A stretch of 64,000 nucleotides of DNA, from contig CP045477.1 of assembly GCA_009392915.1 (NCBI GenBank), positions 704,001-768,000 on the forward strand. Direction: 5' to 3'. The position numbers were made by a program, and so were the translations under genes. The notes under the pieces were generated by a model. It did not search any database. It was not told the DNA's origin and worked only from the letters and a program-made list of their open reading frames with translations. Origin of the DNA: Candidatus Forterrea multitransposorum CG_2015-17_Forterrea_25_41 (GTDB lineage Archaea; Iainarchaeota; Iainarchaeia; Iainarchaeales; CSSED10-239). Positions 1-64,000 of this stretch are shown one piece after another. Numbering within the stretch: position 1 is the first letter of the stretch; every line of letters begins with the position of its first letter.

Positions 1-690
1 ATTTGTCTGTATTGCTTGTTTTGTTTCATCTAAAAGATCAGAAATTAAATCTTCATTTTCAGAAGTTTGTAAAAAAATACTAGATCTTGAAACTTTTTCA
101 AAAAGAATATAATTATTTGTAAGAGAAGTATTAAAATAAACTAAAGACTTCTGAACATCAAGTAAATGACTCATTTCTTTGTTTGTAGGATGTCTTTCTA
201 AAACATCTTCTATTCTTTTTAGTTTTTTATTAATTAATTTTAAAAAATACAAATAGGATTTAGTAGAAGTTAACATTAACCTTAAAGTAAAATAAACTGT
301 ATTAAAAGTATACTTTTTTTCTTTCATTCTTAAGATAGTATTATTATTTTTCTTAAAAGAAATAGTCACAACAATTTCTTTTGTTAAAATAATACCTAAA
401 GGCACAGTATCATATTCTTTATCTGCTCTATAATGAGTTTCTTCTGGTGTTTTAATAATTATAAAAATTAAACCATCATTCTTTAAATCAAATAAAGGAA
501 TTTCTTCTTCATCTGAAAGAGAAAGAATATCTTGTTTTAAATCTTCAAAATCTTTTTTTTTAATTTTTAAAATTTTAGATAATTTTTCAATATCTGCTTC
601 TGTAGGGTTTGATAAATGAATCCAGCTTTCTGATTGTACTTTTTTAAAAGTCTTAAGACCAGTTAGTGTTGGTTTGAAATATTCAATCAT
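1..690 (-). CDS. Partial CDS (N-terminal part, continues past the window start); possible CorA-like Mg2+/Co2+ transporter cytoplasmic domain
   Basis: Reverse-strand ORF with ATG at 688-690, open to position 1. Translation begins MIEYFKPTLTGLKTFKKVQSESWIHLSNPTEADIEKLSKIL...DLLDETKQAIQTN. The W-I-x-L-xxPTeeE...L motif resembles the CorA N-terminal domain. No TM segment has appeared yet. Confidence 0.35.
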   Translation of the reverse strand, partial: MIEYFKPTLTGLKTFKKVQSESWIHLSNPTEADIEKLSKILKIKKKDFEDLKQDILSLSDEEEIPLFDLKNDGLIFIIIKTPEETHYRADKEYDTVPLGIILTKEIVVTISFKKNNNTILRMKEKKYTFNTVYFTLRLMLTSTKSYLYFLKLINKKLKRIEDVLERHPTNKEMSHLLDVQKSLVYFNTSLTNNYILFEKVSRSSIFLQTSENEDLISDLLDETKQAIQTN

Positions 691-783
691 AATTTAATGT
701 CACCCTAATATATAAATAAATAGTATTGTTTCTACTTTAAAAAAATAGTACATCAATTAATTTTTAAATAGCATGTATTTATT

Positions 784-1587
784 CTACTCTAAAAGCCAAG
801 GATCATAGATAAATAATTTTTTATTTTCAAAATCAATAAAAACAGGAAGAGAATGGTTTTCTTTAGAAAAATGAGGATAAATATCTTTTATTAAAGCATT
901 AGAAGATATTTTTAAATCTTTATAAGTATATAAAAATTGATTTACTTTTTTTTCTACTTTATAAAGATTATTTCTAATTTCTTTAATATCTGTATCTTTA
1001 ATTAGTTTTTTTTTAAAAGCAATTTCTACATCCATTAGCTTTTCTTGAAATTCATAAAAAATAAAAGATTTCTTATTTATTTTATCAACATATCCAAAAT
1101 GAGCAGGAATTACATTAAAACCAGCTTTTGAAATAACATCTAAAGCTTTAATTTCTGAAGCTCCATGAAAATTATTAAATAAATCAACAGAATCAGCTGT
1201 ATGTTTTACAAAATATTTAGAAGAAGAGGAACCAGATTTAATTTCAAATAATAAATAATCTTGAGTATGAAAAGAATTAAGAGAAGGTTTTTCTAAACTT
1301 TTTAAAGAAACAATTAATGGTTTATTTGAAATTGATTTTAAAGTAATTGAAGTTTCTTTAACTCTTTTACTATTAAAAGATCTTACTTCTTCAAACATTT
1401 TTAAAAAAGAAGGAATTAATTTAGGAATGATTGCAACTTTTGATTTTGCATGTTTAGAATAAACTAATTCCCTTCTATTCCCAATAACTTGTTTTAAAGG
1501 ATTTTTTTTACCAACAGTATCTTTTAAAGACTTATAAACTTTTGAAGAAAATTTAAATTTATTTTTAATATTAAATAATCTAATCAT
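784..1587 (-). CDS. Hypothetical protein, paralogue of 21770..22567 (unknown family; faint kinase-like signatures)
   Basis: Shares blocks with the 21770..22567 product: ALDVISKAGFNVIPAHFGY / ALDIINQAGFNIIKPHFAY, SFIFYEFQ / SFIFYEYQ, LPVFIDFENKKLFIYDP / LPVFIDFENKKLFLFDP. Confidence 0.5.
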   Translation of the reverse strand: MIRLFNIKNKFKFSSKVYKSLKDTVGKKNPLKQVIGNRRELVYSKHAKSKVAIIPKLIPSFLKMFEEVRSFNSKRVKETSITLKSISNKPLIVSLKSLEKPSLNSFHTQDYLLFEIKSGSSSSKYFVKHTADSVDLFNNFHGASEIKALDVISKAGFNVIPAHFGYVDKINKKSFIFYEFQEKLMDVEIAFKKKLIKDTDIKEIRNNLYKVEKKVNQFLYTYKDLKISSNALIKDIYPHFSKENHSLPVFIDFENKKLFIYDPWLLE

Positions 1588-1610
1588 TTATTTTCTTTTT
1601 TAAATAAATT

Positions 1611-2942
1611 TTAAATAACTTCAATTGAGTCTGCTAAAAACTCAATTTGTGAAGAAAAGCTATTTAATTTAGCTCTACCTGAAAGTTTAATTCTTTTTCC
1701 TAAAAGTTCATTTTCAAGTCTATCAAAGATAGTTAATTTATCTTCATCTGATAATTCTTTTTTTAAATCTTCTTTATTAAGAGAGAATAGTTTTTCAGCT
1801 AAATCAGAAAAGAAAACAACTTTTAAAATACCAGTTCCATCATCAATATCAATAGAACCAAATAAATTTGTATTAACATCAACTACTTTAGAACATTTTT
1901 CACAAATGAAATCTCCATTTATAATTTGTACTTTTTCATTACATTCTTTACATTTAAAATATCTTAAGTTATTTCTATTTATAGAAACAATTAAACCTTC
2001 AAGAGAATAATTTCTTCCATCTTCTAAAGATTCAATTTTTCCTTCTTCTAAAGATTTTGTAAGTGTTAAGATATCTGAAAGAGAAGGTATTTTTTTAGAA
2101 GTTTTTGGATTTTTTAAAACTGTTGAAAACCAATTTAAACTAACTTCAAGATCATAAAGACCTTCTTTAACTCTTAAATCACTTAATTTTACTAAATCTC
2201 CTTTTGAAAGATTTTCTAAAATATAATCTGGCCATGGGTCCCATGCTACAAATCTTAAAGACTTAATACCATCTGATACTTCAAAGTTTAAAACACTTTT
2301 ATCTCTATCGTCTTTTCCTTTAAAAGTATTTTTATTATAGATAGCTGTTATTCTTCCAATAACATCAATTAATTGTTCAGTTGCAGAAATATCTGAAACA
2401 TCAACTAAATTTTCTTCCTTTGGAGGAATTAATGGAAAATCTTTAGGATCTAAAAGTATTGAACCTCCTTGTCTTAGAGAAAGTTCTTTTTTATCATTAT
2501 AAGTTGTAATATATGCATCTTTAATTAAAATTTTTGAATTTTTATCTAAATTAAGAGAACTTATAAACTCTGAATGTTCATTCCAAAGATTTAATTTTAT
2601 TTCTCCAGTATCATCAAAAATAAAAAGAGAAGTTATTTTTCCTTTTGAACCATCTTTTTGAGTATAATATCTTGGAGGAGAAATAAATTTTATTCTTGCA
2701 TAAATAGAAGCTGCATCTTGAATATTATCTAAATCTTTTATTTTAACTATTGCAGAAGTTGATTGTTTAATATCTAAGTTAACACCTAGTTGTTTTGCAA
2801 GCATTATACTTGCACCAACTTCTGATAAAAGACCTTGATATTTAGCTTTTATTTTTTCAAGTTCTTCTAAAAGAAAAGGTTCATCTTTACCTGTTTCTTC
2901 CATTACTCTATTAAATATTTGTTTAGCATCGTTTAATTCCAT
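1611..2942 (-). CDS. Replication protein A-like ssDNA-binding protein (multiple OB folds plus C4 zinc ribbon)
   Basis: 443 aa. Repeated OB-fold-like segments and a CxxC...CxxC motif (CKECNEKVQIINGDFICEKCSKV), typical of archaeal RPA. Confidence 0.55.
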   Translation of the reverse strand: MELNDAKQIFNRVMEETGKDEPFLLEELEKIKAKYQGLLSEVGASIMLAKQLGVNLDIKQSTSAIVKIKDLDNIQDAASIYARIKFISPPRYYTQKDGSKGKITSLFIFDDTGEIKLNLWNEHSEFISSLNLDKNSKILIKDAYITTYNDKKELSLRQGGSILLDPKDFPLIPPKEENLVDVSDISATEQLIDVIGRITAIYNKNTFKGKDDRDKSVLNFEVSDGIKSLRFVAWDPWPDYILENLSKGDLVKLSDLRVKEGLYDLEVSLNWFSTVLKNPKTSKKIPSLSDILTLTKSLEEGKIESLEDGRNYSLEGLIVSINRNNLRYFKCKECNEKVQIINGDFICEKCSKVVDVNTNLFGSIDIDDGTGILKVVFFSDLAEKLFSLNKEDLKKELSDEDKLTIFDRLENELLGKRIKLSGRAKLNSFSSQIEFLADSIEVI

Positions 2943-3032
2943 AAGTAGTTCACAAATATAATTATAGAATGAAAATATTAATAAAGGGTAAGTTTTATTG
3001 TTATGTAGTAATTAAAGAAAAATAGGTTTTAA

Positions 3033-3251
3033 TTAAAAAAACCTATTCTCTTTAGTTGTAATTTCTAAAGATTCTAAAGAAATATTCTCTTGATTATAAG
3101 TAGTTTGAGAATAATTAATATTATCTTTAAAAATATACATGTTTATTTCTTCTTTTTTTTTAAAAGAAAAATCTGTTTGCACAGCTAAAAGTAAAGATGC
3201 AATTATTACTAAAGCTACACCTATTACTAAATGTCTTGTTTTTATTTTCAT
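3033..3251 (-). CDS. Small signal-anchored hypothetical protein
   Basis: 72 aa. N-terminal hydrophobic segment VIGVALVIIASLLLAV. Confidence 0.25.
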   Translation of the reverse strand: MKIKTRHLVIGVALVIIASLLLAVQTDFSFKKKEEINMYIFKDNINYSQTTYNQENISLESLEITTKENRFF

Positions 3252-3408
3252 TTTTAGTCACCTTTTTTTATAATTGTTTGATCGCTCTTAGTTTTATTTT
3301 AGAAAAATAAAAACTAGAAAAAGATTTCTGTTGAAATAAAATGTTAAACAAAATGTTTTTAAAGCAAAGCTTAAAGATAAACATAAAAAAAAGAAAAAAA
3401 TGGTTTAA

Positions 3409-3786
3409 TTAACCATTATAAGGATATTCTTTTTCAGTTTCAATACCGTACTTTTCATCTGAAAAGTCATAATTAGATTCTTCATCAGTATTTTCACTAC
3501 CGTCAGGTTCAATGTATGGATATTCTTTTTCAGTGGTTATACCTTTATCACTAGTAAAAGTATATGGATATTTATCTTCAGTTGTAATACCATGATCCAT
3601 TGTACTTGTAGGACTAACAGCACCTTTATCAACCCAATCTACATCATCTGAAGAAGACATGGTATAAGGATATTCTTTTTCAGTTGTTAAACCTTTATCT
3701 TTTGTAGAACTAAAAGATAAAAGTAAAGCAAAAGCAACAACTATTGCAAAAATTGCAACTAAATATATCTTTTTCATATTTCTCAA
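3409..3786 (-). CDS. Secreted repeat protein with five G-I-T-T-E-K-E-Y-P-Y repeats
   Basis: Signal-peptide-like N-terminus (KKIYLVAIFAIVVAFALLLSFSS), then five copies of a [GL]TTE[KD][EK]YPY motif spaced about 18-25 aa apart. Confidence 0.45.
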   Translation of the reverse strand: MRNMKKIYLVAIFAIVVAFALLLSFSSTKDKGLTTEKEYPYTMSSSDDVDWVDKGAVSPTSTMDHGITTEDKYPYTFTSDKGITTEKEYPYIEPDGSENTDEESNYDFSDEKYGIETEKEYPYNG

Positions 3787-3929
3787 CTCATTTATTATTT
3801 TTTAATATAATAATTATATAAAAGATATATAAATAAATCGGTTAATTAAAAAAAATACATTTTTAAAAGTAACATACATATATATTGTTAAAAATAAACA
3901 TTTTTTAAAAAAAAGGAAAACACTTTATT

Positions 3930-5051
3930 ATGGATATAATAAATAAAAACTTAGAAAGTTATTTTAGTCTTGCAAATCAATTAAAGGAAGCGTTTAATAA
4001 TAAAAAATATGCCTTTATTAAATCAGTTTATATTCATGGTTCTTTTGCAAGAGGAGAAATTACTCCTAAAGAAAGTGATATTAACTTAATGATTTTTACT
4101 AAGAAAAAAGAAATTTTAGAAAAAGAAATTGAAACTATCTATAATATTAAACAAAAAATTGAAAGTAATTATTCAATAAAAATAGAATTTAAAATAAATA
4201 ATATTGAGAAAAATAGTCTTAAAAACATTACAACAGATATGTTCTATCCTTATCTTTATGATTTTATATTAAATAGCTTTTATATCTACGGAGAAAGAAT
4301 AGAAGACAAATTATTAAAAATTTTAAAAAATAAAACCTATTTTGAATTTTCATTTGAAACTACAAGTGTTTTTTCAAAAATAAGAATTGATTTTTTAGAA
4401 AATTATTTTAAAGAAAATAAATATAGAATGTACCATAATCTTTACAAATATTCAAGACTTTTAAAACAATTAAAAGTAAATGAAGAAGATATAGAAAAAT
4501 TAGTTTTAAAAATAACAGATTATAAAAATATAGATAAAGAAGAAATATTAAAATACATACTTAAATTTGAAGAACTTCTTGAAAAAGCAGATCTTAAAGA
4601 AATATATGAAAATAATAAAAAATTAAAATTATTTTTAGGATATGCAAAAGGAAGTTTAATCTATAATACTAAAACTAAAAAACTATTAATCCTTAGAGAA
4701 GATAGAAACATCTGTTCTTTTTGGTCAAAATCAGAAAAACAAGTAAAAAATAAAATTACTTTAAAAGATATCAAAAAAGATATTAAAGATAATTGTGGAA
4801 TTGATAAAATAACAATTGTTAAAAACAAAATAGGGGAATGTCATAATTGGTATGAAAAAGAAGACAATAGCTTTAAGAAAATACACACAGAATACTATTA
4901 TGCAACCACAGATTCTCCTGAAATGCCAATAAAAGATAATTGTTATGCATGGATTAAATTAAATGAAATTCAAAAATATATTTCTTCTCCTTGTCTTGGA
5001 TATATTGCAAAAGCATTCTATGAAGATTATATTAAAAAATTAGAAAAATAA
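3930..5051 (+). CDS. Nucleotidyltransferase-domain protein (pol-beta/MNT-like fold) with unknown C-terminal domain
   Basis: HGSFARGEITPKESDINLMIF matches the G[SG]-x9-13-[DE]h[DE]h minimal nucleotidyltransferase motif. 373 aa. Confidence 0.55.
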   Translation: MDIINKNLESYFSLANQLKEAFNNKKYAFIKSVYIHGSFARGEITPKESDINLMIFTKKKEILEKEIETIYNIKQKIESNYSIKIEFKINNIEKNSLKNITTDMFYPYLYDFILNSFYIYGERIEDKLLKILKNKTYFEFSFETTSVFSKIRIDFLENYFKENKYRMYHNLYKYSRLLKQLKVNEEDIEKLVLKITDYKNIDKEEILKYILKFEELLEKADLKEIYENNKKLKLFLGYAKGSLIYNTKTKKLLILREDRNICSFWSKSEKQVKNKITLKDIKKDIKDNCGIDKITIVKNKIGECHNWYEKEDNSFKKIHTEYYYATTDSPEMPIKDNCYAWIKLNEIQKYISSPCLGYIAKAFYEDYIKKLEK

Positions 5052-5063
5052 AAAATGTACGTA

Positions 5064-5099
5064 AAAATGTAAGAAATCACTAATTTTTCTTACATTTTT
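5064..5099. terminator. Perfect 14-bp inverted repeat between convergent genes (candidate bidirectional terminator)
   Basis: AAAAATGTAAGAAA (5064-5077), an 8-nt loop, then TTTCTTACATTTTT (5086-5099). It lies 13 nt after the stop of the + gene and before the 3' end of the - gene at 5140. Confidence 0.45.
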
Positions 5100-5139
5100 T
5101 AGAAAGAAAACAACCAGTCAAAAATAACAAAAGAGACCA

Positions 5140-5322
5140 TTATTTAGATTTTTTTAAATGAGGAAATTTATCTAAAAATTCTTTTTCAGAATACATTTTT
5201 AATTTGTTTTTTTTAATATCTGAAAGTTCTTTTTTAATTGCTTTTCCAACTTTATATAATTCTTCCTTATCTATAACAAAATTAAAAGAATATTTCTTTT
5301 TTAAAAAACTTTCTTTATTCAT
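5140..5322 (-). CDS. Small lysine-rich hypothetical protein
   Basis: 60-aa ORF only. Confidence 0.2.
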   Translation of the reverse strand: MNKESFLKKKYSFNFVIDKEELYKVGKAIKKELSDIKKNKLKMYSEKEFLDKFPHLKKSK

Positions 5323-5437
5323 AACAATTAACCTCTATTTAAAATATAAAAAATAATAACATTTAAATAAACTATTAACCTACTATAATAATATATTTTA
5401 CACATTATATAAATTTAAAACAAAAACTTGAAAACAT

Positions 5438-7750
5438 ATGAAGATAGGAAACTACACTGTTGGAGACCATGTAGTTACAACTGAAGGTAATAAGAAAAAA
5501 TTAGTTTTTGATTGTAGAAATTGTCCTTATAATACATCAATTGCAGAAGACCCTAGATGTAGGTTTCATGCAATGAAAGTTTTAGAAACTGTTGATGCTG
5601 ATGAAATAATCTTAGCTGAAGTTTATGAAAGAAACTATAATGAAGAACAAACTAAATATTTAAAAGAAATGGTAAACCTACTTTTAGAATTTGAAAATAG
5701 AGCTGTCTGGGTATCACAACATCTTGGAATAAAGGATATTGATTGTGATGAATGTTATCCTGAAAGACATAATAATATTATTAAATTTGCAAGAGAACTT
5801 TTAGCATATGATCCTATAGCCTCATATATTAGTCTTTTAAAAGAAATAGAAAATACAAAAAACAGAGGAAATGAAAGAAAAGGACAACCATGTGAACCAT
5901 GTTTTGTTGCAAATGTTAAACATTTATCAAAATTAAAAGAAATGTTTGAAAAAACAGATTTTATAAGAAAAATAAAACCTTTATTATTAAAAATAAAAGA
6001 TTTATCTGAAGTTACAGACATCTATAGAACAATTTTTGAAGTTGAAATTAAACCTGCATTTATTGGTTCAAAATTAACTTTTAAAGACATGGATACTTTA
6101 GAACTTCTAGATGAATATCAAGTATTAAACACAACAGTTCAAATTTTTAAACATCCAGAAAAAGTTGAAAACATTTATTTAATTAATCCTCCTGAATATA
6201 CCTTATCACCAGATCATTATTTTGTTTTAACTAAAACAAAAGAAACTGTTGCAAACTATAAACCAGGAAAAGTAACTTTAACAACTGGAGAGTCTACAAG
6301 AAAATATTTCCAAAGAATATATCAATCAACAATTATTGATATTGCAAAAAAATATAATATTGAACTTTCACCTGATGATGTTTATTCACTTTCAGAAATT
6401 GTTACAAGATACACTATTGGATATGGGGTTTTAGAATTATTATTATCAGATAAACAAGTTACAGATGTTTATCTAGATTCACCATTAGGTGCAAAACCAA
6501 TATATTTAGTGCATTCAAAATATGGACAATGTCAAACAAATGTACATTATCCAGAAAAAGATGCAGAAAGCTTTGTTGGAAAAATAAGAGCAATGTCTGG
6601 AAGACCATTTGATGATGCACACCCTGTCTTAGACTTTGATATGCCAGACTTAAATACCAGAATTGCAGTTATTGGAAGACCTCTTGCAACAGATGGTATA
6701 GCTTTTGCTTTTAGGTTACATAAAGATACTCCATGGACTTTACCACAACTTATAAATGTTAAATCCTTAAATCCTTTAGCTGCTGGAATGTTAAGTTTCT
6801 TTATTGATAATAACTCAACTCTTTTAGTTGCAGGATCTCGTGGTGCAGGAAAAACTTCACTTATGACAGCTTTAATGCTTGAAATTTTACAAAATGCAAG
6901 AATTATTGTGCAAGAAGACACTTTAGAGCTTCCTATAACTTATATGAAAGATATTGGTTTTAATGCTCAAAGATTAAAAACAAGATCTGCAATTGGAGGA
7001 TCAGGAGATCAATCTAATGCAGAAGTAAAACCTGAAGATGCTTTAAGAACAGCCTTAAGATTAGGTGATTCTGCTTTAATTGTTGGAGAAGTAAGATCAG
7101 TTGAAGCAAAAGTACTGTATGAAGCCATGAGAGTTGGTGCTGCAGGGAACGTTGTTATGGGAACTATTCACGCAGACTCAGCTTATGCTGTATGGGATAG
7201 AGTAGTTAATGATTTAGGAGTGCCTACCACTTCATTTAAAGCAACAGACATTATTGTTGTTGCAAAGCCAATTAGGTTTAAAGGTTCTCTTAAAAGTTAT
7301 AGAAGAGTTGTACAGATAACAGAAGTTAGAAAACATTGGAATGATGATCCTGAAGCTGAAGGTGGAATTTTAAATTTAATGGAATATGATGCTTCTAAAG
7401 ATACTTTAGTTTTAAACGAAGATGCTTTAAAAGATTCTGAAATCTTTTCAAAAATATCTAAACTTACAGGTATGACAATTGAAGAGATTTGGGATAATAT
7501 TACTTTAAGATCAAAAGAAAAGAAATTCCAAGTAGAATTTGCAAATGAAAAAGGAGTAATTGAACTTTTGGAAGCTGAACATACTGTTTTTGTGCATAAT
7601 AAACTACTTATTACAAAAGAAGACTATTTAGAAGAACATGGAAAAACAGATTATGATCAAGTCTTTGAGCTTTGGAAGAAATGGTATATAGAAAAGTTTG
7701 CTCCAAGGATGATGAAGAGAATAATTGAGAATAGAAAAAGTGAAGAATAG
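5438..7750 (+). CDS. GspE/VirB11/FlaI-family secretion ATPase with a Cys-rich N-terminal extension (orphan, no adjacent platform gene)
   Basis: Walker A VAGSRGAGKTSLMTAL and Asp box IIVQEDTLEL. N-terminus has CRNCPYNT...CRFH, CDEC and CEPC clusters. 770 aa. Confidence 0.7.
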   Translation: MKIGNYTVGDHVVTTEGNKKKLVFDCRNCPYNTSIAEDPRCRFHAMKVLETVDADEIILAEVYERNYNEEQTKYLKEMVNLLLEFENRAVWVSQHLGIKDIDCDECYPERHNNIIKFARELLAYDPIASYISLLKEIENTKNRGNERKGQPCEPCFVANVKHLSKLKEMFEKTDFIRKIKPLLLKIKDLSEVTDIYRTIFEVEIKPAFIGSKLTFKDMDTLELLDEYQVLNTTVQIFKHPEKVENIYLINPPEYTLSPDHYFVLTKTKETVANYKPGKVTLTTGESTRKYFQRIYQSTIIDIAKKYNIELSPDDVYSLSEIVTRYTIGYGVLELLLSDKQVTDVYLDSPLGAKPIYLVHSKYGQCQTNVHYPEKDAESFVGKIRAMSGRPFDDAHPVLDFDMPDLNTRIAVIGRPLATDGIAFAFRLHKDTPWTLPQLINVKSLNPLAAGMLSFFIDNNSTLLVAGSRGAGKTSLMTALMLEILQNARIIVQEDTLELPITYMKDIGFNAQRLKTRSAIGGSGDQSNAEVKPEDALRTALRLGDSALIVGEVRSVEAKVLYEAMRVGAAGNVVMGTIHADSAYAVWDRVVNDLGVPTTSFKATDIIVVAKPIRFKGSLKSYRRVVQITEVRKHWNDDPEAEGGILNLMEYDASKDTLVLNEDALKDSEIFSKISKLTGMTIEEIWDNITLRSKEKKFQVEFANEKGVIELLEAEHTVFVHNKLLITKEDYLEEHGKTDYDQVFELWKKWYIEKFAPRMMKRIIENRKSEE

Positions 7751-7770
7751 TTTTTTCCTCTTCACTTTAA

Positions 7771-8091
7771 ATGTTTAAGTTACTTTTTTTAACATCTTTT
7801 AAAAAATATAATACAGACATAAACATATTTAAAATAATTGGAACTAATATATTGATGGTTGAAAGAATATTTAAAAAAATGAAGAGTATGGAAACTAAAT
7901 TTAAAAAAGCAATAGAGCTTCTTGAAAAAACAAATGCTACTTTATCTGAAGGAGCAAAACTTTCAGGGCTTAACTACAGAGATTTTTATGAAAAGGTCAT
8001 AGAAAGTAAGGTATTATCAAAGACAGAGATCAATAAAAGAGAAATAGATGTTAAAGAAATTGATGATGTTTTAAAAAAAATAAAAGTTTAA
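7771..8091 (+). CDS. Small putative HTH DNA-binding protein (Fis/HTH_8-like)
   Basis: KAIELLEKTNATLSEGAKLSGLNYRDFYEKV resembles Fis-type helix-turn-helix. The real start may be the internal ATG at 7879 (MKSMETKF...). Confidence 0.3.
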   Translation: MFKLLFLTSFKKYNTDINIFKIIGTNILMVERIFKKMKSMETKFKKAIELLEKTNATLSEGAKLSGLNYRDFYEKVIESKVLSKTEINKREIDVKEIDDVLKKIKV

Positions 8092-8109
8092 AAAGAAAAA
8101 AATTATTTT

Positions 8110-9456
8110 TTATAAAAAATATCTTGGAACCTCTAACAAACTTAAAAAGATACAAGCAGGAATAACTAACCTATTTTCTACAAAAACATCTCCAGGGGGC
8201 AAAACTGATTTAGATAATATTAAATAGTCTTTAACAAAATTAACATTATTTGGTTTTATTAAAGTATTTCTATATTTTACTTCTACTGCTTTTTTAAAAA
8301 CAATAAAATCAATTTCTTTTTTATCAACATTAAAATAAGATAAATCTAAATTATATAGATTATGTAAATGACTTGCAACAATGTTTTCAACTATAACACC
8401 TAATTTTTGTTCATTAAATAACAATTCTTTACTTTGAGCAAAATAATCTATATTTTTATAAAAATTTGTAATTGCATGTATTATAAAAGGATCTTTTACA
8501 TAAAATTTTTTAAGAATAGAAGATTGATTTTCTTTAACTTCAAAAACAACTAATAGCTCTGACAAAGTATTTAAGTAACTTTTAATAACATCTTGAGAAT
8601 AACCTGTTTTTTGTTGAATTGTAGAATATTTAATTTGGTTTGATAAAGAATCTATTAAAACTCTTAAAATTGCAATAGATTTTTGTTTATCTATTTTTTC
8701 AAATATTTTTTCTACAATATCTTCATAATATTTTTCAGATATATGATTTTTTTCAAAAAAAGAATTTATTGTTTCTGGAAAACCACCAGTTAATAAATAA
8801 TTATAGAAATATTTATTAATTTCTTCAAAATAATTTTCTAATAATTTATATTTCTCATAAATTAAAGTATTATCTTCACTTAGATTTATATGGTTATTTA
8901 ATATTACATCATGTAGTTTTAGGTTTTCTTTTTTTAATATAGTTAAAATATATTGTCTAAAAGTTAATGGGCCCATAATATTTTTTTTTTCAGACCTTCC
9001 AATTAGATATTGCCTACAAGCATCTATTGCTCTTGGATCAGAACCAGTAACAAATACACAAACATCTTTTAATAAATTTAAATCTTTTAAAGATTTTAAA
9101 AATAAACAACCTTCTTTTAAAGACTGAATTTCATCTAATAAAATTATTTTTTTATTATTTATTTTAATATCATGTTCTATAGTTTTTATTAATTCACTAG
9201 ATCTTATATTTAAAAGAGTGTCAAAATTAATGTAAGTAGAAGTATTTGGGTTATCTTGAGCAATTTTTTTTAAAAAAATAGTTTTTCCAACTCTTCTAGG
9301 GCCCTTTATTAAGTATATTTTGTTAGGAGCTATCTCTAATTGCTTTCTTTCGATGGAATATCTATTATTTTTTATTTTGGTAATCTCTAAGTCTTCTTTT
9401 CCTTGCCACCAAGGATTTTGTAAAATTATGTTTTTCCAATCAAGCATATATATCAT
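8110..9456 (-). CDS. Archaeal AAA+ ATPase (COG1373/DUF4143-type)
   Basis: Walker A LIKGPRRVGKTIF and Walker B ILLDEIQ. The domain organisation is typical of the archaeal 'predicted ATPase' family. Confidence 0.65.
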   Translation of the reverse strand: MIYMLDWKNIILQNPWWQGKEDLEITKIKNNRYSIERKQLEIAPNKIYLIKGPRRVGKTIFLKKIAQDNPNTSTYINFDTLLNIRSSELIKTIEHDIKINNKKIILLDEIQSLKEGCLFLKSLKDLNLLKDVCVFVTGSDPRAIDACRQYLIGRSEKKNIMGPLTFRQYILTILKKENLKLHDVILNNHINLSEDNTLIYEKYKLLENYFEEINKYFYNYLLTGGFPETINSFFEKNHISEKYYEDIVEKIFEKIDKQKSIAILRVLIDSLSNQIKYSTIQQKTGYSQDVIKSYLNTLSELLVVFEVKENQSSILKKFYVKDPFIIHAITNFYKNIDYFAQSKELLFNEQKLGVIVENIVASHLHNLYNLDLSYFNVDKKEIDFIVFKKAVEVKYRNTLIKPNNVNFVKDYLILSKSVLPPGDVFVENRLVIPACIFLSLLEVPRYFL

Positions 9457-9590
9457 ATATGCTAACTAGTATATAAACTTTTCTAAAAGTTACAGGGCTA
9501 ACCCTTGAGAAACACCCTTTTCTTACAGGATACACCCATGAGAAAAGCAAAAGTATATATATAAGCAACTTATTAATACTAAATAGTTTC

Positions 9591-9649
9591 TAACCGGCTA
9601 GTCTATTGACCGGTTTATATTGTTAACCGGCTAGTCTATTGACCGGTTT
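9591..9649. repeat. Two direct copies of a 26-bp GC-rich element, each an inverted repeat AACCGG-N12-CCGGTT; candidate operator
   Basis: TAACCGGCTAGTCTATTGACCGGTTT at 9591-9616 and 9624-9649. They sit in a locally GC-rich intergenic patch upstream of the AAA ATPase gene on the minus strand. Confidence 0.5.
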
Positions 9650-9687
9650 TTAAAATAAAACTTAAAATAAAATTATATTTAAATATA

Positions 9688-10197
9688 CTAAACAAACTTA
9701 GAACTTGTTGTTGCTAAAAAAGAACCTAAAAGAGCAGTTATTAATTGTAAAACACCCATGTTAATTAAAAAAACTTTTGGAAAGTTTAAAATAAAAATAA
9801 AAGCTAAAGAAACAATAAATAATAAAGAAAATTTAATTACAGAAGAGATTACTGAAGAAAACCATTTATTATTAATAAATCTTCTATAAGAAACAATAAA
9901 GATTAAGTTTGAAAGCCAAATAAAAGGAAGATAGTATAAAAGAAAAGAAGTATTTGTACTAAAAATAATACCTGCACTTAAAACTCCTAAAGAAGGTAAA
10001 AAAAGTAAAGGTAATAAATATTTAAGTTTAAAATAAAGAGCAGCTCTTATTAAAAAGAAATTAACTAAAGTACCTATAAGCCATTGAGGATGACCTATTA
10101 AAAAAGGAAGAAAAAAAGAAACTATTGAATAGATTGTAAACTCATAAACTTCTAAGTTTATGTATTTATAGTTTTGTTGTTGTTTGTAAAGATTCAT
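9688..10197 (-). CDS. Polytopic membrane protein, hypothetical
   Basis: 169 aa with four to five hydrophobic segments. Confidence 0.4.
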   Translation of the reverse strand: MNLYKQQQNYKYINLEVYEFTIYSIVSFFLPFLIGHPQWLIGTLVNFFLIRAALYFKLKYLLPLLFLPSLGVLSAGIIFSTNTSFLLYYLPFIWLSNLIFIVSYRRFINNKWFSSVISSVIKFSLLFIVSLAFIFILNFPKVFLINMGVLQLITALLGSFLATTSSKFV

Positions 10198-10208
10198 GTT
10201 TATTTCTT

Positions 10209-11144
10209 TTAAAATTTATATTTTTCTCTTAATTTACCTATAAATAATTCAGCAACACTACTATTTACATGATTTTCATTATACCTAGAATTATTAAAAA
10301 AATTCTTATAAAAAGAATTTAATTCACTAGGATCAATTTTAGATAACTCTCTTTTATAGTGGACTCTATAAGATCTAGGATGATTTAATAAGTTTATTAA
10401 AGAATTTACTTTTCTTAAAGTTGTTTTATTTAATTGAGCCCTAACTTTAATTAAACTTCTTTCTCCTCTTTTATTAATATTAGAGATATTTTTAGAATAA
10501 TCAATTTCTTTTAAAGGAGCATTTGGTTTTTGAACAGTTATCATAAAAGATAAAATATCATGAATATTATGTTCTTTTAAATTTGTAAATTTTAAGTTAT
10601 TTATGTAAAGATATCTATTTAAGCTTTCTCTTAAAACATTTGGATCATTAACTTTTAAGTTTTGTTTAAAAGCTTTTATTTCTTGTCTTGTTGGTTCTAA
10701 TTCTAGAAATAAAGAAAAATATTTTTTTTTAATAATTTCGTCTTGTCTTTTTTCTCTATCTATAGCTCTTGTTTTTAAATATTGTTCTTGTTTTTTTTTA
10801 AAATTTTCTAAATCTTGTTTTTTATTAATTTCATGCTTAAAAGAAGCATCTTCTTTTGCATCTTGAAAAGCTTTAAGTAAATTTTTTTTTTCTGAATTTA
10901 ATTTTTCAATAGAAATAGCAATTTTTCTTTTTTCAATAGAGCCATTTGGTTTTAATTTATTTAATTTTTCTAAAGAAGATTCAATTTTATCTAATTTAGA
11001 TTTATAATTAGAGACAACAGCATCTTTTTTTAAATCAGGTCTAGAATTTATTTTAGCTTCTTTTTGTTTAATAGCTTCTTGTCTTGAAGTTACTTTTTTT
11101 CTTAATTGAGAAAAGCTTTTTTTAAATGGATTTTTTATTAACAT
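10209..11144 (-). CDS. Lysine-rich coiled-coil hypothetical protein
   Basis: 311 aa, K/E-rich. No recognisable motif. Confidence 0.35.
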   Translation of the reverse strand: MLIKNPFKKSFSQLRKKVTSRQEAIKQKEAKINSRPDLKKDAVVSNYKSKLDKIESSLEKLNKLKPNGSIEKRKIAISIEKLNSEKKNLLKAFQDAKEDASFKHEINKKQDLENFKKKQEQYLKTRAIDREKRQDEIIKKKYFSLFLELEPTRQEIKAFKQNLKVNDPNVLRESLNRYLYINNLKFTNLKEHNIHDILSFMITVQKPNAPLKEIDYSKNISNINKRGERSLIKVRAQLNKTTLRKVNSLINLLNHPRSYRVHYKRELSKIDPSELNSFYKNFFNNSRYNENHVNSSVAELFIGKLREKYKF

Positions 11145-11346
11145 AAAATATCAAAACTCCTTTTAAATTTATAAAGTGATAATTATAAAGTATATAAAAA
11201 GTATTAAAAAGCTATATTATTTAAAAAAATAATAAAAGATTTAGAAGAAAAAGTAAAAATTAATAAAAACTTAATTTTAAAAAAAATAAAAAGAAAAGAA
11301 AAAAGAAAGAAATAAATTCCTTCCTTTAATCTTTATGTTTTAGAAT

Positions 11347-13860
11347 CTAGTCTAACATTTCGATAGCGTTGATTAATTCTTTTGCAGCGTCAGCTGTGTC
11401 TGCAGCAGAGAATCCAGCAACAACGATGTTACCGTTTTCAACAGAACCAACAACAAATTGACCAGCTTCTGTTAAGAATTCATCAGTAATTCCACTAGCT
11501 AAAGAATTAACTAAGTGTCCACCAACGATTATCTTAGCACCAGCACTTGTCATTGTTTCGTTGTCAAGGTATACAATTCTTTGTGTACTTGCATTCCAGT
11601 TAGCAGGTGTCATAGCTGTCATTTCTTCTCCACCAGTTACTGTTGAAGTGATTAATTTAGCTGAGATCATACCGTCTTCTGTTTCAACAACTGTACCAGG
11701 AGTAGTTAAAACAAGTTCTCCACCGTTAAGTGTAGTTTCTGAAGAAACTCCTCCACCTATGAAGATTTGTCCTTTTAATTGTTTCTCAGGAAGAGTAAAC
11801 ATTGGATACCCGTCTTCTATTGTTGCGTAAGCACCGTATGTTGTATAACCGAAAACTAAATCTGAATCGTTACCTTTATCTGATAAATCAAATGTGTCTG
11901 ACCCATTAGCACCGTATACTTGCTTATAAGTACCTAAAAAGTCATTATCATTTAAGTTAACCATATCTCCTGTGTATGCATCCATATACATTGTAATAGA
12001 ATCTGATCCATTAGTTACAGTTATTGCAGCAATAGATTCAAAATCATCATTTGCATAATTATCTGTAAATGTTGCACTATCTACTCTATCACCAATAAAT
12101 GAAGCATCAGATATAAATCCAGCAGCAGTATTAGTTGAATCTATTCCAGAAACATCCCATGTATAACCTGTGTCTCCAATTCCTAAATCAACTGTTTGAT
12201 TATTTTTCAAACCCATTGCAACTGTTTTAATTGTATTATAAACTGCATCTGCAGAAGCTGTTTTTGCAACACCAGGAGCTACCATCACAGTATACTCTAC
12301 ATCTCTAGCATCGTTGTTATATAAAGGAATTCTTAAATTTGTATATAATCCTGTATTAACATCTTGAACACTACCAGATTTAGAATAATAATCAGGAGTA
12401 GTTGAAACCCATGTTGGAGTTGATCCATCTGCACCAGTTAAATACTTACCATCTGAATCTTCTAATTGAACTGTGAAATTAACATCATTAGCAGCAGCAG
12501 TATAGAACTTGAAATACAATTCTTTACCATCTAATAATAATGAAGTGTATGAATCTCTAGCAGTTGTTGCTTCGTCGTAATCATACATGAAAACTTCGTG
12601 ATCTTTTCTATCAGCATCTGTAAAGTAGATGTAATTATCTTGAGCATAGAATTCTGCTGATTTTTCTTCAGTTAAACCTAAGAAATCAATTGAACCAAAT
12701 CCTAAAGGAAGCTCTACTGAATCTCCAACTCTTAATGAGTCATCATTAGTAAATCTTAATGATGTATCATCTGTAGATAAAGTGATTTTTGTTAAATAAC
12801 CAGAAGCACCAGGTGCTGAAGGAGTAAAATCAACTTTCCATAATTTATCATCTTTATTAGGGAAATCAGTTATTTTTGACCCATTCTTTAACTCTAATTT
12901 TCCTGAAGATCCAGTTATTACTTTAACAGTAGTTGCGTAAACAGTATCAACATCGATATTAGATTCTAAGTAGCTATCAAATATCTTTGTATCACCAGTT
13001 CTGAATACATCAGTTGCAACAACACTACCTGTTGAATCTTTTAAGTTCATTTCAGCTTGGTATCTGTTTGTTGTGTCACCAGTATCTAAAATATTTACAA
13101 CTTCAATTGTGTAATCGTCAGCAGTAAATGATGCACCAGGAGCATATGTTTGAGTAGCTAAGTTTTGAACTAATTTTAATGTTGTACCATCGAATGAATC
13201 AACAGTGTAGTTCTTACCCATTAAATTAAATTTAAGTCTTGGGCTTGCACCAGCATCTGTGTAATCTCCTTTAATACCTTCATCAAAATCAACAGAGTAT
13301 GATATAGCACCTTTGTCGATTGAAGCAACTAAATCTTTGACATCTTTATCTTTATTAAAGTAAACATTTGCTGTTACTGACAACTCATCAGAAATTGTTA
13401 AAGTACTTGCACCAGCGTGATCTGAATCAGCAGATGTATCTGTCTTATATAACATAGAATAATCTGTTTCATCAATTACTTTTGCAGTATTAGTCATATC
13501 ATTTAATGTGTAATTATCTGATAAGTAACCGTCACCTGATATTGTTGATGTACTTGAAGAACCTACTTCGATAGTTACGTCTTGTAAAGAAGCTCCGCCA
13601 ACTGTACCTGTAGTTGTGTATGCTTTCTTTCCGATAGCAGCAGCTATGTTACCAGCCCATACTACATCAACTGGTTGTGCCATAGAACCAACTACAACAC
13701 TAACACTTGGAACACCATTATTATACATTGTATCTTTAGTGATGTTCATAGAAAAGTTATCTGCACCAACGTTAGCAGCAACAACTGATCCAGCTAAAAG
13801 AGCTGAAACACCTAAAGCAGCTACACCAGCAACAACTTTTTTCATGTTTATATTTTTCAT
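11347..13860 (-). CDS. Large secreted Thr/Ser/Gly/Asp-rich surface protein (candidate S-layer or major cell-surface protein)
   Basis: Signal peptide MKNINMKKVVAGVAALGVSALLAGSVVAANVGA. 837 aa. Locally elevated GC and biased codon use (ACT/GGT/GCT) suggest high expression. A 690-bp non-coding leader lies upstream. Confidence 0.4.
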   Translation of the reverse strand: MKNINMKKVVAGVAALGVSALLAGSVVAANVGADNFSMNITKDTMYNNGVPSVSVVVGSMAQPVDVVWAGNIAAAIGKKAYTTTGTVGGASLQDVTIEVGSSSTSTISGDGYLSDNYTLNDMTNTAKVIDETDYSMLYKTDTSADSDHAGASTLTISDELSVTANVYFNKDKDVKDLVASIDKGAISYSVDFDEGIKGDYTDAGASPRLKFNLMGKNYTVDSFDGTTLKLVQNLATQTYAPGASFTADDYTIEVVNILDTGDTTNRYQAEMNLKDSTGSVVATDVFRTGDTKIFDSYLESNIDVDTVYATTVKVITGSSGKLELKNGSKITDFPNKDDKLWKVDFTPSAPGASGYLTKITLSTDDTSLRFTNDDSLRVGDSVELPLGFGSIDFLGLTEEKSAEFYAQDNYIYFTDADRKDHEVFMYDYDEATTARDSYTSLLLDGKELYFKFYTAAANDVNFTVQLEDSDGKYLTGADGSTPTWVSTTPDYYSKSGSVQDVNTGLYTNLRIPLYNNDARDVEYTVMVAPGVAKTASADAVYNTIKTVAMGLKNNQTVDLGIGDTGYTWDVSGIDSTNTAAGFISDASFIGDRVDSATFTDNYANDDFESIAAITVTNGSDSITMYMDAYTGDMVNLNDNDFLGTYKQVYGANGSDTFDLSDKGNDSDLVFGYTTYGAYATIEDGYPMFTLPEKQLKGQIFIGGGVSSETTLNGGELVLTTPGTVVETEDGMISAKLITSTVTGGEEMTAMTPANWNASTQRIVYLDNETMTSAGAKIIVGGHLVNSLASGITDEFLTEAGQFVVGSVENGNIVVAGFSAADTADAAKELINAIEMLD

Positions 13861-14546
13861 TTTTTATTCACCTTTTTATTTGTTTTTTATAAAACAAAGA
13901 TTGAACCTGTATATTAAAATTTTGATTAACAAAAAAACAAAGTTAAAAACAACACAACAGATTCTCTTTACAAAAAACACTTCATCGTAATCTGTAGAAT
14001 ACACTACAGATACTAATGTCCTCTGTAAGATAATTAAAGAGCAGTTTTGTTTAAAAACCTTTCTTTTTCAGAAAGAAAACAATAGGTTTTTAAAGGAATA
14101 ACTTCAGAAATTAACTCTTCATTATAAGCATATAAGAGACTTCTTCTTTCTCTTTACTTATAAGAGATTTATCTCATAAGGTAATTAATTATTTGTTTTA
14201 AAAAAAGAAGGTTTTTACTTATAACTTAAAAGAATAGTTTTCTTTTGTTTTTCCTCAAAAAAAACATTATTTATTCTCTTTAACTATATATAATATATAG
14301 TATATATAATATTAAAAAGATATTGTTTTTAAGAAAAAAAGAGTTTTTTTTAGGTAAAAGAGGAGTTTTAGAGAATACCTATTAGAGGTTTATACTCTTC
14401 TTTATAGGTATTATACCTTCTTTTATAGAGAATAAAGAAAAAATATTATAAGAGAAGAAAGAACTAATTGTTTAAAAGAAGAGTTATAATAAAGAATCTT
14501 TACTTGATAATATATAGAGAGTTTACTCATTTTACTCGTATCCTCT

Positions 14547-14756
14547 TTAAGCAGGAATCTCTATTGAATATAACTTTGCAGGAAATATGTTTTTAATAAC
14601 CTCTTTAACATCTTCATCTTCTAGAAATAAAGAAACTGCTTCTTTAAGATTTTCAAGAGCATTATTTTCATCATCTCCTTGACTAACTACATTTAATTCT
14701 GGACAAAGTGCTACAAATATTTTATCTTCTTTTGTAATTATTGCTGAAAATTTCAT
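14547..14756 (-). CDS. hicB: HicB-like antitoxin (UPF0150/RNase-H-like fold), orphan copy. The start is revised from the track's 14765 to the ATG at 14754-14756.
   Basis: MKFSAIITKEDKIFVALCPELNVVSQGDDENNALENLKEAVSLFLED has the HicB/UPF0150 pattern. The track start at 14765 is GTG and lies inside the conserved RBS block. The ATG sits 7 nt downstream of GGTGA. Confidence 0.55.
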   Translation of the reverse strand: MKFSAIITKEDKIFVALCPELNVVSQGDDENNALENLKEAVSLFLEDEDVKEVIKNIFPAKLYSIEIPA

Positions 14757-14761
14757 AAATA

Positions 14762-14797
14762 TCACCTAATATATTATAGTTATAAACAAAATTTAAA
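14762..14797 (-). promoter_or_regulatory. Promoter/RBS block, copy 1 (36 bp identical to 15495-15530)
   Basis: Minus-strand reading: TTTAAATTTTGTTTATAACTATAATATATTAGGTGA. It has a TATA-like TTTATAA/TATAATATA and a GGTGA Shine-Dalgarno 7-8 nt before the ATG. Confidence 0.5.
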
Positions 14798-15046
14798 GCT
14801 TTTTTTTTAAAGTCTAAGTTAAAAGCTCGTTTTTAAACATTGCGTGTTAAATGAGCAAAACCAAGTTTAAGCTTATGGCAAGGATTTTTCATATTATCAA
14901 ACCATTGCGCGTGAACCGAGAGAAACCGGTTCAACAAAAAGTTTTTATTTATGTCGATTTAAATCGACAAAGAAAAGTATTTTTGACGATTATTTTCGCT
15001 AAAACAACCTAATAGAAAATAACTACTAATATTTTTTTTAGATATA

Positions 15047-15277
15047 TTATACCAATTTTAAAAATTCATCTCTTGTAAGACCTAAATCTTTTTTAATAAT
15101 TTTATTAAGTAAACCTGGTCTTAATTTTTCAGAACCATGATTAGGGATTGTAATTTTATGATTATCTTCTTTGTTTATAAAAGTCATATGACTTCCAGAA
15201 CTATGACTATACTCATAGCCAATTTTTGAAATAATTTCACCTAATTCTTTTCCAGTTATCAAAGGTAGCTCAGACAA
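15047..15277 (-). CDS. hicA: HicA-family mRNA-interferase toxin (YcfA-like)
   Basis: GKELGEIISKIGYEYSHSSGSHMTFINKEDNHKITIPNHGSEKLRPGLLNKIIKKDLGL matches the HicA pattern (GSH..., PxH, K.G.L..IlkqaGl). It is 2 nt downstream of hicB. Confidence 0.7.
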   Translation of the reverse strand: MSELPLITGKELGEIISKIGYEYSHSSGSHMTFINKEDNHKITIPNHGSEKLRPGLLNKIIKKDLGLTRDEFLKLV

Positions 15278-15279
15278 AA

Positions 15280-15486
15280 CTACACCTCTAATTGTTGTAA
15301 GCCTATAAATTTAGAAACAGGAACTTCAATTTTAGTTTCAGAAGTATGACACTTGATAGCTTCTTTTGTTCTTTCTATTAATTCATCCATAGTTTTTGCT
15401 TGAGAATAGCAACCAGGTAATTCTAAGACTTCTGAAATGTACCAACCATCAGAATCTTTTTCAATAATTATATTATATTTATCCAT
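15280..15486 (-). CDS. hicB: HicB antitoxin (UPF0150)
   Basis: MDKYNIIIEKDSDGWYISEVLELPGCYSQAKTMDELIERTKEAIKCH is the canonical HicB N-terminal fold. It lies in an operon with hicA. Confidence 0.7.
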   Translation of the reverse strand: MDKYNIIIEKDSDGWYISEVLELPGCYSQAKTMDELIERTKEAIKCHTSETKIEVPVSKFIGLQQLEV

Positions 15487-15494
15487 ATTATTTT

Positions 15495-15530
15495 CACCTA
15501 ATATATTATAGTTATAAACAAAATTTAAAA
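15495..15530 (-). promoter_or_regulatory. Promoter/RBS block, copy 2 (identical to 14762-14797)
   Basis: TCACCTAATATATTATAGTTATAAACAAAATTTAAA on the plus strand. GGTGA lies 8 nt upstream of the hicB ATG (15484-15486). Confidence 0.5.
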
Positions 15531-15539
15531 CATTCTTTT

Positions 15540-17927
15540 TTAGTAAGGCAAAGCAGCATTGTTATTTGCAAGAAGACATAAACAAACTTTTAAATCTACT
15601 TGAGAAGTAAACTGAGTAACTCCATCGTTTGTAGTTAAAGTTAAAGTTCTTGTAAAACCTGCAGGGAAATTACCTAAATAAGTTAAACTTCTATTTGGTT
15701 CTATTAAAGAAGGTTGTGAAACTTTAAATAATTTAGAAGAAATATTTGTTTTAGGTAAAGGTTTAGTTGTTATTGATAAATTATTACTCTTTACAGAAGT
15801 GTAAGGAGGAGACGCTAAACCTAAGTCATATGGACTTGCAGAAAAATTACAATCGTTTGAAATTATTTGAGAACCATACTTCCAAACACAACTTACATTA
15901 TTATAATTATTATAAACAGCAACAGTAAAATCTAAATCTTCTTTGTAAGGATAACTTCTGTTTTCTTCAGGACTTAAAACTTCATGATAATGTGCTTCTG
16001 GCATTGTAACATTAATTGTTACAATATCTGTGTCTTGTCTTGAAAAATCATCTGTTACTATTAATTTAATTTCATATTCTGAAGTTTCTAAATTTAATTG
16101 ACCAGGAGTTTTATTTAAGTTACATTGGTTTGAAAAATTAGTATAAGAACTATTACCTTGTTTTTTGTGTTGCCATTGACAACTAGAATCGCCAATTTCA
16201 TTTTCTATAGAAGAAGAAAATGAAATAACATCATCAATCTCATAAGAAGAATTGTTTTCTGGAGAAGTGATTTCTGCTTCAAGGTCTAAAGGTTCTGTAA
16301 CTGTTAAATAAACATCAACAGTTGTTCCACTTTCTGATAAACCTTCAAGACGGATACCACTATCAACTAAACCATTGTAGGTTGTTGAAGTGGTGTCTCT
16401 TATTACTTGACAATTTGGATCGATTCTTGAAACATCATCAAATTTACCTTCTACAATTTCTGGGTTACAACCACCAAAATCATCCGGAAGTTCGGTTGTA
16501 TATAGATCACTATGAGTTCTAGAAGGGCTAGTATAAGCATCTAATATATTTTGTTCGAAAATAATACCAGGATGACTTATTGTATCATCATAATAATCAT
16601 CATCTTCATCGTACATGATACTGTTAAAAGCTATATCCCCAGCATAACGATCATCAATATAAGCTTCATCAACATGTAAAACATCTATTCCACCATTTGC
16701 ATTAAAAACTGGTGTAGTTACACCAAATAAATATCTATCTAAAGAAGTATCAGAAATATATCTATTAGTGATTAAAAAATATTCTCGATCACCCATGGTA
16801 TCAGGGTTGTTTAAAAGATAAGCATCATTACTAGTATCATAAGGACCTAAACTATAAATGTCTGCTTGAGAAGCAGAATTTATAACAACAGGATTAAGCC
16901 AGCCAAAAAAGAATTTTGACCAAGAATCAAAATTAACTGGTTTTTTATGATCTTGACCAACATCAATATCAAAAACCATTACAGTGTGACCTCCAAGACC
17001 AGAGCCTAACTGAATACCAGTATAACTAAGTTCATAAAGATCTGGAAGACCTAAAACATGAGCAAACTCATGAACAGCAGAATCAATACTTAATCTACAG
17101 TCTGTTGGATAATTAAAATAATTTATCCAGTTTTGACAAATAGATTGAAGATGACGAGAAGGAACTACAGCAACATTACCATAAAGCATACCTTGTATTT
17201 CTAAAGTTGTTTCTTTATAAATTCTTGCTTGAGAAATAATATTATTACCCATCTCTTGAGCAGGAAGACCAGCATGAACTAAAACAACACCATCAAGTCT
17301 ACCATCACCATCAGAATCATATTGTGTGAAATCAATTGAATTACTTCCAGTTCCAAAAAGATTTAATGTTTCAACAATAAGTTCATGAACATTATTGTTG
17401 TTATAATAATAACTATAATTGTGAGAAACAGTTCTCCAATCATAAACATCATATGAAATATCTAAAGAATCATAAGAATTGTGTTTATAAAATTCACTTA
17501 CACTTATACCTTCACCAGATAAATAATTATTTGAATTATAAACATCATCATAAACTGATGCTGTTAAACCTGCATCAGGAGAAAGATCAGGAAATTTAAC
17601 TAATAAAACAGGAATACTATAATTACCGGTTGTTGGAGAAGTTCCTATTTTATTATCTAAGGTTGTTGTTTCAAAATCTCTTGTAGAAACATTAGAAGAA
17701 TAATTTAAACCTAAACTTGCAGGAGTTTCTCCTGGAGGAAGACAAATACTTCCTGAACAATAACTTGAAAGAATTGGTGGAATTTCAAAGACAGGAGGTT
17801 TAGATTTTGTAATTGGTTTTATAACTGCAATATTTTCTGCACTTGAAGAAGCTTCTTTAGAATAAACTAAAGGAAGAAGTAAAAGTGAGAAAATTATTAT
17901 AACTACTAAAAATATTCTTTTATCCAT
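15540..17927 (-). CDS. Secreted M6 (immune inhibitor A-like) zinc metalloprotease with C-terminal beta-sandwich domains
   Basis: Signal peptide. HEFAHVLGLPDLYE matches the M6 HExxHxxGxxD motif. 795 aa. The C-terminal region is Ig/PKD-like. Confidence 0.55.
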   Translation of the reverse strand: MDKRIFLVVIIIFSLLLLPLVYSKEASSSAENIAVIKPITKSKPPVFEIPPILSSYCSGSICLPPGETPASLGLNYSSNVSTRDFETTTLDNKIGTSPTTGNYSIPVLLVKFPDLSPDAGLTASVYDDVYNSNNYLSGEGISVSEFYKHNSYDSLDISYDVYDWRTVSHNYSYYYNNNNVHELIVETLNLFGTGSNSIDFTQYDSDGDGRLDGVVLVHAGLPAQEMGNNIISQARIYKETTLEIQGMLYGNVAVVPSRHLQSICQNWINYFNYPTDCRLSIDSAVHEFAHVLGLPDLYELSYTGIQLGSGLGGHTVMVFDIDVGQDHKKPVNFDSWSKFFFGWLNPVVINSASQADIYSLGPYDTSNDAYLLNNPDTMGDREYFLITNRYISDTSLDRYLFGVTTPVFNANGGIDVLHVDEAYIDDRYAGDIAFNSIMYDEDDDYYDDTISHPGIIFEQNILDAYTSPSRTHSDLYTTELPDDFGGCNPEIVEGKFDDVSRIDPNCQVIRDTTSTTYNGLVDSGIRLEGLSESGTTVDVYLTVTEPLDLEAEITSPENNSSYEIDDVISFSSSIENEIGDSSCQWQHKKQGNSSYTNFSNQCNLNKTPGQLNLETSEYEIKLIVTDDFSRQDTDIVTINVTMPEAHYHEVLSPEENRSYPYKEDLDFTVAVYNNYNNVSCVWKYGSQIISNDCNFSASPYDLGLASPPYTSVKSNNLSITTKPLPKTNISSKLFKVSQPSLIEPNRSLTYLGNFPAGFTRTLTLTTNDGVTQFTSQVDLKVCLCLLANNNAALPY

Positions 17928-17985
17928 ATATATTTATTGATTTAACTTATATAAAAAGTTAACTTATTAACTTTTTAAAATAACT

Positions 17986-19023
17986 TTAATTTAAACCAAG
18001 AGAAAAACACACTTCTCCATTTGAGTTTGTAACACAAACTGGTTCTAAATCATAGTATTCAGATAAATCTGGATGACTTACATAAAATGTAGCATCTCCT
18101 TCTGAAGAACTATCTGATGCTGAAAATCTATTAAGACAAAGGTTTACAGAACCATTAGAATTTGTTTGTGCACTACAAAGTGCATATTCTGGAGCATCTT
18201 GAACAGGAAGTGTAAACTCTAACATCTTTTCATCAGAATTACCATTTTGATCTATTCCTGTAAAATAAAAATTAAAAACTCCTTCTTGATTACAAGAAAT
18301 ATTACTTGCAAGTTCTTCTTCTGGATTAAGACTTGAGAAAGTATGTATGAATAATCCTTCTGCTGTTGCAGGAACTTGAGTTCCATCGTAACTACATGCA
18401 TTACTTAAAACAATTTCATTAATTGCAGAGTTATATGTTTTTACAACTAAACTAACATCAACTAATTGTTCTTCAGTTGAATTAAAATCTATACTTAAAG
18501 TTGTAGGATAAGGTTGATTTACATTTGCACTTGCTGTTGGATGTGGACTTAAATTTAAAATAAATGTATTAGGAAGAGAATTTCCATATTCACAAGAAGA
18601 ATAATCTATTTCACAAGAAACACAATTATAAACATCATTAATTAAAAAATAACCAAATGGAAGATTATCTATACAACCTTCAGAATCTGGACCTAAAACA
18701 ATAGAACCATTCACCCATTCACATTCCTCGCCAGTATTTAAAACATTATCTCCACAAACACCACCTGGAATTGGGTCAGGATCATCATTACCTACTCCTC
18801 CAGAACCACCAGCATTACCATCCCCACCGCCTACAGAACCTAAGCCATCACCATCTCCTGATGGAATATAGTTAGATAGATCTACTTCTGGTATATCTTG
18901 AGTATTATCTATTTTTTTATTAATGTTAGATAAATAAAATGTTGCAAAAACAACACTACCTAAAACTATAACACCTATAATAATTATTGCTTCTAAAGAA
19001 ACCTGTCCTTTATCTCTAATCAT
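17986..19023 (-). CDS. Class III (prepilin) signal protein with Gly/Asp linker and a Cys-rich extracellular domain
   Basis: MIRDKGQVSLEAIIIIGVIV carries the G|Q-x3-E pilin processing motif. Then GDGDGLGSVGGGDGNAGGSGGVGNDDPDP. More than 20 Cys follow. Confidence 0.5.
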   Translation of the reverse strand: MIRDKGQVSLEAIIIIGVIVLGSVVFATFYLSNINKKIDNTQDIPEVDLSNYIPSGDGDGLGSVGGGDGNAGGSGGVGNDDPDPIPGGVCGDNVLNTGEECEWVNGSIVLGPDSEGCIDNLPFGYFLINDVYNCVSCEIDYSSCEYGNSLPNTFILNLSPHPTASANVNQPYPTTLSIDFNSTEEQLVDVSLVVKTYNSAINEIVLSNACSYDGTQVPATAEGLFIHTFSSLNPEEELASNISCNQEGVFNFYFTGIDQNGNSDEKMLEFTLPVQDAPEYALCSAQTNSNGSVNLCLNRFSASDSSSEGDATFYVSHPDLSEYYDLEPVCVTNSNGEVCFSLGLN

Positions 19024-19228
19024 AACTCTCCCACCAAAATTAATAAAATATATTATTATTAGTTAATGGAAATATTTATAAAACTATTTAGTTTGGAATT
19101 TCACAACATATGATGAATAAATCATATATCTTTATAAACATTTACAACCAATATATACTTTGAAAACATAAAATCGCCTTATACCAACACCTCAACAAAA
19201 TGTTTTTAAAAAAGAGGAGAGAAATACC

Positions 19229-19879
19229 ATGACAAAAAAAGAAAACAATTTAATGTATATTAAAATTCTTTTAGGTGCAATCTTAGCAGTTTTAGTTTTA
19301 TTATTAGTATTGAATCTATCAAACAATAATAAAACAGCAGATGCTTTTTTAAAAGAAACAACAAGTAAAACAGATAACCAAGCAAATCATTTTTTAGGAA
19401 ATGAAGATGCACCTTTAGTAATGTATGAATATTCTTCTTTTACATGTCCTTTTTGTAAAAGATATCAAATAGATGATCAAACTTTTGAAACTATTAAAAA
19501 AGAATATATAGATACAGGAAAAATTAAATATGTTTATCAACACTTTGTAAGAAACGAAATAGATATTAAAGCTGCAAATGCTGCTGAATGTGCAGGAGAA
19601 CAAGATATGTTCTTTGAATATAAAAAGAAACTTTATGAAAATCAAACAGATTTACCAAAAGAAGAATTTTCAAAGTATGCACAAGAACTTGATTTAGATG
19701 TTACAGCTTTTGAAAGTTGTCTTGCAGAAAACAAATATGTAAACAAAATAACACAAGATAAACAAGATGGTGTTAATAAAGGAATTAGTGGAACACCAGG
19801 ATTTATTGTTGGTAACCAAAGAATATCTGGTGCTCAAGACTATCAAGTCTTTAAAGCAGCAATAGATGAACAACTATGA
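19229..19879 (+). CDS. DsbA-like thioredoxin-fold thiol:disulfide oxidoreductase (membrane-anchored)
   Basis: N-terminal TM segment. CPFC active site in YSSFTCPFCKRYQ. Confidence 0.65.
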   Translation: MTKKENNLMYIKILLGAILAVLVLLLVLNLSNNNKTADAFLKETTSKTDNQANHFLGNEDAPLVMYEYSSFTCPFCKRYQIDDQTFETIKKEYIDTGKIKYVYQHFVRNEIDIKAANAAECAGEQDMFFEYKKKLYENQTDLPKEEFSKYAQELDLDVTAFESCLAENKYVNKITQDKQDGVNKGISGTPGFIVGNQRISGAQDYQVFKAAIDEQL

Positions 19880-19987
19880 ATCTAAATTTACATCTATTAA
19901 AAATAATAGATGCTAATAAAACAAAGAAAGATAAATTAATTTTTATTCTTTCTTCTTTTTTTTATTTAACATCAATAATAATAGTAA

Positions 19988-20371
19988 ATAAAGTATACAT
20001 CACTTATAAAAACATTATTTTTATTTGAAAAAACTTTTTTTATAACATTTATTTTTATAAATATAATAATTGCAATTCTATTTGGAATAATTATTAATTT
20101 ACTTAGAAAAAGAATAAAAGATTCAAAAGAGATAAGACAAAAAATAGGTCTTGCACCAGTTGGTGTTTTTTTAGGAATCTTAGGTGGTGCATGTCCAGGA
20201 TGTGTAACTGGCTTATTACCTTTAATACTTAGTTTATTTGGAATAAGTTTTTCATTATTATCATTACCATTTAATGGTTTAGAATTATTATTGCTTTCAA
20301 TAATATTAATGATGGTTTCTATTTATTATTTAACAAAAGAACAAAGAGTTTGTAAAATAAATTATTTATAA
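19988..20371 (+). CDS. Three-TM membrane protein with intramembrane CPGC motif (no in-frame ATG/GTG/TTG start; possibly frameshifted with the 19876..20028 ORF, or a pseudogene)
   Basis: Open frame ...FFITFIFINIIIAILFGIIINLLRKRIKDSKEIRQKIGLAPVGVFLGILGGACPGCVTGLLPLILSLFGISFSLLSLPFNGLELLLLSIILMMVSIYYLTKEQRVCKINYL. It is absent from the ORF track. Confidence 0.35.
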   Translation: MKYTSLIKTLFLFEKTFFITFIFINIIIAILFGIIINLLRKRIKDSKEIRQKIGLAPVGVFLGILGGACPGCVTGLLPLILSLFGISFSLLSLPFNGLELLLLSIILMMVSIYYLTKEQRVCKINYL

Positions 20372-20430
20372 AAAAAATAGAAAAGAAAGATTAAATAATA
20401 TTTAACCTTTTTTATATTAATAGACAAAAA

Positions 20431-21102
20431 TTATTTTAATTTTTTAGATAACATTTCATTTTTCTTCTTTAAATCATAAATCATTCCAGCATAACCATGA
20501 ACCATATCAACAATTGTTTGAAGAGAATTTTGAAGATCAGAAATTCCAACATTTAATTTTTCTGGTTTTATAACATCAATTGCAGTTACACCATAATAAT
20601 AAATTAATCTAAATAAATGAAATAAATCAGCACAAGAAACTTCTGCAGAAATATATGTTGAAAAAAGATCATCATGAACAACTATATCTGCTAAAGTAGA
20701 ATCATACACAAAGTATGCAGAATCTTCTTTAAGAGATTTTAATATTTTTTCCATAGCTTCTCTTAAAACTGTTTTATCATCAGATTTAGATTCTATAATT
20801 ATTGAGACTCTTATTAAATTTTTATCATTTTCAGATAATTCTTTTCTTCTTTCTAAAGTTTTTTTAATTTCATCAGATAAATGATACTTAACAGGGAAAC
20901 CTTCTTTTTTAATTAACTTTAAAGAAAGCATGTTTTTTAAAACAGTTAAAATTTCTTCATAACTTGCATTTGAAAACTCTTTTTTTAAATCATCATCTGT
21001 CTTTGGAGATTTATGAAGAGATTTTGCAATTAAGTCTCTTAAGTTTTTTAAATTATTTTCTTTTTTTATTTCTTGTTCTTTAAAGGATATTTCTTCAGCC
21101 AT
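20431..21102 (-). CDS. Hypothetical protein (possible winged-helix N-terminal region)
   Basis: 223 aa. Weak wHTH-like stretch YEEILTVLKNMLSLKLIKKEGFPVKYHLSD. Confidence 0.3.
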   Translation of the reverse strand: MAEEISFKEQEIKKENNLKNLRDLIAKSLHKSPKTDDDLKKEFSNASYEEILTVLKNMLSLKLIKKEGFPVKYHLSDEIKKTLERRKELSENDKNLIRVSIIIESKSDDKTVLREAMEKILKSLKEDSAYFVYDSTLADIVVHDDLFSTYISAEVSCADLFHLFRLIYYYGVTAIDVIKPEKLNVGISDLQNSLQTIVDMVHGYAGMIYDLKKKNEMLSKKLK

Positions 21103-21473
21103 AATTAATCATTTTTTATAAGTATATATAGAATATAGAATACAAAATACTTAAAAATAGAAGGTAAAAATATATTTTAGGAAAAACAATAAATTTACAC
21201 ACATTATGTATATTAATATTATTGGTGTGTAGACAAAAGTTAAAAGGTTTGCATCTTTTTTAACTAGTATGCTTTAAGCTAGAATTTATATTAAAGTTAA
21301 GGATTGTTTGCTTAGGTAGGTTTTTCTTAATTTTAATCGTTTACACACCATTTTTAATTTAAACTATTTTTTTTTTAAAATTAATAATAATATTTTCATA
21401 AATCTATAAAACAAAAAGTATTTATTTAATAAGAAGTATAAAATATAAATAAACACACAAATAAAGATTATTT

Positions 21474-21764
21474 ATGAATATATTATTTTTAGCAACAGAA
21501 GTTACAAAAGAAAGTACAAAAGTATTAACATTAAATCCAATGTATTTAGTGTATGCAGTCATACTTATTATTTTAACTGTAATATTCATTAAAGTTTTTA
21601 AAAATGTAATTGTAAATAGTATAATTGGTGTTGTTGCTTTATTATTTTTAAATTATGTTTTAAACATTAAACTCCCTTTTCTAATAACTTTAATAATAAC
21701 AGTTATTTTTGGTCCTGCAGGTCTTGGTGTTATGCTTGTTTTAAAATTCTTTGGTGTAGTGTAA
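21474..21764 (+). CDS. Small membrane protein (3 TM)
   Basis: 96 aa, hydrophobic. Confidence 0.35.
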   Translation: MNILFLATEVTKESTKVLTLNPMYLVYAVILIILTVIFIKVFKNVIVNSIIGVVALLFLNYVLNIKLPFLITLIITVIFGPAGLGVMLVLKFFGVV

Positions 21765-21769
21765 GATTT

Positions 21770-22567
21770 ATGAATTCAAGATTTATAAATTTTTTTAAAC
21801 TTAATAAAGAAAAAAAAACTACATTACAACCAAAAATAAACTTTAGTTTAAAAAAAGCAATTAAAGGAAAAAAAGAAAAACTAGAAATTACAACTAAAGA
21901 AAATAAATATAAAAAAATAATGTATACTAAAAAAGCAAAAGACTTAATTAAAAATACACCTGGACTTTTAAGAGAGATTAGAGAATATTTAGAAGGTAAA
22001 AAATATAGGCCTAAAGTATACACTGTGTTTTTAAATAAAGAAAAAGTAAGACTTAGAATAGAAGAAATAAATAGACCTTCAAAAAACAGTATTTTAACAA
22101 ATAATTTTTATAAAATAGAAATTAAAGATGGAAAAGAAATCCATAAATTTTTTGTTAAAAAAAAGAAAATTACAACAAATACTCTTTGCTGCATAGGAAC
22201 TAGAGAAATGCAAGCTTTAGATATTATTAATCAAGCAGGATTTAATATTATTAAACCACATTTTGCATATAAAATAAAAGGAAAAGAAAGTTTTATTTTT
22301 TATGAGTATCAAGATAAAATAATTGATGCTGAAAAAGCTTTTCTTGAAAGAAAAATAAACTCTGAAGATGTTAAACAAATTTCAAGAAAATTAAATAATC
22401 TAGAAACAAGACTTAATGATTTTATAAAAGTAAAATATCCTAATGAAAATTTTAAAATCACAGATATTTCTTCAAGCACACAAAAAGAAAAACATGCTCT
22501 CCCTGTTTTTATTGATTTTGAAAACAAGAAACTATTTTTATTTGATCCAATACTTTCAAAAAATTAA
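21770..22567 (+). CDS. Hypothetical protein, paralogue of 784..1587
   Basis: See 784..1587. It has the conserved C-terminal LPVFIDFENKKLF[IL][YF]DP block. Confidence 0.5.
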   Translation: MNSRFINFFKLNKEKKTTLQPKINFSLKKAIKGKKEKLEITTKENKYKKIMYTKKAKDLIKNTPGLLREIREYLEGKKYRPKVYTVFLNKEKVRLRIEEINRPSKNSILTNNFYKIEIKDGKEIHKFFVKKKKITTNTLCCIGTREMQALDIINQAGFNIIKPHFAYKIKGKESFIFYEYQDKIIDAEKAFLERKINSEDVKQISRKLNNLETRLNDFIKVKYPNENFKITDISSSTQKEKHALPVFIDFENKKLFLFDPILSKN

Positions 22568-22571
22568 AAAA

Positions 22572-22600
22572 AAGTTGATTTCTTTTTAAAAAATCAACTT
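22572..22600. terminator. Perfect 10-bp-stem hairpin AAGTTGATTT-N9-AAATCAACTT between convergent genes
   Basis: It is followed by a T-run on the minus-strand side. The same GTTGATTT...AAATCAAC core also follows the pilin gene at 43881-43909. Confidence 0.5.
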
Positions 22601-22615
22601 AATTTAGTTTACTAC

Positions 22616-23113
22616 TTATTCATTCCAACCAAACTTATAACCTTGTGAAGTTACAATTTGGTTGTTTTTAATAGAATCAATATACAAGTAATATGTATCA
22701 CTACATTTATTATCATATCCTTCTAAAATAACATATCCTCTTACATCTTTATTCATTTTTGGATCAAGATATGCACCAGGAAAACCTACATTATCACTAG
22801 AAGTTACTTTTAATTCCATTAGGTTTGCAGAAGCATCTTTTAAATATACTTTATATCTTTGATCTTCTCCTTTAGGAACCCAATCAAAAGTAAAATATGC
22901 TTTATCACCTGCAACACAATCTTGATATTGCGCATTTACATTTATAATATAAGCAGGAAGAGGAGCATTATTACCTTGAGCAGTAATTTTAATTGCATCT
23001 CCTGTAGTAGTTAATGTAGTGGTTACAATTATTCCTAAGATTAATCCTAAGATTAAACCAAATAAACCATACACCATTATTTGTTTTTTATTTTTCATTT
23101 TTAAAAACCTCAT
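22616..23113 (-). CDS. Pilin-domain paralogue (secreted/anchored), homologous to 43929..44447 and to the N-terminus of 25654..30858
   Basis: C-terminal CSDTYYLYIDSIKNNQIVTSQGYKFGWNE versus CGDSYYLYIKTTKNNQTVTSQGYRFSWVD. The N-terminus is a hydrophobic anchor, not a clean G|Q-x3-E signal. Confidence 0.5.
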   Translation of the reverse strand: MRFLKMKNKKQIMVYGLFGLILGLILGIIVTTTLTTTGDAIKITAQGNNAPLPAYIINVNAQYQDCVAGDKAYFTFDWVPKGEDQRYKVYLKDASANLMELKVTSSDNVGFPGAYLDPKMNKDVRGYVILEGYDNKCSDTYYLYIDSIKNNQIVTSQGYKFGWNE

Positions 23114-23176
23114 TTTAATTTTTATAAATTATAATTAATTAAAGATATTGTTATAGAAAACCTTTATAAAATAAAC

Positions 23177-24337
23177 TTTTAAAAAAAAAGAAAGAAAACA
23201 AAATTGTGTTGCATAACTCTTTTTAAAAGTATTGTCTAACCTATTTTATTACTAGATAAAGGAGGTTAGACAATATGAATATTAAGAACGAAAAGATTAA
23301 TAAAAGGAACTGGTCAAAGATAAATTATGGAAAAACAAGACAAATCTTGTTTTTACTAGATAAAAACATTATTTTTAGTGAAAATGAAAGACTAGTTTCC
23401 CAAAATAAAAACAAACCAGGAAGACAATTTATATATAGTGATAGAATAATAGAACTATTAATTGATCTTAAAAATTATTTTAAATTTGATTATCGTAAAC
23501 TACAGGCATTCTGCCTGTTGTTTAATAATGTTATAAAAATAAAAACACCTGACTTTACAACTATTTGTAGAAGAATGCACAAATTAGAATTATTTCTAAA
23601 AAATATAAAAACAAAAAAAGAACCAACCTTTATAGCTATAGATGGTTCTGGACTTCAAACTACTAATCGAGGAGAATGGCTTAGATTAATACACAAAAAA
23701 GGAAAAATAAACTTAAGAAATGGATTTGTAAAATTAGTGATTGCAACAGATGTTGCATCTGGAGAAATAACTGGAGTGTATATTTCAGATGATTCTGATT
23801 TTGAAAATAAAAGCTTATCAGATTTATTATACCAAACAATAAATAATCAAAACCAAGAAGTCAAAGGACTTCTTGGAGATGGGGCATACGATTCTTATGA
23901 TAACTTTGATATGCTTGATGATATGGGAATAAAACCAATTATCAAAATCAGAAAGAATGCAATTACAACAGAACCTAATGACGATTATTTAAAAAGAAGA
24001 AGAAAACTTGGAAAAAAGAAAAAAATAAAAAGAATTGAAGTTGCAAAAAAGCAACTTAAAAATGTAGATGACTGGAAACAAAAAAATGAGTATAATAAAA
24101 GGTGGGTTGTTGAATACACGTTTAGTGTATTCAAAAGACTATTCGGACATAGTGTGTACTCTAAAAGAAAGAAATATGTCAAAAATGAAGTAATTTCTAA
24201 AGTAAATTTGTATAATAAATTATTAAATATCAATTAAGAAAAAAATAAAATGAATTAAAAAAAGAAATAAGCTAAAAATATTGTGTAAAACACAATATTT
24301 GTGCAACACAATTTTAAAAAAAAAGAAAGAAAACAAA
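23177..24337. mobile_element. IS-type insertion element with inverted termini (~TTGTGTTGCA, about 23204-23214 / 24301-24311), flanked by identical 26-bp direct repeats
   Basis: The direct repeat TTTTAAAAAAAAAGAAAGAAAACAAA lies at 23177-23202 and 24312-24337, immediately outside the inverted ends. Confidence 0.55.
23275..24237 (+). CDS. DDE transposase (IS4/IS5-like)
   Basis: Blocks IAIDGSGL, LLGDGAYDS and VVEYTFSVFKRLFG give the D, D, E/K pattern of IS4/IS5 transposases. The RBS AAAGGAGG is embedded in a 10-bp-stem hairpin TTGTCTAACC(23233-23242)/GGTTAGACAA(23264-23273). Confidence 0.6.
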   Translation: MNIKNEKINKRNWSKINYGKTRQILFLLDKNIIFSENERLVSQNKNKPGRQFIYSDRIIELLIDLKNYFKFDYRKLQAFCLLFNNVIKIKTPDFTTICRRMHKLELFLKNIKTKKEPTFIAIDGSGLQTTNRGEWLRLIHKKGKINLRNGFVKLVIATDVASGEITGVYISDDSDFENKSLSDLLYQTINNQNQEVKGLLGDGAYDSYDNFDMLDDMGIKPIIKIRKNAITTEPNDDYLKRRRKLGKKKKIKRIEVAKKQLKNVDDWKQKNEYNKRWVVEYTFSVFKRLFGHSVYSKRKKYVKNEVISKVNLYNKLLNIN

Positions 24338-24366
24338 TAAAAACATAAACTTCTTAAATATTAAAT

Positions 24367-25641
24367 ATGCAAACATTTAATTGTGATCTTCATTATCACT
24401 CTCCATATGCAGCCGCTTGTTCTAAAAACATAACCATACCTTTACTTGCACAAGAAGCTAGAAAAAAAGGTTTAGATATTTTAACTACAGCAGACATCCT
24501 ACACCCTGTTTGGCTTAATCACGTTAAAGAAAACTTAATTGAAGAAAATGATTGTTTTAGATACAAAGAAATCATTGAAGGAAAAAAAATATATTTTCTC
24601 TTAGGAACAGAAGTTGAAACTGAAGGAAGAGTACATCATCTTCTTTATTTTAAAAATTTTAAACATATTGAAGAATTTAAAAAAGAAATTAAAAACTTTT
24701 GTCAAGATATGTCTGTTTATGGAAGTGGAAGAACAAAACTTAAAACTACTGCAGAAAATTTATTAAACCTCTGTAAAAAACTAGAAATAATTATTGCTCC
24801 TGCACATGTCTTTACCCCTTATTTTGGAATATTTGCACATTTTAATTCTTTAAAAGAGGCGTATGGTAAAAACTGGGAATATGTTAAGTTTATTGAACTT
24901 GGACTTTCAGCAGATACAAAAATTGCAAACACAATTCCAGAACTTAAAAATATTAAATTTTTTTCATTTTCAGATTCTCATTCTCCTTTAAGTTATAGAA
25001 TAGGGAGAGAATATATTTCTCTTGAGATGGAAAGAGCAAACTTTTCTTCTTTTAAAGATCTACTTGAAAATAAAAAAGGAAAATTACTTTATAATGTAGG
25101 ATATAACCCAAGAGAAGGAAAGTATGGTTTAACTGCTTGCTCTAAATGTTATCAACATTATACTTTAAAACAAGCTATTGAAAATAAATGGAAATGTTCT
25201 GTTTGTAAAAAAAGTATTAAAAAAGGAGTTTTAGAAAGAGCAGAAGAAATGGCAGCCTTACAAGGTAACTCTTCTTTAAAACAAATAACAAAAAGACCAG
25301 ATTATAAATATCTAATGCCTTTAGCTCAAGTTATCCAGATTGCAATTAATCAAAAAAATATTAATCATAAAAAAGTTATTGAAATTTATGATAAGTTTAT
25401 TGAAAAGTATACAGAGATTGAAACTATGCAAAGTATTCCTTTTGAAAAACTAAAAGAGATTGATGAAAATATTGCAAAGTACATTATTTCTTTTAGAAAA
25501 GACTTAGTTGTTTTCCATCCTGGCGGTGGAGGAAATTACGGAACTCCATTTATATTTTTCACAAAAGAAGAAAAAGAAAAAAAAGAAAAAGAAATTAATG
25601 AAAATCTTTATCTAAAAGATCTTCAAAAAAAATTATTTTAA
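24367..25641 (+). CDS. PHP-domain phosphoesterase with C-terminal Zn ribbon (COG1379-like)
   Basis: N-terminal CDLHYHSPYAA (PHP HxH motif). C-terminal CSKCYQHY...CSVCKK. Confidence 0.45.
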   Translation: MQTFNCDLHYHSPYAAACSKNITIPLLAQEARKKGLDILTTADILHPVWLNHVKENLIEENDCFRYKEIIEGKKIYFLLGTEVETEGRVHHLLYFKNFKHIEEFKKEIKNFCQDMSVYGSGRTKLKTTAENLLNLCKKLEIIIAPAHVFTPYFGIFAHFNSLKEAYGKNWEYVKFIELGLSADTKIANTIPELKNIKFFSFSDSHSPLSYRIGREYISLEMERANFSSFKDLLENKKGKLLYNVGYNPREGKYGLTACSKCYQHYTLKQAIENKWKCSVCKKSIKKGVLERAEEMAALQGNSSLKQITKRPDYKYLMPLAQVIQIAINQKNINHKKVIEIYDKFIEKYTEIETMQSIPFEKLKEIDENIAKYIISFRKDLVVFHPGGGGNYGTPFIFFTKEEKEKKEKEINENLYLKDLQKKLF

Positions 25642-25653
25642 AAAATACTAATT

Positions 25654-28600
25654 TTAAACAGGGATTTGTACTCTTACAATTACAACTCCAGAACCACCTG
25701 AAAGACCTCTTGTACCACTACCAGAAGCTTTTCCATCCCCACCATTACCAGTATTTGGAGCACCTGCAGAACCACTATTTTCACGAGAATTACCTCCTGC
25801 AGCATAAATTACATTTGATCCAGTTATGTCATTTGAGGTACCAGGTCCTCCTACACCATATCCAGGAGGAGATGCCCAACAACTACCAGAACCTCCAGAA
25901 CCAGTACCACCTCTATTTTGAGGAGGACAAGCATAATTTGTAGAAGATGATCCTCCAGAACCTCCAGATGCTATTGTTCCATTAAAGAAAGAATACCCAC
26001 CTGCAGTTCCTGCTGTATTATAAGATCCACCAGATCCACCAGATCCCACTACAACATCATAAGTGTCAGCAGAACTGGATACAAGTCCATAATATCTATA
26101 TTGGCCGGCATTTCCACCATTACCATTATAACCACCACCACCACCACCACCGCCGACGACTAAGTATTCTAACATATACATTGGGAAGTCTATATTTATA
26201 GTGTAAGTTCCAGTACCACTTCTAAATTTATGAACACGGTATGCATAACCTCCTGAAATTCCCTCGGTTACTGTTGCTGTACCTGTGTGAGTAGTAATTA
26301 TTTTTCTAACCTTTAAAGTGTAGGTTGCAGAGGTTGCACCTTGTGTAACATTAACAGTAATTGTTTTTAAATTACCATCAGAAATGCTTATAGGGCTTGA
26401 TGCTGATCCAGATGAAACAGTTGAACCATTTACAGTTATTGTTCCAGTACCAGTAGGAGTTACAGTAATACTGTTAGTTGTACTAATTAAATAAAAAATA
26501 TCATTATAATTATATGTATTTGAATTAAAAGCAAATCCAGAAGGATTATTACTTAATTCTAAATTTGAAAGACCAGCAGGAATTGTTACGTTTATACTGC
26601 TTTGACTTCCCCAACAACCGTTTGTAGATCTTGCTCTAAAATAATAGGTGCCATTAGAATTTACTGTTTGAGGAGTGCCTCCTAAAGAGGTACTAGTACC
26701 CATTGATGTAGTTCCTTGGAAATATATAGTTCCACCTGAACCACCAGTTGCAGAAATGGTTGCAAACCCAGGACCACTATTTTGAAGAGATATACTTACA
26801 CTTCCTGGTTGAGAAAGTATAGTTGCAGTAACTGGAACTCTTGTTGTTAAATTACAAGTTCCGCCTGTCACTCCTACATAATAAGTTGTTGTCCAATTTA
26901 GAAGTGGAGTTGTAAAACTATTTCCTGTTGCAATTGGAGAACCACCAGTTGATGAAGTATACCATTCAATAGTTCCGCTTGTTGTAGTTGCACCTAAAGT
27001 TACAGAACCATTACCACATCTTTCTCCAGGAGTAACATTTACTGTTGGTGGAGATGCAATAGTCACTGTTTTTGAAACACAACTTGTTGTATTACAAGTA
27101 CCTGAAAGTCTTGCATAATAAGTTGTAGTTGAGGTTGGACTTACAGTTAAACTTGAAGAAGATCCTAATGAAATTGCAGTCCCACAAGTTCCAGCATACC
27201 ATTGATATGTAGCACCAGTTCCAACAGTTCCACCTATTGCAGTTAAAGTAGTTGGAGATCCAGAACATACACTTGTATTTCCAGTAATTGAGGTTGGAGC
27301 AACTGAAGGTGTATTAAATGAAACAGTTGCACTTCCTTGAGTACCCCAAGTACCAGAAGTAGATCTTGCTCTAAAATAATAAGTTCCAGGACTTGAAACA
27401 ACTTCTGATGTTGAAGCATTCATTGTACTGGTACCATTAGAAGTTGTGCCTTGATAATAAATTGTTCCATTAGCACCACCAGTTGCAGTTAAAGTTGCAT
27501 TAGCATTACAAGTTGCCCCACCACCTAAAACAGTTACTGGATCAGGAGTTATATCTACATTATAATAACCTTGAACTAAATCACTTGAAGTCCATCCTGT
27601 TTTATAAGCAATTGCTTTTAATGGAGTTGGAGAGTTAATTAAAACACTTTCTCCATGATTAATAACATTTACTCCACCTTGAACAGGTGTAGAGTTGTCT
27701 AAAGTATAACTGATTTGTGCTCCAGGCACAGAAGTAATAACTACATTTTGTGCAGTTGAATAAGTTCCAGGTAAAGGACTAAAGGTTGGTGAATTTAGTT
27801 TAAAAGTATAATCTGCTTGAGAAACAGAACTTTCAAGATAACCAGACTTGTAAACTATTGCTTTTAAAGTTTGATTTCTGGTTACAGGGATTGAAGTTCC
27901 GAGATATTGAGTTGAACTTGATGTTGGAGTATCACCATTGGTTGTGTAATAAATACTATAAGGAAGAGGAGTTGTAGTTGATAGATCTACAAAAATATTA
28001 TTATTGTATGTTCCTGAAGGACTTGAGAAAGTAGCAGGATTTGCAATTAATTGAACAGTGAAAGTTTGTGTGGCAACAGGACTGGTTGAATAACCAAAAG
28101 CATAACAAACTGCTTTTAAAGTTGTAGTGGATGTAAAATTAATTGGAGAAGAATAAACTGTTCCATCATCTCTTGTTGGATCAGTTCCATCAGTTGTATA
28201 TCTTATGGTGCTTGAAGGTGTGGAACAACTTAAAGTAACATTAACACTATTTGTGTGGGTTCCACCGTTTGGTGAAAAGGTAGGAGTTGCAGCAGGAGCA
28301 TTTATAGTGTAAACACCAGTTGAAACATCACTTGAAGTCCAACCTGTTTTGTAAGTGATTGCACGTAAAGTAGAGGTTGAAGTGATTGGAACAGTTGACT
28401 CTCCACTATTGATTTGTGTACCAGTTGTCTGTGTTGGAGTTGCTCCATTTATAGTGTATCTGATTTGGGCACCAGCAACAGAAGTTATTGCTACAGATTG
28501 AGAATCTGAATATGCACCAGGAGAAGGACTAAAGGTTGGTGCATTTAATTTGAAGACATAATCTGCTTGAGTGACAGAACTTGCAAGATAACCAGGCTTA

Positions 28601-30858
28601 TAAACAATTGCTTTTAAAGTTTGATTTCTGGTTACAGGGATTGAAGTTCCGAGATATTGAGTTGAACTTGAAGTTGGAGTATCTCCATTTGTTGTATAAT
28701 AAATACTATAAGGAAGAGGAGTTGTGGTTGATAGGTCGACAAAAATATTATTATTGTATGTTCCTGAAGGACTTGAGAAAGTAGCAGGACTTGCAATTAA
28801 TTGAACAGTGAAAGTTTGTGTAGCAACAGGACTGGTTGAATAACCAGAAGCATAACAAACTGCTTTTAAAGTTGTAGTGGATGTAAAATTAATTGGAGAA
28901 GAATAAACTGTTCCATCCTCTCTTGTTGGATCAGTTCCATCAGTTGTATATCTTATGGTGCTTGAAGGGGTTGTACAACTTAAAGTTACATTAACACTAT
29001 TTGTAAAAGTACCACCGTTTGGACTAAAGGCAGGAGTTGCAGCAGGAGCATTAATAGTATAAACACCAGTTGAAACATCACTTGAAGTCCAACCTGTTTT
29101 GTAAGTGATTGCACGTAAAGTAGAGGTTGAAGTGATTGGAACAGTTGACTCTCCACTATTGATTTGTGTACCAGTTGTCTGTGTTGGAGTTGCTCCATTT
29201 ATAGTGTATCTGATTTGGGCACCAGCAACAGAAGTTATTGCTACAGATTGAGAATCTGAATATGCACCAGGAGAAGGACTAAAGGTTGGTGCATTTAATT
29301 TGAAGACATAATCTGCTTGAGTGACAGAACTTGCAAGATAACCAGGCTTATAAACAATTGCTTTTAAAGTTTGATTTCTGGTTACAGGGATTGAAGTTCC
29401 GAGATATTGAGTTGAACTTGAAGTTGGAGTATCTCCATTTGTTGTATAATAAATACTATAAGGAAGAGGAGTTGTAGTTGATAAATCAACAAAAATATTA
29501 TTATTATAAGTTCCTGAAGGAAGAGAAAAGATTGCAATATTAGCAGGAAGAGTAACATTATAATCTGCTTGAGATATTGGACCGGTATTTGAACCTACAG
29601 CTGCCATTGCCTTAATAGTTACAGGAGATGATATGTTAATTGGACTTGAATAAACTGGACTTAAAAGAGTAGGATCAAAACCACTTGTGGTATAATGAAT
29701 AGTTGCACCAGGATTTGAATTACTTAAAGTAATATTTTGTATTGTAGAATAATCTCCTGCAGGAGGATTAAAAATAATAGGATCTAAAGGTACAAAGAAA
29801 CTATAAGTAAAAGTTGAAACTGAACTATCATTATAATTTTCTCTACAAGCAATTGCTTTTATGGTAGAGTCTGCAGAAACATTTATTGGAGAAGTATATT
29901 CTGAAAAGCTACCTGAACAATCAGGAATAGAAGAATCTAAAGTATAATAAATAGTTGAAGAAGAGGTTGCACTTGAAAGAACAACATTAATTGGATCTTC
30001 TAAATTTATAGAACTATCAGGAGTTGCAGTTACTGAAGATACAGTATCATAAGAAACTGTGTAAGTTCCAGAAGCAATTCCAGATTTAACACTGTTATAT
30101 TCAGAATATGCCATAATAGTTGTTCCAGGACTAATTGAAATAGGAAGCCCTAAAGTATAAGGTATACCGCTAGTATAAGGATCACTACCATCTATTGTAT
30201 AATAAACAGAAAAACTTGGATCAGATACATCTAAAGTTATAGTTGATGGAAAAGAAAAATAATTATAAGAACCAGGAACAGGATTAAATAATGGTCTTGA
30301 AATCACTGTTGTTTTAGGACCACTATCAGACCAATTAAAAGAATATCTAGAAGATTTTTTGGATTGATTATTTTTTGAAACTTCTATAGATAAATAATAA
30401 GAATCTCCACAAGAACCATTACCTAAATCAATATCTGAAACAATTAAATTATTTGTAATAATTGGATTTAAGTTATCTTCGGGAATAATATTCCCATCTA
30501 AAATAACAGTGTAATCTCCCTCATTTAAAACATCATTATCTTTATTTTCAATAATTAATTTATAAGTACCCTCTCTCGATAAAGGTTTCCAAGAAAAAGA
30601 TAAAAGCCCAATTTTTCTTAAAGTTCCACCTACATCAATAGTTTCACAATCTAAATAATTAGCTTTAACAGAAGTTATTGTTGGAGGTAAAGGACCATCA
30701 GTTGAAGAAGAAACATCATCAACTTGTTCTGATGCTGAATCTCTTGATTGACCACCTAGAGAAACTAAAATAGTTACAATAATTACAGCAACTAATACAC
30801 CACCACCAATCAATATTAAAGTTTCTAAATTACCTTGACCTTTTTTTGATGGTAGCAT
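25654..30858 (-). CDS. Giant (1734 aa) pilin-signal adhesin-like protein: class III signal plus pilin domain, chitobiase-C-type repeats (tandemly duplicated), Ig-like repeats and a Gly-rich C-terminus
   Basis: N-terminus MLPSKKGQGNLETLILIGGGVLVAVII...GGQSRDSA...CGDSYYLSIEVSKNNQ is homologous to the 43929 pilin. Repeats carry IRYTTDGTDPT motifs. Ig-like repeats carry C..G..TLTA.GG...YQWY...TYYAR..G.C. The tail has GGGGGGGG and further Gly-rich segments. Confidence 0.6.
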   Translation of the reverse strand: MLPSKKGQGNLETLILIGGGVLVAVIIVTILVSLGGQSRDSASEQVDDVSSSTDGPLPPTITSVKANYLDCETIDVGGTLRKIGLLSFSWKPLSREGTYKLIIENKDNDVLNEGDYTVILDGNIIPEDNLNPIITNNLIVSDIDLGNGSCGDSYYLSIEVSKNNQSKKSSRYSFNWSDSGPKTTVISRPLFNPVPGSYNYFSFPSTITLDVSDPSFSVYYTIDGSDPYTSGIPYTLGLPISISPGTTIMAYSEYNSVKSGIASGTYTVSYDTVSSVTATPDSSINLEDPINVVLSSATSSSTIYYTLDSSIPDCSGSFSEYTSPINVSADSTIKAIACRENYNDSSVSTFTYSFFVPLDPIIFNPPAGDYSTIQNITLSNSNPGATIHYTTSGFDPTLLSPVYSSPINISSPVTIKAMAAVGSNTGPISQADYNVTLPANIAIFSLPSGTYNNNIFVDLSTTTPLPYSIYYTTNGDTPTSSSTQYLGTSIPVTRNQTLKAIVYKPGYLASSVTQADYVFKLNAPTFSPSPGAYSDSQSVAITSVAGAQIRYTINGATPTQTTGTQINSGESTVPITSTSTLRAITYKTGWTSSDVSTGVYTINAPAATPAFSPNGGTFTNSVNVTLSCTTPSSTIRYTTDGTDPTREDGTVYSSPINFTSTTTLKAVCYASGYSTSPVATQTFTVQLIASPATFSSPSGTYNNNIFVDLSTTTPLPYSIYYTTNGDTPTSSSTQYLGTSIPVTRNQTLKAIVYKPGYLASSVTQADYVFKLNAPTFSPSPGAYSDSQSVAITSVAGAQIRYTINGATPTQTTGTQINSGESTVPITSTSTLRAITYKTGWTSSDVSTGVYTINAPAATPTFSPNGGTHTNSVNVTLSCSTPSSTIRYTTDGTDPTRDDGTVYSSPINFTSTTTLKAVCYAFGYSTSPVATQTFTVQLIANPATFSSPSGTYNNNIFVDLSTTTPLPYSIYYTTNGDTPTSSSTQYLGTSIPVTRNQTLKAIVYKSGYLESSVSQADYTFKLNSPTFSPLPGTYSTAQNVVITSVPGAQISYTLDNSTPVQGGVNVINHGESVLINSPTPLKAIAYKTGWTSSDLVQGYYNVDITPDPVTVLGGGATCNANATLTATGGANGTIYYQGTTSNGTSTMNASTSEVVSSPGTYYFRARSTSGTWGTQGSATVSFNTPSVAPTSITGNTSVCSGSPTTLTAIGGTVGTGATYQWYAGTCGTAISLGSSSSLTVSPTSTTTYYARLSGTCNTTSCVSKTVTIASPPTVNVTPGERCGNGSVTLGATTTSGTIEWYTSSTGGSPIATGNSFTTPLLNWTTTYYVGVTGGTCNLTTRVPVTATILSQPGSVSISLQNSGPGFATISATGGSGGTIYFQGTTSMGTSTSLGGTPQTVNSNGTYYFRARSTNGCWGSQSSINVTIPAGLSNLELSNNPSGFAFNSNTYNYNDIFYLISTTNSITVTPTGTGTITVNGSTVSSGSASSPISISDGNLKTITVNVTQGATSATYTLKVRKIITTHTGTATVTEGISGGYAYRVHKFRSGTGTYTINIDFPMYMLEYLVVGGGGGGGGYNGNGGNAGQYRYYGLVSSSADTYDVVVGSGGSGGSYNTAGTAGGYSFFNGTIASGGSGGSSSTNYACPPQNRGGTGSGGSGSCWASPPGYGVGGPGTSNDITGSNVIYAAGGNSRENSGSAGAPNTGNGGDGKASGSGTRGLSGGSGVVIVRVQIPV
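27571..29820 (-). repeat. Tandem 750-bp (250-aa) in-frame coding repeats, about 2.3 units near-identical at the DNA level, inside the giant adhesin gene
   Basis: tgaaacatcacttgaagtccaacctgtttt recurs at 28321 and 29071. Hundreds of bp are identical between 27790-28560, 28321-29070 and 29071-29530. Confidence 0.7.
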
Positions 30859-30891
30859 AATTAATTCCTATTTAAATTTAAAAAAAATCAT

Positions 30892-31563
30892 TTAATTAAT
30901 ATAAATAAAAAATGATTTAAATCCCTCTTGTTGTAAAAACAATTCTCCTGAACATTTATCATATGAAAGCATTAAATTTTTCATAAAGTCAAGTGAACTA
31001 TTTAAAAATTCAGGATTAGACGCATCTAAATTACAAGAACCTTCTTTAGAAATTAAATGTTTTGAAGACTCATTTAAACCAACTTCCATTTCTGCAATAC
31101 CTTCTTCAGTATAACCATCATCTAGATACATTTGTTTTTGAGCATCTAAAAAAGATGTATTATGATCTAAAAGTTTTAAAGAAACTATACATTCATTAGA
31201 TTCATTAAGTCCTTCAATAGAATATTCTACAGAATAATTATATCTACTACCTGCTGAAGGATAGTCAATAGATTCAGTTGAAGAGAAAACTACATTTTCT
31301 TGACAAGTTGAAAAATTATTTGAAAAACAAGCAAAGTCTTCACAATATGTGTTAGGATCAACTACTTCTTCTGGAACATGAGGTTGATTTTCATCTCCCG
31401 CACCACCATTAGGATTTATTGTATCTATATCATCTGGTAAATTTTCAAAAGAAGAATCGTCAATAACATCTTCTTGTGGAGAACTTACAAGAACAAAAGC
31501 AACTGCAGCTGCTAAAACTAGTAAAACTAATAAAATTATTATAATTGGTCTCAAAAATATCAC
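30892..31563 (-). CDS. Signal-anchored Cys-containing acidic secreted protein, hypothetical
   Basis: N-terminus IIIILLVLLVLAAAVAFVLV. 223 aa. Immediately upstream of the giant adhesin on the same strand. Confidence 0.35.
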   Translation of the reverse strand: MIFLRPIIIILLVLLVLAAAVAFVLVSSPQEDVIDDSSFENLPDDIDTINPNGGAGDENQPHVPEEVVDPNTYCEDFACFSNNFSTCQENVVFSSTESIDYPSAGSRYNYSVEYSIEGLNESNECIVSLKLLDHNTSFLDAQKQMYLDDGYTEEGIAEMEVGLNESSKHLISKEGSCNLDASNPEFLNSSLDFMKNLMLSYDKCSGELFLQQEGFKSFFIYIN

Positions 31564-31686
31564 CTTTATTTTTTTCTAATTTATTAAATAAATATATTTA
31601 TCTATATATATGTAGATAGTATTATAAATACTTTTCTTTTTATTTAAAAACCTTTAAAAATTAATTATTTTATTTAAAAAAACACA

Positions 31687-33069
31687 TCAACCTATTAAAA
31701 CAATTACAGGTTTTAAAGTTAAAACTTTTTTTACCATTTTTGAATCAACCATAGATTTTACAACTTCATTTGAAGATTTATAAGCAGAAGGTTGTTCTTC
31801 TCTTGCTAAATTTTCAGAAACATTTTCTAAAATAACATTGTTTTTTTCCATAAATAATTTTAAATCTTTAAAAGAAATTTTTTCTTTAGCTTCTTTTCTT
31901 GAAAGACTTCTTCCAGAACCATGAGCTACAGAACAAAAAGTATTTTTCACACCCTTATCTGGAATTAATAAATAAGTATCATCAAGCATAGAACCTGGCA
32001 AAATAATTGGAGAACCTGTTTTTTTAAAAGGACTTTTTGAAGATAAGTCTTCAGGTAAAAAAACTCTAGTTGAACCTTTCCTTGTAACTAAATACTCTTT
32101 ATCATTATGTTTTTCTAAACTTGCAAGATTATGTGAAAGATCATACAAAAGATCAAATTTTATTTTTTTATTAAAAAAATTATTAAACTTTAAATTTACA
32201 AAATAAGTTAAAACAGCACGATTTACAAAAGCAAAATTTGCAGCTGCAAGCATTGCTTTATAATAGGAAGATCCTTCTTTTGAATCTAGAGTTGCATGAG
32301 ATAAAGGATTTTTAAATTTAAATTTTTTAAAATAATCAGATGCTATTTGATGTCCAAGACCTCTAGAACCAGAATGAATCATAATTACAAGTTGACCTTT
32401 CTTTAGACTAAATTGTTCACCTATAATTTTATTAAAAACTTTATCTACAACTAAAATATCAATAAAATGATTTCCTTGACCTAAAGTGCCTAATTGAGAT
32501 TTACCTCTTTTAAGAGCATCTTTAGAAATAAAAGAAGGGCTTGCATCTTTAAAAAAACCATTATTATAAATATAATTAAGATCTTTTTTTAAACAATATT
32601 TCTTGGACACAGCCCAATTAATACCTTCAGTTAATATTTGTTTATAATCTTTTTCAGTTATTTTCAAACCATTATTTGAAAGGCCTAATGGTAATTTCTT
32701 TAAAGAAGAGGCTAAATCTTTTAATTGTTCTTTAGTAAAATCTTTTAAAAAAAGATTTGTTTTTACAACTCTTATTCCACAATTAATATCATAACCAACA
32801 GCTTCAGAACTAATAATTGCATTTTCTTTTAAAGAAGCAAAAACAGTTCCTATAGGGACACCAAAACCTGGATGGATATCTGGCATAGCTAAGATAGGAG
32901 AAGATACTTGTGAAATATTAGATATTGAAAATAATTGCTCAAAAGCATCTTTAGATATTTTTTTAAATAAAACTTTATTTATAGGTATTTTTATTTCTTT
33001 ATTATTCTTTGTAGTTATAAAAAAACCTTTTTTAAAAATAAAAGAAGAATGCATAATAAATATATGCAT
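31687..33069 (-). CDS. rtcB: RtcB RNA-splicing ligase
   Basis: MPDIHPGFGVPIGTVFAS, GNHFIDILVV, HSGSRGLGHQ and SVAHGSGR motifs. Confidence 0.85.
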   Translation of the reverse strand: MHIFIMHSSFIFKKGFFITTKNNKEIKIPINKVLFKKISKDAFEQLFSISNISQVSSPILAMPDIHPGFGVPIGTVFASLKENAIISSEAVGYDINCGIRVVKTNLFLKDFTKEQLKDLASSLKKLPLGLSNNGLKITEKDYKQILTEGINWAVSKKYCLKKDLNYIYNNGFFKDASPSFISKDALKRGKSQLGTLGQGNHFIDILVVDKVFNKIIGEQFSLKKGQLVIMIHSGSRGLGHQIASDYFKKFKFKNPLSHATLDSKEGSSYYKAMLAAANFAFVNRAVLTYFVNLKFNNFFNKKIKFDLLYDLSHNLASLEKHNDKEYLVTRKGSTRVFLPEDLSSKSPFKKTGSPIILPGSMLDDTYLLIPDKGVKNTFCSVAHGSGRSLSRKEAKEKISFKDLKLFMEKNNVILENVSENLAREEQPSAYKSSNEVVKSMVDSKMVKKVLTLKPVIVLIG

Positions 33070-33086
33070 AATATAATTTATATAAC

Positions 33087-34109
33087 TTAACTTTTTATGT
33101 TTTTTAAAAGATTAGAAATTGATTTATAAGTAAAAATATTAAAAATTACTTTTGCAAAATAATCAGAAACATCAACTTGTTTAAACCAAGGAGTGTTTTC
33201 TAAAAATTCTTGTGTATGATAAACAGCATTTGTTGCAATCAAATATTCTAAAATTCCATCCTTATATAGAGAATCAAATCTTTCCTTTGAAGGAGGATTT
33301 AAAAAAGGAAGTGAACATGCAAAATAAATTTTATTTGCACCTTTTTCTTTCAATAACTTTGCAGCATTAAATAAAGTTCCACCAGTATCTATCATATCAT
33401 CAACTAAAAGAACATCTTTATTTTTAACATCTCCAATAACATACATTTTGTCAATAGCATCTATTTTTTTATAGTTTCTTTCTTTATAGATTGAAACTAA
33501 GTTAATCTTTAGTTCAGAAGCATAATTTTCTGCTCTCTTAAGTCCACCAATATCTGGTGAGGATACTACTAAATTTTCTAGAGGTAAATTTTGTTTAACA
33601 TATTTATTTAAATCTCTAAAACCTTTTAAATTTTCAAAAACAGTTTTATTAAAAAAACCTGCAATTGCAAGATTATGAATATCTAAAGTAATAACTGTAT
33701 TAACTCCAAGCATTTCAAGTTCTTGAGCAAACATTCTTGCAGTAATACCTTCTCTAGAGAAATGTTTATCTTGTCTTGCAAAAGGGAAAGTTGGTAGAAT
33801 TACTGTAATTTTAAAAGCATCAGAAATTCTTGCAGAATTAATTAATGTTTTAAGTGCTAAAACATTATCGCTTACAGAATAACCATTAGATTTATTTGAA
33901 ACATCTTGAACAATAAAAACATGAGAACCTCTTATTGATTCTAATATATTTGATTTAATTTCTGTATTTCTAAACTGCACTTCATCTGTTTTTGTCAAAG
34001 AGATTTCAGAATAATTTGCATCTTTTAAAAAACGATTTAAATGAGGAAGTATTTTTTCTGCAAAATAAAATCCATTTTTACAAGCCATTAAACATATTTT
34101 AGAAACCAT
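33087..34109 (-). CDS. prs: Ribose-phosphate pyrophosphokinase
   Basis: PRPP-binding signature VLLVDDMIDTGGTL. Length 340 aa. Confidence 0.8.
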   Translation of the reverse strand: MVSKICLMACKNGFYFAEKILPHLNRFLKDANYSEISLTKTDEVQFRNTEIKSNILESIRGSHVFIVQDVSNKSNGYSVSDNVLALKTLINSARISDAFKITVILPTFPFARQDKHFSREGITARMFAQELEMLGVNTVITLDIHNLAIAGFFNKTVFENLKGFRDLNKYVKQNLPLENLVVSSPDIGGLKRAENYASELKINLVSIYKERNYKKIDAIDKMYVIGDVKNKDVLLVDDMIDTGGTLFNAAKLLKEKGANKIYFACSLPFLNPPSKERFDSLYKDGILEYLIATNAVYHTQEFLENTPWFKQVDVSDYFAKVIFNIFTYKSISNLLKNIKS

Positions 34110-34171
34110 AAATAATCATTTTTTATAGAATATATAAAACTTGAATCAAAAAACATATAAAGTGATTCTAA

Positions 34172-35311
34172 CTAATATTCTATAAAATCAGAATTTTTCT
34201 TTTCAATTTCTTTTTTAATAGCTTCTTTTTCAAGAGAATTAATCTCTTTTAATTTCTTTTTTAAAGAAGAATCTAACTTTTGAGGTACAAAAGCATGAAC
34301 TTTTACATATAAATCTCCAGAAGATGAACCTCTATTAAAAATAGAAGCTCCACTTCCTTTAATCTTAAAAGTTGTATTATCTTCTGTTCCTGAAGGAATT
34401 TTAAGTTTAATCTTATCTTTAAATTTATTAATTTTAATAGTTGTTCCTAAAACTAAATCTGAAAAAGTAACTGGAATTTCACAATAAATATCAGAACCTT
34501 TCCTCTTAAAGAAAGAATGTGATTTAACAGATATATTTAAGAAAAGATCTCCTTTTACTCCTTGATGATTATGTCCTTGACCTCTTAATTTCATTACATC
34601 GCCTGTATTTATTCCAGAAGGAATTTCAACAGTCAGTGTTTTTTTATCTCTTATATATCCTTTTCCAGAACATTTAGAACAAGGATCTTTTATAATATAA
34701 CCTTCCCCTTTACAATTAGAACAAACATTTTCAACAGAAAACATTCCAAAAGGAGTTCTTTTTGTAGTAACTGTTCTTCCTCTACCATTACAGGTAGGGC
34801 ACACATCTTTTTGCATACTTTTAGAACCAGTTCCTGCACAAAAATTACATTCTTCATCTTTATAAAATTCAATTTTTTCTTTTCCACCTAAAATTGCCTT
34901 TTCAAAATCAATTTCAAGATTATAAACTAGATTTAAACTTTCTTGACGATGAGATCTACCACCTCTTCTTTGAGAAAATTGAGAAAAGAAACCTCCGTCA
35001 TCATCATCCATAAAAGAACTAAAAATATCTGAAAAATCAAAACCTGAAAAACCAGAAAATCCTTGTCCAGCATTTCCAGCATACCCTTTTGAAAATGCAT
35101 CATGACCATAAGAATCATATTGTTTTCTTTTATCAGTATCAGATAAAACAGAATAAGCATTACTAATCTCCTTAAACTTTTCTGGGTCAGCAGAAGCGCC
35201 TGCAAGATCAGGGTGATGTTTTTTTGCAAGTGTTTTATATGCTTTTTTTATTTCTTCTAAAGAAGCATCTTTTGAAACCCCTAAAATTGAATAGTAATCT
35301 TTATCTGACAT
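34172..35311 (-). CDS. dnaJ: Chaperone DnaJ
   Basis: J domain [31 protein letters not shown]. Four CxxCxGxG zinc repeats. Confidence 0.9.
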
Positions 35312-35360
35312 AATATATCACAATTAGTTTTTTAAAATTAAAAAAAAAGAAAAGAAATAA

Positions 35361-37238
<1,878 letters not shown>

Positions 37239-37826
37239 TTATTCCTCCGTAAATTGACCAATTATTACTTTTCCTGGTTTTATTAATTTTTCTTTAAAAG
37301 TATATCCGTTTTCTAAAACTTCAATTACTTTATTATTTTTATTTTTATCATTAACTTTTAAAGTTTGAATACATTCTGATAAATTATAATCAAAATCTTT
37401 TCCTTGCAAATCTATTTTTTTAATATTTAATCTAGATAAGATATTATCAAAATTATTGTTTAGTTCTTCCAAGTTTTTTTTTGAAGATTCATTTTGTTCA
37501 TGAGATATCGCTTTTTGTAAAGTTTCTTTAAAAGATAAAAATTCTAAAATTATTTTTGAATTTTCTTGAAAAGAAATATTTTCTTGTTCTCTGATAATTC
37601 TTTTTTTATAGTTTGAAAAATCTGCAACAGATAATTTAAGTTGATTTTCTAGATAGTTAATTCTTTCTTGACAATCATCTTTATCTTCAGATAAATCTTT
37701 ATCTGTCTCTTGAGAAGTTTCTAAATTATCATTAGTAAATTCTTCTTTATCTTCAGTTGAAACTGAATTAAAAGAATCATTGTCAAAATTCTCTGTGTTG
37801 TCATCGTTCATAAAAATATCCTCCAA
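37239..37826 (-). CDS. grpE: GrpE nucleotide exchange factor
   Basis: Position immediately upstream of dnaK, 195 aa, acidic N-terminus, GrpE-like C-terminus. Confidence 0.7.
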   Translation of the reverse strand: MEDIFMNDDNTENFDNDSFNSVSTEDKEEFTNDNLETSQETDKDLSEDKDDCQERINYLENQLKLSVADFSNYKKRIIREQENISFQENSKIILEFLSFKETLQKAISHEQNESSKKNLEELNNNFDNILSRLNIKKIDLQGKDFDYNLSECIQTLKVNDKNKNNKVIEVLENGYTFKEKLIKPGKVIIGQFTEE

Positions 37827-37905
37827 ATATTTAAAAAAATCACATAGGAAAAGTAGTTATAATTTATTAAATAACATATGTCACGAAATCTTTAAATTTT
37901 TTGTG

Positions 37906-38304
37906 TCACAAGTTTTTTAAAAGTTTGCTTTTTTCTCTTAAAATCACCTTAATTTCTATATTTTCTCCTTTAGAATTGTAAGCTTTAAAAGAAAATAAAT
38001 CATAAGGATGATATACAATAATATTTATATCTTTTGATTGAAAGAAAGAAAGATCTGCTCTAGAAGGATATCCGTTTCCTGATGGGTGTGAATGAACAGA
38101 ACCATTTATTGACATAGAAAGAGGTACAAAATCAAGTCTAATTACTGCAGAATTTTCATTACTATATGTTTGGGGTATAATATATATATCTTCAATAATA
38201 TTATTTTTTGTATAAAGCATTCCAGAAAATTCTCTTGGATAAAAAGATTTTGAAAATTCCATTATACTTTCAAGGACATCTTTATAAATATACCATTCTA
38301 CCAT
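37906..38304 (-). CDS. JAB/MPN (JAMM) metalloprotease-domain protein
   Basis: JAMM motif HSHPSGNGYPSRAD, with upstream E in FYPREF. Confidence 0.7.
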   Translation of the reverse strand: MVEWYIYKDVLESIMEFSKSFYPREFSGMLYTKNNIIEDIYIIPQTYSNENSAVIRLDFVPLSMSINGSVHSHPSGNGYPSRADLSFFQSKDINIIVYHPYDLFSFKAYNSKGENIEIKVILREKSKLLKNL

Positions 38305-38356
38305 ATTATATATATAGACCTAAATGTATATAACTATAATTAAAAGATAGAAAAAT

Positions 38357-39103
38357 ATGAAAAGAAAAATATTAATTACTGGTGGTTCTAGCGGGATTGG
38401 TAAAGAATATGCATATCAATTTGCTAAATTAAAAAAAGATTTAATCTTAGTTGCAAGAAACGAAATTGAACTTAAAAAAATTAAAAAAGATTTAGAGAAT
38501 AAATATAAAATTAAATGTGAATATTTAATATTTGATCTTTCAAAGTTAGATAAAATAAATCAACTTTGCAAGATTATTGAAAAAGAAAATATTGAAATAT
38601 TAATTAATAATGCAGGTTTTGGAAACAGAATTCCTTTTTCAAAAACAAATTATTCTATTACACAAAACATGATTAATGTTCATATCACTGCAACAACATT
38701 ACTTACAAGAGCTGTTTTAGATCAAATGATAAAAAGAAACTCAGGAAAAATTATAAATGTAGCATCTCTTGCAGGATATTTGTTTACTTCTAAAAGTAAC
38801 ATCATATACAATTCAACTAAAAGATACATAATACATTTTTCCAAAAACTTACAAGATGAAATTAAAAAACAAAACAAAAATATTAAAATTCAAGCACTTT
38901 GTCCTGGGTTTACAAAAACTAATTTTGATAAACATGCAATCTTTAAAACAATGCTTCCAAGATTACCTTCTTTTATGTACATGGAAGCAAAAGACGTGGT
39001 TTTAAAATCTATAAAAACATTAGAGAATAGAAGAGTAGTATATATTCCTAGTTTTAAAAATAAAATATTATATTTTTTATTAAGACTTAATTTTTATAGA
39101 TAA
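38357..39103 (+). CDS. Short-chain dehydrogenase/reductase (SDR)
   Basis: TGGSSGIGKEYA, NNAG and YNSTK (YxxxK). Confidence 0.8.
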   Translation: MKRKILITGGSSGIGKEYAYQFAKLKKDLILVARNEIELKKIKKDLENKYKIKCEYLIFDLSKLDKINQLCKIIEKENIEILINNAGFGNRIPFSKTNYSITQNMINVHITATTLLTRAVLDQMIKRNSGKIINVASLAGYLFTSKSNIIYNSTKRYIIHFSKNLQDEIKKQNKNIKIQALCPGFTKTNFDKHAIFKTMLPRLPSFMYMEAKDVVLKSIKTLENRRVVYIPSFKNKILYFLLRLNFYR

Positions 39104-40281
39104 AACAAGAGAGTTGGGAGCATTATATATCCCATTAAATACACTCTTGATTTATTAAAAACTAAAGGCACAAAACCTATTAAAAAACTTAAAAAGAAAA
39201 CTATAAGAGTCTTAAAGTCAGATAAAAAAATTATAAAAATAAAACTAATTATTAAAACAATAATATTTAATTTATTTAAATTTTTTGAATTAAAAAATAA
39301 AATAATATCTTTAACTATTGACAAAAGAATAAAAATAGTTAAACTAACTGTTAAAAGAATTGCAGAAATAAACAAAACTAAATCTGATTTTAAAAGAACT
39401 AATTTTTCAGAAAGTAAAATTGCAAAATAACCAAGTCTTGGTTTATTAAAAAACATTGCAAGAAAATAAGAAAAAATTAAAGCACTAATTGAAATACTTG
39501 AAAAAATAATTAAATAATTATAAGTAGATATTTTTTCTTTAAATCTGGAAAAAATTACAGCACCTAGAGAAGATGAAAAAGAAGGCACAAGTATTACAAA
39601 TAAAGATGCTAAAGAACCAAAAAAAGAATAAAAATAAGAATTTTCTAAAGAAGGCAAGAAAGAATGATTTGTTTTTTGATAAATATTATTGTGTTTTTTT
39701 TCAAAAATAGATTTTAAAAGTAAAGGAAACGTGAAAAGACCCATTACACAAATAAATAATGGTTCTTTTACAAAATAATTATATTTTAAAGTAAATAAAC
39801 CTAAAAGACCAGATGAAAAGATAATAAAAAAAATTATTAATTTATCTTTAATTGATTTATAGGAAAAAATAAAACTTATTATTGTAAAAATTATTGCAAA
39901 AGAAATTAAAAAATTAAAACCAATAAAAAAAGTAAATAATAAAAACAATAAAGGTAAAAGTAAAATAGAAAATAAACTACCAAAAAAAGAACCTATAAAA
40001 CAAAGAAAAATACCATCGTATGCTTGTTGTTTTAAAAATAACCTATGAAGAGGAAATAAAGACATTATGTTTTCTGTGTTTGGAACAGAAAAGAATGTTT
40101 GAGGAATATAATTTGTAATTAATTGAGATATTGAAAGAGATAAAAAGAAAAATAAATAATTTGGAAAAATTAAAAAAATACTAAAAGAAATAAAAAGATA
40201 AGAAACAAAATTAATATGTAAAGAAGGAATTAAACCTAAAAGAACACCAGTTAAAACCCCTAATATAACCTCTATAATCAT
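39094..40281 (-). CDS. Polytopic membrane protein (about 10 TM), last gene of the pilus-locus strand block
   Basis: 395 aa, very hydrophobic. N-terminus GVLTGVLLGLIPSLHIN weakly resembles TctA/DUF112. Confidence 0.3.
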   Translation of the reverse strand: MIIEVILGVLTGVLLGLIPSLHINFVSYLFISFSIFLIFPNYLFFFLSLSISQLITNYIPQTFFSVPNTENIMSLFPLHRLFLKQQAYDGIFLCFIGSFFGSLFSILLLPLLFLLFTFFIGFNFLISFAIIFTIISFIFSYKSIKDKLIIFFIIFSSGLLGLFTLKYNYFVKEPLFICVMGLFTFPLLLKSIFEKKHNNIYQKTNHSFLPSLENSYFYSFFGSLASLFVILVPSFSSSLGAVIFSRFKEKISTYNYLIIFSSISISALIFSYFLAMFFNKPRLGYFAILLSEKLVLLKSDLVLFISAILLTVSLTIFILLSIVKDIILFFNSKNLNKLNIIVLIISFIFIIFLSDFKTLIVFFLSFLIGFVPLVFNKSRVYLMGYIMLPTLLFYL

Positions 40282-40647
40282 TTAATCCTCAAATTTATAT
40301 AATATTATTTCTGGTTTGTTTTGATAAAGTGTATATTTACCAGTTATTTTTATTTCTTTTTTAAAAGAAAATGCATTTTGTAGTAAATCAACATTAGTTT
40401 TTGATGGATTAAAATAAACCACATCTATGCATGAAGAAAGATTACATATTTTAAAAAACAAATTATTGTTTTCAAGAGAAAAATCTTTTAAATTTCCTGA
40501 AACTAACACTACTTGTTCCAAAAGAGAAGAATCTGGTGATAAGAGGTCTAAAATAGGTGCTTTAAAAAAAAGAGTGCAAAAAAGAAAAATTAAAAGTGAG
40601 ATTATAATTGTTAAAATTAAAAATAAATTTAATTTTTTTTCATCCAT
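40282..40647 (-). CDS. N-terminally anchored hypothetical protein in the pilus locus
   Basis: 121 aa. One TM segment, then a soluble domain. Start/stop abut the neighbouring genes. Confidence 0.35.
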   Translation of the reverse strand: MDEKKLNLFLILTIIISLLIFLFCTLFFKAPILDLLSPDSSLLEQVVLVSGNLKDFSLENNNLFFKICNLSSCIDVVYFNPSKTNVDLLQNAFSFKKEIKITGKYTLYQNKPEIILYKFED

Positions 40648-40651
40648 ACTT

Positions 40652-41143
40652 TTATTTAATAATTTTTTTTATTTTTACAGGTTTTTTATTTACAAAAAAT
40701 TTAGATAATTCAATTAAAATTACAGTGCCTTCTTTTAAAGGTTTTGAATATTTTAAAGAAAATTCTTTATTTAAATTAAAGAAAGGATCTTTAATTTTAA
40801 AATAAACTTCTTTAGAAGTGCTTTTTGTAACAACTCCATAAGTTATGTTAAATAATACTTTAAATAAATATAAATAAAGTACAACAAGACACATAAAGAC
40901 TAATAAAAAATAAATATGTGTGATATATTGAGAAATAATAAACATCCCTAAAATAGATGTAAACCCAATACCTACATAATTATATTTTGCTTTAATTAAC
41001 TTATAATTACCAATTTCTTTAATGTAGAATAAAAAAGTTAAAAGCATTAATAGTATTTTTAAAAATAAATTACCAGGAACAATTAAATTCACAATAATTG
41101 AAAATAAAAAAATAATCTCTAAATAAATAATATGCTTATCCAT
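40652..41143 (-). CDS. Membrane protein (4 TM plus soluble C-terminus) in the pilus locus
   Basis: 163 aa. Confidence 0.35.
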   Translation of the reverse strand: MDKHIIYLEIIFLFSIIVNLIVPGNLFLKILLMLLTFLFYIKEIGNYKLIKAKYNYVGIGFTSILGMFIISQYITHIYFLLVFMCLVVLYLYLFKVLFNITYGVVTKSTSKEVYFKIKDPFFNLNKEFSLKYSKPLKEGTVILIELSKFFVNKKPVKIKKIIK

Positions 41144-41159
41144 AATTTAATTTCACCTA

Positions 41160-41522
41160 TTAAATACATTCTAAACTAATACTAATATTATCAAACTTTG
41201 TTCTATCTAACAAACCATTAGTTAGTGTTGTGTAATTATAATCATCAGGAACTATTGGACAATTAGTTTCAAGTCCTTTATTTAAATAAACAATCATATC
41301 TAAGTTATCATTATCAAATACATAATTAATAGTGTTAATTGAATAAGAATGATTATATCCAGCGATATATTTTAATGTTAAATTTTTTGTTTTATGCATA
41401 GCAATATTAATATCAAAAGTTGATGTTAAAGTTGCAACTACAGTTATAGCTATAACCATTACAATTAAAAGAATAATTAAAAACTCTAAACTAGTTTGAG
41501 CTTTTTTATCTTGAAGCAACAT
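41160..41522 (-). CDS. Minor pilin (class III signal)
   Basis: MLLQDKKAQTSLEFLIILLIVMVIAI: A|QTSLEF. Confidence 0.55.
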   Translation of the reverse strand: MLLQDKKAQTSLEFLIILLIVMVIAITVVATLTSTFDINIAMHKTKNLTLKYIAGYNHSYSINTINYVFDNDNLDMIVYLNKGLETNCPIVPDDYNYTTLTNGLLDRTKFDNISISLECI

Positions 41523-41982
41523 CTATATCTCCAGCAATAGTTTTTTCAACAACTAAATAATTATTAAACCCTGGTCCAACTTCATCACAAGTAAAATCTA
41601 CATCTCCAATAGATACTAATTTTTCAAAAGTACAGATGTTTGTAGTAGAATCACATGCAGAGATATTAGGTTTAGGATTTTGAGAAGAAATTGATATTTG
41701 GTATTCAATAATGTTTGTTGCAGAATCACAGTTTATAATTTTTGCATTATCAGGAAGATAAAAATAAACTAATCTTTTACCATATCCAGGAGAACTTGCA
41801 AAAGATGCTAAATCATCTCCAAGTTTATCAATAGATTGTTTTGTTTGAGTAATATTATAAATATCACCTACAATATTTTCTGAAAAAACAATATTTGGAT
41901 ATATGATTGCTTGAAAAAATAATAATAAAATAGATATTAAAATAATGTATTCAATTGCAATTTGTCCTTTTATATTTTTCAT
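41506..41982 (-). CDS. Minor pilin (class III signal)
   Basis: MKNIKGQIAIEYIILISILLLFF: G|QIAIEY. Confidence 0.55.
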   Translation of the reverse strand: MKNIKGQIAIEYIILISILLLFFQAIIYPNIVFSENIVGDIYNITQTKQSIDKLGDDLASFASSPGYGKRLVYFYLPDNAKIINCDSATNIIEYQISISSQNPKPNISACDSTTNICTFEKLVSIGDVDFTCDEVGPGFNNYLVVEKTIAGDIDVASR

Positions 41983-42013
41983 TTAAAATTCCTTCCTTTT
42001 ATATTATTTAAGC

Positions 42014-43135
42014 TTAAAAAATAAACCAAATAAAATCTCCAAAAATATTTAATAAAATATACGCTATTAACACAGAAGGGGTAAATGGAATTGTTTTTTT
42101 TAAAACTATCTCCTTCTCTAAATTATGTTTATATGAACTCTTTAAAAAGGTTATGTCTTCAGGTAAAAGACCCCCTATTTTCCTAGAATCTATGATTAGT
42201 TTATTTGATTTTTGTTTAGAGGTATATTCTTTTAAATAATCAATAAAGGATATTTTTTTTTCAATAACTTTTTTATTTGATAAATAATAATTATTTAAAA
42301 CAACATCTCCTTCTTTTAAATCATTTATTTTTTTACTAAAAGTTAATATCTTTGAAGAAATTATTTTATAAAAAGTTATACTTAAGAAAATAATAATAAT
42401 AGTTATAGTAATTATTAATAAATCATAGAAAACAAATATTCTTTTTGAATAAAACAAAGAATATCCAATTAATAATAAATAAAGCCCTAAAACTAAATAA
42501 TTATAGTGAAGAATATTTTGTTTTTCAATTTTTCTAAAAAACAAGATAAACATTATAGATAATAAAAAATAAATTAAAAAAGGGATATACATTTCAAAAA
42601 TATTAAAAAAAGAAGAAATTAAGAAAAGTATTAAAATAGAACTTACTAAAGAAAATAATGTGTTTTTTGTTTTTAATAAATTTATAAGTATTCTATAGTG
42701 TCTTTTAAATATAAATAAATAAATAGAACTAATTAAGAGAATAGGTGCTGTAGAAAGAATAGCAGTTAGTATTAAAGTCAAAGAAAATACAGGGATTGTT
42801 ATTATTTTAAAAGAAAATAAAAAGCCTAAAAAATTAATATTAAAAGGATTTAAGAAAGAAATTGCAGAAAACAACTTTAAATCACCACCTGCAAAGAAAC
42901 CAAACTCCCAAAGAACATACCCTACAATAAAGGTTATACCAAAAGATAAAAAAGCATTAAGAAGAATAGATATTTTTGAGAAATAAATTGTTTCTATTAT
43001 TTTAAAAATAACTCCAATAATTAATAAATATAATACTAAAAAATTTGGAACAATTCTTTTTTTAATATCATAATAACTTGCAAATAATAAAAATATCAAA
43101 GTTATTGAAAATGCAAAAAAAGGAAAGTTAAACAT
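42014..43135 (-). CDS. Prepilin peptidase (A24 family, PibD/FlaK/TadV-like) with an about 130-aa C-terminal extension
   Basis: Asp23 in SYYDIKKRIVPN. Second Asp in FFAGGDLKLF (GxGD-type). Multi-TM. 373 aa versus the typical ~250. Confidence 0.6.
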   Translation of the reverse strand: MFNFPFFAFSITLIFLLFASYYDIKKRIVPNFLVLYLLIIGVIFKIIETIYFSKISILLNAFLSFGITFIVGYVLWEFGFFAGGDLKLFSAISFLNPFNINFLGFLFSFKIITIPVFSLTLILTAILSTAPILLISSIYLFIFKRHYRILINLLKTKNTLFSLVSSILILFLISSFFNIFEMYIPFLIYFLLSIMFILFFRKIEKQNILHYNYLVLGLYLLLIGYSLFYSKRIFVFYDLLIITITIIIIFLSITFYKIISSKILTFSKKINDLKEGDVVLNNYYLSNKKVIEKKISFIDYLKEYTSKQKSNKLIIDSRKIGGLLPEDITFLKSSYKHNLEKEIVLKKTIPFTPSVLIAYILLNIFGDFIWFIF

Positions 43136-43160
43136 ACATTATTTTCTCAACAAAAATTAT

Positions 43161-43349
43161 TTATAAAGAAGCTAAAATATTATCTCTATAAGTTAATATT
43201 TTAGATTTTGCAACAGTTATAAAACTATTTAAATTTAATATAACAATACCTGTTGTAATTACTAAAATCATACCAAAAACAATCATGATTAGATATTCAA
43301 TAGAGACTTGACCTCTTTGGTCATTTAAAAGTAAATTTAATCTATTCAT
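43161..43349 (-). CDS. Flp-size pilin (62 aa)
   Basis: NDQRGQVSIEYLIMIVFGMILVI: G|QVSIEY. Confidence 0.55.
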   Translation of the reverse strand: MNRLNLLLNDQRGQVSIEYLIMIVFGMILVITTGIVILNLNSFITVAKSKILTYRDNILASL

Positions 43350-43372
43350 AATATATAATCACTAAATCTTAA

Positions 43373-43840
43373 TTACCTTGCAACACATGAAGATGCAGGA
43401 GTTGATGGTCTTGAATGAACATTATTTTTAACAGTTATAACTGATACTTCATACTCTGTTCCAACTGAATCTACAGATAAATCACTTGCAGGAACCTGTA
43501 AAATACTAGTGCCTTCTTGAACATATAACACATCTGTTCCTGATGGATAAGGATCATTATTATCTATTTTTATTCTATAACCTGTATTTGGAGCTGAAGA
43601 TACTAAATTAATAGTTACATTTCCACTTGCAACACAATCAACACTTGTAACAATTGGTGGAACTAAAGTATTATCTAAAATAGTTGTAATAGCTTCATCT
43701 TGCTGCAAAGCAGCTTCTCTATTAGAAGCATTCATATTAGTTATTAAAATAATCACAGAAATTGCAATAATTATAGTAGCACCAATCAAAAGCAAATATT
43801 CCATTGCTCCTTGTCCTTTTTGTTTTTTTAAAAATGTCAT
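43373..43840 (-). CDS. Pilin with C-terminal beta domain
   Basis: KKQKGQGAMEYLLLIGATIIIAI: G|QGAMEY. Confidence 0.6.
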   Translation of the reverse strand: MTFLKKQKGQGAMEYLLLIGATIIIAISVIILITNMNASNREAALQQDEAITTILDNTLVPPIVTSVDCVASGNVTINLVSSAPNTGYRIKIDNNDPYPSGTDVLYVQEGTSILQVPASDLSVDSVGTEYEVSVITVKNNVHSRPSTPASSCVAR

Positions 43841-43880
43841 AAATTACCATCTTTCTTTTAAAAATAAAAAAATAAAATAA

Positions 43881-43909
43881 AGTTGATTTTTTTTAAAAAA
43901 AAAAATCAA
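43881..43909. terminator. Hairpin GTTGAT8-A11TCAAC between the first long pilin gene and the downstream pilins (candidate attenuator/terminator)
   Basis: GTTGATTTTTTTT...AAAAAAAATCAAC lies 20 nt after the stop of 43929..44447. It shares the GTTGATTT/AAATCAAC core with 22572-22600. Confidence 0.5.
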
Positions 43910-43928
43910 CCTATTTTTAATTAACTAC

Positions 43929-44447
43929 TTAATCAACCCAACTAAATCTATAACCTTGAGATGTTACTGTTTGGTTATTCTTTGTTGTTTTAATATATAA
44001 GTAGTAAGAGTCACCACATTTGTTACCACTATTTAAAGTTAAATCCACATTTAAACCGTTAACTTCATTTGGATTTAAATCTGTTTCATCAATTGTCTCT
44101 AAACCAGAATTATCTGTTAATGAATCTATTGTTAATTCATTATTACTTGAATCCATGATATATAACTCGTGACTTCCACCTTCACCTAATGGTCTCCAAG
44201 AGAAATTTAAGTCAGCAGTTAATGCAGTTGAATCACATGCATCATATGCAGCAACAACTTGTACAATTTGTGATGGTTGAGGAACGTCTGTTGCTTGATT
44301 TGCTTTTTCAGCTTGAGCAGCAGCAGAGTCTCTTGATTGTCCACCCATACCTACAAGTAATGCAATAACAATAACAGCAATTAATACTGCACCACCAATT
44401 AAAAGAAGATACTCAAGAGCACCTTGTCCTTTAAATTTTTTATTCAT
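43929..44447 (-). CDS. Pilin (172 aa) with conserved C-terminal CGDSYYLYI..KNNQ..SQGY.F.W domain
   Basis: MNKKFKGQGALEYLLLIGGAVLIAVIVIALLV: G|QGALEY. Confidence 0.65.
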   Translation of the reverse strand: MNKKFKGQGALEYLLLIGGAVLIAVIVIALLVGMGGQSRDSAAAQAEKANQATDVPQPSQIVQVVAAYDACDSTALTADLNFSWRPLGEGGSHELYIMDSSNNELTIDSLTDNSGLETIDETDLNPNEVNGLNVDLTLNSGNKCGDSYYLYIKTTKNNQTVTSQGYRFSWVD

Positions 44448-44579
44448 TTTTAAACACCTTTTTTATATTTTTTAAACATCACACATAAAGTGTATAACTA
44501 ATAACTTGTACTAGTTAAATTAATTAAAATATTACATACAATATATTTATATATGTTTCTTTTCAATATTTCAAACCAA

Positions 44580-44753
44580 TTAACTATTATTAACTATTGA
44601 TTGATAGTCAGTTGCAGTCTTAACATTCTTTGCAGAAGTTTGTTTTACAAAAATTCCAACAGTTAATGCAACTAATATAACAACTCCAGTAATAATTATA
44701 AACTCTAAAGAAACCTGTCCTTTATTATCTTTTATTAATCTTCTTAATTTCAT
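44580..44753 (-). CDS. Short Flp-type pilin, 57 aa (not in ORF track; candidate major pilin)
   Basis: Reverse-strand ORF: ATG at 44751-44753, stop at 44580-44582. MKLRRLIKDNKGQVSLEFIIITGVVILVALTVGIFVKQTSAKNVKTATDYQSIVNNS. G|QVSLEF motif. Confidence 0.55.
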   Translation of the reverse strand: MKLRRLIKDNKGQVSLEFIIITGVVILVALTVGIFVKQTSAKNVKTATDYQSIVNNS

Positions 44754-44755
44754 AT

Positions 44756-45652
44756 CTAAACCATTCCTGAAAGCATTAAATTAAGTATTACTTGAGAAAT
44801 AAAATATACTATATATCCAATAGTAATTAATACAGGGAAAAATAAAACTACAAAGCTTAAATCTCCTTCTCTCATAACACTTATCATTGATGCAGCAGCA
44901 AATATTTCAATAACAATATAAATATCTAAAAGTAAAAAGATTGTTTTTTGAGCATCTAAAGAAACTTGTAAAGCCTCTGCTGCTGCAATTCCTGAATTTA
45001 CAGCTATATCTGTTAAAAAACCAGTAATTACTCTTGTCATTCCAAAAATAAATGGAGCCACAATTGCAGAAGCAGCAACAATAAAAATTGTTTGAAGCAT
45101 TGTTTTTGTTTGTCTTTCCTTTTTAACCCTGAACAATTGTTTAGTGTCATTTGCAATTTCTTCTAAAACATCAGCTAATTGTGCACCTGTTCTTAAAGAT
45201 TCTTGAATTAAAGTAATAGTTCTTCTTACAATTTTAGATTCAATTCTTAAAGCTAAATAACTTAAAGCAACATACATTGAATCTCCCATTTCAAGTCTTC
45301 TAATAGCTTCATTAATTTCAAAAGAAAGGGGTCCGAAATCAGCAGTGGATACTTCTCTTAAAGCAAAATCAAATGAAGAACCAGCCTTCATTGTGTCTGC
45401 AATTAACTTTAAAGAATCTGGCCAATATCTTTCAATTTCTCTTATTTTTTTAAAATAAAGATACATTGGAAGACCTAAACCTAAAACTAAAGCATTTACA
45501 AATAATAAAAGTCCGATCTTTATATCTAAGAAATAACCGATTATCCCTAAGAATATACTTGCAAAAAATATTAAAACAATCCATATTTTTGCAGGAATCT
45601 TTATTTTTAAAGCATATAAAAATACTTGATATCTGTCTAATCCTTTACTCAA
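44756..45652 (-). CDS. TadC/FlaJ-like platform protein (single T2SS-F domain)
   Basis: About 6 TM with a cytoplasmic helical domain. It pairs with 45659..46804. Confidence 0.55.
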   Translation of the reverse strand: MSKGLDRYQVFLYALKIKIPAKIWIVLIFFASIFLGIIGYFLDIKIGLLLFVNALVLGLGLPMYLYFKKIREIERYWPDSLKLIADTMKAGSSFDFALREVSTADFGPLSFEINEAIRRLEMGDSMYVALSYLALRIESKIVRRTITLIQESLRTGAQLADVLEEIANDTKQLFRVKKERQTKTMLQTIFIVAASAIVAPFIFGMTRVITGFLTDIAVNSGIAAAEALQVSLDAQKTIFLLLDIYIVIEIFAAASMISVMREGDLSFVVLFFPVLITIGYIVYFISQVILNLMLSGMV

Positions 45653-45658
45653 ATTAAA

Positions 45659-46804
45659 TCACATTTTTGGTTCAATCATTTTAATATAATATACTAAAAA
45701 GATGAATATTATTGGTAGTGCTACTGCAAAAATTAAAGTTAATGTTGTTGGTGTCATAACTCCTGGTAAAAACAAAGATCCATCTTGTCCTAGAGGAGCA
45801 TTTGCAATTGCACCTAAAATTGCAGCAAATACAGGCATAACAATAGCCATGAAAATAAAAATAATTCCAAAGAAATTCATTTTTTCTCCGAATGTTTTAG
45901 TAGATTCTAAAAGATCAAAAGATACTGTGTCTGCAACACTATTAATTGTGCTTGCCAAATTACCACCTGTATTTAATGTTCTAACAATGTGGAAAAGTGC
46001 AATGTTATAATTTTTAGATTGACTTCTTAATGCAGAATGTCTTAAAGCTGTTTTTGTATCAGTACCATTTTCAATTTCTAAGATGGTTCTATTCATTTCT
46101 TCTGATAATACACCATAATCATTTGCAGCAACAGATTGTAATACTTTATAAAGACCAATACCTGCTTGAAGTTCTGTTGCAATATGTCTTAAAGCAAATG
46201 GAAGTTCAATATCAATATAGACTCCTCTGGATTTTGCTTTTTGCATTGGAATAACATATGAAAGAATAAAAACAAATACTAAAAATAAAATTGGCCAAAT
46301 AAAAAGGATACTAACTGTCCATAAAGGCATAGTTGCAACAAAAATAATTAATAATAAAAAAGATAAAAAACTTGCAATCAATAAAGAAAATATAGTTGAA
46401 AGAACTAAATGTTGTACTAATGTTCTTTTATAGTTTGCAGAGGTTAAATAATAAGATATTTTTTTACCTAAAGAATTCTTTAAAATATATAAAACCACAG
46501 AATCAACTAATTTTTTAAAAGGTTTATAATATTTAGCAGCACTTTTTTCAAGAGTACCTTCTGTATTTGCAGCTAATTTATTTTCAGCATCAACATCAAA
46601 CTGAGAAAGTCTACCTTGAGAAATTACTTCTCTTAGTTCTTTTAAATGACCTTCAGATAAAGATTCAGATGTAATATTTTTGTCCTTTTCTTTCATTTTT
46701 TTAACAATATTTTGAACAGCATCTAAATCTACATCTAAGTCGTCTTTCTTGGATTTATTTTTTTCTAAATCACTTTTTAAAAGTTCTAATTTTTTTGAAT
46801 CCAT
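45659..46804 (-). CDS. TadB/FlaJ-like platform protein (single T2SS-F domain)
   Basis: ELPFALRHIATELQAGIGLYKVLQSVAANDYGVLSEEMNRTILEIENGTDTKTAL is T2SS-F-like. Confidence 0.6.
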   Translation of the reverse strand: MDSKKLELLKSDLEKNKSKKDDLDVDLDAVQNIVKKMKEKDKNITSESLSEGHLKELREVISQGRLSQFDVDAENKLAANTEGTLEKSAAKYYKPFKKLVDSVVLYILKNSLGKKISYYLTSANYKRTLVQHLVLSTIFSLLIASFLSFLLLIIFVATMPLWTVSILFIWPILFLVFVFILSYVIPMQKAKSRGVYIDIELPFALRHIATELQAGIGLYKVLQSVAANDYGVLSEEMNRTILEIENGTDTKTALRHSALRSQSKNYNIALFHIVRTLNTGGNLASTINSVADTVSFDLLESTKTFGEKMNFFGIIFIFMAIVMPVFAAILGAIANAPLGQDGSLFLPGVMTPTTLTLIFAVALPIIFIFLVYYIKMIEPKM

Positions 46805-46840
46805 TAAAATCTTTTTTTTAATTTATTTTAAATATATATA

Positions 46841-48856
46841 CTATCTTTTTAGTATATATTCTTTTTGGACTTCATGTGCAACATCATTAATAGCCCTAAT
46901 TTTCTTAGAACGTAAATCTTCAAGGATTTTTGCTCTATCACTAATTTTATTTAAAATATCTTGATCATTTAAGTTTGTGTATGTTTTAATTAAATCAAAG
47001 TAAAGAATAGGTTCTTTAGTTCTTTCAAGAGAATCTGTTTCAGGATTCCAAACAAAGACCATATTTATCTTTGGATCTCCATCTAACACACCCATAATCT
47101 CTGCAATTGCAGTAATTCTTCTAACTTGTCCTTTTGAAGTTCTTAATCTTTTTTGAATAATTATAAAATCAATTCCTGCAAGCATTAATGGAGGAACATC
47201 CATTGGTGGTGAAGTTAATCTTACAATTGTTTCTTTTGCAGAATTTGCGTGCACTGTACCCATACAACCATCGTGACCAGTGTTCATGGCAGTGAAAAGA
47301 GTAGTTGCTTCTTTGTGTCTAATTTCACCTACAACTATTCTATCAGGTCTCATTCTTAAAGTGTTTTTAGTTAAGATTTCTAAACTTAATTCACCTTTTC
47401 CTTCTAGGCCTGGTGGTTTTCCTTCAAATCTAATTACATGCTTTATAGGAAGTCTTAATTCCGCAGTGTCTTCAATTGTTAATATTCTGTCTGCTTCTGG
47501 AATAAAGTTTGCAAGAACATTTAATGTAGTTGTTTTTCCAGAACCAGTACCACCTGAAATTAAAATATTTGCAGGTTTTGCACCAAATCCTTCAACAACA
47601 CACCACAAAAATGCAGCTACTTCTAAATTAAGTGTTTTAAAGTTTATTAAATCAACTATAGTGTAAGGATCATCTCTGAACTTTCTAATAGTAACTGTAG
47701 AACCATCAATTGATGCTGGAGGCACAGTAGCATTTACACGAGAACCATCTGGAAGTCTTGCATCTAAAAGAGGATTTGAAATATCTACACTTCTTCCTAA
47801 AGATCTTGCAATTTTATCAATAATATCATTAATTCCATCATCTGAAAAGAAAATAATATTTGTTGTCATCATTCCATAATCTACATGGTAAACATATACT
47901 GGTTTTTTAGGACCAACAATCATAATTTCTTCTAATTTGTCATCTTCAAGTAATGGTTCAATCACACCATAACCAGTCATTTCTTTAACAACTGCATCTG
48001 CATAAAAAGGATAAAGATGTTTTGGGATATTTATTTCTTGTGCAGTTTCTAAAATATCAATTACTTTTTGATAATATATGTTTTTTCTTTGAAGAGGATC
48101 TCTTATTTTATAAGGATCAGAAGCAACAAGTCTTGTGGTTGCTTCTTTTAAAGTATTAATTATAATTTTTTGACTAGGATTTGGTTTTGGAACAGGAACA
48201 GAATAGTGTAATATAGATTGAGTGTCAAGTCTATAAATTTTAACTTCACCATATTTTGTAACTAATGTAGCCCCATCAATTTTTTCTTCTTGTTTTTCAA
48301 AAGCAGAATCTCCTTTTGTTTCAGAAAGTTCTGAAGATTTTATTTCTGAATTAGTATTAAGTGCTTTTAATTTTGAAAGGGCATCAAGTTTATTTTGTTT
48401 TTGTGTATCTGTATCAAAAACAGAATCTTTATCATCTTCAATTAATTTTTTTTCTTTTTCAGATAAATCACCAATATCTAATGTTTTTGATTTTTCTTGA
48501 GAGTCTTGTTTTTCAGCATTTTTTGCTTTTAATCTTTCAAATAAAGAATCTTGTGATTCTGTTGAATTTACTTTTTCTTGTTTTTTAGAAGAATCAAATT
48601 CAGATAAATCCATTATTTTTTTGTTTTGTGTAAAAGAAGATGGCTCTTGTGATTTATTGTGAGAATCAACATCAACAGATTTTTTTTCAAAAAAGTTATC
48701 TTGCTTTAAAGTTTCTTTTTTAGAATCTAGAGAAATTTCTTCTTTCTTTTCAGGTGCATTTTCAGCAGCTTTTCTAGCTTCTTCTTTTTGTTTATCTTTT
48801 TCTAAACTATATTTTCCAACTAAATCATCAATATATGAGGGCATAAAATTATTCAC
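46841..48856 (-). CDS. Pilus assembly ATPase (FlaI/TadA/GspE family) with a disordered K/E/S-rich N-terminal region of about 230 aa
   Basis: ILISGGTGSGKTTTLNVLANFI (Walker A), ILTIEDTAELRL (Asp box) and a His box region. Confidence 0.8.
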   Translation of the reverse strand: MNNFMPSYIDDLVGKYSLEKDKQKEEARKAAENAPEKKEEISLDSKKETLKQDNFFEKKSVDVDSHNKSQEPSSFTQNKKIMDLSEFDSSKKQEKVNSTESQDSLFERLKAKNAEKQDSQEKSKTLDIGDLSEKEKKLIEDDKDSVFDTDTQKQNKLDALSKLKALNTNSEIKSSELSETKGDSAFEKQEEKIDGATLVTKYGEVKIYRLDTQSILHYSVPVPKPNPSQKIIINTLKEATTRLVASDPYKIRDPLQRKNIYYQKVIDILETAQEINIPKHLYPFYADAVVKEMTGYGVIEPLLEDDKLEEIMIVGPKKPVYVYHVDYGMMTTNIIFFSDDGINDIIDKIARSLGRSVDISNPLLDARLPDGSRVNATVPPASIDGSTVTIRKFRDDPYTIVDLINFKTLNLEVAAFLWCVVEGFGAKPANILISGGTGSGKTTTLNVLANFIPEADRILTIEDTAELRLPIKHVIRFEGKPPGLEGKGELSLEILTKNTLRMRPDRIVVGEIRHKEATTLFTAMNTGHDGCMGTVHANSAKETIVRLTSPPMDVPPLMLAGIDFIIIQKRLRTSKGQVRRITAIAEIMGVLDGDPKINMVFVWNPETDSLERTKEPILYFDLIKTYTNLNDQDILNKISDRAKILEDLRSKKIRAINDVAHEVQKEYILKR

Positions 48857-49838
48857 CTTGTTTATTTGAGTTTATTAAAATAATTTGTGCAAGTAAAGCT
48901 TCAAGCTGTATTCTATCATTTGCACCTTCAACTAATCTAAAATTAATTTCTGCTATACGATCAATAATTTTTACTTTTAAATTAATTGTAATTTTATCTT
49001 CAGGATAGACTATAAATTTTTTATAAATTTGATTAATTACATCTTCTCCACTTAGACCTTGCTCAAAAAGAAGTTTTTCCATAAAACCTCTTGCTTTTAA
49101 AAAATCCCCTTCAAGACAAGCATCAATCATATGAAAAATGTCTTGTGGTTGAGCAGAATTTGAAACTTCATAAATTATTTCTTTTGTAATTTTATCCCCA
49201 ATAGATGAAGCTGCTTGAAGATAGTTAATTGCAGTTCTCATATCTCCTTCACAAACATCATAAATTGCATCTAATGCATCTTGATCATAAGAAACATTTT
49301 CTTTTGTAAGAATCATTGTTAAATATTTAATAATATCTTCTTTTAAGATTGGTTTAAATTTATAAAGAGAACATCTACTTTGTATTGGTGTTATTAATTT
49401 TGAAGAATAATTTGCATTAAGAATAAACCTTACAGTACCAGTATATTTTTCCATAGTTCTTCTTAAAGCTTGTTGAGCATCAACTGTTAAGGCATCTGCT
49501 TCATCTAAGAATATTATTTTAAAGTCTGCACCTAAAGGTATTGTTCTTGAAAAATCTTTTATAGCTCCTCTAACAACACCAATACCTCTTTCATCAGAAG
49601 CATTAAGTTCTAAAAAATCTTGTGAGAAAGTATTTTGAAAAAGTTCTTTTGCAAGAGCTACTGCTGAACAAGTTTTTCCAACACCTGGAGGTCCTGCAAA
49701 TAAAAGATTAGGCATACTTCTTTTTTCTACATATTTTTTTAATCTAGGGACTACATGTGTCTGACCAACCATTTGATCTAAAGTCTTTGGTCTATATTTT
49801 TCTGTCCATGGAAAAGAAGCATCTGTTTTTAATGTCAA
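48849..49838 (-). CDS. rfcS: Replication factor C small subunit
   Basis: LLFAGPPGVGKTCSAVALAKE, IIFLDEADALT and SRC motif (IQSRCSLY). Confidence 0.85.
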   Translation of the reverse strand: MTLKTDASFPWTEKYRPKTLDQMVGQTHVVPRLKKYVEKRSMPNLLFAGPPGVGKTCSAVALAKELFQNTFSQDFLELNASDERGIGVVRGAIKDFSRTIPLGADFKIIFLDEADALTVDAQQALRRTMEKYTGTVRFILNANYSSKLITPIQSRCSLYKFKPILKEDIIKYLTMILTKENVSYDQDALDAIYDVCEGDMRTAINYLQAASSIGDKITKEIIYEVSNSAQPQDIFHMIDACLEGDFLKARGFMEKLLFEQGLSGEDVINQIYKKFIVYPEDKITINLKVKIIDRIAEINFRLVEGANDRIQLEALLAQIILINSNKQGE

Positions 49839-49925
49839 AATTAATCACTCTATTTTATATTTTTATAATTAATATAGTAATACAATATATTTATAATACT
49901 TTTTAAAAAAACAACTTAATTTAAA

Positions 49926-50927
49926 TTATAAAAATAAATTTTTAAAAATATCATAAAAATAAGCTTCAAAAAAAGAACCTGTGAGTGCAAAAAATATTGC
50001 AAAACCTAAAAGAACAATTGAATATTTTAAAATTAAAAAAAATCTATCAGTATCCTTAAAATCAGTTTTTATTGAAATAGCTAAAATTATTCCTGCAATC
50101 GTACTAAAAAAATAACCAATTGCTTCTAAGAATATATGTGGTATAGCACTCCAAAATACAGCTAAAAAAACTACTGAAAAAGAAACATTATAAACTAAAC
50201 TGTACAAAGACATATATTGTGTAAAAATAACACCCCAAAGAATAGCATTCCAAACAACAATTAAAATACCTGCTGAGGGAAATATTAAAGCAAATAAAAA
50301 ACAAACAAATATTACTGATAAATTATTTACAAAAATATCTTTAAAAATAATTAATTTATCTTGATTTTCAAAGCCAATATCTTTTGAAGGAACTAAATTA
50401 TTATCCCAACCAATAGTTGAAAAAGCATTGCTTGATACTTCAAAAGGAGCAATTAAAATAAATAACATAACAGTTAAAAAAACACCTAAGAAAAAAATTA
50501 AAAAAAGATCAACTAAATCTTTATTTTCATCATATAATTGATTAAATCTTAAAAAATTAGTTTTTTTAGGAACAGACATTTCAACCATACTAATTCCTTT
50601 ATGCTCAATTTTTTTAGATCTTCCAAACAATAATTGACTATATTTTGATTGTTTATAAATTTGTGGCATTAAAAACAAAGTTGTTAAAATTATTGTAAAT
50701 AAACCTATATTTTCAGGAAAAATCAAAATAGATAATAAAAGAGAAAAAAGAACTCCAAAAGCTGCTAAGAAAAAATATTTTAAGTTTTTTAATAAAGTTT
50801 GTTTATTATCTTTAAAATAATTAATTATAGAAAACTTTTTTTTAGATACTGGTATGGCTGCTTTTTTTTTAATAGATTTAGTATTAATAAAACTAATTGT
50901 TGTTAAATCTGATTTTTTATCAGCCAT
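49926..50927 (-). CDS. Polytopic membrane protein, hypothetical
   Basis: 333 aa, 7-8 TM. Confidence 0.35.
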   Translation of the reverse strand: MADKKSDLTTISFINTKSIKKKAAIPVSKKKFSIINYFKDNKQTLLKNLKYFFLAAFGVLFSLLLSILIFPENIGLFTIILTTLFLMPQIYKQSKYSQLLFGRSKKIEHKGISMVEMSVPKKTNFLRFNQLYDENKDLVDLFLIFFLGVFLTVMLFILIAPFEVSSNAFSTIGWDNNLVPSKDIGFENQDKLIIFKDIFVNNLSVIFVCFLFALIFPSAGILIVVWNAILWGVIFTQYMSLYSLVYNVSFSVVFLAVFWSAIPHIFLEAIGYFFSTIAGIILAISIKTDFKDTDRFFLILKYSIVLLGFAIFFALTGSFFEAYFYDIFKNLFL

Positions 50928-51049
50928 AGAAATATAATCTATAAAAAAATATATAAACTAAGTGTTTTTTTAAATAAGAAAGATATTTATAGTTTTTAGT
51001 CTATAATTATTTAATATTTATTAAAAGAATTAATATAAAGAGAAAAATT

Positions 51050-51451
51050 ATGAAAAAAATAAATTATAATATGCTTATATGGTTTATAATTACTCTTGTA
51101 GTTAGTTATTTACTTGTATATCTTATAACACCAGGAGATTTTTTCAAATCACCAATGTATATGCTACTTCCTATTGTTGGTTTCTTTGGAATGTATTATT
51201 TTTCAGAATATGTTTTAAAATATATGGCTTTAAAGAACAAATATCATTTGTTAATTATGTTTGTAGTTGTAGGAATAGTTAGTTATTTTCTAGCAATCTT
51301 CTTTTTCTATTGGAATATCATAAACTTAAATAATCTTCCAATGAAAGAATTATTCAAATTTTTGTTTAATAATTATGATTTATTTTTTAAATCTGCATTT
51401 TTAGAGTTTATTATTTCAGGAGCAATAGGAATTATTGCTTCTAAAAAATAA
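51050..51451 (+). CDS. Membrane protein, hypothetical
   Basis: 133 aa, 4 TM. Confidence 0.3.
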   Translation: MKKINYNMLIWFIITLVVSYLLVYLITPGDFFKSPMYMLLPIVGFFGMYYFSEYVLKYMALKNKYHLLIMFVVVGIVSYFLAIFFFYWNIINLNNLPMKELFKFLFNNYDLFFKSAFLEFIISGAIGIIASKK

Positions 51452-51471
51452 ATTAAGGTAAAAGATTTAAA

Positions 51472-52701
51472 ATGTCAAAACTATTTGTAAAAACATATGG
51501 CTGTACACTTAATAAAAAAGATACAGAAAATGTTGTAAAAGAACATAATTTTACAGAAGAATTTTCTGAAATAAAAAAAGCAGACTATATATTTATTAAT
51601 ACTTGTGGTGTTAAAGAACAAACACAAACAAAAATATTGAACTTTTTAAAAAAATTAAACGAAAATAAAATACCACAAGAAAAAATAATTATTTTTGGAT
51701 GTTTAGTGAATATTGATAAAGAAGCGTTAGTAAGTGAAATGCCAAATGCAAAATACTTTAAAGTTTCAGAAAAAGAAAAAATAGAAAGTATAATCAATAA
51801 TATTGAAAATAATAAATCATCAAATAAGAAAAACACACAAACTATTATTCTATCAAACGGATGTTTAGGAAATTGTTATTATTGTGCAGTTAAGTTTGCT
51901 AGAGGAAAACTTGAAAGTAAACCTATTGAAAAAATAATAAAAGAAATAGAATATTCTGTTAATGAAGAAAAATCTAAAGAAATATTATTAACATCACAAG
52001 ATAATGGATGTTATGGTTTTGATATTAATGAAAACTTAAATACTCTTTTAAAAAAAATAATTGAAATAAAAGGAGATTTTAAAATAAGAATTGGAATGGC
52101 AAATCCACAACACTTAAAAATAATTATTAATGAATTAATTGAAATTTATAAAAATGAAAAAATATATAAATTTCTACACATTCCAATTCAATCAGGAAGT
52201 AACAAAATTTTAAAAGAAATGAATAGATATTATACAATTGAAGATGTTTATGATATTATTGAGAAATTTAAAAAAGAAATTCCTGACATTTCAATAGGCA
52301 CAGATATTATTGTAGGATACCCTACAGAAACTGAAAATGATTTTCAAGAAACTATAGATTTTATTAAAAAAATAAAACCAAATTTTATTAATCTTTCAAG
52401 ATTTGGAATGAGAAAAAATATTGAAGCTAAAAAATATAAAGATTTAATTTCTAGAACTAAAAAAGAAAGATCTAGAAAAGTCACTAAAATATTTGAAGAT
52501 TATTTATTAGATAAAAATAAAGAAGAAATTGGTAAAGAAAAAGAAATAATAATCACAGAAATTGGAAAAAATAATAAATATATAGGTAAAACAAATAATT
52601 ATTTATCAGTTGTAATTGATGAAAATGTAAAAATTGGTCAAAAAGTTAAAGTTAAAATTATTGATGCTGATAAATATAATTTAAAAGGCACTATTTTATA
52701 A
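51472..52701 (+). CDS. Radical-SAM methylthiotransferase (MiaB/e-MtaB/CDKAL1-like)
   Basis: MTTase N-terminus VKTYGCTLNKKD. Radical-SAM CLGNCYYCAV. C-terminal TRAM-like domain. Confidence 0.75.
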   Translation: MSKLFVKTYGCTLNKKDTENVVKEHNFTEEFSEIKKADYIFINTCGVKEQTQTKILNFLKKLNENKIPQEKIIIFGCLVNIDKEALVSEMPNAKYFKVSEKEKIESIINNIENNKSSNKKNTQTIILSNGCLGNCYYCAVKFARGKLESKPIEKIIKEIEYSVNEEKSKEILLTSQDNGCYGFDINENLNTLLKKIIEIKGDFKIRIGMANPQHLKIIINELIEIYKNEKIYKFLHIPIQSGSNKILKEMNRYYTIEDVYDIIEKFKKEIPDISIGTDIIVGYPTETENDFQETIDFIKKIKPNFINLSRFGMRKNIEAKKYKDLISRTKKERSRKVTKIFEDYLLDKNKEEIGKEKEIIITEIGKNNKYIGKTNNYLSVVIDENVKIGQKVKVKIIDADKYNLKGTIL

Positions 52702-52792
52702 TCCAAAATAAAACACAACATAAGATTAGGTTTTTAAAGTAATTGTTACTAATTATATAATATATCTTATTTAATTTAAAAGTGTATGATTT

Positions 52793-53512
52793 ATGGATTT
52801 TGTATTAAGTTTTAAAAAATATGTAGAAAACTACAAACTAGCTTTTTCTTACAGTATATTATTTATCTTTCTTTTATTTGTTATTGATCCTTTAATAAGT
52901 ATTTTTGGAGGAACCTTAAATATATCTTATAATATTGTAAATAATACTTTGCAAGGAACTATTATTCTTTTATTTACAACTTTTATATTATTTTTTATTT
53001 ATTCATTAATACAAACTGTTTTAATATATAAAATTGGAAAAGATTATAATTTTTCTGCAACTGTGCCTTTTAATAAAATTAAAAATTCTTTTTATAAATT
53101 ATTAAAATTTAATTTTTCAACATTTTTATTATTATTTTTAATATCATCTATATTTTATGATTTAGGTATATTAAATAATTTCATTGTACAATTTATTTTA
53201 TTAGTTATAACAGTAGGTATTTGGTTTGTTCCACAAATCATGATTCTTGAAAACGAACAAATACCAAAATCAATTCTTTTAAGTATTAAATATTTCCAAA
53301 GAAATTGGTTCCACTTTATAACTTTATTTATTAGTTCTTTTATATTAATTATAATCACAAGCATAATAGATGTTTTAATAAAAGGTTCTGCAGGAATTAT
53401 TATATCTACTGGTTTTTTAGTGATTTTTGTAATTCCATTTATTGAAATTTTAAAAACAGAGATATATCTTAATAAATATAACTTATTAAAACCTAGACAT
53501 CAATTAAAATGA
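52793..53512 (+). CDS. Membrane protein, hypothetical
   Basis: 239 aa, 6 TM. Confidence 0.3.
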   Translation: MDFVLSFKKYVENYKLAFSYSILFIFLLFVIDPLISIFGGTLNISYNIVNNTLQGTIILLFTTFILFFIYSLIQTVLIYKIGKDYNFSATVPFNKIKNSFYKLLKFNFSTFLLLFLISSIFYDLGILNNFIVQFILLVITVGIWFVPQIMILENEQIPKSILLSIKYFQRNWFHFITLFISSFILIIITSIIDVLIKGSAGIIISTGFLVIFVIPFIEILKTEIYLNKYNLLKPRHQLK

Positions 53513-53536
53513 ATACTTAAAAGAGGTTGAAGTAAA

Positions 53537-54007
53537 ATGCAAATTATTGATAAAATTGACAAACACATTATTGAAAAATTAATAAATGATGGAAGAATTT
53601 CATTTGCAAATATTGCAAAAGACATTAATTTAACAGATGTTGCAATTAAAAAAAGACTTGAAAGACTTAAGCAAAGAGGAATTATAAAAAATATATTTGC
53701 AGAAATTGATTATAATATTATAGGTTATAATGAAATCATTGAACTTTTAATTTGTTTAGATCCTTCTAAAAAAAACGAAATTATTAAAAAATTAAAAGAA
53801 AATGAAGATATATTAAATATAAGTGAAGTTACAGGAGAATATAACTTAATTTGTAAAATAATTGCACAAGATAAACCTGATCTTAAAATAGTTTTAGATA
53901 ATATTTATTCTGTTGATGGAATAATTAAAGTAAATGTTTTTACTATTTTAAAAGAACATAAAAACAGTAAAAGCCTACCAAGTAAAATATTACAAACAAC
54001 TTTCTAA
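53537..54007 (+). CDS. Lrp/AsnC-family transcriptional regulator
   Basis: N-terminal HTH IIEKLINDGRISFANIAKDINLTDVAIKKRLERL, then a RAM domain. Confidence 0.75.
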   Translation: MQIIDKIDKHIIEKLINDGRISFANIAKDINLTDVAIKKRLERLKQRGIIKNIFAEIDYNIIGYNEIIELLICLDPSKKNEIIKKLKENEDILNISEVTGEYNLICKIIAQDKPDLKIVLDNIYSVDGIIKVNVFTILKEHKNSKSLPSKILQTTF

Positions 54008-54022
54008 AAGAGCTGTTAATTA

Positions 54023-56143
54023 ATGAAACTGATTATTTCTGAAAAAGCAATTGCAGGAAAAAAAATTGCATCAATTCTTTCTAAAAATAAATTCACAACT
54101 GTTAAAGATAAAGGGATAGATACTTTTTCTTTTAAAAAAGACGGTGAAGATTATTTACTAATACCTTTAAGAGGACATATTAATACTGTAGATTTTGAAA
54201 ACCCTGAAGGTTATTGGAGTATTTTTAATTTAGATCTTTTAGCTGATAAAAAATTTATTTATAAAGAAGTTGAGAAAAGAATCATTTCACTTTTAAAAGA
54301 AAAAAGAAAAGATTTAAATGAAATAATTATTGCAACTGATGCTGATAGAGAAGGAGAGGCTATTGGCCTTGAAGCATATGAATATGTGAAAGTTAAAAAT
54401 GCAACTGCAACATTAAAAAGAGCATACTTTAGTGCTTTAATTGAAAAAGAAGTAAGTACTGCTTTTAAAGAACTTAGAGAACTTGATTTTAATTATGCTT
54501 ATTCTGTTTTTACAAGACAAGAAATTGATCTTTTATGGGGTGCTATATTAACTAGATATTTATCAGTTATTTCAAACAGAAAAGGAAAGTTATTCTTATC
54601 AGCTGGTAGAGTACAAACACCTTTATTAAATTTAATTGTAGAAAAAGAACTTGAAAGAGATAAGTTTGTTGAAGAAAAATATAGAGTAATTAGAATTTTA
54701 TTTGAAAAAGATAAAATTAAGTTTGAAGGAACTCATAAACTTAACAAAATGTTTGATATTGATAAAGCAGATTTAATATATGAAAAAATAAAAGATGCTA
54801 AAGATGGAACTGTTATATCTGTTTCAAAAAGTGAAAAAACACTTAAAAAACCAACTCCTTTTAACACAACTAATTTTTTAAGAAGTGCAAGTTCCTTAGG
54901 TATTGGAACAACAACTGCGATGAATACTGCAGAAAGTTTATATCAAAAAGGAATAATCAGTTATCCTAGAACAGATAACACAGTGTATCCTTCAAGTCTA
55001 GATTTTAAAGGAATTTTAGAAAAATTAAGTGGGCTTAAAGAATATGAAAAAGATGCTAAAGAAATTTTAAAAAAACCTATAAAGCCATCTAGAGGAAATA
55101 AAGAAACAACTGATCATCCTCCTATTTACCCTGTTGATATTGCAGTTGATTTAGCAGGAACTGAAAAAAGGATTTATGACCTTGTAGTTAGAAGATTTCT
55201 TGCAACTCTTTCAACTGATGCAAAAACAGAAAATTTATCTGTTTTAATTGATGTCTTAAAAGAACCTTTTGTTGTAAATGGCCAAAGAATAATTGATCCT
55301 GGTTGGAAAAAAATATATATATTTTCTAAACTAAATGAAGTTATTTTACCATTTTTAGAAAAAGGAAATGTTGTAAATATCAAAGATAAATTTTTAGATA
55401 AAAAAGTAACTACACCACCTCCTAGATATACTGAAGGTGGACTTATTAAATTAATGGAAGATCAAAATTTAGGTACAAAATCTACAAGACCTGCAATTAT
55501 TCAAAAATTAAAAGATAGAGGGTATATTAAACCTGAAAAACAAATTGAACCAACTCCGATTGCAATATCTGTTTGTAGTGTTTTAAATAAACATTCAGAT
55601 GCAATAACACAACCTAAACTAACAGCTGATATTGAAAATGAAATGGAAAAAGTAGCTTCTGGTAAAAAAACTAAAGAAGATGTTGTAGATGAATCTAGAA
55701 AAATACTTCATGAAATAATAAAAATACTTTTAAAAGAAAAAGATGCAATTGCAAAAGAACTCAGAGGAGGAATAGCTGAACAAAATTATATTGGTAAATG
55801 TAATAAATGCGGAAAAAATTTAATTATAAGACATGGAAAAACAGGTAAACAATTTGTTGCATGTTCGGGGTATCCTGCTTGTAAAAATACATTTCCACTA
55901 CCTCAAAACAAAATTGTAACCCCTATTGAAGATGCATATTGTGAAGTATGTAAATTTCCAATGATAAAAGTTTCTTCTAAGAGAGGTAAAACATATGAAA
56001 TGTGTTTAAACCATAAATGTCCTACAAAAGAAGAATTTTTGAAAAAAATGAAAGAAGAAGAATCTTTAGAACCAACAACTGAAGATGTTAAAAAAGAAGA
56101 AACTATAGTTAAAAAAAGAACTTATAAAAAGAAAAAAGTATGA
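54023..56143 (+). CDS. topA: DNA topoisomerase I (type IA) with C-terminal zinc ribbons
   Basis: TOPRIM (LIISEKAIAGKKIA...ATDADREGE). Active-site Tyr in GIISYPRTDN. C-terminal CNKCGK...CSGYPAC and CEVC...C. Confidence 0.85.
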   Translation: MKLIISEKAIAGKKIASILSKNKFTTVKDKGIDTFSFKKDGEDYLLIPLRGHINTVDFENPEGYWSIFNLDLLADKKFIYKEVEKRIISLLKEKRKDLNEIIIATDADREGEAIGLEAYEYVKVKNATATLKRAYFSALIEKEVSTAFKELRELDFNYAYSVFTRQEIDLLWGAILTRYLSVISNRKGKLFLSAGRVQTPLLNLIVEKELERDKFVEEKYRVIRILFEKDKIKFEGTHKLNKMFDIDKADLIYEKIKDAKDGTVISVSKSEKTLKKPTPFNTTNFLRSASSLGIGTTTAMNTAESLYQKGIISYPRTDNTVYPSSLDFKGILEKLSGLKEYEKDAKEILKKPIKPSRGNKETTDHPPIYPVDIAVDLAGTEKRIYDLVVRRFLATLSTDAKTENLSVLIDVLKEPFVVNGQRIIDPGWKKIYIFSKLNEVILPFLEKGNVVNIKDKFLDKKVTTPPPRYTEGGLIKLMEDQNLGTKSTRPAIIQKLKDRGYIKPEKQIEPTPIAISVCSVLNKHSDAITQPKLTADIENEMEKVASGKKTKEDVVDESRKILHEIIKILLKEKDAIAKELRGGIAEQNYIGKCNKCGKNLIIRHGKTGKQFVACSGYPACKNTFPLPQNKIVTPIEDAYCEVCKFPMIKVSSKRGKTYEMCLNHKCPTKEEFLKKMKEEESLEPTTEDVKKEETIVKKRTYKKKKV

Positions 56144-57159
56144 GCCTTACAAACAAAGAGGACACCATCTATAAGAAAATAAAGGTTGCATCAGAAAATA
56201 ATCCAGAAAAACCTGAGTTTCCATCTGATGACCCTAAATTTCCTGCAACCCCTACTTATAAAATAAAGATACCTGGTTATAATAATGTTTATTTAAAAGA
56301 CGAAAGCTATAACCCTACTGGCACACACAAAGATAGAATGGCTTGGGAAATAATTGTTACTTACAAAAGTTTTTTAAAATCTAAGAAAGATGGGCTTATT
56401 GAAAAATTACCTGTTATGTCCATTATATCTTCTGGATCAGCTGCTTACGCCATACAATCACAACTTAGAAAATATGGTTTGCCTAACTTAAAGGTGATTG
56501 TTGATGAAAAAATATCTCCTGAAATAATTACAAGCCTTGAAAAAATGGGTTGTACGATATACAAAAAAAATTTATCATTAAAAAAATTGTCAGGAGAAGA
56601 CATTCTTAAGATTACTGATAATCAAGAGGGTTTTGACATCACTTCAAATGAGGCTCTTGACCCAACAAGTAGATTTTATGATTGGTTAAGTTATGAGATA
56701 ATCAATAATTCTCCAGACTATTGTTTTATTCCTTTTGGAACAGGTAATTTATTTGAAAATATTTTAAACATCACAAAAAAAGAAGTATCTACAAAAAATC
56801 ACGATCCTAGATTTAAAGGAAATGTTAAAATTTTAAAAAGGTGTGATTTTTTTGGAGCCACAACAAATAATAAAACAACTAAAGCAGATAAACTTTATTC
56901 ACCACATCTTCCTTTTGTGCATTATAGTGAACAGTGGTTGAAAACATATAAGTTTTCTGGATTTGTTGGACATTATTCTGACGTACTTATTTTTAAAGAA
57001 AGATACTTAAAAGAAGCATGCGAGATTTTAGAATCTCAAGGGGTTTCTTTTGAACCTTCTGCAGCTGCTGGTCTTGCATTATTTTTAGAAATAAAAAATA
57101 AAATACCTAAAACAAAAAAAATACTTATTGTTAGTACTGGAAAAAGTAAATATCTTTAA
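56140..57159 (+). CDS. PLP-dependent fold-type II enzyme (threonine synthase/Trp-synthase-beta-like)
   Basis: LKDESYNPTGTHKDRMAW has the PLP lysine motif, compare NPTGSFKDR. C-terminal EPSAAAGLA. Confidence 0.5.
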   Translation: MSLTNKEDTIYKKIKVASENNPEKPEFPSDDPKFPATPTYKIKIPGYNNVYLKDESYNPTGTHKDRMAWEIIVTYKSFLKSKKDGLIEKLPVMSIISSGSAAYAIQSQLRKYGLPNLKVIVDEKISPEIITSLEKMGCTIYKKNLSLKKLSGEDILKITDNQEGFDITSNEALDPTSRFYDWLSYEIINNSPDYCFIPFGTGNLFENILNITKKEVSTKNHDPRFKGNVKILKRCDFFGATTNNKTTKADKLYSPHLPFVHYSEQWLKTYKFSGFVGHYSDVLIFKERYLKEACEILESQGVSFEPSAAAGLALFLEIKNKIPKTKKILIVSTGKSKYL

Positions 57160-57171
57160 ACTAAGAAAAAT

Positions 57172-57537
57172 ATGAAAATAACTTCTGAGATTTGGAGCAA
57201 TTTATTTTTTTTAATACCTTTACTTTTAAGTGCACAATATAAAATGTATGTGTACACAGGGCTTACGCTTGTGCTTTTTATTTTCTCTACATTTTACCAC
57301 CTCTCAAATAAAAATAAATTTAAGCTATTGGACAAAATATTTGCTTACTTTATAATTGCTTATAATGTATATTTGTTTTACTTAGCTAACTTCAAGATAA
57401 TTTATTTTGGAACTGCTTTTTTATTTGTTTTAATAGGAGTTTACTTTTTGTATATTAAAAAGAACGATGATTGGCAATGGCATTTATCATCCTCAATTGT
57501 AAGCGTACTTTCTATTCTAGCTTACTCTTCAATTTAG
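57172..57537 (+). CDS. Small membrane protein
   Basis: 121 aa, 4 TM. Confidence 0.3.
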   Translation: MKITSEIWSNLFFLIPLLLSAQYKMYVYTGLTLVLFIFSTFYHLSNKNKFKLLDKIFAYFIIAYNVYLFYLANFKIIYFGTAFLFVLIGVYFLYIKKNDDWQWHLSSSIVSVLSILAYSSI

Positions 57538-57607
57538 AAAAAACAAAAATCTTTTTAAGCCCTTTCTATCATATATATAAATATATTAATTCTATAAGGA
57601 AAAAATT

Positions 57608-59791
57608 ATGGTTGAAAAAATAATTTTAACTGTTAAAGAAACAGATATTAAAGATGCTTTGAAAGGTATTGCAAAAATAGATCCTCTTGTTTTTGATAAA
57701 ATGAAATTAACTATTGGAGATGTAATATTAATTGAAGGATCTAAAAGAGCATTAGCTTATGCAACTAGAGGTACAGAGCTAGATGCTGGTTTAAATCAAA
57801 TTAAAATAGATGGTATTGTAAGACATAACTCTGGTGCATCAATAGATGATTCTGTTTTTATTGAAAAAGCAAATGTATTACCTTGTGAAACAATTAACCT
57901 TGCACCTATTATTGAAAAAAATAAAAAAATAAATTTAAATAAAGATGTTGAAAGTTTAATTAAAGAAAAATTATTAAATATTAATATTGTTGAAAAAAAC
58001 ATAGTTAAGATTCCAGGACTTCCTATTCTAACAGAAGATGGTTATAGAGACTTACAATTAATTGTAAATAAAACAATTCCTAAAAATGCTGTAAGGATTA
58101 CTGAAAATACAAAAGTAATTATTTCAGAAAAAGCAGAAGATTCAAAGACTCCTTCTATGACATATGATGATATAGGGGGTCTTAAAAAAGAAATTGAAGC
58201 TATTAGAGAAATGGTTGAACTTCCTATAAAAAGACCAGAGATTTTTAAAAAGCTAGGTATTTCTCCACCTAAAGGAGTTTTACTTTATGGACCTCCAGGA
58301 ACTGGAAAAACTTTACTTGCAAAAGCAGTAGCATCTGAAACTGATGCAAAATTTATAACTATTAACGGTCCAGAAATAATTACTGCTCAAGTTGGAAAAT
58401 CAGAAGAAAATTTAAGAGATATCTTTAAAGATGCAGAAGAGAATGCACCTGCAATTATTTTTATTGATGAAATTGATGCTATTGCTCCTAAAAGAGATAA
58501 AGCACATACATCTGATTTTAATAAATCATTATTAGCACAACTTTTAACATTAATGGATGGGCTTACAGCAAGAGGACAAGTTGTTGTTATTGCTGCAACA
58601 AATATGCCAGATTCAATTGATGTGGCTTTAAGAAGACCAGGAAGATTTGATAGAGAACTTGAAATTAATGTTCCTGATAAAGACGCAAGAAAAGAAATAT
58701 TACAAGTTCATATTAGAGGAATGCCTATTAAAGATCTTAACATAGATGAAATTATAGAAATTACAAATGGATTTTCTGGAGCTGATATTTCTGCACTCTG
58801 TAAAGAAGCTGCATTAAAAGCAATTAAAAGATTAATGCCTTTAATAAATAAAGAAAATGGAAAACACTTATCAAGAGAGATATTAGATAAATTAATTATA
58901 ACTCATCAAGATTTCTTGGACGCATTAAATGTTGTAGAACCTTCTGCATTAAGAGAAGTTCAAGTTCAAATACCAACAACCACTTGGAATGATATTGGTG
59001 GTCTTGATGAGCAAAAACAAAAATTAAAAGAAATGATTGAATGGCCTTTAAAATATCCTGATAAATTTAAAGAATTAAAATTAACACCTCCTGCAGGTGT
59101 TTTACTTTTTGGACCACCTGGTACTGGAAAAACATTAATTGCAAAAGCAATAGCAAATGAAAGCTCTGCAAATTTTATATCTTTAAAAACATCTGAAATA
59201 AAACAAAGTCTTCAAGGTGAATCTGAAAAGAAAATTAGAGATGTTTTTAAAAAAGCAAGACAACTTGCACCTGCAATTATTTTCTTTGATGAAATTGATG
59301 CAATTACAAGTATTAGAACAAATAATACTGCAAATTCTGATTATAATAATAGTATAATTTCACAATTATTAACAGAAATGGATGGTGTTTCAAAATTAAA
59401 AGATATTGTTATTATAGGTGCAACTAACAGGATAGATATTGTAGATACGGCATTTTTAAGACCAGGAAGATTTGATTTAAAATTAGAAATTCCAAATCCA
59501 GATTTAAAATCAAGAGAAAAAATATTTGAAGTTTATTTAAATAAAATGAATACTGATAAAAATATAAATATTAAAGAAATTGCAAAAACAACTGATGCTC
59601 TTTCAGGTGCTGAAATAGAATCTATTGTTAGAGAAGCTGGTATGGATGTTTTAAGAGAAAACATATCAGGTAATGAACAAAGTCTTTTAATAACTGAAAA
59701 ACATATTAAAAAAGCAATTAAAGAAATAAAAAATATAGAAAAAGAAAAAGGGAAAAATAAAAAAAATAATTTAGAAAAAGGTGTTATATAA
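57608..59791 (+). CDS. cdc48: Cdc48/VCP-like double-AAA ATPase
   Basis: Two Walker A sites ([36 protein letters not shown]). An N-domain precedes D1. Confidence 0.9.
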
Positions 59792-59793
59792 TT

Positions 59794-60000
59794 CTATTTT
59801 TTAGATTTTTTATTTTTTTTTGAAAAGAAAAGTAAATAAACTATTGGTAAAATTCCTGCTGTATTAATTATAAAAATACAAACAAACCATGCAAGTTCTT
59901 TTCTTGTACCTGCTTTCCATAAAGCAATACCCTTCCAAACCATTTCCCAAATTGCAATACCTATTATTAAAGGTAAAATCCAAGATATATTTTCAATCAT
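59794..60000 (-). CDS. Small 2-TM membrane protein
   Basis: 68 aa. Confidence 0.25.
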   Translation of the reverse strand: MIENISWILPLIIGIAIWEMVWKGIALWKAGTRKELAWFVCIFIINTAGILPIVYLLFFSKKNKKSKK

Positions 60001-60071
60001 TTTTCATATCACTTTTTTATTTTTTTTTAAAATAAATATAATTAAACTAATAAAATTTAAAAGATATTTAT

Positions 60072-60509
60072 TTAATTTCCAGAAGAACCAAAACCTTTTT
60101 CTCCTCTAGAAGTATCTTCAAGAGAATTTACTTCTTGTATTTTTGTTTTTAAAATTAATGTAGGTATCATTTGAGCAATTTTATCTCCTTTTTTAATTTC
60201 AAAATCTTCTTTTGAAGAATTAAATAAACAAATCATAATTTCTCCTCTATAACCTAAATCAACAACACCTGCAAAAACATCAATTCCTTTTTTAACAGAA
60301 AGTCCTGATCTTGGAGCAATTCTTAAATAACAACTATAATTATCAGATTCAATATTATTTATTGAAACAGAAATTCCTGTTTTTATAACTTTTCTTTCCA
60401 TTGCAGGAATAACAACATCCTCATCAGAAAACAAATCAAAACCAGCATCATCATCATGTGCTCTTTCTGGTAATTTTGCAGTTTCAGTTAATCTTTTTAC
60501 ATTAATCAT
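60072..60509 (-). CDS. dut: dUTP diphosphatase
   Basis: AGFDL, RSGL and GVVDLGYRGE dUTPase motifs. 145 aa. Confidence 0.8.
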   Translation of the reverse strand: MINVKRLTETAKLPERAHDDDAGFDLFSDEDVVIPAMERKVIKTGISVSINNIESDNYSCYLRIAPRSGLSVKKGIDVFAGVVDLGYRGEIMICLFNSSKEDFEIKKGDKIAQMIPTLILKTKIQEVNSLEDTSRGEKGFGSSGN

Positions 60510-60527
60510 TTTAAAAAAACCTCTTTT

Positions 60528-63128
60528 TTAATTTTTCATATCACAAGAACCTTTAAATCCACAACCTGCAGAACACTCAGTACAACCACCAAGTTTAATC
60601 ATAGTTCCTTTTTTACAAGAAGGACAAGTTTCTCCAGCTTCAGAACCATAAACTACATCTTCTTTTTCTTCTTCAACAACAGGTTCTTGAACTTTTACTT
60701 TTTTAGTTTTTTCATCAAGTTGCTTTTTAATAGAATCTGCATTTTTTTGTTCTAAATTTTTGTCAGTTGATAAAGCTTGTTCATCTCTAGATGAATCTCT
60801 ATAAATTGTAACACCCTTACATCCAAGTTCATAAGCTTTAATATAAAGTTCTTCAGTTTGCTCAACTGTAAAATTAGCAGGAACATTAGCAGTCTTACTT
60901 ATAGAAGAATCAGTCCATTTTTGTATTGCTGCTTGAACAGTAATGTGATTATCAGGAGATAATTCCATTGCTGAAACAAAGAACTCAGGAAGTTTACCAT
61001 CTTTAATATAATCTTGTGCTAAAAGAACATTTACTTCGTGGAAACCAAGTCTTGATTGTCTATAAAACTTAAAAGCAAAATAAGGTTCTATTCCTGTAGA
61101 AGTTCCAATCATTGTTCCAGTAGAACCTGTTGGTGCTTGGGTTATTAAAGTTACATTTCTAATTCCTTTTTCTTTTATTTTTTCTTGAATTTCTAAAGGA
61201 AGTTCTTTAATAAAATTACTATTTAAGTATTTTTCTTTATCAAACTTTGGAAAAAATCCTTTTTCTTCAGCTAAAAGAGCAGAAGTAGAATACATTTCAC
61301 AAGTTATTGTTTTGTATAATTTATCAATAAAGTTTATACTTTCTTTAGAACCATATTTAATTCTTAATCTAATTAATAATTCTGCAAGACCTAAAGTTCC
61401 ACCACCAATTCTTCTTTCTGATTTTTGTACTTTTTCGTTTTCTGAAAAGAAATATGGTGTTAAATCAATTATATTATCTAAAAATCTAGTTAATACTCTT
61501 GCAGATTTTTTTAATTTATCCCAATTAAATTCATAAAGAGGACCAGTTTGGTCTTCTCCAACTTTTTCAGCAAAGGAAGCTAAATAAAGATGTCCAAGAT
61601 TACAAACACCCCATGGAGGAAGACCTTGTTCACCACATGGGTTTGTTGCAACTATTTTATTAAAATAATAACTGTTACTTAATTTATTATATCTTTCCAT
61701 GAAAACAACACCAGGTTCTGCTGATTTCCATGCAGATTTAATTATTTTTTTCCAAAGTTCTCTAGCTTTTACTTTTTCATAAATTTTTGTAGGATATCCT
61801 TTTTCTTTCCAACCTTTTAAATCTCCATCCCATTCTTGATCATAAACTTCAGAATAAGTTGCATTTTCATAATCAGGAAATTCTAAATACCAGTCATCAT
61901 CATTTTTTACAGCTTCCATTAATGAATCTGAAACTTTTACAGAAATGTTTGCATGTTCTAAAACACCAGATTTTGTTTTTGAATCAATAAAAGAATAAAT
62001 GTCAGGATGCCAATCATCAAGCATAAGCATTAGAGCTCCTCTTCTTGATCCACCTTGTTCAATTAAACCAGTTATAAAAGAAAATAAACCACCCCAAGAA
62101 ACAGCTCCTGAAGATCTACCATGTACACCTCTTACATATGCATAAGCTGGTCTTAAACTTGAAAGTGAAGTTCCAACTCCACCTCCTCTTGAAAAAATTT
62201 CAGTCATTTGATGAGCTGCATCTTTTATAATTGAACTTCTAGAATCTTTAGCAGAAGGTATAACATAACAATTATATAATGTTAAATTTGAAGTATAACC
62301 TAAATCATCAACTGATGCACCAGAAAGAATTCTTCCTCCTGGAGAAATATGATTATTTTTTAATTGTTCATAAAATTCTTCAAACCATTTATTTTTAAGA
62401 TATTCATCTTTTTCAACTCTTGCAACTGCTTTTGAAACTCTTTTATATGTATCAAAAACAGATTCTGATGGTTTTTCTGATTTGCTTTGATCTTGAATAA
62501 ATTCATAATTATAATATTGGTCTGCATAAACTCCAGTAATCATATGTAGATGTAATTTATTATTAACAATATCTTTTACAATACCAATATCTTTTTTAGG
62601 ATATTTAGGATCTTCTTTTGTAATTGTAATTACAAGATCACCTACTTCTATTTGATCTCTTTTAGATTTTAAAGAATACCTATCTAAAAAAATAATTAAA
62701 CCTAAATCTTTAAAAGCATCTGAATTATTTAAAACATTTATTGCTTGTTTTGAAAGAGAAACTTTAGCTTCTTTTAATTTTTTAACAATTTCTTTATCTT
62801 CAATTATTTCTTTATTTTCTCTTAATTTTCTTTTTTCTTCTCTATAAAGAATAAATGATTTAGCAGCTTCAGTTTGTTCAGTTGCAATTAAAACATACTC
62901 TATAGTATCTGAAACATCTTCAACAGAAGGAACTTTATTTACAAATTTTGATTCTAAAACTAAAATTACTTTTTCAACTAATGTCTCTAATAGAGATTCA
63001 TTTACTTGATCAACAGATTTCATTGCTTTTAAAATAGCTGATTTAATTTTTAGTTTATTAAAATCTACAACTTCACCTGTTCTTTTTTTAATTTGTGTAA
63101 TTTTTTTAATTTTTAAAACCATGTTCAT
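60528..63128 (-). CDS. nrdJ: Ribonucleotide reductase, class II (adenosylcobalamin-dependent), with N-terminal ATP cone and C-terminal Zn finger
   Basis: N-terminal ATP-cone-like KRTGEVVDFNKLKI. Catalytic core NPCGEQGLPPWGVCNLG. C-terminal CPSCKK...CTECSAGCG. Confidence 0.85.
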   Translation of the reverse strand: MNMVLKIKKITQIKKRTGEVVDFNKLKIKSAILKAMKSVDQVNESLLETLVEKVILVLESKFVNKVPSVEDVSDTIEYVLIATEQTEAAKSFILYREEKRKLRENKEIIEDKEIVKKLKEAKVSLSKQAINVLNNSDAFKDLGLIIFLDRYSLKSKRDQIEVGDLVITITKEDPKYPKKDIGIVKDIVNNKLHLHMITGVYADQYYNYEFIQDQSKSEKPSESVFDTYKRVSKAVARVEKDEYLKNKWFEEFYEQLKNNHISPGGRILSGASVDDLGYTSNLTLYNCYVIPSAKDSRSSIIKDAAHQMTEIFSRGGGVGTSLSSLRPAYAYVRGVHGRSSGAVSWGGLFSFITGLIEQGGSRRGALMLMLDDWHPDIYSFIDSKTKSGVLEHANISVKVSDSLMEAVKNDDDWYLEFPDYENATYSEVYDQEWDGDLKGWKEKGYPTKIYEKVKARELWKKIIKSAWKSAEPGVVFMERYNKLSNSYYFNKIVATNPCGEQGLPPWGVCNLGHLYLASFAEKVGEDQTGPLYEFNWDKLKKSARVLTRFLDNIIDLTPYFFSENEKVQKSERRIGGGTLGLAELLIRLRIKYGSKESINFIDKLYKTITCEMYSTSALLAEEKGFFPKFDKEKYLNSNFIKELPLEIQEKIKEKGIRNVTLITQAPTGSTGTMIGTSTGIEPYFAFKFYRQSRLGFHEVNVLLAQDYIKDGKLPEFFVSAMELSPDNHITVQAAIQKWTDSSISKTANVPANFTVEQTEELYIKAYELGCKGVTIYRDSSRDEQALSTDKNLEQKNADSIKKQLDEKTKKVKVQEPVVEEEKEDVVYGSEAGETCPSCKKGTMIKLGGCTECSAGCGFKGSCDMKN

Positions 63129-63151
63129 AAAAAATCCCTCTTTTGCTTTTT

Positions 63152-63670
63152 TTAAAATTCAATTCCTTTTCTTGCATAAGTTGTTTTAAAATAATGTTTA
63201 ATTTCTTTCATTTCAGTTACAAGATCTGCAATTTTAATTAATTCTTTGTTTGGTTTTCTTCCAGTTATTATAAGTTCAATATTTTTTTGTTTACAAATAT
63301 TAATTATTTCTTTAACTTTTTCTATTGTTATTAAATTATAATAAAGAATAATATTAAGTTCATCTAAAATTAAAATATCAATTTTTTCTTTATTTAAAAT
63401 TTTATCAACATATAATATTGCTTTTTTTGTTGTTTCTATATGTTCTTTTAATATTTTATTATTTATTATAAATTCCTTAAATCCAAATCTTTTGAAAGTA
63501 ATGTTCTTTATTAAAGGTAAAGTGTTTTGTTCACCAGTTTTTTGATTTTTTAAAAACTGAACAAAGTATACTTTAGCACCTCTTCCTGCAGCCCTAATAG
63601 ATAATCCTATTGCCGCAGTGGTTTTTCCTTTACCATTACCTGTATAAATTTGAAATTTACCATAACTCAT
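63152..63670 (-). CDS. cobA: Cob(I)alamin adenosyltransferase (CobA/CobO/BtuR family)
   Basis: P-loop YTGNGKGKTTAAIGLSIRAAGRG. Length 172 aa. Confidence 0.8.
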   Translation of the reverse strand: MSYGKFQIYTGNGKGKTTAAIGLSIRAAGRGAKVYFVQFLKNQKTGEQNTLPLIKNITFKRFGFKEFIINNKILKEHIETTKKAILYVDKILNKEKIDILILDELNIILYYNLITIEKVKEIINICKQKNIELIITGRKPNKELIKIADLVTEMKEIKHYFKTTYARKGIEF

Positions 63671-63911
63671 TTTTATAAACCCCTTATTTTTTTATAAAAA
63701 TGTTTTGTGTTTGAAATATAATAGTGTATTTTGTTTTTATAGTGTTTGGTTAAAATTACAAAATATATGAAAGGTTTTTTTTAGATAAAACAAGTTTATG
63801 TTTAATTAAGTTAATTATTATGTAGTCTATATTAAAAACATATAAATATTATTCTGTATAATAATATAAAATATAGTGTTATATAGAAAAATAAAAAAAA
63901 TGATTATTAAA

Positions 63912-64000
63912 TGGATATTTTAGAAAATAATCTTAAATTAATTAATAAATTTAAAAATGAATTAAGTATTGAAGGATATAGTGATAAAACAATTGATATG
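63912..64000 (+). CDS. Partial CDS (N-terminus only): possible Xer-like tyrosine recombinase SAM-like domain
   Basis: MDILENNLKLINKFKNELSIEGYSDKTIDM... resembles the core-binding N-terminus of integrases (L..eglS..Ti..Y). Truncated by the window end. Confidence 0.25.

Follow-up and report, generated by a model that had tools for sequence, protein, structure and literature searches.

A near-identical three-domain tandem repeat, probably homogenised and resized by recombination, in a predicted 1734-residue surface protein of a DPANN archaeon

We found a 750-bp tandem repeat in a large gene of Candidatus Forterrea multitransposorum, and it is likely to be a real super-repeat in the stalk of a 1734-amino-acid cell-surface fibre of this DPANN archaeon, homogenised and resized by recombination. 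The analysis covered a stretch of 64,000 nucleotides, hereafter called the window, in which all positions are given (table 1). DPANN archaea are host-dependent, and their large surface proteins are presumed to be contact organs; to our knowledge, variation in such proteins has hardly been described. Recombining repeats are well known in bacterial adhesins and are common in microbial surface fibres. A preliminary description of the window had placed the repeat inside an adhesin gene, which the sequence supports as far as a large, predicted surface-fibre gene is concerned, and had proposed recent duplication or ongoing homologous recombination as the source of its identity. The latter proposal was supported by a chimeric repeat copy, by the distribution of informative sites among relatives and by an apparent conversion tract in a close allele.

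Table 1. Positions of the gene, its repeat units and the neighbouring pilus-like operon in the window
Feature	Position	Strand	Basis or remark
Whole gene, 1734 aa	25654-30858	minus	ORF call
Pilin-like module, aa 1-180	30319-30858	minus	BLASTP to 172-aa pilin
Three CHB_HEX_C_1 domains preceding the repeat and not part of it, aa about 190-443	29530-30291	minus	domain and offset identity
Copy I, A1-B1-C1, aa 444-693	28780-29529	minus	domain starts
Copy II, A2-B2-C2, aa 694-943, chimeric	28030-28779	minus	three-way site patterns
Partial copy III, domain A3, aa 944-1025	27784-28029	minus	92.3% nt identity to A2
Domain B', aa 1026-1110, array end	27529-27783	minus	old diverged B-type domain
416-bp exact tract in copy I	29060-29475	minus	identical to 28310-28725
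416-bp exact tract in copy II	28310-28725	minus	identical to 29060-29475
Inferred unequal-crossover junction in A2, unit nt 47-83	28697-28733	minus	copy III-like to copy I-like switch
Copy I segment with putative conversion, gene nt 1800-1941	28918-29059	minus	allele L004/P0130
Variable cassette, aa about 1416-1734, incl. Gly_rich_2 1549-1730	25654-26613	minus	sliding identity
Type IV pilus-like operon	40282-48856	minus	profile matches
T2SSE ATPase	46841-48856	minus	in pilus-like operon
Two T2SSF platform genes	44756-46804	minus	in pilus-like operon
Four class III signal pilins	41160-44447	minus	in pilus-like operon
A24 prepilin peptidase (Peptidase_A24 + Arc_PepC)	42014-43135	minus	in pilus-like operon

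The protein has a pilin-like module at its N-terminus. Behind it, Pfam assigns 11 CHB_HEX_C_1/Fn3_assoc domains, Ig_7 domains and, at the C-terminal end, Gly_rich_2 (CHB_HEX_C_1, 2e-131 in 11 stretches; Ig_7, 1.4e-21; Gly_rich_2, 1.4e-16). An identical protein (P0131) is encoded on an NCBI contig of 839,632 bp. The three CHB_HEX_C_1 domains in front of the repeat are 22-47% identical to the remaining domains of the protein. The CHB_HEX_C_1 domains may form a rod, and the pilin-like module together with the variable cassette suggests a surface location in which one end serves as anchor and the opposite end is functional; the protein would be an adhesin that its pilin module displays or anchors. 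An identity as a chitobiase/beta-hexosaminidase enzyme was rejected: CHB_HEX_C_1 and CHB_HEX_C are non-catalytic, C-terminal-type domains, and Pfam detected no glycoside hydrolase catalytic domain in the 1734 residues, only CHB_HEX_C_1, CHB_HEX_C, Ig_7 and Gly_rich_2. The label "putative chitobiase" reflects the domain family and not an enzyme. A PDB sequence search with the whole protein gave no match, an NCBIfam match to DUF499_antiphage was dismissed as short-stretch noise (44.8 bits, where the cut-off is 1200), and tRNA and Rfam searches of the 64-kb window yielded no matches.

The repeat was measured by offset scans. High identity at an offset of 750 is confined to positions 27700-28789 versus 28450-29539 and drops to background beyond 29540, the background for in-frame 750-nt blocks of the gene being 33.3 +/- 1.9% identity. 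Both the 750-bp period and the near-identity of the tandem units, as first described, were reproduced, as was the in-frame coding of 250 amino acids per unit; the ORF lies on the minus strand. The pair cited as an example, 28321 versus 29071, lies inside an exact tract of 416 bp. However, the three full units claimed at 27571-29820 were not recovered, and the block (27700-29539) comprises 2.45 copies. In the frames of the preliminary description, units 1 and 2 are 80.9% identical and units 2 and 3 are 73.5% identical, the latter pair matching at 100% for about 400 nt and then at background beyond 29540. Tandem Repeats Finder reported nothing at the locus, because the 750-bp period exceeds its maximum of 500. 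No other long direct repeat occurs elsewhere in the 64-kb window.

Each unit is made of three unlike, Ig-like CHB_HEX_C_1 domains, A-B-C. Adjacent domains (A-B, B-C, C-A) are 32-41% identical, whereas domains of the same type, three apart, are 93-99% identical; this is why neighbours are unlike and yet DNA 750 bp apart is nearly the same. The layout in the window is ABC-ABC-AB'. A diverged third unit had been placed upstream; it does exist, but because it lies at lower coordinates (27529-28029) and the gene runs on the minus strand, it is downstream in the gene. It is also not a full unit, since it consists of an A domain 92% identical to that of copy II and of the old, diverged domain B'. The latter shares 50% amino acid identity with B1 and B2, and its DNA likeness to B is left only in the first ~84 nt (27700-27783). 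In the domain register, copies I and II differ at 29 of 750 positions (96.1% identity). The mismatches are distributed very unevenly, with none at unit nt 55-470 and 19 in the next 270 bp, and a clean run as long as the one observed appeared in none (0) of 200,000 placements drawn at random.

Repeated domains might also be kept alike by purifying selection on the protein, without recombination, and the domains are indeed structural and conserved, B1 and B2 differing by one residue. This explanation is scarcely credible: protein-level selection fails to account for the identity because synonymous sites are identical too, every one of them across the 416 bp, and, of the 23 codons at which copies I and II differ, 16 show synonymous changes. 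Moreover, orthologous copies are 7-10% different, with many synonymous changes, at a flank identity of 95-96%.

The mosaic structure of copy II argues for exchange between units. Over the first 46 nt it resembles copy III, and thereafter copy I: copies II and III agree at seven sites (unit nt 3-46), and copies I and II agree at 37 sites (unit nt 84-328). Such a switch from III-like to I-like sequence is the outcome expected from unequal crossover within domain A. The syntenic orthologue L001 has its switch point at about unit nt 259-264, and this different position therefore marks a separate event. We propose that the long 750-bp homology would let homologous recombination of the RecA/RadA type misalign by one unit, that unequal crossing-over would gain or lose a whole A-B-C block and make the stalk longer or shorter by three domains, and that patches would be copied between units by gene conversion. 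The ABC-ABC-AB' allele was probably derived from ABC-AB' through a crossover inside domain A, with patchy conversion afterwards. If the stalk does change in length, a functional effect may be expected.

Comparisons among relatives point in the same direction. Within genomes, paralogous repeats are 96-99% identical, which exceeds the 89-93% between orthologues, while the flanks are 95-96% identical. Among the sites informative between the window and L001, 37 are concerted, 5 are orthologous and 5 are crossed. Neighbour-joining trees put copies from the same genome together in each of the five lineages, and B' alone clustered by position; because B' groups by position across genomes, it has escaped homogenisation. 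In the 99% allele L004/P0130, copy I carries the state of copy II at 16 of the 16 differing sites of one tract. Five SNPs within the 416-bp identical tract co-vary in both copies without exception; they lie at 29302-29307 and 29244, with their partners at 28552-28557 and 28494. A published population study of Forterrea described homologous recombination, including SNP linkage in a "putative chitobiase gene" that may be the one described here (PMC5905446).

These data also bear on a simpler account, in which a single recent tandem duplication was followed by point mutation alone, with no continuing exchange between the copies. One unequal crossover would suffice for the chimeric A2, there are just 2.45 copies, and the ~99% alleles are all of equal length. 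Nevertheless, we regard this account as rather unlikely in view of the clustered mismatches between copies I and II, the different switch point in L001, the 16-site tract that L004 apparently copied from copy II, and the genome-wise clusters of copies in five lineages, including a distant ABC-ABC orthologue. The ABC-ABC layout is in fact found both in the distant orthologue L009 and in the paralogue L008, and this, together with the clustering of copies by genome, indicates recurrent exchange, for which one recent duplication is insufficient. The concerted pattern is produced equally by recurrent independent duplication and by gene conversion, and the two are not fully separable here. Recent or ongoing homologous recombination is thus the reading of the repeat identity that the sequences support.

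Variation in repeat number, which had been suggested for the population, was seen between syntenic orthologues and not within the ~99% cluster. The positional orthologues L002 and L005 have the layout ABC-AB', with exactly one 250-amino-acid unit fewer; the shorter syntenic orthologues have 1479/1488 amino acids against 1734. Flank identity is about 94%, and they share the gene order DnaJ-PRPP synthase-RtcB-223 aa-gene-MJ0043_C. P0134 is present on 9 contigs. L001 keeps the layout of the window (2.6 units) and its concerted pattern, with a longest exact run of 101 bp. No copy-number difference was found among the five distinct full-length proteins of the ~99% population (from JGI, ENA and NCBI assemblies), all of which have 1734 amino acids, as does the more divergent P0138. 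The search of genome contigs gave two truncated relatives, both from one MAG, and the metagenome search gave four loci.

All compared sequences are short-read metagenome assemblies, in which single reads are too short to phase the 416-bp tract. Hence consensus building or read threading may have created the coupled SNPs and the L004 tract. The ABC-AB' forms, in turn, may be ABC-ABC-AB' arrays that collapsed during assembly. More broadly, the unit number or the tract identity might stem from the assembly of short reads, from curation or from polishing of the consensus, in which case the true locus would hold more or fewer units, or units less alike. The genome that is the likely source was built from short reads and curated by hand, and another repeat-containing gene was misassembled in all de novo assemblies (PMC5905446). 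Many MAG contigs stop within the gene, at aa 126-584, including a contig of 332 kb, and SNPs that are always paired across both copies would be expected if reads had been mapped to a collapsed repeat. On the other hand, these breaks fall mostly at clusters of strain SNPs upstream of the repeat and not within it, and the genome is closed with even read coverage (PMC5905446). The length of 1734 amino acids recurs in five distinct proteins from three sources and in P0138; 10 and 19 distinguishing sites flank copies I and II and anchor read pairs; and L001, whose short exact runs can be resolved by reads, retains the layout and the concerted pattern. Taken together, an artefact is quite improbable, and recombination between real units is retained as the likely explanation.

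The C-terminal end of the protein also varies. The cassette of the window is 94-100% identical to that of L005 and 51-78% identical to those of L001 and L002. L002 and L005 are 100% identical to each other right after the repeat block (aa ~1026-1205) and only 51-80% identical from ~aa 1416. The cassette is thus exchanged between lineages. Its PHROG matches (phrog_2295; phrog_863, "tail fiber assembly", E 5e-7) were not used, as glycine-rich composition may drive them.

At the other end, the N-terminal module shows the class III signal-like motif KKG|QGNLE, with predicted cleavage after Gly8, and behind it a run of 20 hydrophobic residues. A hydrophobic helix and a globular domain rich in beta structure make up the module. 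BLASTP aligns it at 44% identity (E 1e-42) with the entire length of a stand-alone 172-amino-acid pilin (43929-44447), which is encoded 13 kb from the giant gene, inside a type IV pilus operon; the module is, on this alignment, homologous to a bona fide pilin. With the Pfam profile Class_IIIsignal (PF04021), the module scores 16 bits (E 0.012), under the cut-off of 23.7, whereas the 172-residue pilin passes with 29.3 bits. The remaining homologues found for the module are only short PF04021 pilins of 147-170 amino acids. Its AF2 model has a mean pLDDT of 74, residues 14-32 forming a helix at low confidence and residues 55-180 a beta domain at pLDDT 80-93. A Foldseek search against the PDB gave nothing at E <= 0.001, the archaeal pilins 8gi2 and 8fj5 being weak matches (E 0.02-0.05). 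The pilus-like operon, 9.4 kb away from the giant gene, could process and assemble the pilin module of the giant protein. A tentative proposal, which we hold to be possible but doubtful, makes the protein an archaeal modular type IV pilin of giant size: the pilin module would put a fibre of >1500 amino acids on the pilus or its tip, unequal crossing-over would tune its reach by three domains at a time, and the glycine-rich C-terminal tip would be swapped as a cassette among strains and paralogous loci, all in the service of host attachment.

The locus is no new kind of system, and it resembles the bacterial Periscope Proteins, exemplified by SasG/Aap, Rib/alpha C, Sgo_0707 SHIRT, Esp and CdrA (Whelan et al. 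2021, PMC8201768). As in that class, a predicted surface protein would have a stalk of tandem folded domains, its repeats are highly identical in DNA (here 96.1% over 750 bp), intragenic homologous recombination would alter the repeat number and hence stalk length, and the presumed binding domain is at the far end. The class was drawn from bacterial long-read genomes, and archaea are unmentioned in the paper (PMC8201768), whereas the present protein belongs to a DPANN archaeon. It also differs in its three-domain super-repeat, whose neighbours at 32-41% identity leave highly similar adjacent domains (>50%) absent, in having just 2.45 units with a one-unit difference seen, and in its N-terminal pilin-like anchor and C-terminal variable end, the reverse of the Gram-positive layout. 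High-identity internal repeats were present in 67 of 120 homologues and are therefore ordinary for this domain family, which leaves a modest conceptual gain. Multi-domain super-repeats are known from the two-domain G5-E unit of SasG and from the 7- or 11-domain super-repeats of titin. There, too, blocks of several unlike domains were duplicated and similarity recurs at the block period, but the domain family and organism are others, and the blocks in the window are near-identical in DNA and apparently recombining still.

A second comparison is with the modular type IV pilins PilB and PilC of Streptococcus sanguinis (Raynaud et al. 2021, PMC8179133). Likeness lies in an N-terminal pilin module, with a class III signal that is putative in the window protein, to which further modules are fused, and in a matching prepilin peptidase and pilus machinery encoded nearby; peptidase, assembly ATPase and platform genes were all found in the genome. 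Modular pilins were, however, described as bacterial proteins, and the largest multi-domain example given there reaches 860 amino acids (PMC8179133), whereas the window protein has 1734 amino acids with at least 14 extra domains and is a predicted pilin whose signal scores below the Pfam cut-off. In a survey of archaeal type IV filament (TFF) loci, system 1, with two platform genes and many pilins, occurs mainly in methanogens and DPANN, and large Ig-fold adhesin-like proteins are found at system 2 and subsystem 4G; repeat dynamics are not treated (bioRxiv 10.64898/2026.04.22.720090). The operon in the window likewise has two platform genes, but the giant gene stands outside it and carries its own pilin module.

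In practice, short-read assemblies and strain comparisons are unreliable at this gene. The three-domain unit would keep the long DNA homology needed for recombination without placing near-identical domains side by side. The locus offers a sequence-level case of three kinds of variation, namely stalk length changing by one unit, patchy gene conversion and exchange of the tip cassette, in a group whose surface proteins presumably contact their hosts. If the reading as a giant modular pilin were true, the protein would be the equivalent, in archaea, of Periscope proteins as well as of modular pilins, with host attachment driven by recombination in a minimal genome.

In a fixed-offset identity scan, the sole strong signal was at 750 nt, where 27700-28789 matched 28450-29539 with a longest exact run of 416 bp (28310-28725 identical to 29060-29475), while at an offset of 1500 nt the match was kept at 27700-28039 only (85%). 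Therefore, the repeated block comprises 2.45 units, all within one open reading frame. The preliminary description had placed three full 750-bp units at 27571-29820; the period stood, but the boundaries were narrower and the third unit was partial. In those wider frames, successive units were 80.9% identical for one pair and 73.5% for the other, against an in-gene background of 33.3 ± 1.9% between in-frame 750-nt blocks. The repeat escaped Tandem Repeats Finder, whose period limit is 500, and no comparable repeat was found in the rest of the window.

Pfam assigned to the 1734-aa protein 11 CHB_HEX_C_1/Fn3_assoc domains, two Ig_7 stretches, and a C-terminal Gly_rich_2, and no glycoside hydrolase catalytic domain. 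The 250-aa unit consists of three unlike CHB_HEX_C_1 domains (A-B-C), and the order of these domains is d1-d2-d3-ABC-ABC-A-B', in which B' is a B-type domain that diverged long ago and has 50% aa identity to B1/B2. Neighbouring domains shared 32-41% aa identity, while same-type domains shared 93-99%. The G+C content at 26001-30000, in the fibre gene, was 35-36% versus 19-33% (mostly 21-29%) elsewhere in the window, and over 28001-30000 the plus strand was strongly skewed towards G (GC skew +0.26); both probably reflect Thr/Ser/Gly/Pro-rich coding sequence.

Features of the fibre gene and its surroundings (window positions unless marked aa)
Feature	Position	Strand	Length	Remark
Second T2SSE-type ATPase	5438-7750		770 aa	long N-terminal extension
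S-layer-like protein	11347-13860		837 aa	
M6-type peptidase	15540-17927		795 aa	
Insertion	23203-24337		~1.1 kb	1.3 kb past fibre stop codon
DDE transposase	23275-24237			within insertion
MJ0043_C-family protein	24367-25641		424 aa	directly downstream of fibre gene
Fibre gene	25654-30858	minus	1734 aa	holds repeat region
C-terminal cassette	25654-26613; aa ~1416-1734		~320 aa	includes Gly_rich_2
Repeat block	27700-29539			2.45 units
Copy II	28030-28779		750 nt	domain register
Copy I	28780-29529		750 nt	domain register
Domain A	starts aa 444, 694, 944		82 aa	
Domain B	starts aa 526, 776, 1026		85 aa	
Domain C	starts aa 611, 861		83 aa	
SNP cluster	29590-29637; aa 408-423			
SNP cluster	29863-29876; aa 328-332			
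223-aa protein	30892-31563		223 aa	directly upstream of fibre gene; N-terminal hydrophobic segment, no Pfam match
Type IV pilus-like operon	40282-48856	minus		complete, archaeal
Stand-alone pilin	43929-44447		172 aa	

We found that copies I and II differed at 29 of 750 positions, with 10 differences in the first 54 nt, 0 in the next 416, and 19 in the last 280; a clean run of 416 nt was matched by none of 200,000 random placements of the differences. Most of the differing codons were synonymous (16 of 23). Because the 416-bp tract is also identical at every synonymous site, selection at the protein level cannot account for how alike the two copies are.

The relatives compared as DNA were two ~99% alleles of the fibre gene (L003 and L004), a syntenic orthologue of equal length (L001, 95-96%), two syntenic ABC-AB' orthologues exactly one unit shorter (L002 and L005, ~94%; the L005 protein recurs on 9 contigs), a paralogue from a separate locus (L008), and a distant positional orthologue (L009). 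In neighbour-joining trees built for segments A, B, and C, the copies clustered by genome in all five lineages, and the terminal B' was the sole segment clustering by position. Repeat copies were 96-99% identical within a genome versus 89-93% between orthologues, with flanks at 95-96%. Between the window and L001, 37 informative sites were concerted, 5 orthologous, and 5 crossed. Numbered along the unit in gene direction, copy II equalled the partial copy III at 7 of 7 informative sites (nt 3-46) and copy I at 37 of 37 (nt 84-328). A chimeric copy II of this kind would be expected from unequal crossover inside domain A of an ABC-AB' allele, and we infer a junction at ~28697-28733. The switch point of copy II in L001 lay near unit nt 259-264, and therefore its array had a separate event. 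Moreover, L004 had the state of copy II at 16 differing sites in a row within copy I (28918-29059). The chimeric copy, the site counts, and the L004 tract all favoured the recombination proposed in the preliminary description, whose reading holds for the most part but does not cover everything.

All the sequences compared were short-read assemblies. A collapsed or consensus-polished array would also couple SNPs in both copies, and among the ~99% alleles five SNPs in the identical tract always changed jointly; collapse or polishing could likewise yield a conversion-like tract or a gene one unit shorter, and contigs of many MAGs, one of 332 kb, stop within the fibre gene (aa 126-584). However, five distinct full-length proteins of the 99% cluster and the more divergent P0138 were all 1734 aa; distinguishing sites flank the tract identical in copies I and II; and L001 has equal layout and the concerted pattern with a longest exact run of just 101 bp, all of which speaks against a pure artefact. 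Upstream of the repeat, clusters of strain SNPs (gene nt 983-996 and 1222-1269) coincide with most of the contig ends within the gene. The one-unit difference was seen between lineages. The sequences compared indicate that the tandem super-repeat is real and maintained by recombination.

Candidatus Forterrea multitransposorum, a DPANN archaeon of Crystal Geyser, has a closed, hand-curated short-read genome; its description reports two main strains, recombinant variants, and transposons in only some cells, and gives linkage between SNPs as evidence that a 'putative chitobiase gene' has recombined internally (PMC5905446). The two tight SNP clusters of the fibre gene define two haplotypes, and several MAG contigs stop at them. 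Proteins P0132 and P0133 join these clusters to the repeat-tract variants in all four combinations, as would be expected of recombinants of two strains. L005 has the empty site of the transposase-bearing insertion, and ~12 nt of the empty-site sequence match both sides of the insertion, consistent with a target duplication; the insertion fits the transposons reported for only part of the individuals of Ca. Forterrea.

The C-terminal cassette occurred in at least three divergent forms with sharp breakpoints, reassorted relative to the remainder of the gene. That of the window was 94-100% identical to L005 and 51-78% to L001 and L002, while L002 and L005 were 100% identical directly past the repeat block (aa ~1026-1205), which suggests that the tip domain was swapped between strains. 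A paralogue at a different locus, after PPDK (L008 6001-10620, L012 3001-7585), has the pilin module and ABC-ABC super-repeat in common but ends in RCC1 repeats. Unit 1 of L012 resembles the L002-type gene and unit 2 the L008 type, with the 5' part out of frame; this mosaic might stem from paralogous loci exchanging sequence or from chimeric assembly.

The window has a G+C content of ~25%, and RtcB, CDC48, RFC, RPA, and an S-layer protein are among its archaeal genes. The 90% cluster of the fibre protein includes partial proteins from NCBI MAG records named 'archaeon' and 'Candidatus ainarchaeum sp.'. Both immediate neighbours keep their place in the syntenic relatives fetched, and the ATPase, S-layer-like, and M6-type genes form an envelope-related cluster on the low-coordinate side. 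The first 178 aa of the fibre protein matched the whole stand-alone pilin (44% identity, E 1e-42), which is above the Pfam class III signal threshold and is one of four small class III signal proteins in the pilus-like operon. The operon also encodes a T2SSE ATPase, two T2SSF platform proteins, and an A24 prepilin peptidase carrying the archaeal C-terminal domain. The fibre protein itself has the motif KKG|QGNLE and then a hydrophobic helix, and its class III signal score of 16 bits was under the Pfam cut-off of 23.7. In the AlphaFold model of this module, the helix was of low confidence and the beta domain confident, and a fold search gave no decisive match. The best reading is probably a modular pilin-like surface protein with a pilin module, a stalk of 11 Ig-like domains, Ig_7, and a variable tip. 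We infer the label 'adhesin' from this architecture and the predicted host dependence of the organism.

Archaeal type IV filament system 1, with two platform genes, occurs in methanogens and DPANN, and large Ig-fold adhesin-like proteins are found at other archaeal filament loci (bioRxiv 10.64898/2026.04.22.720090). In bacterial Periscope Proteins, high DNA identity of tandem domain repeats allows intragenic recombination and length variation (PMC8201768). The repeats of the fibre gene behave similarly, but the gene is archaeal with few units and an N-terminal pilin-type anchor, and its unit has three domains whose neighbours are kept dissimilar; its N-terminal design is like that of bacterial modular pilins (PMC8179133). 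Among the 120 best homologues, 67 had near-identical internal repeats (two 80-aa segments of one protein sharing at least 80% identity), with periods of one to nine domains. Near-identical internal repeats are common in the CHB_HEX_C_1 domain family, and the more novel reading of the fibre gene is that it may be an archaeal modular pilin.

Follow-up and report, generated by a model that had tools for sequence, protein, structure and literature searches.

The window, the whole stretch of DNA analysed here, is 64,000 nucleotides long and has a GC content of 25.9%. It carries archaeal housekeeping genes, such as that for the RFC small subunit, and its host is a DPANN archaeon of the Iainarchaeota (Diapherotrites). 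On the minus strand, at 44580-44753, lies an open reading frame for a protein of 57 aa that runs from an ATG start to a TAA stop. We refer to it as pil57, a predicted prepilin gene, and its translation is MKLRRLIKDNKGQVSLEFIIITGVVILVALTVGIFVKQTSAKNVKTATDYQSIVNNS, exactly as it had been quoted in the first-pass annotation of this DNA. The same annotation had the frame starting 3 nt after the stop of a tadC gene, which fits because only the dinucleotide AT separates that stop codon (44756-44758) from the ATG of pil57, so that the ATG opens at the third base past the stop. Codons 44718-44753 specify a putative 12-residue signal peptide, with the cleavage site placed by its motif; the predicted mature helix of 45 residues is encoded at 44583-44717, and 44580-44582 is the stop codon.

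The genes around pil57 encode the parts of a pilus machine, and all of them are on the minus strand. One of them, at 46841-48856, is for a secretion/assembly ATPase of the T2SSE type, FlaI/TadA-like (PF00437, E 1.5e-48). Its NCBIfam scores of 284 bits to FlaI and 228 bits to the TadA family are both under the equivalog cut-offs, and public gene calls begin it at the ATG at 48844, giving a product of 667 aa. It is followed by two platform genes with one T2SSF domain each. The first encodes a TadB/EpdJ-like protein of 381 aa (45659-46804; PF00482, E 5.5e-15), and the second a TadC/EpdK-like protein of 298 aa (44756-45652; PF00482, E 2.6e-15) whose best NCBIfam match is the C-terminal half of ArlJ/FlaJ and which is 77-87% identical in relatives. 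In one relative (L006, 3853-5643) the ATPase gene is separated from the first platform gene by an inserted gene for a 596-aa beta-helix protein, which may be an adhesin. At the other end of the ATPase gene, the RFC small-subunit gene (48849-49838, minus strand) ends at or overlaps the ATPase start (48844-48856). This adjacency is kept in those relatives whose contigs extend that far (L001/L002, L004/L005 and L006), and the pilus machinery may therefore be co-transcribed with a replication gene.

Downstream of pil57 there are five further pilin-like genes, so that the cluster holds six in two size classes. They are pil172, for a pilin of 172 aa with the motif KG/QGALEY, the slash marking the predicted cut (43929-44447; PF04021, 29.3 bits); pil155, for a pilin-like protein of 155 aa with KG/QGAMEY (43373-43840; PF04021, 24.6 bits); pil62, for a second short helix-only pilin with RG/QVSIEY and a mature length of 49 aa (43161-43349); pil158, for a pilin-like protein of 158 aa with KG/QIAIEY, recognised by Pfam search and cleavage motif (41506-41982); and pil120, for a pilin-like protein of 120 aa with KA/QTSLEF (41160-41522), which overlaps pil158 by 17 nt. 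The 62-aa product of pil62 scores 17.3 bits against PF04021, below the cut-off, and reaches E 0.039 with TadF; its mature part is almost invariant among relatives. No pil62 gene is on record among the calls returned for the NCBI assembly GCA_964591795.1, where the frame is intact (L004, 9422-9664). A search of all six frames of the 64-kb window for the motif [KR..][GAS]Q-x3-E-[FY..] followed by a hydrophobic stretch gave six occurrences, all of which fell within 41.1-44.8 kb of the minus strand. The placement originally described, of a short pilin gene with a prepilin-type motif and no globular domain between a TadC-like gene and a 172-aa pilin gene, is thus what the locus contains.

Between pil62 and pil158 lies a gene for an EppA-like prepilin peptidase of 373 aa (42014-43135) with a Peptidase_A24 domain (PF01478, E 3.6e-13) and an Arc_PepC C-terminal domain (PF06819, E 6.7e-6). 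Among NCBIfam models EppA matches it best, although the 49 bits reached fall far short of the cut-off of 450, and candidate catalytic residues Asp23 and Asp85 (AGGD) are present. Neither a second ATPase of the FleN/MinD or FlaH-like type, which is frequent in such loci, nor a secretin/RcpA or TadZ gene was seen adjoining the cluster. After the pilin and peptidase genes (39094-41143, minus strand) come genes for a small OB-fold protein and a membrane protein, and then one for a TctA-like membrane protein (PF01970, 395 aa). A distant archaeon, Ca. Pyrohabitans jungbluthii (L015, 6492-8795), has them arranged likewise, and the TctA-like proteins of the two archaea align end to end with 25% identity (E 6e-31); the TctA-like, OB-fold and membrane proteins may be accessory pilus components. 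A T2SSE ATPase together with two platform genes, each with a single PF00482 domain, is the combination that defines the archaeal TFF system 1, or Epd-like, machines, whose loci frequently include an EppA-like peptidase of their own (bioRxiv 10.64898/2026.04.22.720090; PMC6668835; PMC4858521), and, as judged from this gene content, pil57 lies in an Epd/Tad-like ("system 1") pilus cluster.

The frame of pil57 is short, at 57 codons, and has several spurious ones, 30-60 codons long, close to it, as would suit a chance frame in AT-rich DNA or a conserved non-coding element. The comparison with relatives argues strongly for selection on a protein. Pairwise dN/dS values among five orthologues were 0.05-0.40, and in the helix block two relatives (L004 and L006) differed by 12 synonymous and 0 non-synonymous changes. 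By region, pN/pS was 0.60 in the leader, 0.09 in the first 26 mature residues (the helix) and 0.49 in the tail; by these codon alignments, the protein varies as pilins usually do, with an alpha1-N that is invariant and an exposed part that is not. Both frame and length are kept in relatives down to 63% identity, and the gene order, from a 295-300-aa T2SSF protein to a short pilin of 57-64 aa to a pilin of 173-183 aa, is kept in 4-5 divergent relatives. The product matches a Pfam family above threshold and independent pipelines already call the gene, whereas scans of the whole 64-kb window with Rfam and for tRNAs gave no match, and the opposite strand of pil57 has no ORF of at least 30 aa. The conserved non-coding signature that had been named in advance as grounds for doubting the gene is not what the alignments contain, because the substitutions are biased towards synonymous sites and the codon-level comparison points to selection on the protein. 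This analysis rules out a chance frame or non-coding element for practical purposes, and we consider that reading to have a negligible probability. The codon evidence indicates that pil57 is a real protein-coding gene under purifying selection.

The gene had been described as unannotated, and this proved to be wrong. The exact protein is in GenBank as a "class III signal peptide-containing protein" (NCP72603.1, NCP79782.1, NCP98519.1 and NCQ07550.1, labelled [archaeon]), and it has been called on many public contigs; the index lists 103 blocks for it, and 24 contigs were read. Close relatives carry the JGI name "uncharacterized protein (UPF0333 family)". It was only from the ORF track used in the first reading, which kept frames of at least 60 aa, that pil57 was missing, as that reading had itself remarked. 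The nearest species-level relatives are all from DPANN archaea, namely "Candidatus ainarchaeum sp." (96% identity), "Candidatus Iainarchaeum archaeon" (77%) and "Candidatus Diapherotrites archaeon" (68%). An exhaustive profile search of 1.84 billion representatives returned only 32 pil57-family clusters at E<=0.001, and a broader profile, run against 5.8 billion proteins, returned 109 clusters at 90% identity, all of them short proteins. The named proteins found with the broader profile come from Diapherotrites or unclassified archaeal MAGs with one exception (P0094), to which a MAG record gives the name Izemoplasmatales bacterium. In neither search was there a protein named as from Methanococcus or another methanogen, and EpdE was not reached.

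Two entries met during these searches need separate mention. A public 61-aa protein ending in ...DNSWR (P0005; L010, 2424-2609) results from a gene-calling error, a TGA having been translated as Trp; with code 11 this locus reads DNS*R* and encodes a 59-aa pilin. A protein of 4941 aa (P0021) gave 16 separate matches in the representative search, the best of them to the polar tail of the pil57 profile (positions 37-51), and these probably reflect a low-complexity repeat.

The layout of the pil57 product is that of a short pilin, and all of the elements first described for it are present: a basic leader of 12 aa, the sequence QVSLEF, a hydrophobic stretch of 24 residues and a polar tail of 21 residues. 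Cleavage is predicted after Gly12 (KG/QVSLEF) and would leave 45 residues, or 4.8 kDa, with 24 hydrophobic residues (GRAVY 2.35) followed by 21 polar ones (GRAVY -1.05), which end in the C-terminal peptide TATDYQSIVNNS. The protein matches Pfam PF04021 (Class_IIIsignal; DUF361 / UPF0333), the N-terminus of archaeal type IV prepilins, scoring 32.5 bits where the gathering cut-off is 23.7 (E 7.8e-8) and aligning its residues 10-35 to positions 1-26 of the 27 in the model, and the same match is precomputed for it in public collections. The score places pil57 within this family. NCBIfam TIGR04205, for the PIP-CTERM-associated class III protein, was rejected at 23 bits against a cut-off of 65. Among 15 homologues of 57-65 aa and 63-100% identity, G12, Q13, S15-I20 and G23-V32 are invariant, and all orthologues in this close family have Glu5-Phe6. 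In the wider family (25 members) the residue at -1 is G, A or S, while Q+1 and E+5 do not vary. The single N-glycosylation sequon of pil57, NNS near the C-terminus, is not conserved among orthologues.

Structure prediction agrees with this layout. AlphaFold2, run with a 15-sequence alignment, modelled pil57 as one continuous helix over residues 16-56 (mean pLDDT 78.6) with no other element, and the 45-residue mature product would accordingly have the architecture of a helix-only, or Tad-like, pilin, in which about 40-60 mature residues make up a single unbroken helix and a C-terminal domain is lacking (PMC10710030). A Foldseek search of the PDB with this model gave no match, which is uninformative either way because a lone helix carries no usable fold signal, and a PDB search with the single sequence gave only noise. 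The profile of the pil57 family matched alpha1 of the Pyrobaculum arsenaticum pilin 6W8U (E 0.0015, residues 2-30 of 6W8U), the two having the same N-terminal alpha1 sequence pattern. All archaeal type IV pilins solved to date consist, to our knowledge, of alpha1 plus an Ig-like domain. Those structures carry a C-terminal beta-sandwich, whereas pil57 stops after the helix; the solved pilins are instead resembled by pil172, for which AlphaFold2 predicted a helix at residues 10-53 plus an Ig-like beta-sandwich (pLDDT 82.8).

The first-pass annotation called pil57 a Flp-type pilin, and as an architectural analogy this holds well. The mature Caulobacter Flp pilin PilA is 45 residues long, and its filament consists of helices alone, the polar C-terminal halves lying at the surface (PMC10710030). 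Caulobacter crescentus PilA (PDB 8U1K) and pil57 thus have in common a helix-only mature form of 45 residues with a hydrophobic N-terminal half and a polar C-terminal half. Both Flp pilins and pil57 are cut after Gly and have Glu5 followed by an aromatic residue, and Tad systems, like the pil57 cluster, have a split platform of the TadB/TadC type. Bacterial Tad pili have been inferred to derive from an Epd-like archaeal system, with the split platform and short major pilins common to both (PMC6668835). As a family assignment the name did not stand. When pil57 was compared in length and signal with Flp and TadE pilins, as the first-pass annotation had suggested, PF04964 did not match it at E<=1 and TadE reached only E 0.17; the family matched is PF04021. 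The aromatic residue is Phe6 in pil57, unlike the conserved Tyr6 of the Flp motif, and both Gln+1 and the archaeal type of peptidase are unlike those of Flp systems. Pairwise BLAST between pil57 and Caulobacter PilA gave a weak match around the cleavage site (19.6 bits, E 8e-4, in a single comparison with an approximate PilA sequence). Given the lack of a PF04964 match, the Glu5-Phe6 pair and the weakness of the PilA match, we regard "Flp-type" as a fair account of the way in which the protein probably works and not as a family assignment.

That pil57 might be a true member of the bacterial Flp/Fap family of Tad pilins, for example one acquired from bacteria, is suggested by its size and layout, by the weak N-terminal matches to TadE and, for pil62, TadF, and by the similarity to the approximate PilA query near the cleavage site. 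Set against these are the PF04021 score above the cut-off, the archaeal origin of the named relatives apart from the Izemoplasmatales record, the archaeal Arc_PepC domain of the peptidase, the archaeal housekeeping neighbour encoding the RFC small subunit, and the best PDB match, which is an archaeal pilin. Bacterial family identity is effectively refuted by this combination of family, neighbour and PDB evidence, and we consider it highly improbable.

A closer counterpart of pil57 is found in the Epd pilus of Methanococcus maripaludis. There the EppA substrates carry leaders of 5-13 aa whose last residue is Gly, and have Gln at +1 and Glu at +5 (PMC3875500), and Epd pilins are cut at KGQ[VIL] (PMC4371748, Table 1). 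The pil57 product follows this rule, with a 12-aa leader (MKLRRLIKDNKG), G-1, Q+1, E+5 and the sequence KG/QV. In that system EpdE is the major pilin, with 74 aa (62 when mature), and EpdA-C are minor pilins of 130-156 aa (PMC3875500; PMC4390842). EpdE (MMP1685), which belongs to the Methanococcales major-pilin family arCOG06620, is like pil57 in its 12-residue class III signal peptide, KG/Q cut, Gln+1 and Glu+5, and in being very short and without a globular domain. The two machines are also alike, each having an EppA-type peptidase, one ATPase, two single-domain platform proteins and several pilin-like proteins of 120-170 aa. More broadly, clade 1 systems have a single ATPase, a pair of TadC-like genes, EppA, five or more minor pilins and predicted major pilins that are small, at ~70 aa (PMC4858521); the Epd-like/Tad clade is characterised by two single-T2SSF platform proteins together with short major pilins (PMC6668835); and two platform genes are the hallmark of archaeal system 1, in which a primary pilin without a globular domain is found in methanogens, Thermococcales and DPANN according to a 2026 survey (bioRxiv 10.64898/2026.04.22.720090).

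There are differences as well. Mature pil57 has 45 aa and mature EpdE 62; EpdE has 3-4 N-glycosylation sequons whereas pil57 has none that is conserved; and the hosts are a DPANN archaeon and a methanogen, respectively. The likeness between the two is one of features, the sequence relationship that could be traced between them being that of the PF04021 N-terminus. In clade 1 the genes for major pilins usually stand alone, and the larger class III proteins within the loci are predicted to be minor pilins (PMC4858521). In this respect pil57, which is encoded in the cluster directly after a platform gene, departs from EpdE and most clade 1 major pilins. Taking the product and its neighbours together, our analysis makes it very probable that pil57 encodes a processed, helix-only pilin subunit of the adjoining pilus machine.

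What part pil57 would play in the filament is a harder question, and here the 172-aa pilin has to be considered. In the split-platform systems that have been studied, Epd and Tad, the filament consists mainly of the short helix-only pilin, and pilins of 120-190 aa are minor (PMC3875500, PMC6668835, PMC10710030, PMC4858521). The pil57 product is divided amphipathically and varies in its tail, as an exposed region would, and both features would suit a subunit that forms the surface of a filament. That pil57 is the major, or most abundant, subunit of a filament, which the first-pass annotation had suggested from its size, is plausible by analogy with EpdE and Flp, and we rate the chance of it at slightly under even. 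A competitor for this role is pil62, the second helix-only pilin of the cluster.

The expression signals that could be recognised around these two genes belong to pil172. The spacer of 132 nt between pil57 and pil172 contains a conserved block (44513-44577, minus strand), GAAACATATATAAATATATTGTATGTAATATTTTAATTAATTT, which is nearly invariant in five relatives; in their alignment it has long runs of invariant columns and its conservation exceeds that of the flanking coding DNA. Within it is a BRE/TATA-like core, GAAACATATATAAATA (44544-44559, minus strand), that would be the promoter of pil172. A near-identical copy of the motif is present in a second intergenic region, at 3820-3835 on the plus strand, ~95 nt upstream of a nucleotidyltransferase gene (3930-5051), and the occurrence of a second copy ahead of another gene suggests a BRE/TATA promoter. 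The spacer block is probably a strong promoter of this kind with a long leader, serving pil172. A conserved Shine-Dalgarno-like GGTG (44455-44458, minus strand) lies 8-11 nt before the pil172 ATG, and after its stop codon an A/T hairpin formed by gttgattttttttttt and aaaaaaaatcaac and followed by T runs (43861-43910, minus strand) resembles a terminator and may act as one. In the leader itself (44448-44512, minus strand) GCAC...GGTG is conserved, an arrangement in which the Shine-Dalgarno site could become paired. A hairpin sequestering that site was unsupported, with a consensus fold of -2.2 kcal/mol and no convincing covariation.

For pil57, inspection of the 3' end of the platform gene revealed no recognisable promoter and no comparable conserved Shine-Dalgarno site. 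A stretch there, AGGAATGG, is conserved but coding, and in two relatives (L008/L009) it is 28 nt upstream. A scan for sigma-70 promoters and intrinsic terminators, which is unsuited to an archaeon, gave promoters no more often than expected from shuffled sequence. From this arrangement pil57 is apparently co-transcribed with the platform genes, and the cluster appears to hold separate transcription units.

These observations bear on a different division of labour, in which pil57 would be a minor or low-abundance subunit used in priming or at the base or tip, and the bulk of the fibre would be the 172-aa pilin with its alpha1 and Ig-like domain. Several features are consistent with it: the 2-nt gap by which pil57 abuts the platform gene with no promoter or Shine-Dalgarno site of its own recognised, the promoter-like block, GGTG site and terminator-like hairpin of pil172, and the canonical archaeal pilin fold predicted for the latter. 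The pil172 family is also large (323 clusters, compared with 15 for pil57) and is diversifying rapidly, with tandem paralogues. Against a minor role stand the Epd and Tad precedents, in which the short helix-only pilins are major subunits, and the variability of the pil57 tail. The position of the gene is weak evidence on subunit role, because in the Sulfolobus ups and aap operons the major pilin genes directly follow the platform gene. We think a minor role for pil57 quite possible, and would give it somewhat less than an even chance.

Several paralogues of the pil172 family were found on single short contigs, and one relative (L006) has two homologous pil172-type copies adjacent in tandem, at 8348-8899 and 8936-9421. 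The codons of the pil172 N-terminal helix have unusually low synonymous divergence (pS 0.26, other parts being near 0.5), a possible sign of gene conversion or of a constraint at the nucleotide level.

Alternatively, one machine could make two filaments, a thin one of helix-only subunits (pil57 and/or pil62) and a thicker one of the pil172 type expressed from its own promoter. The six pilin-like genes in two size classes and the apparent presence of separate transcription units would fit such an arrangement, and a recent survey proposes two pilus types for system 1 (bioRxiv 10.64898/2026.04.22.720090, section 9). The proposal is deduced throughout and overlaps with the two readings already set out, either of which it could possibly overlay; we consider it unlikely.

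For pil57 as a processed pilin subunit we propose the following route of assembly; cleavage, polymerisation and function are deduced here by analogy. The 57-aa precursor would insert into the membrane, where the EppA-like aspartyl peptidase, encoded 1.4 kb downstream, would cut off the basic 12-residue leader after Gly12 (KG/QVSLEF). The mature protein of 45 residues would be one continuous alpha-helix with no globular head. The FlaI/TadA-like ATPase and the two single-domain TadB/TadC-like platform proteins would then extract it from the membrane, and the same machinery would polymerise it into a type IV filament of the Epd/Tad type. In that filament the invariant hydrophobic N-terminal 24 residues would pack in the core and the variable polar C-terminal 21 residues would form the surface, as in the Caulobacter Flp/PilA filament. 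Its function would likely be adhesion, which for a DPANN cell may mean adhesion to a host.

It should be noted that pil57 is an ordinary member of a known family, and that no new question is opened by it; public resources already contain the family, the system type and the exact protein. Pili are considered to be the means by which DPANN archaea attach to their hosts. Helix-only pilins are the hallmark that links archaeal Epd to bacterial Tad pili, and with both of these points in mind an in-cluster Flp-like pilin in the Iainarchaeota is a useful, if unsurprising, data point. The locus also illustrates that a cut-off of 60 aa for ORFs hides real pilus subunits, as two of the six pilin genes here are of 57 and 62 aa. 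We tentatively hypothesize, while considering it a little less probable than its opposite, that this Iainarchaeota DPANN cell builds a thin, Tad/Flp-like adhesive filament mainly from the helix-only pilin of 45 residues. If this is true, the locus, with its short pilin gene placed in the cluster after split platform genes, would be among the most Tad-like archaeal pilus loci known, and it would provide a small natural model of the archaeal ancestor of bacterial Tad pili and also of the way in which DPANN archaea attach to their hosts.
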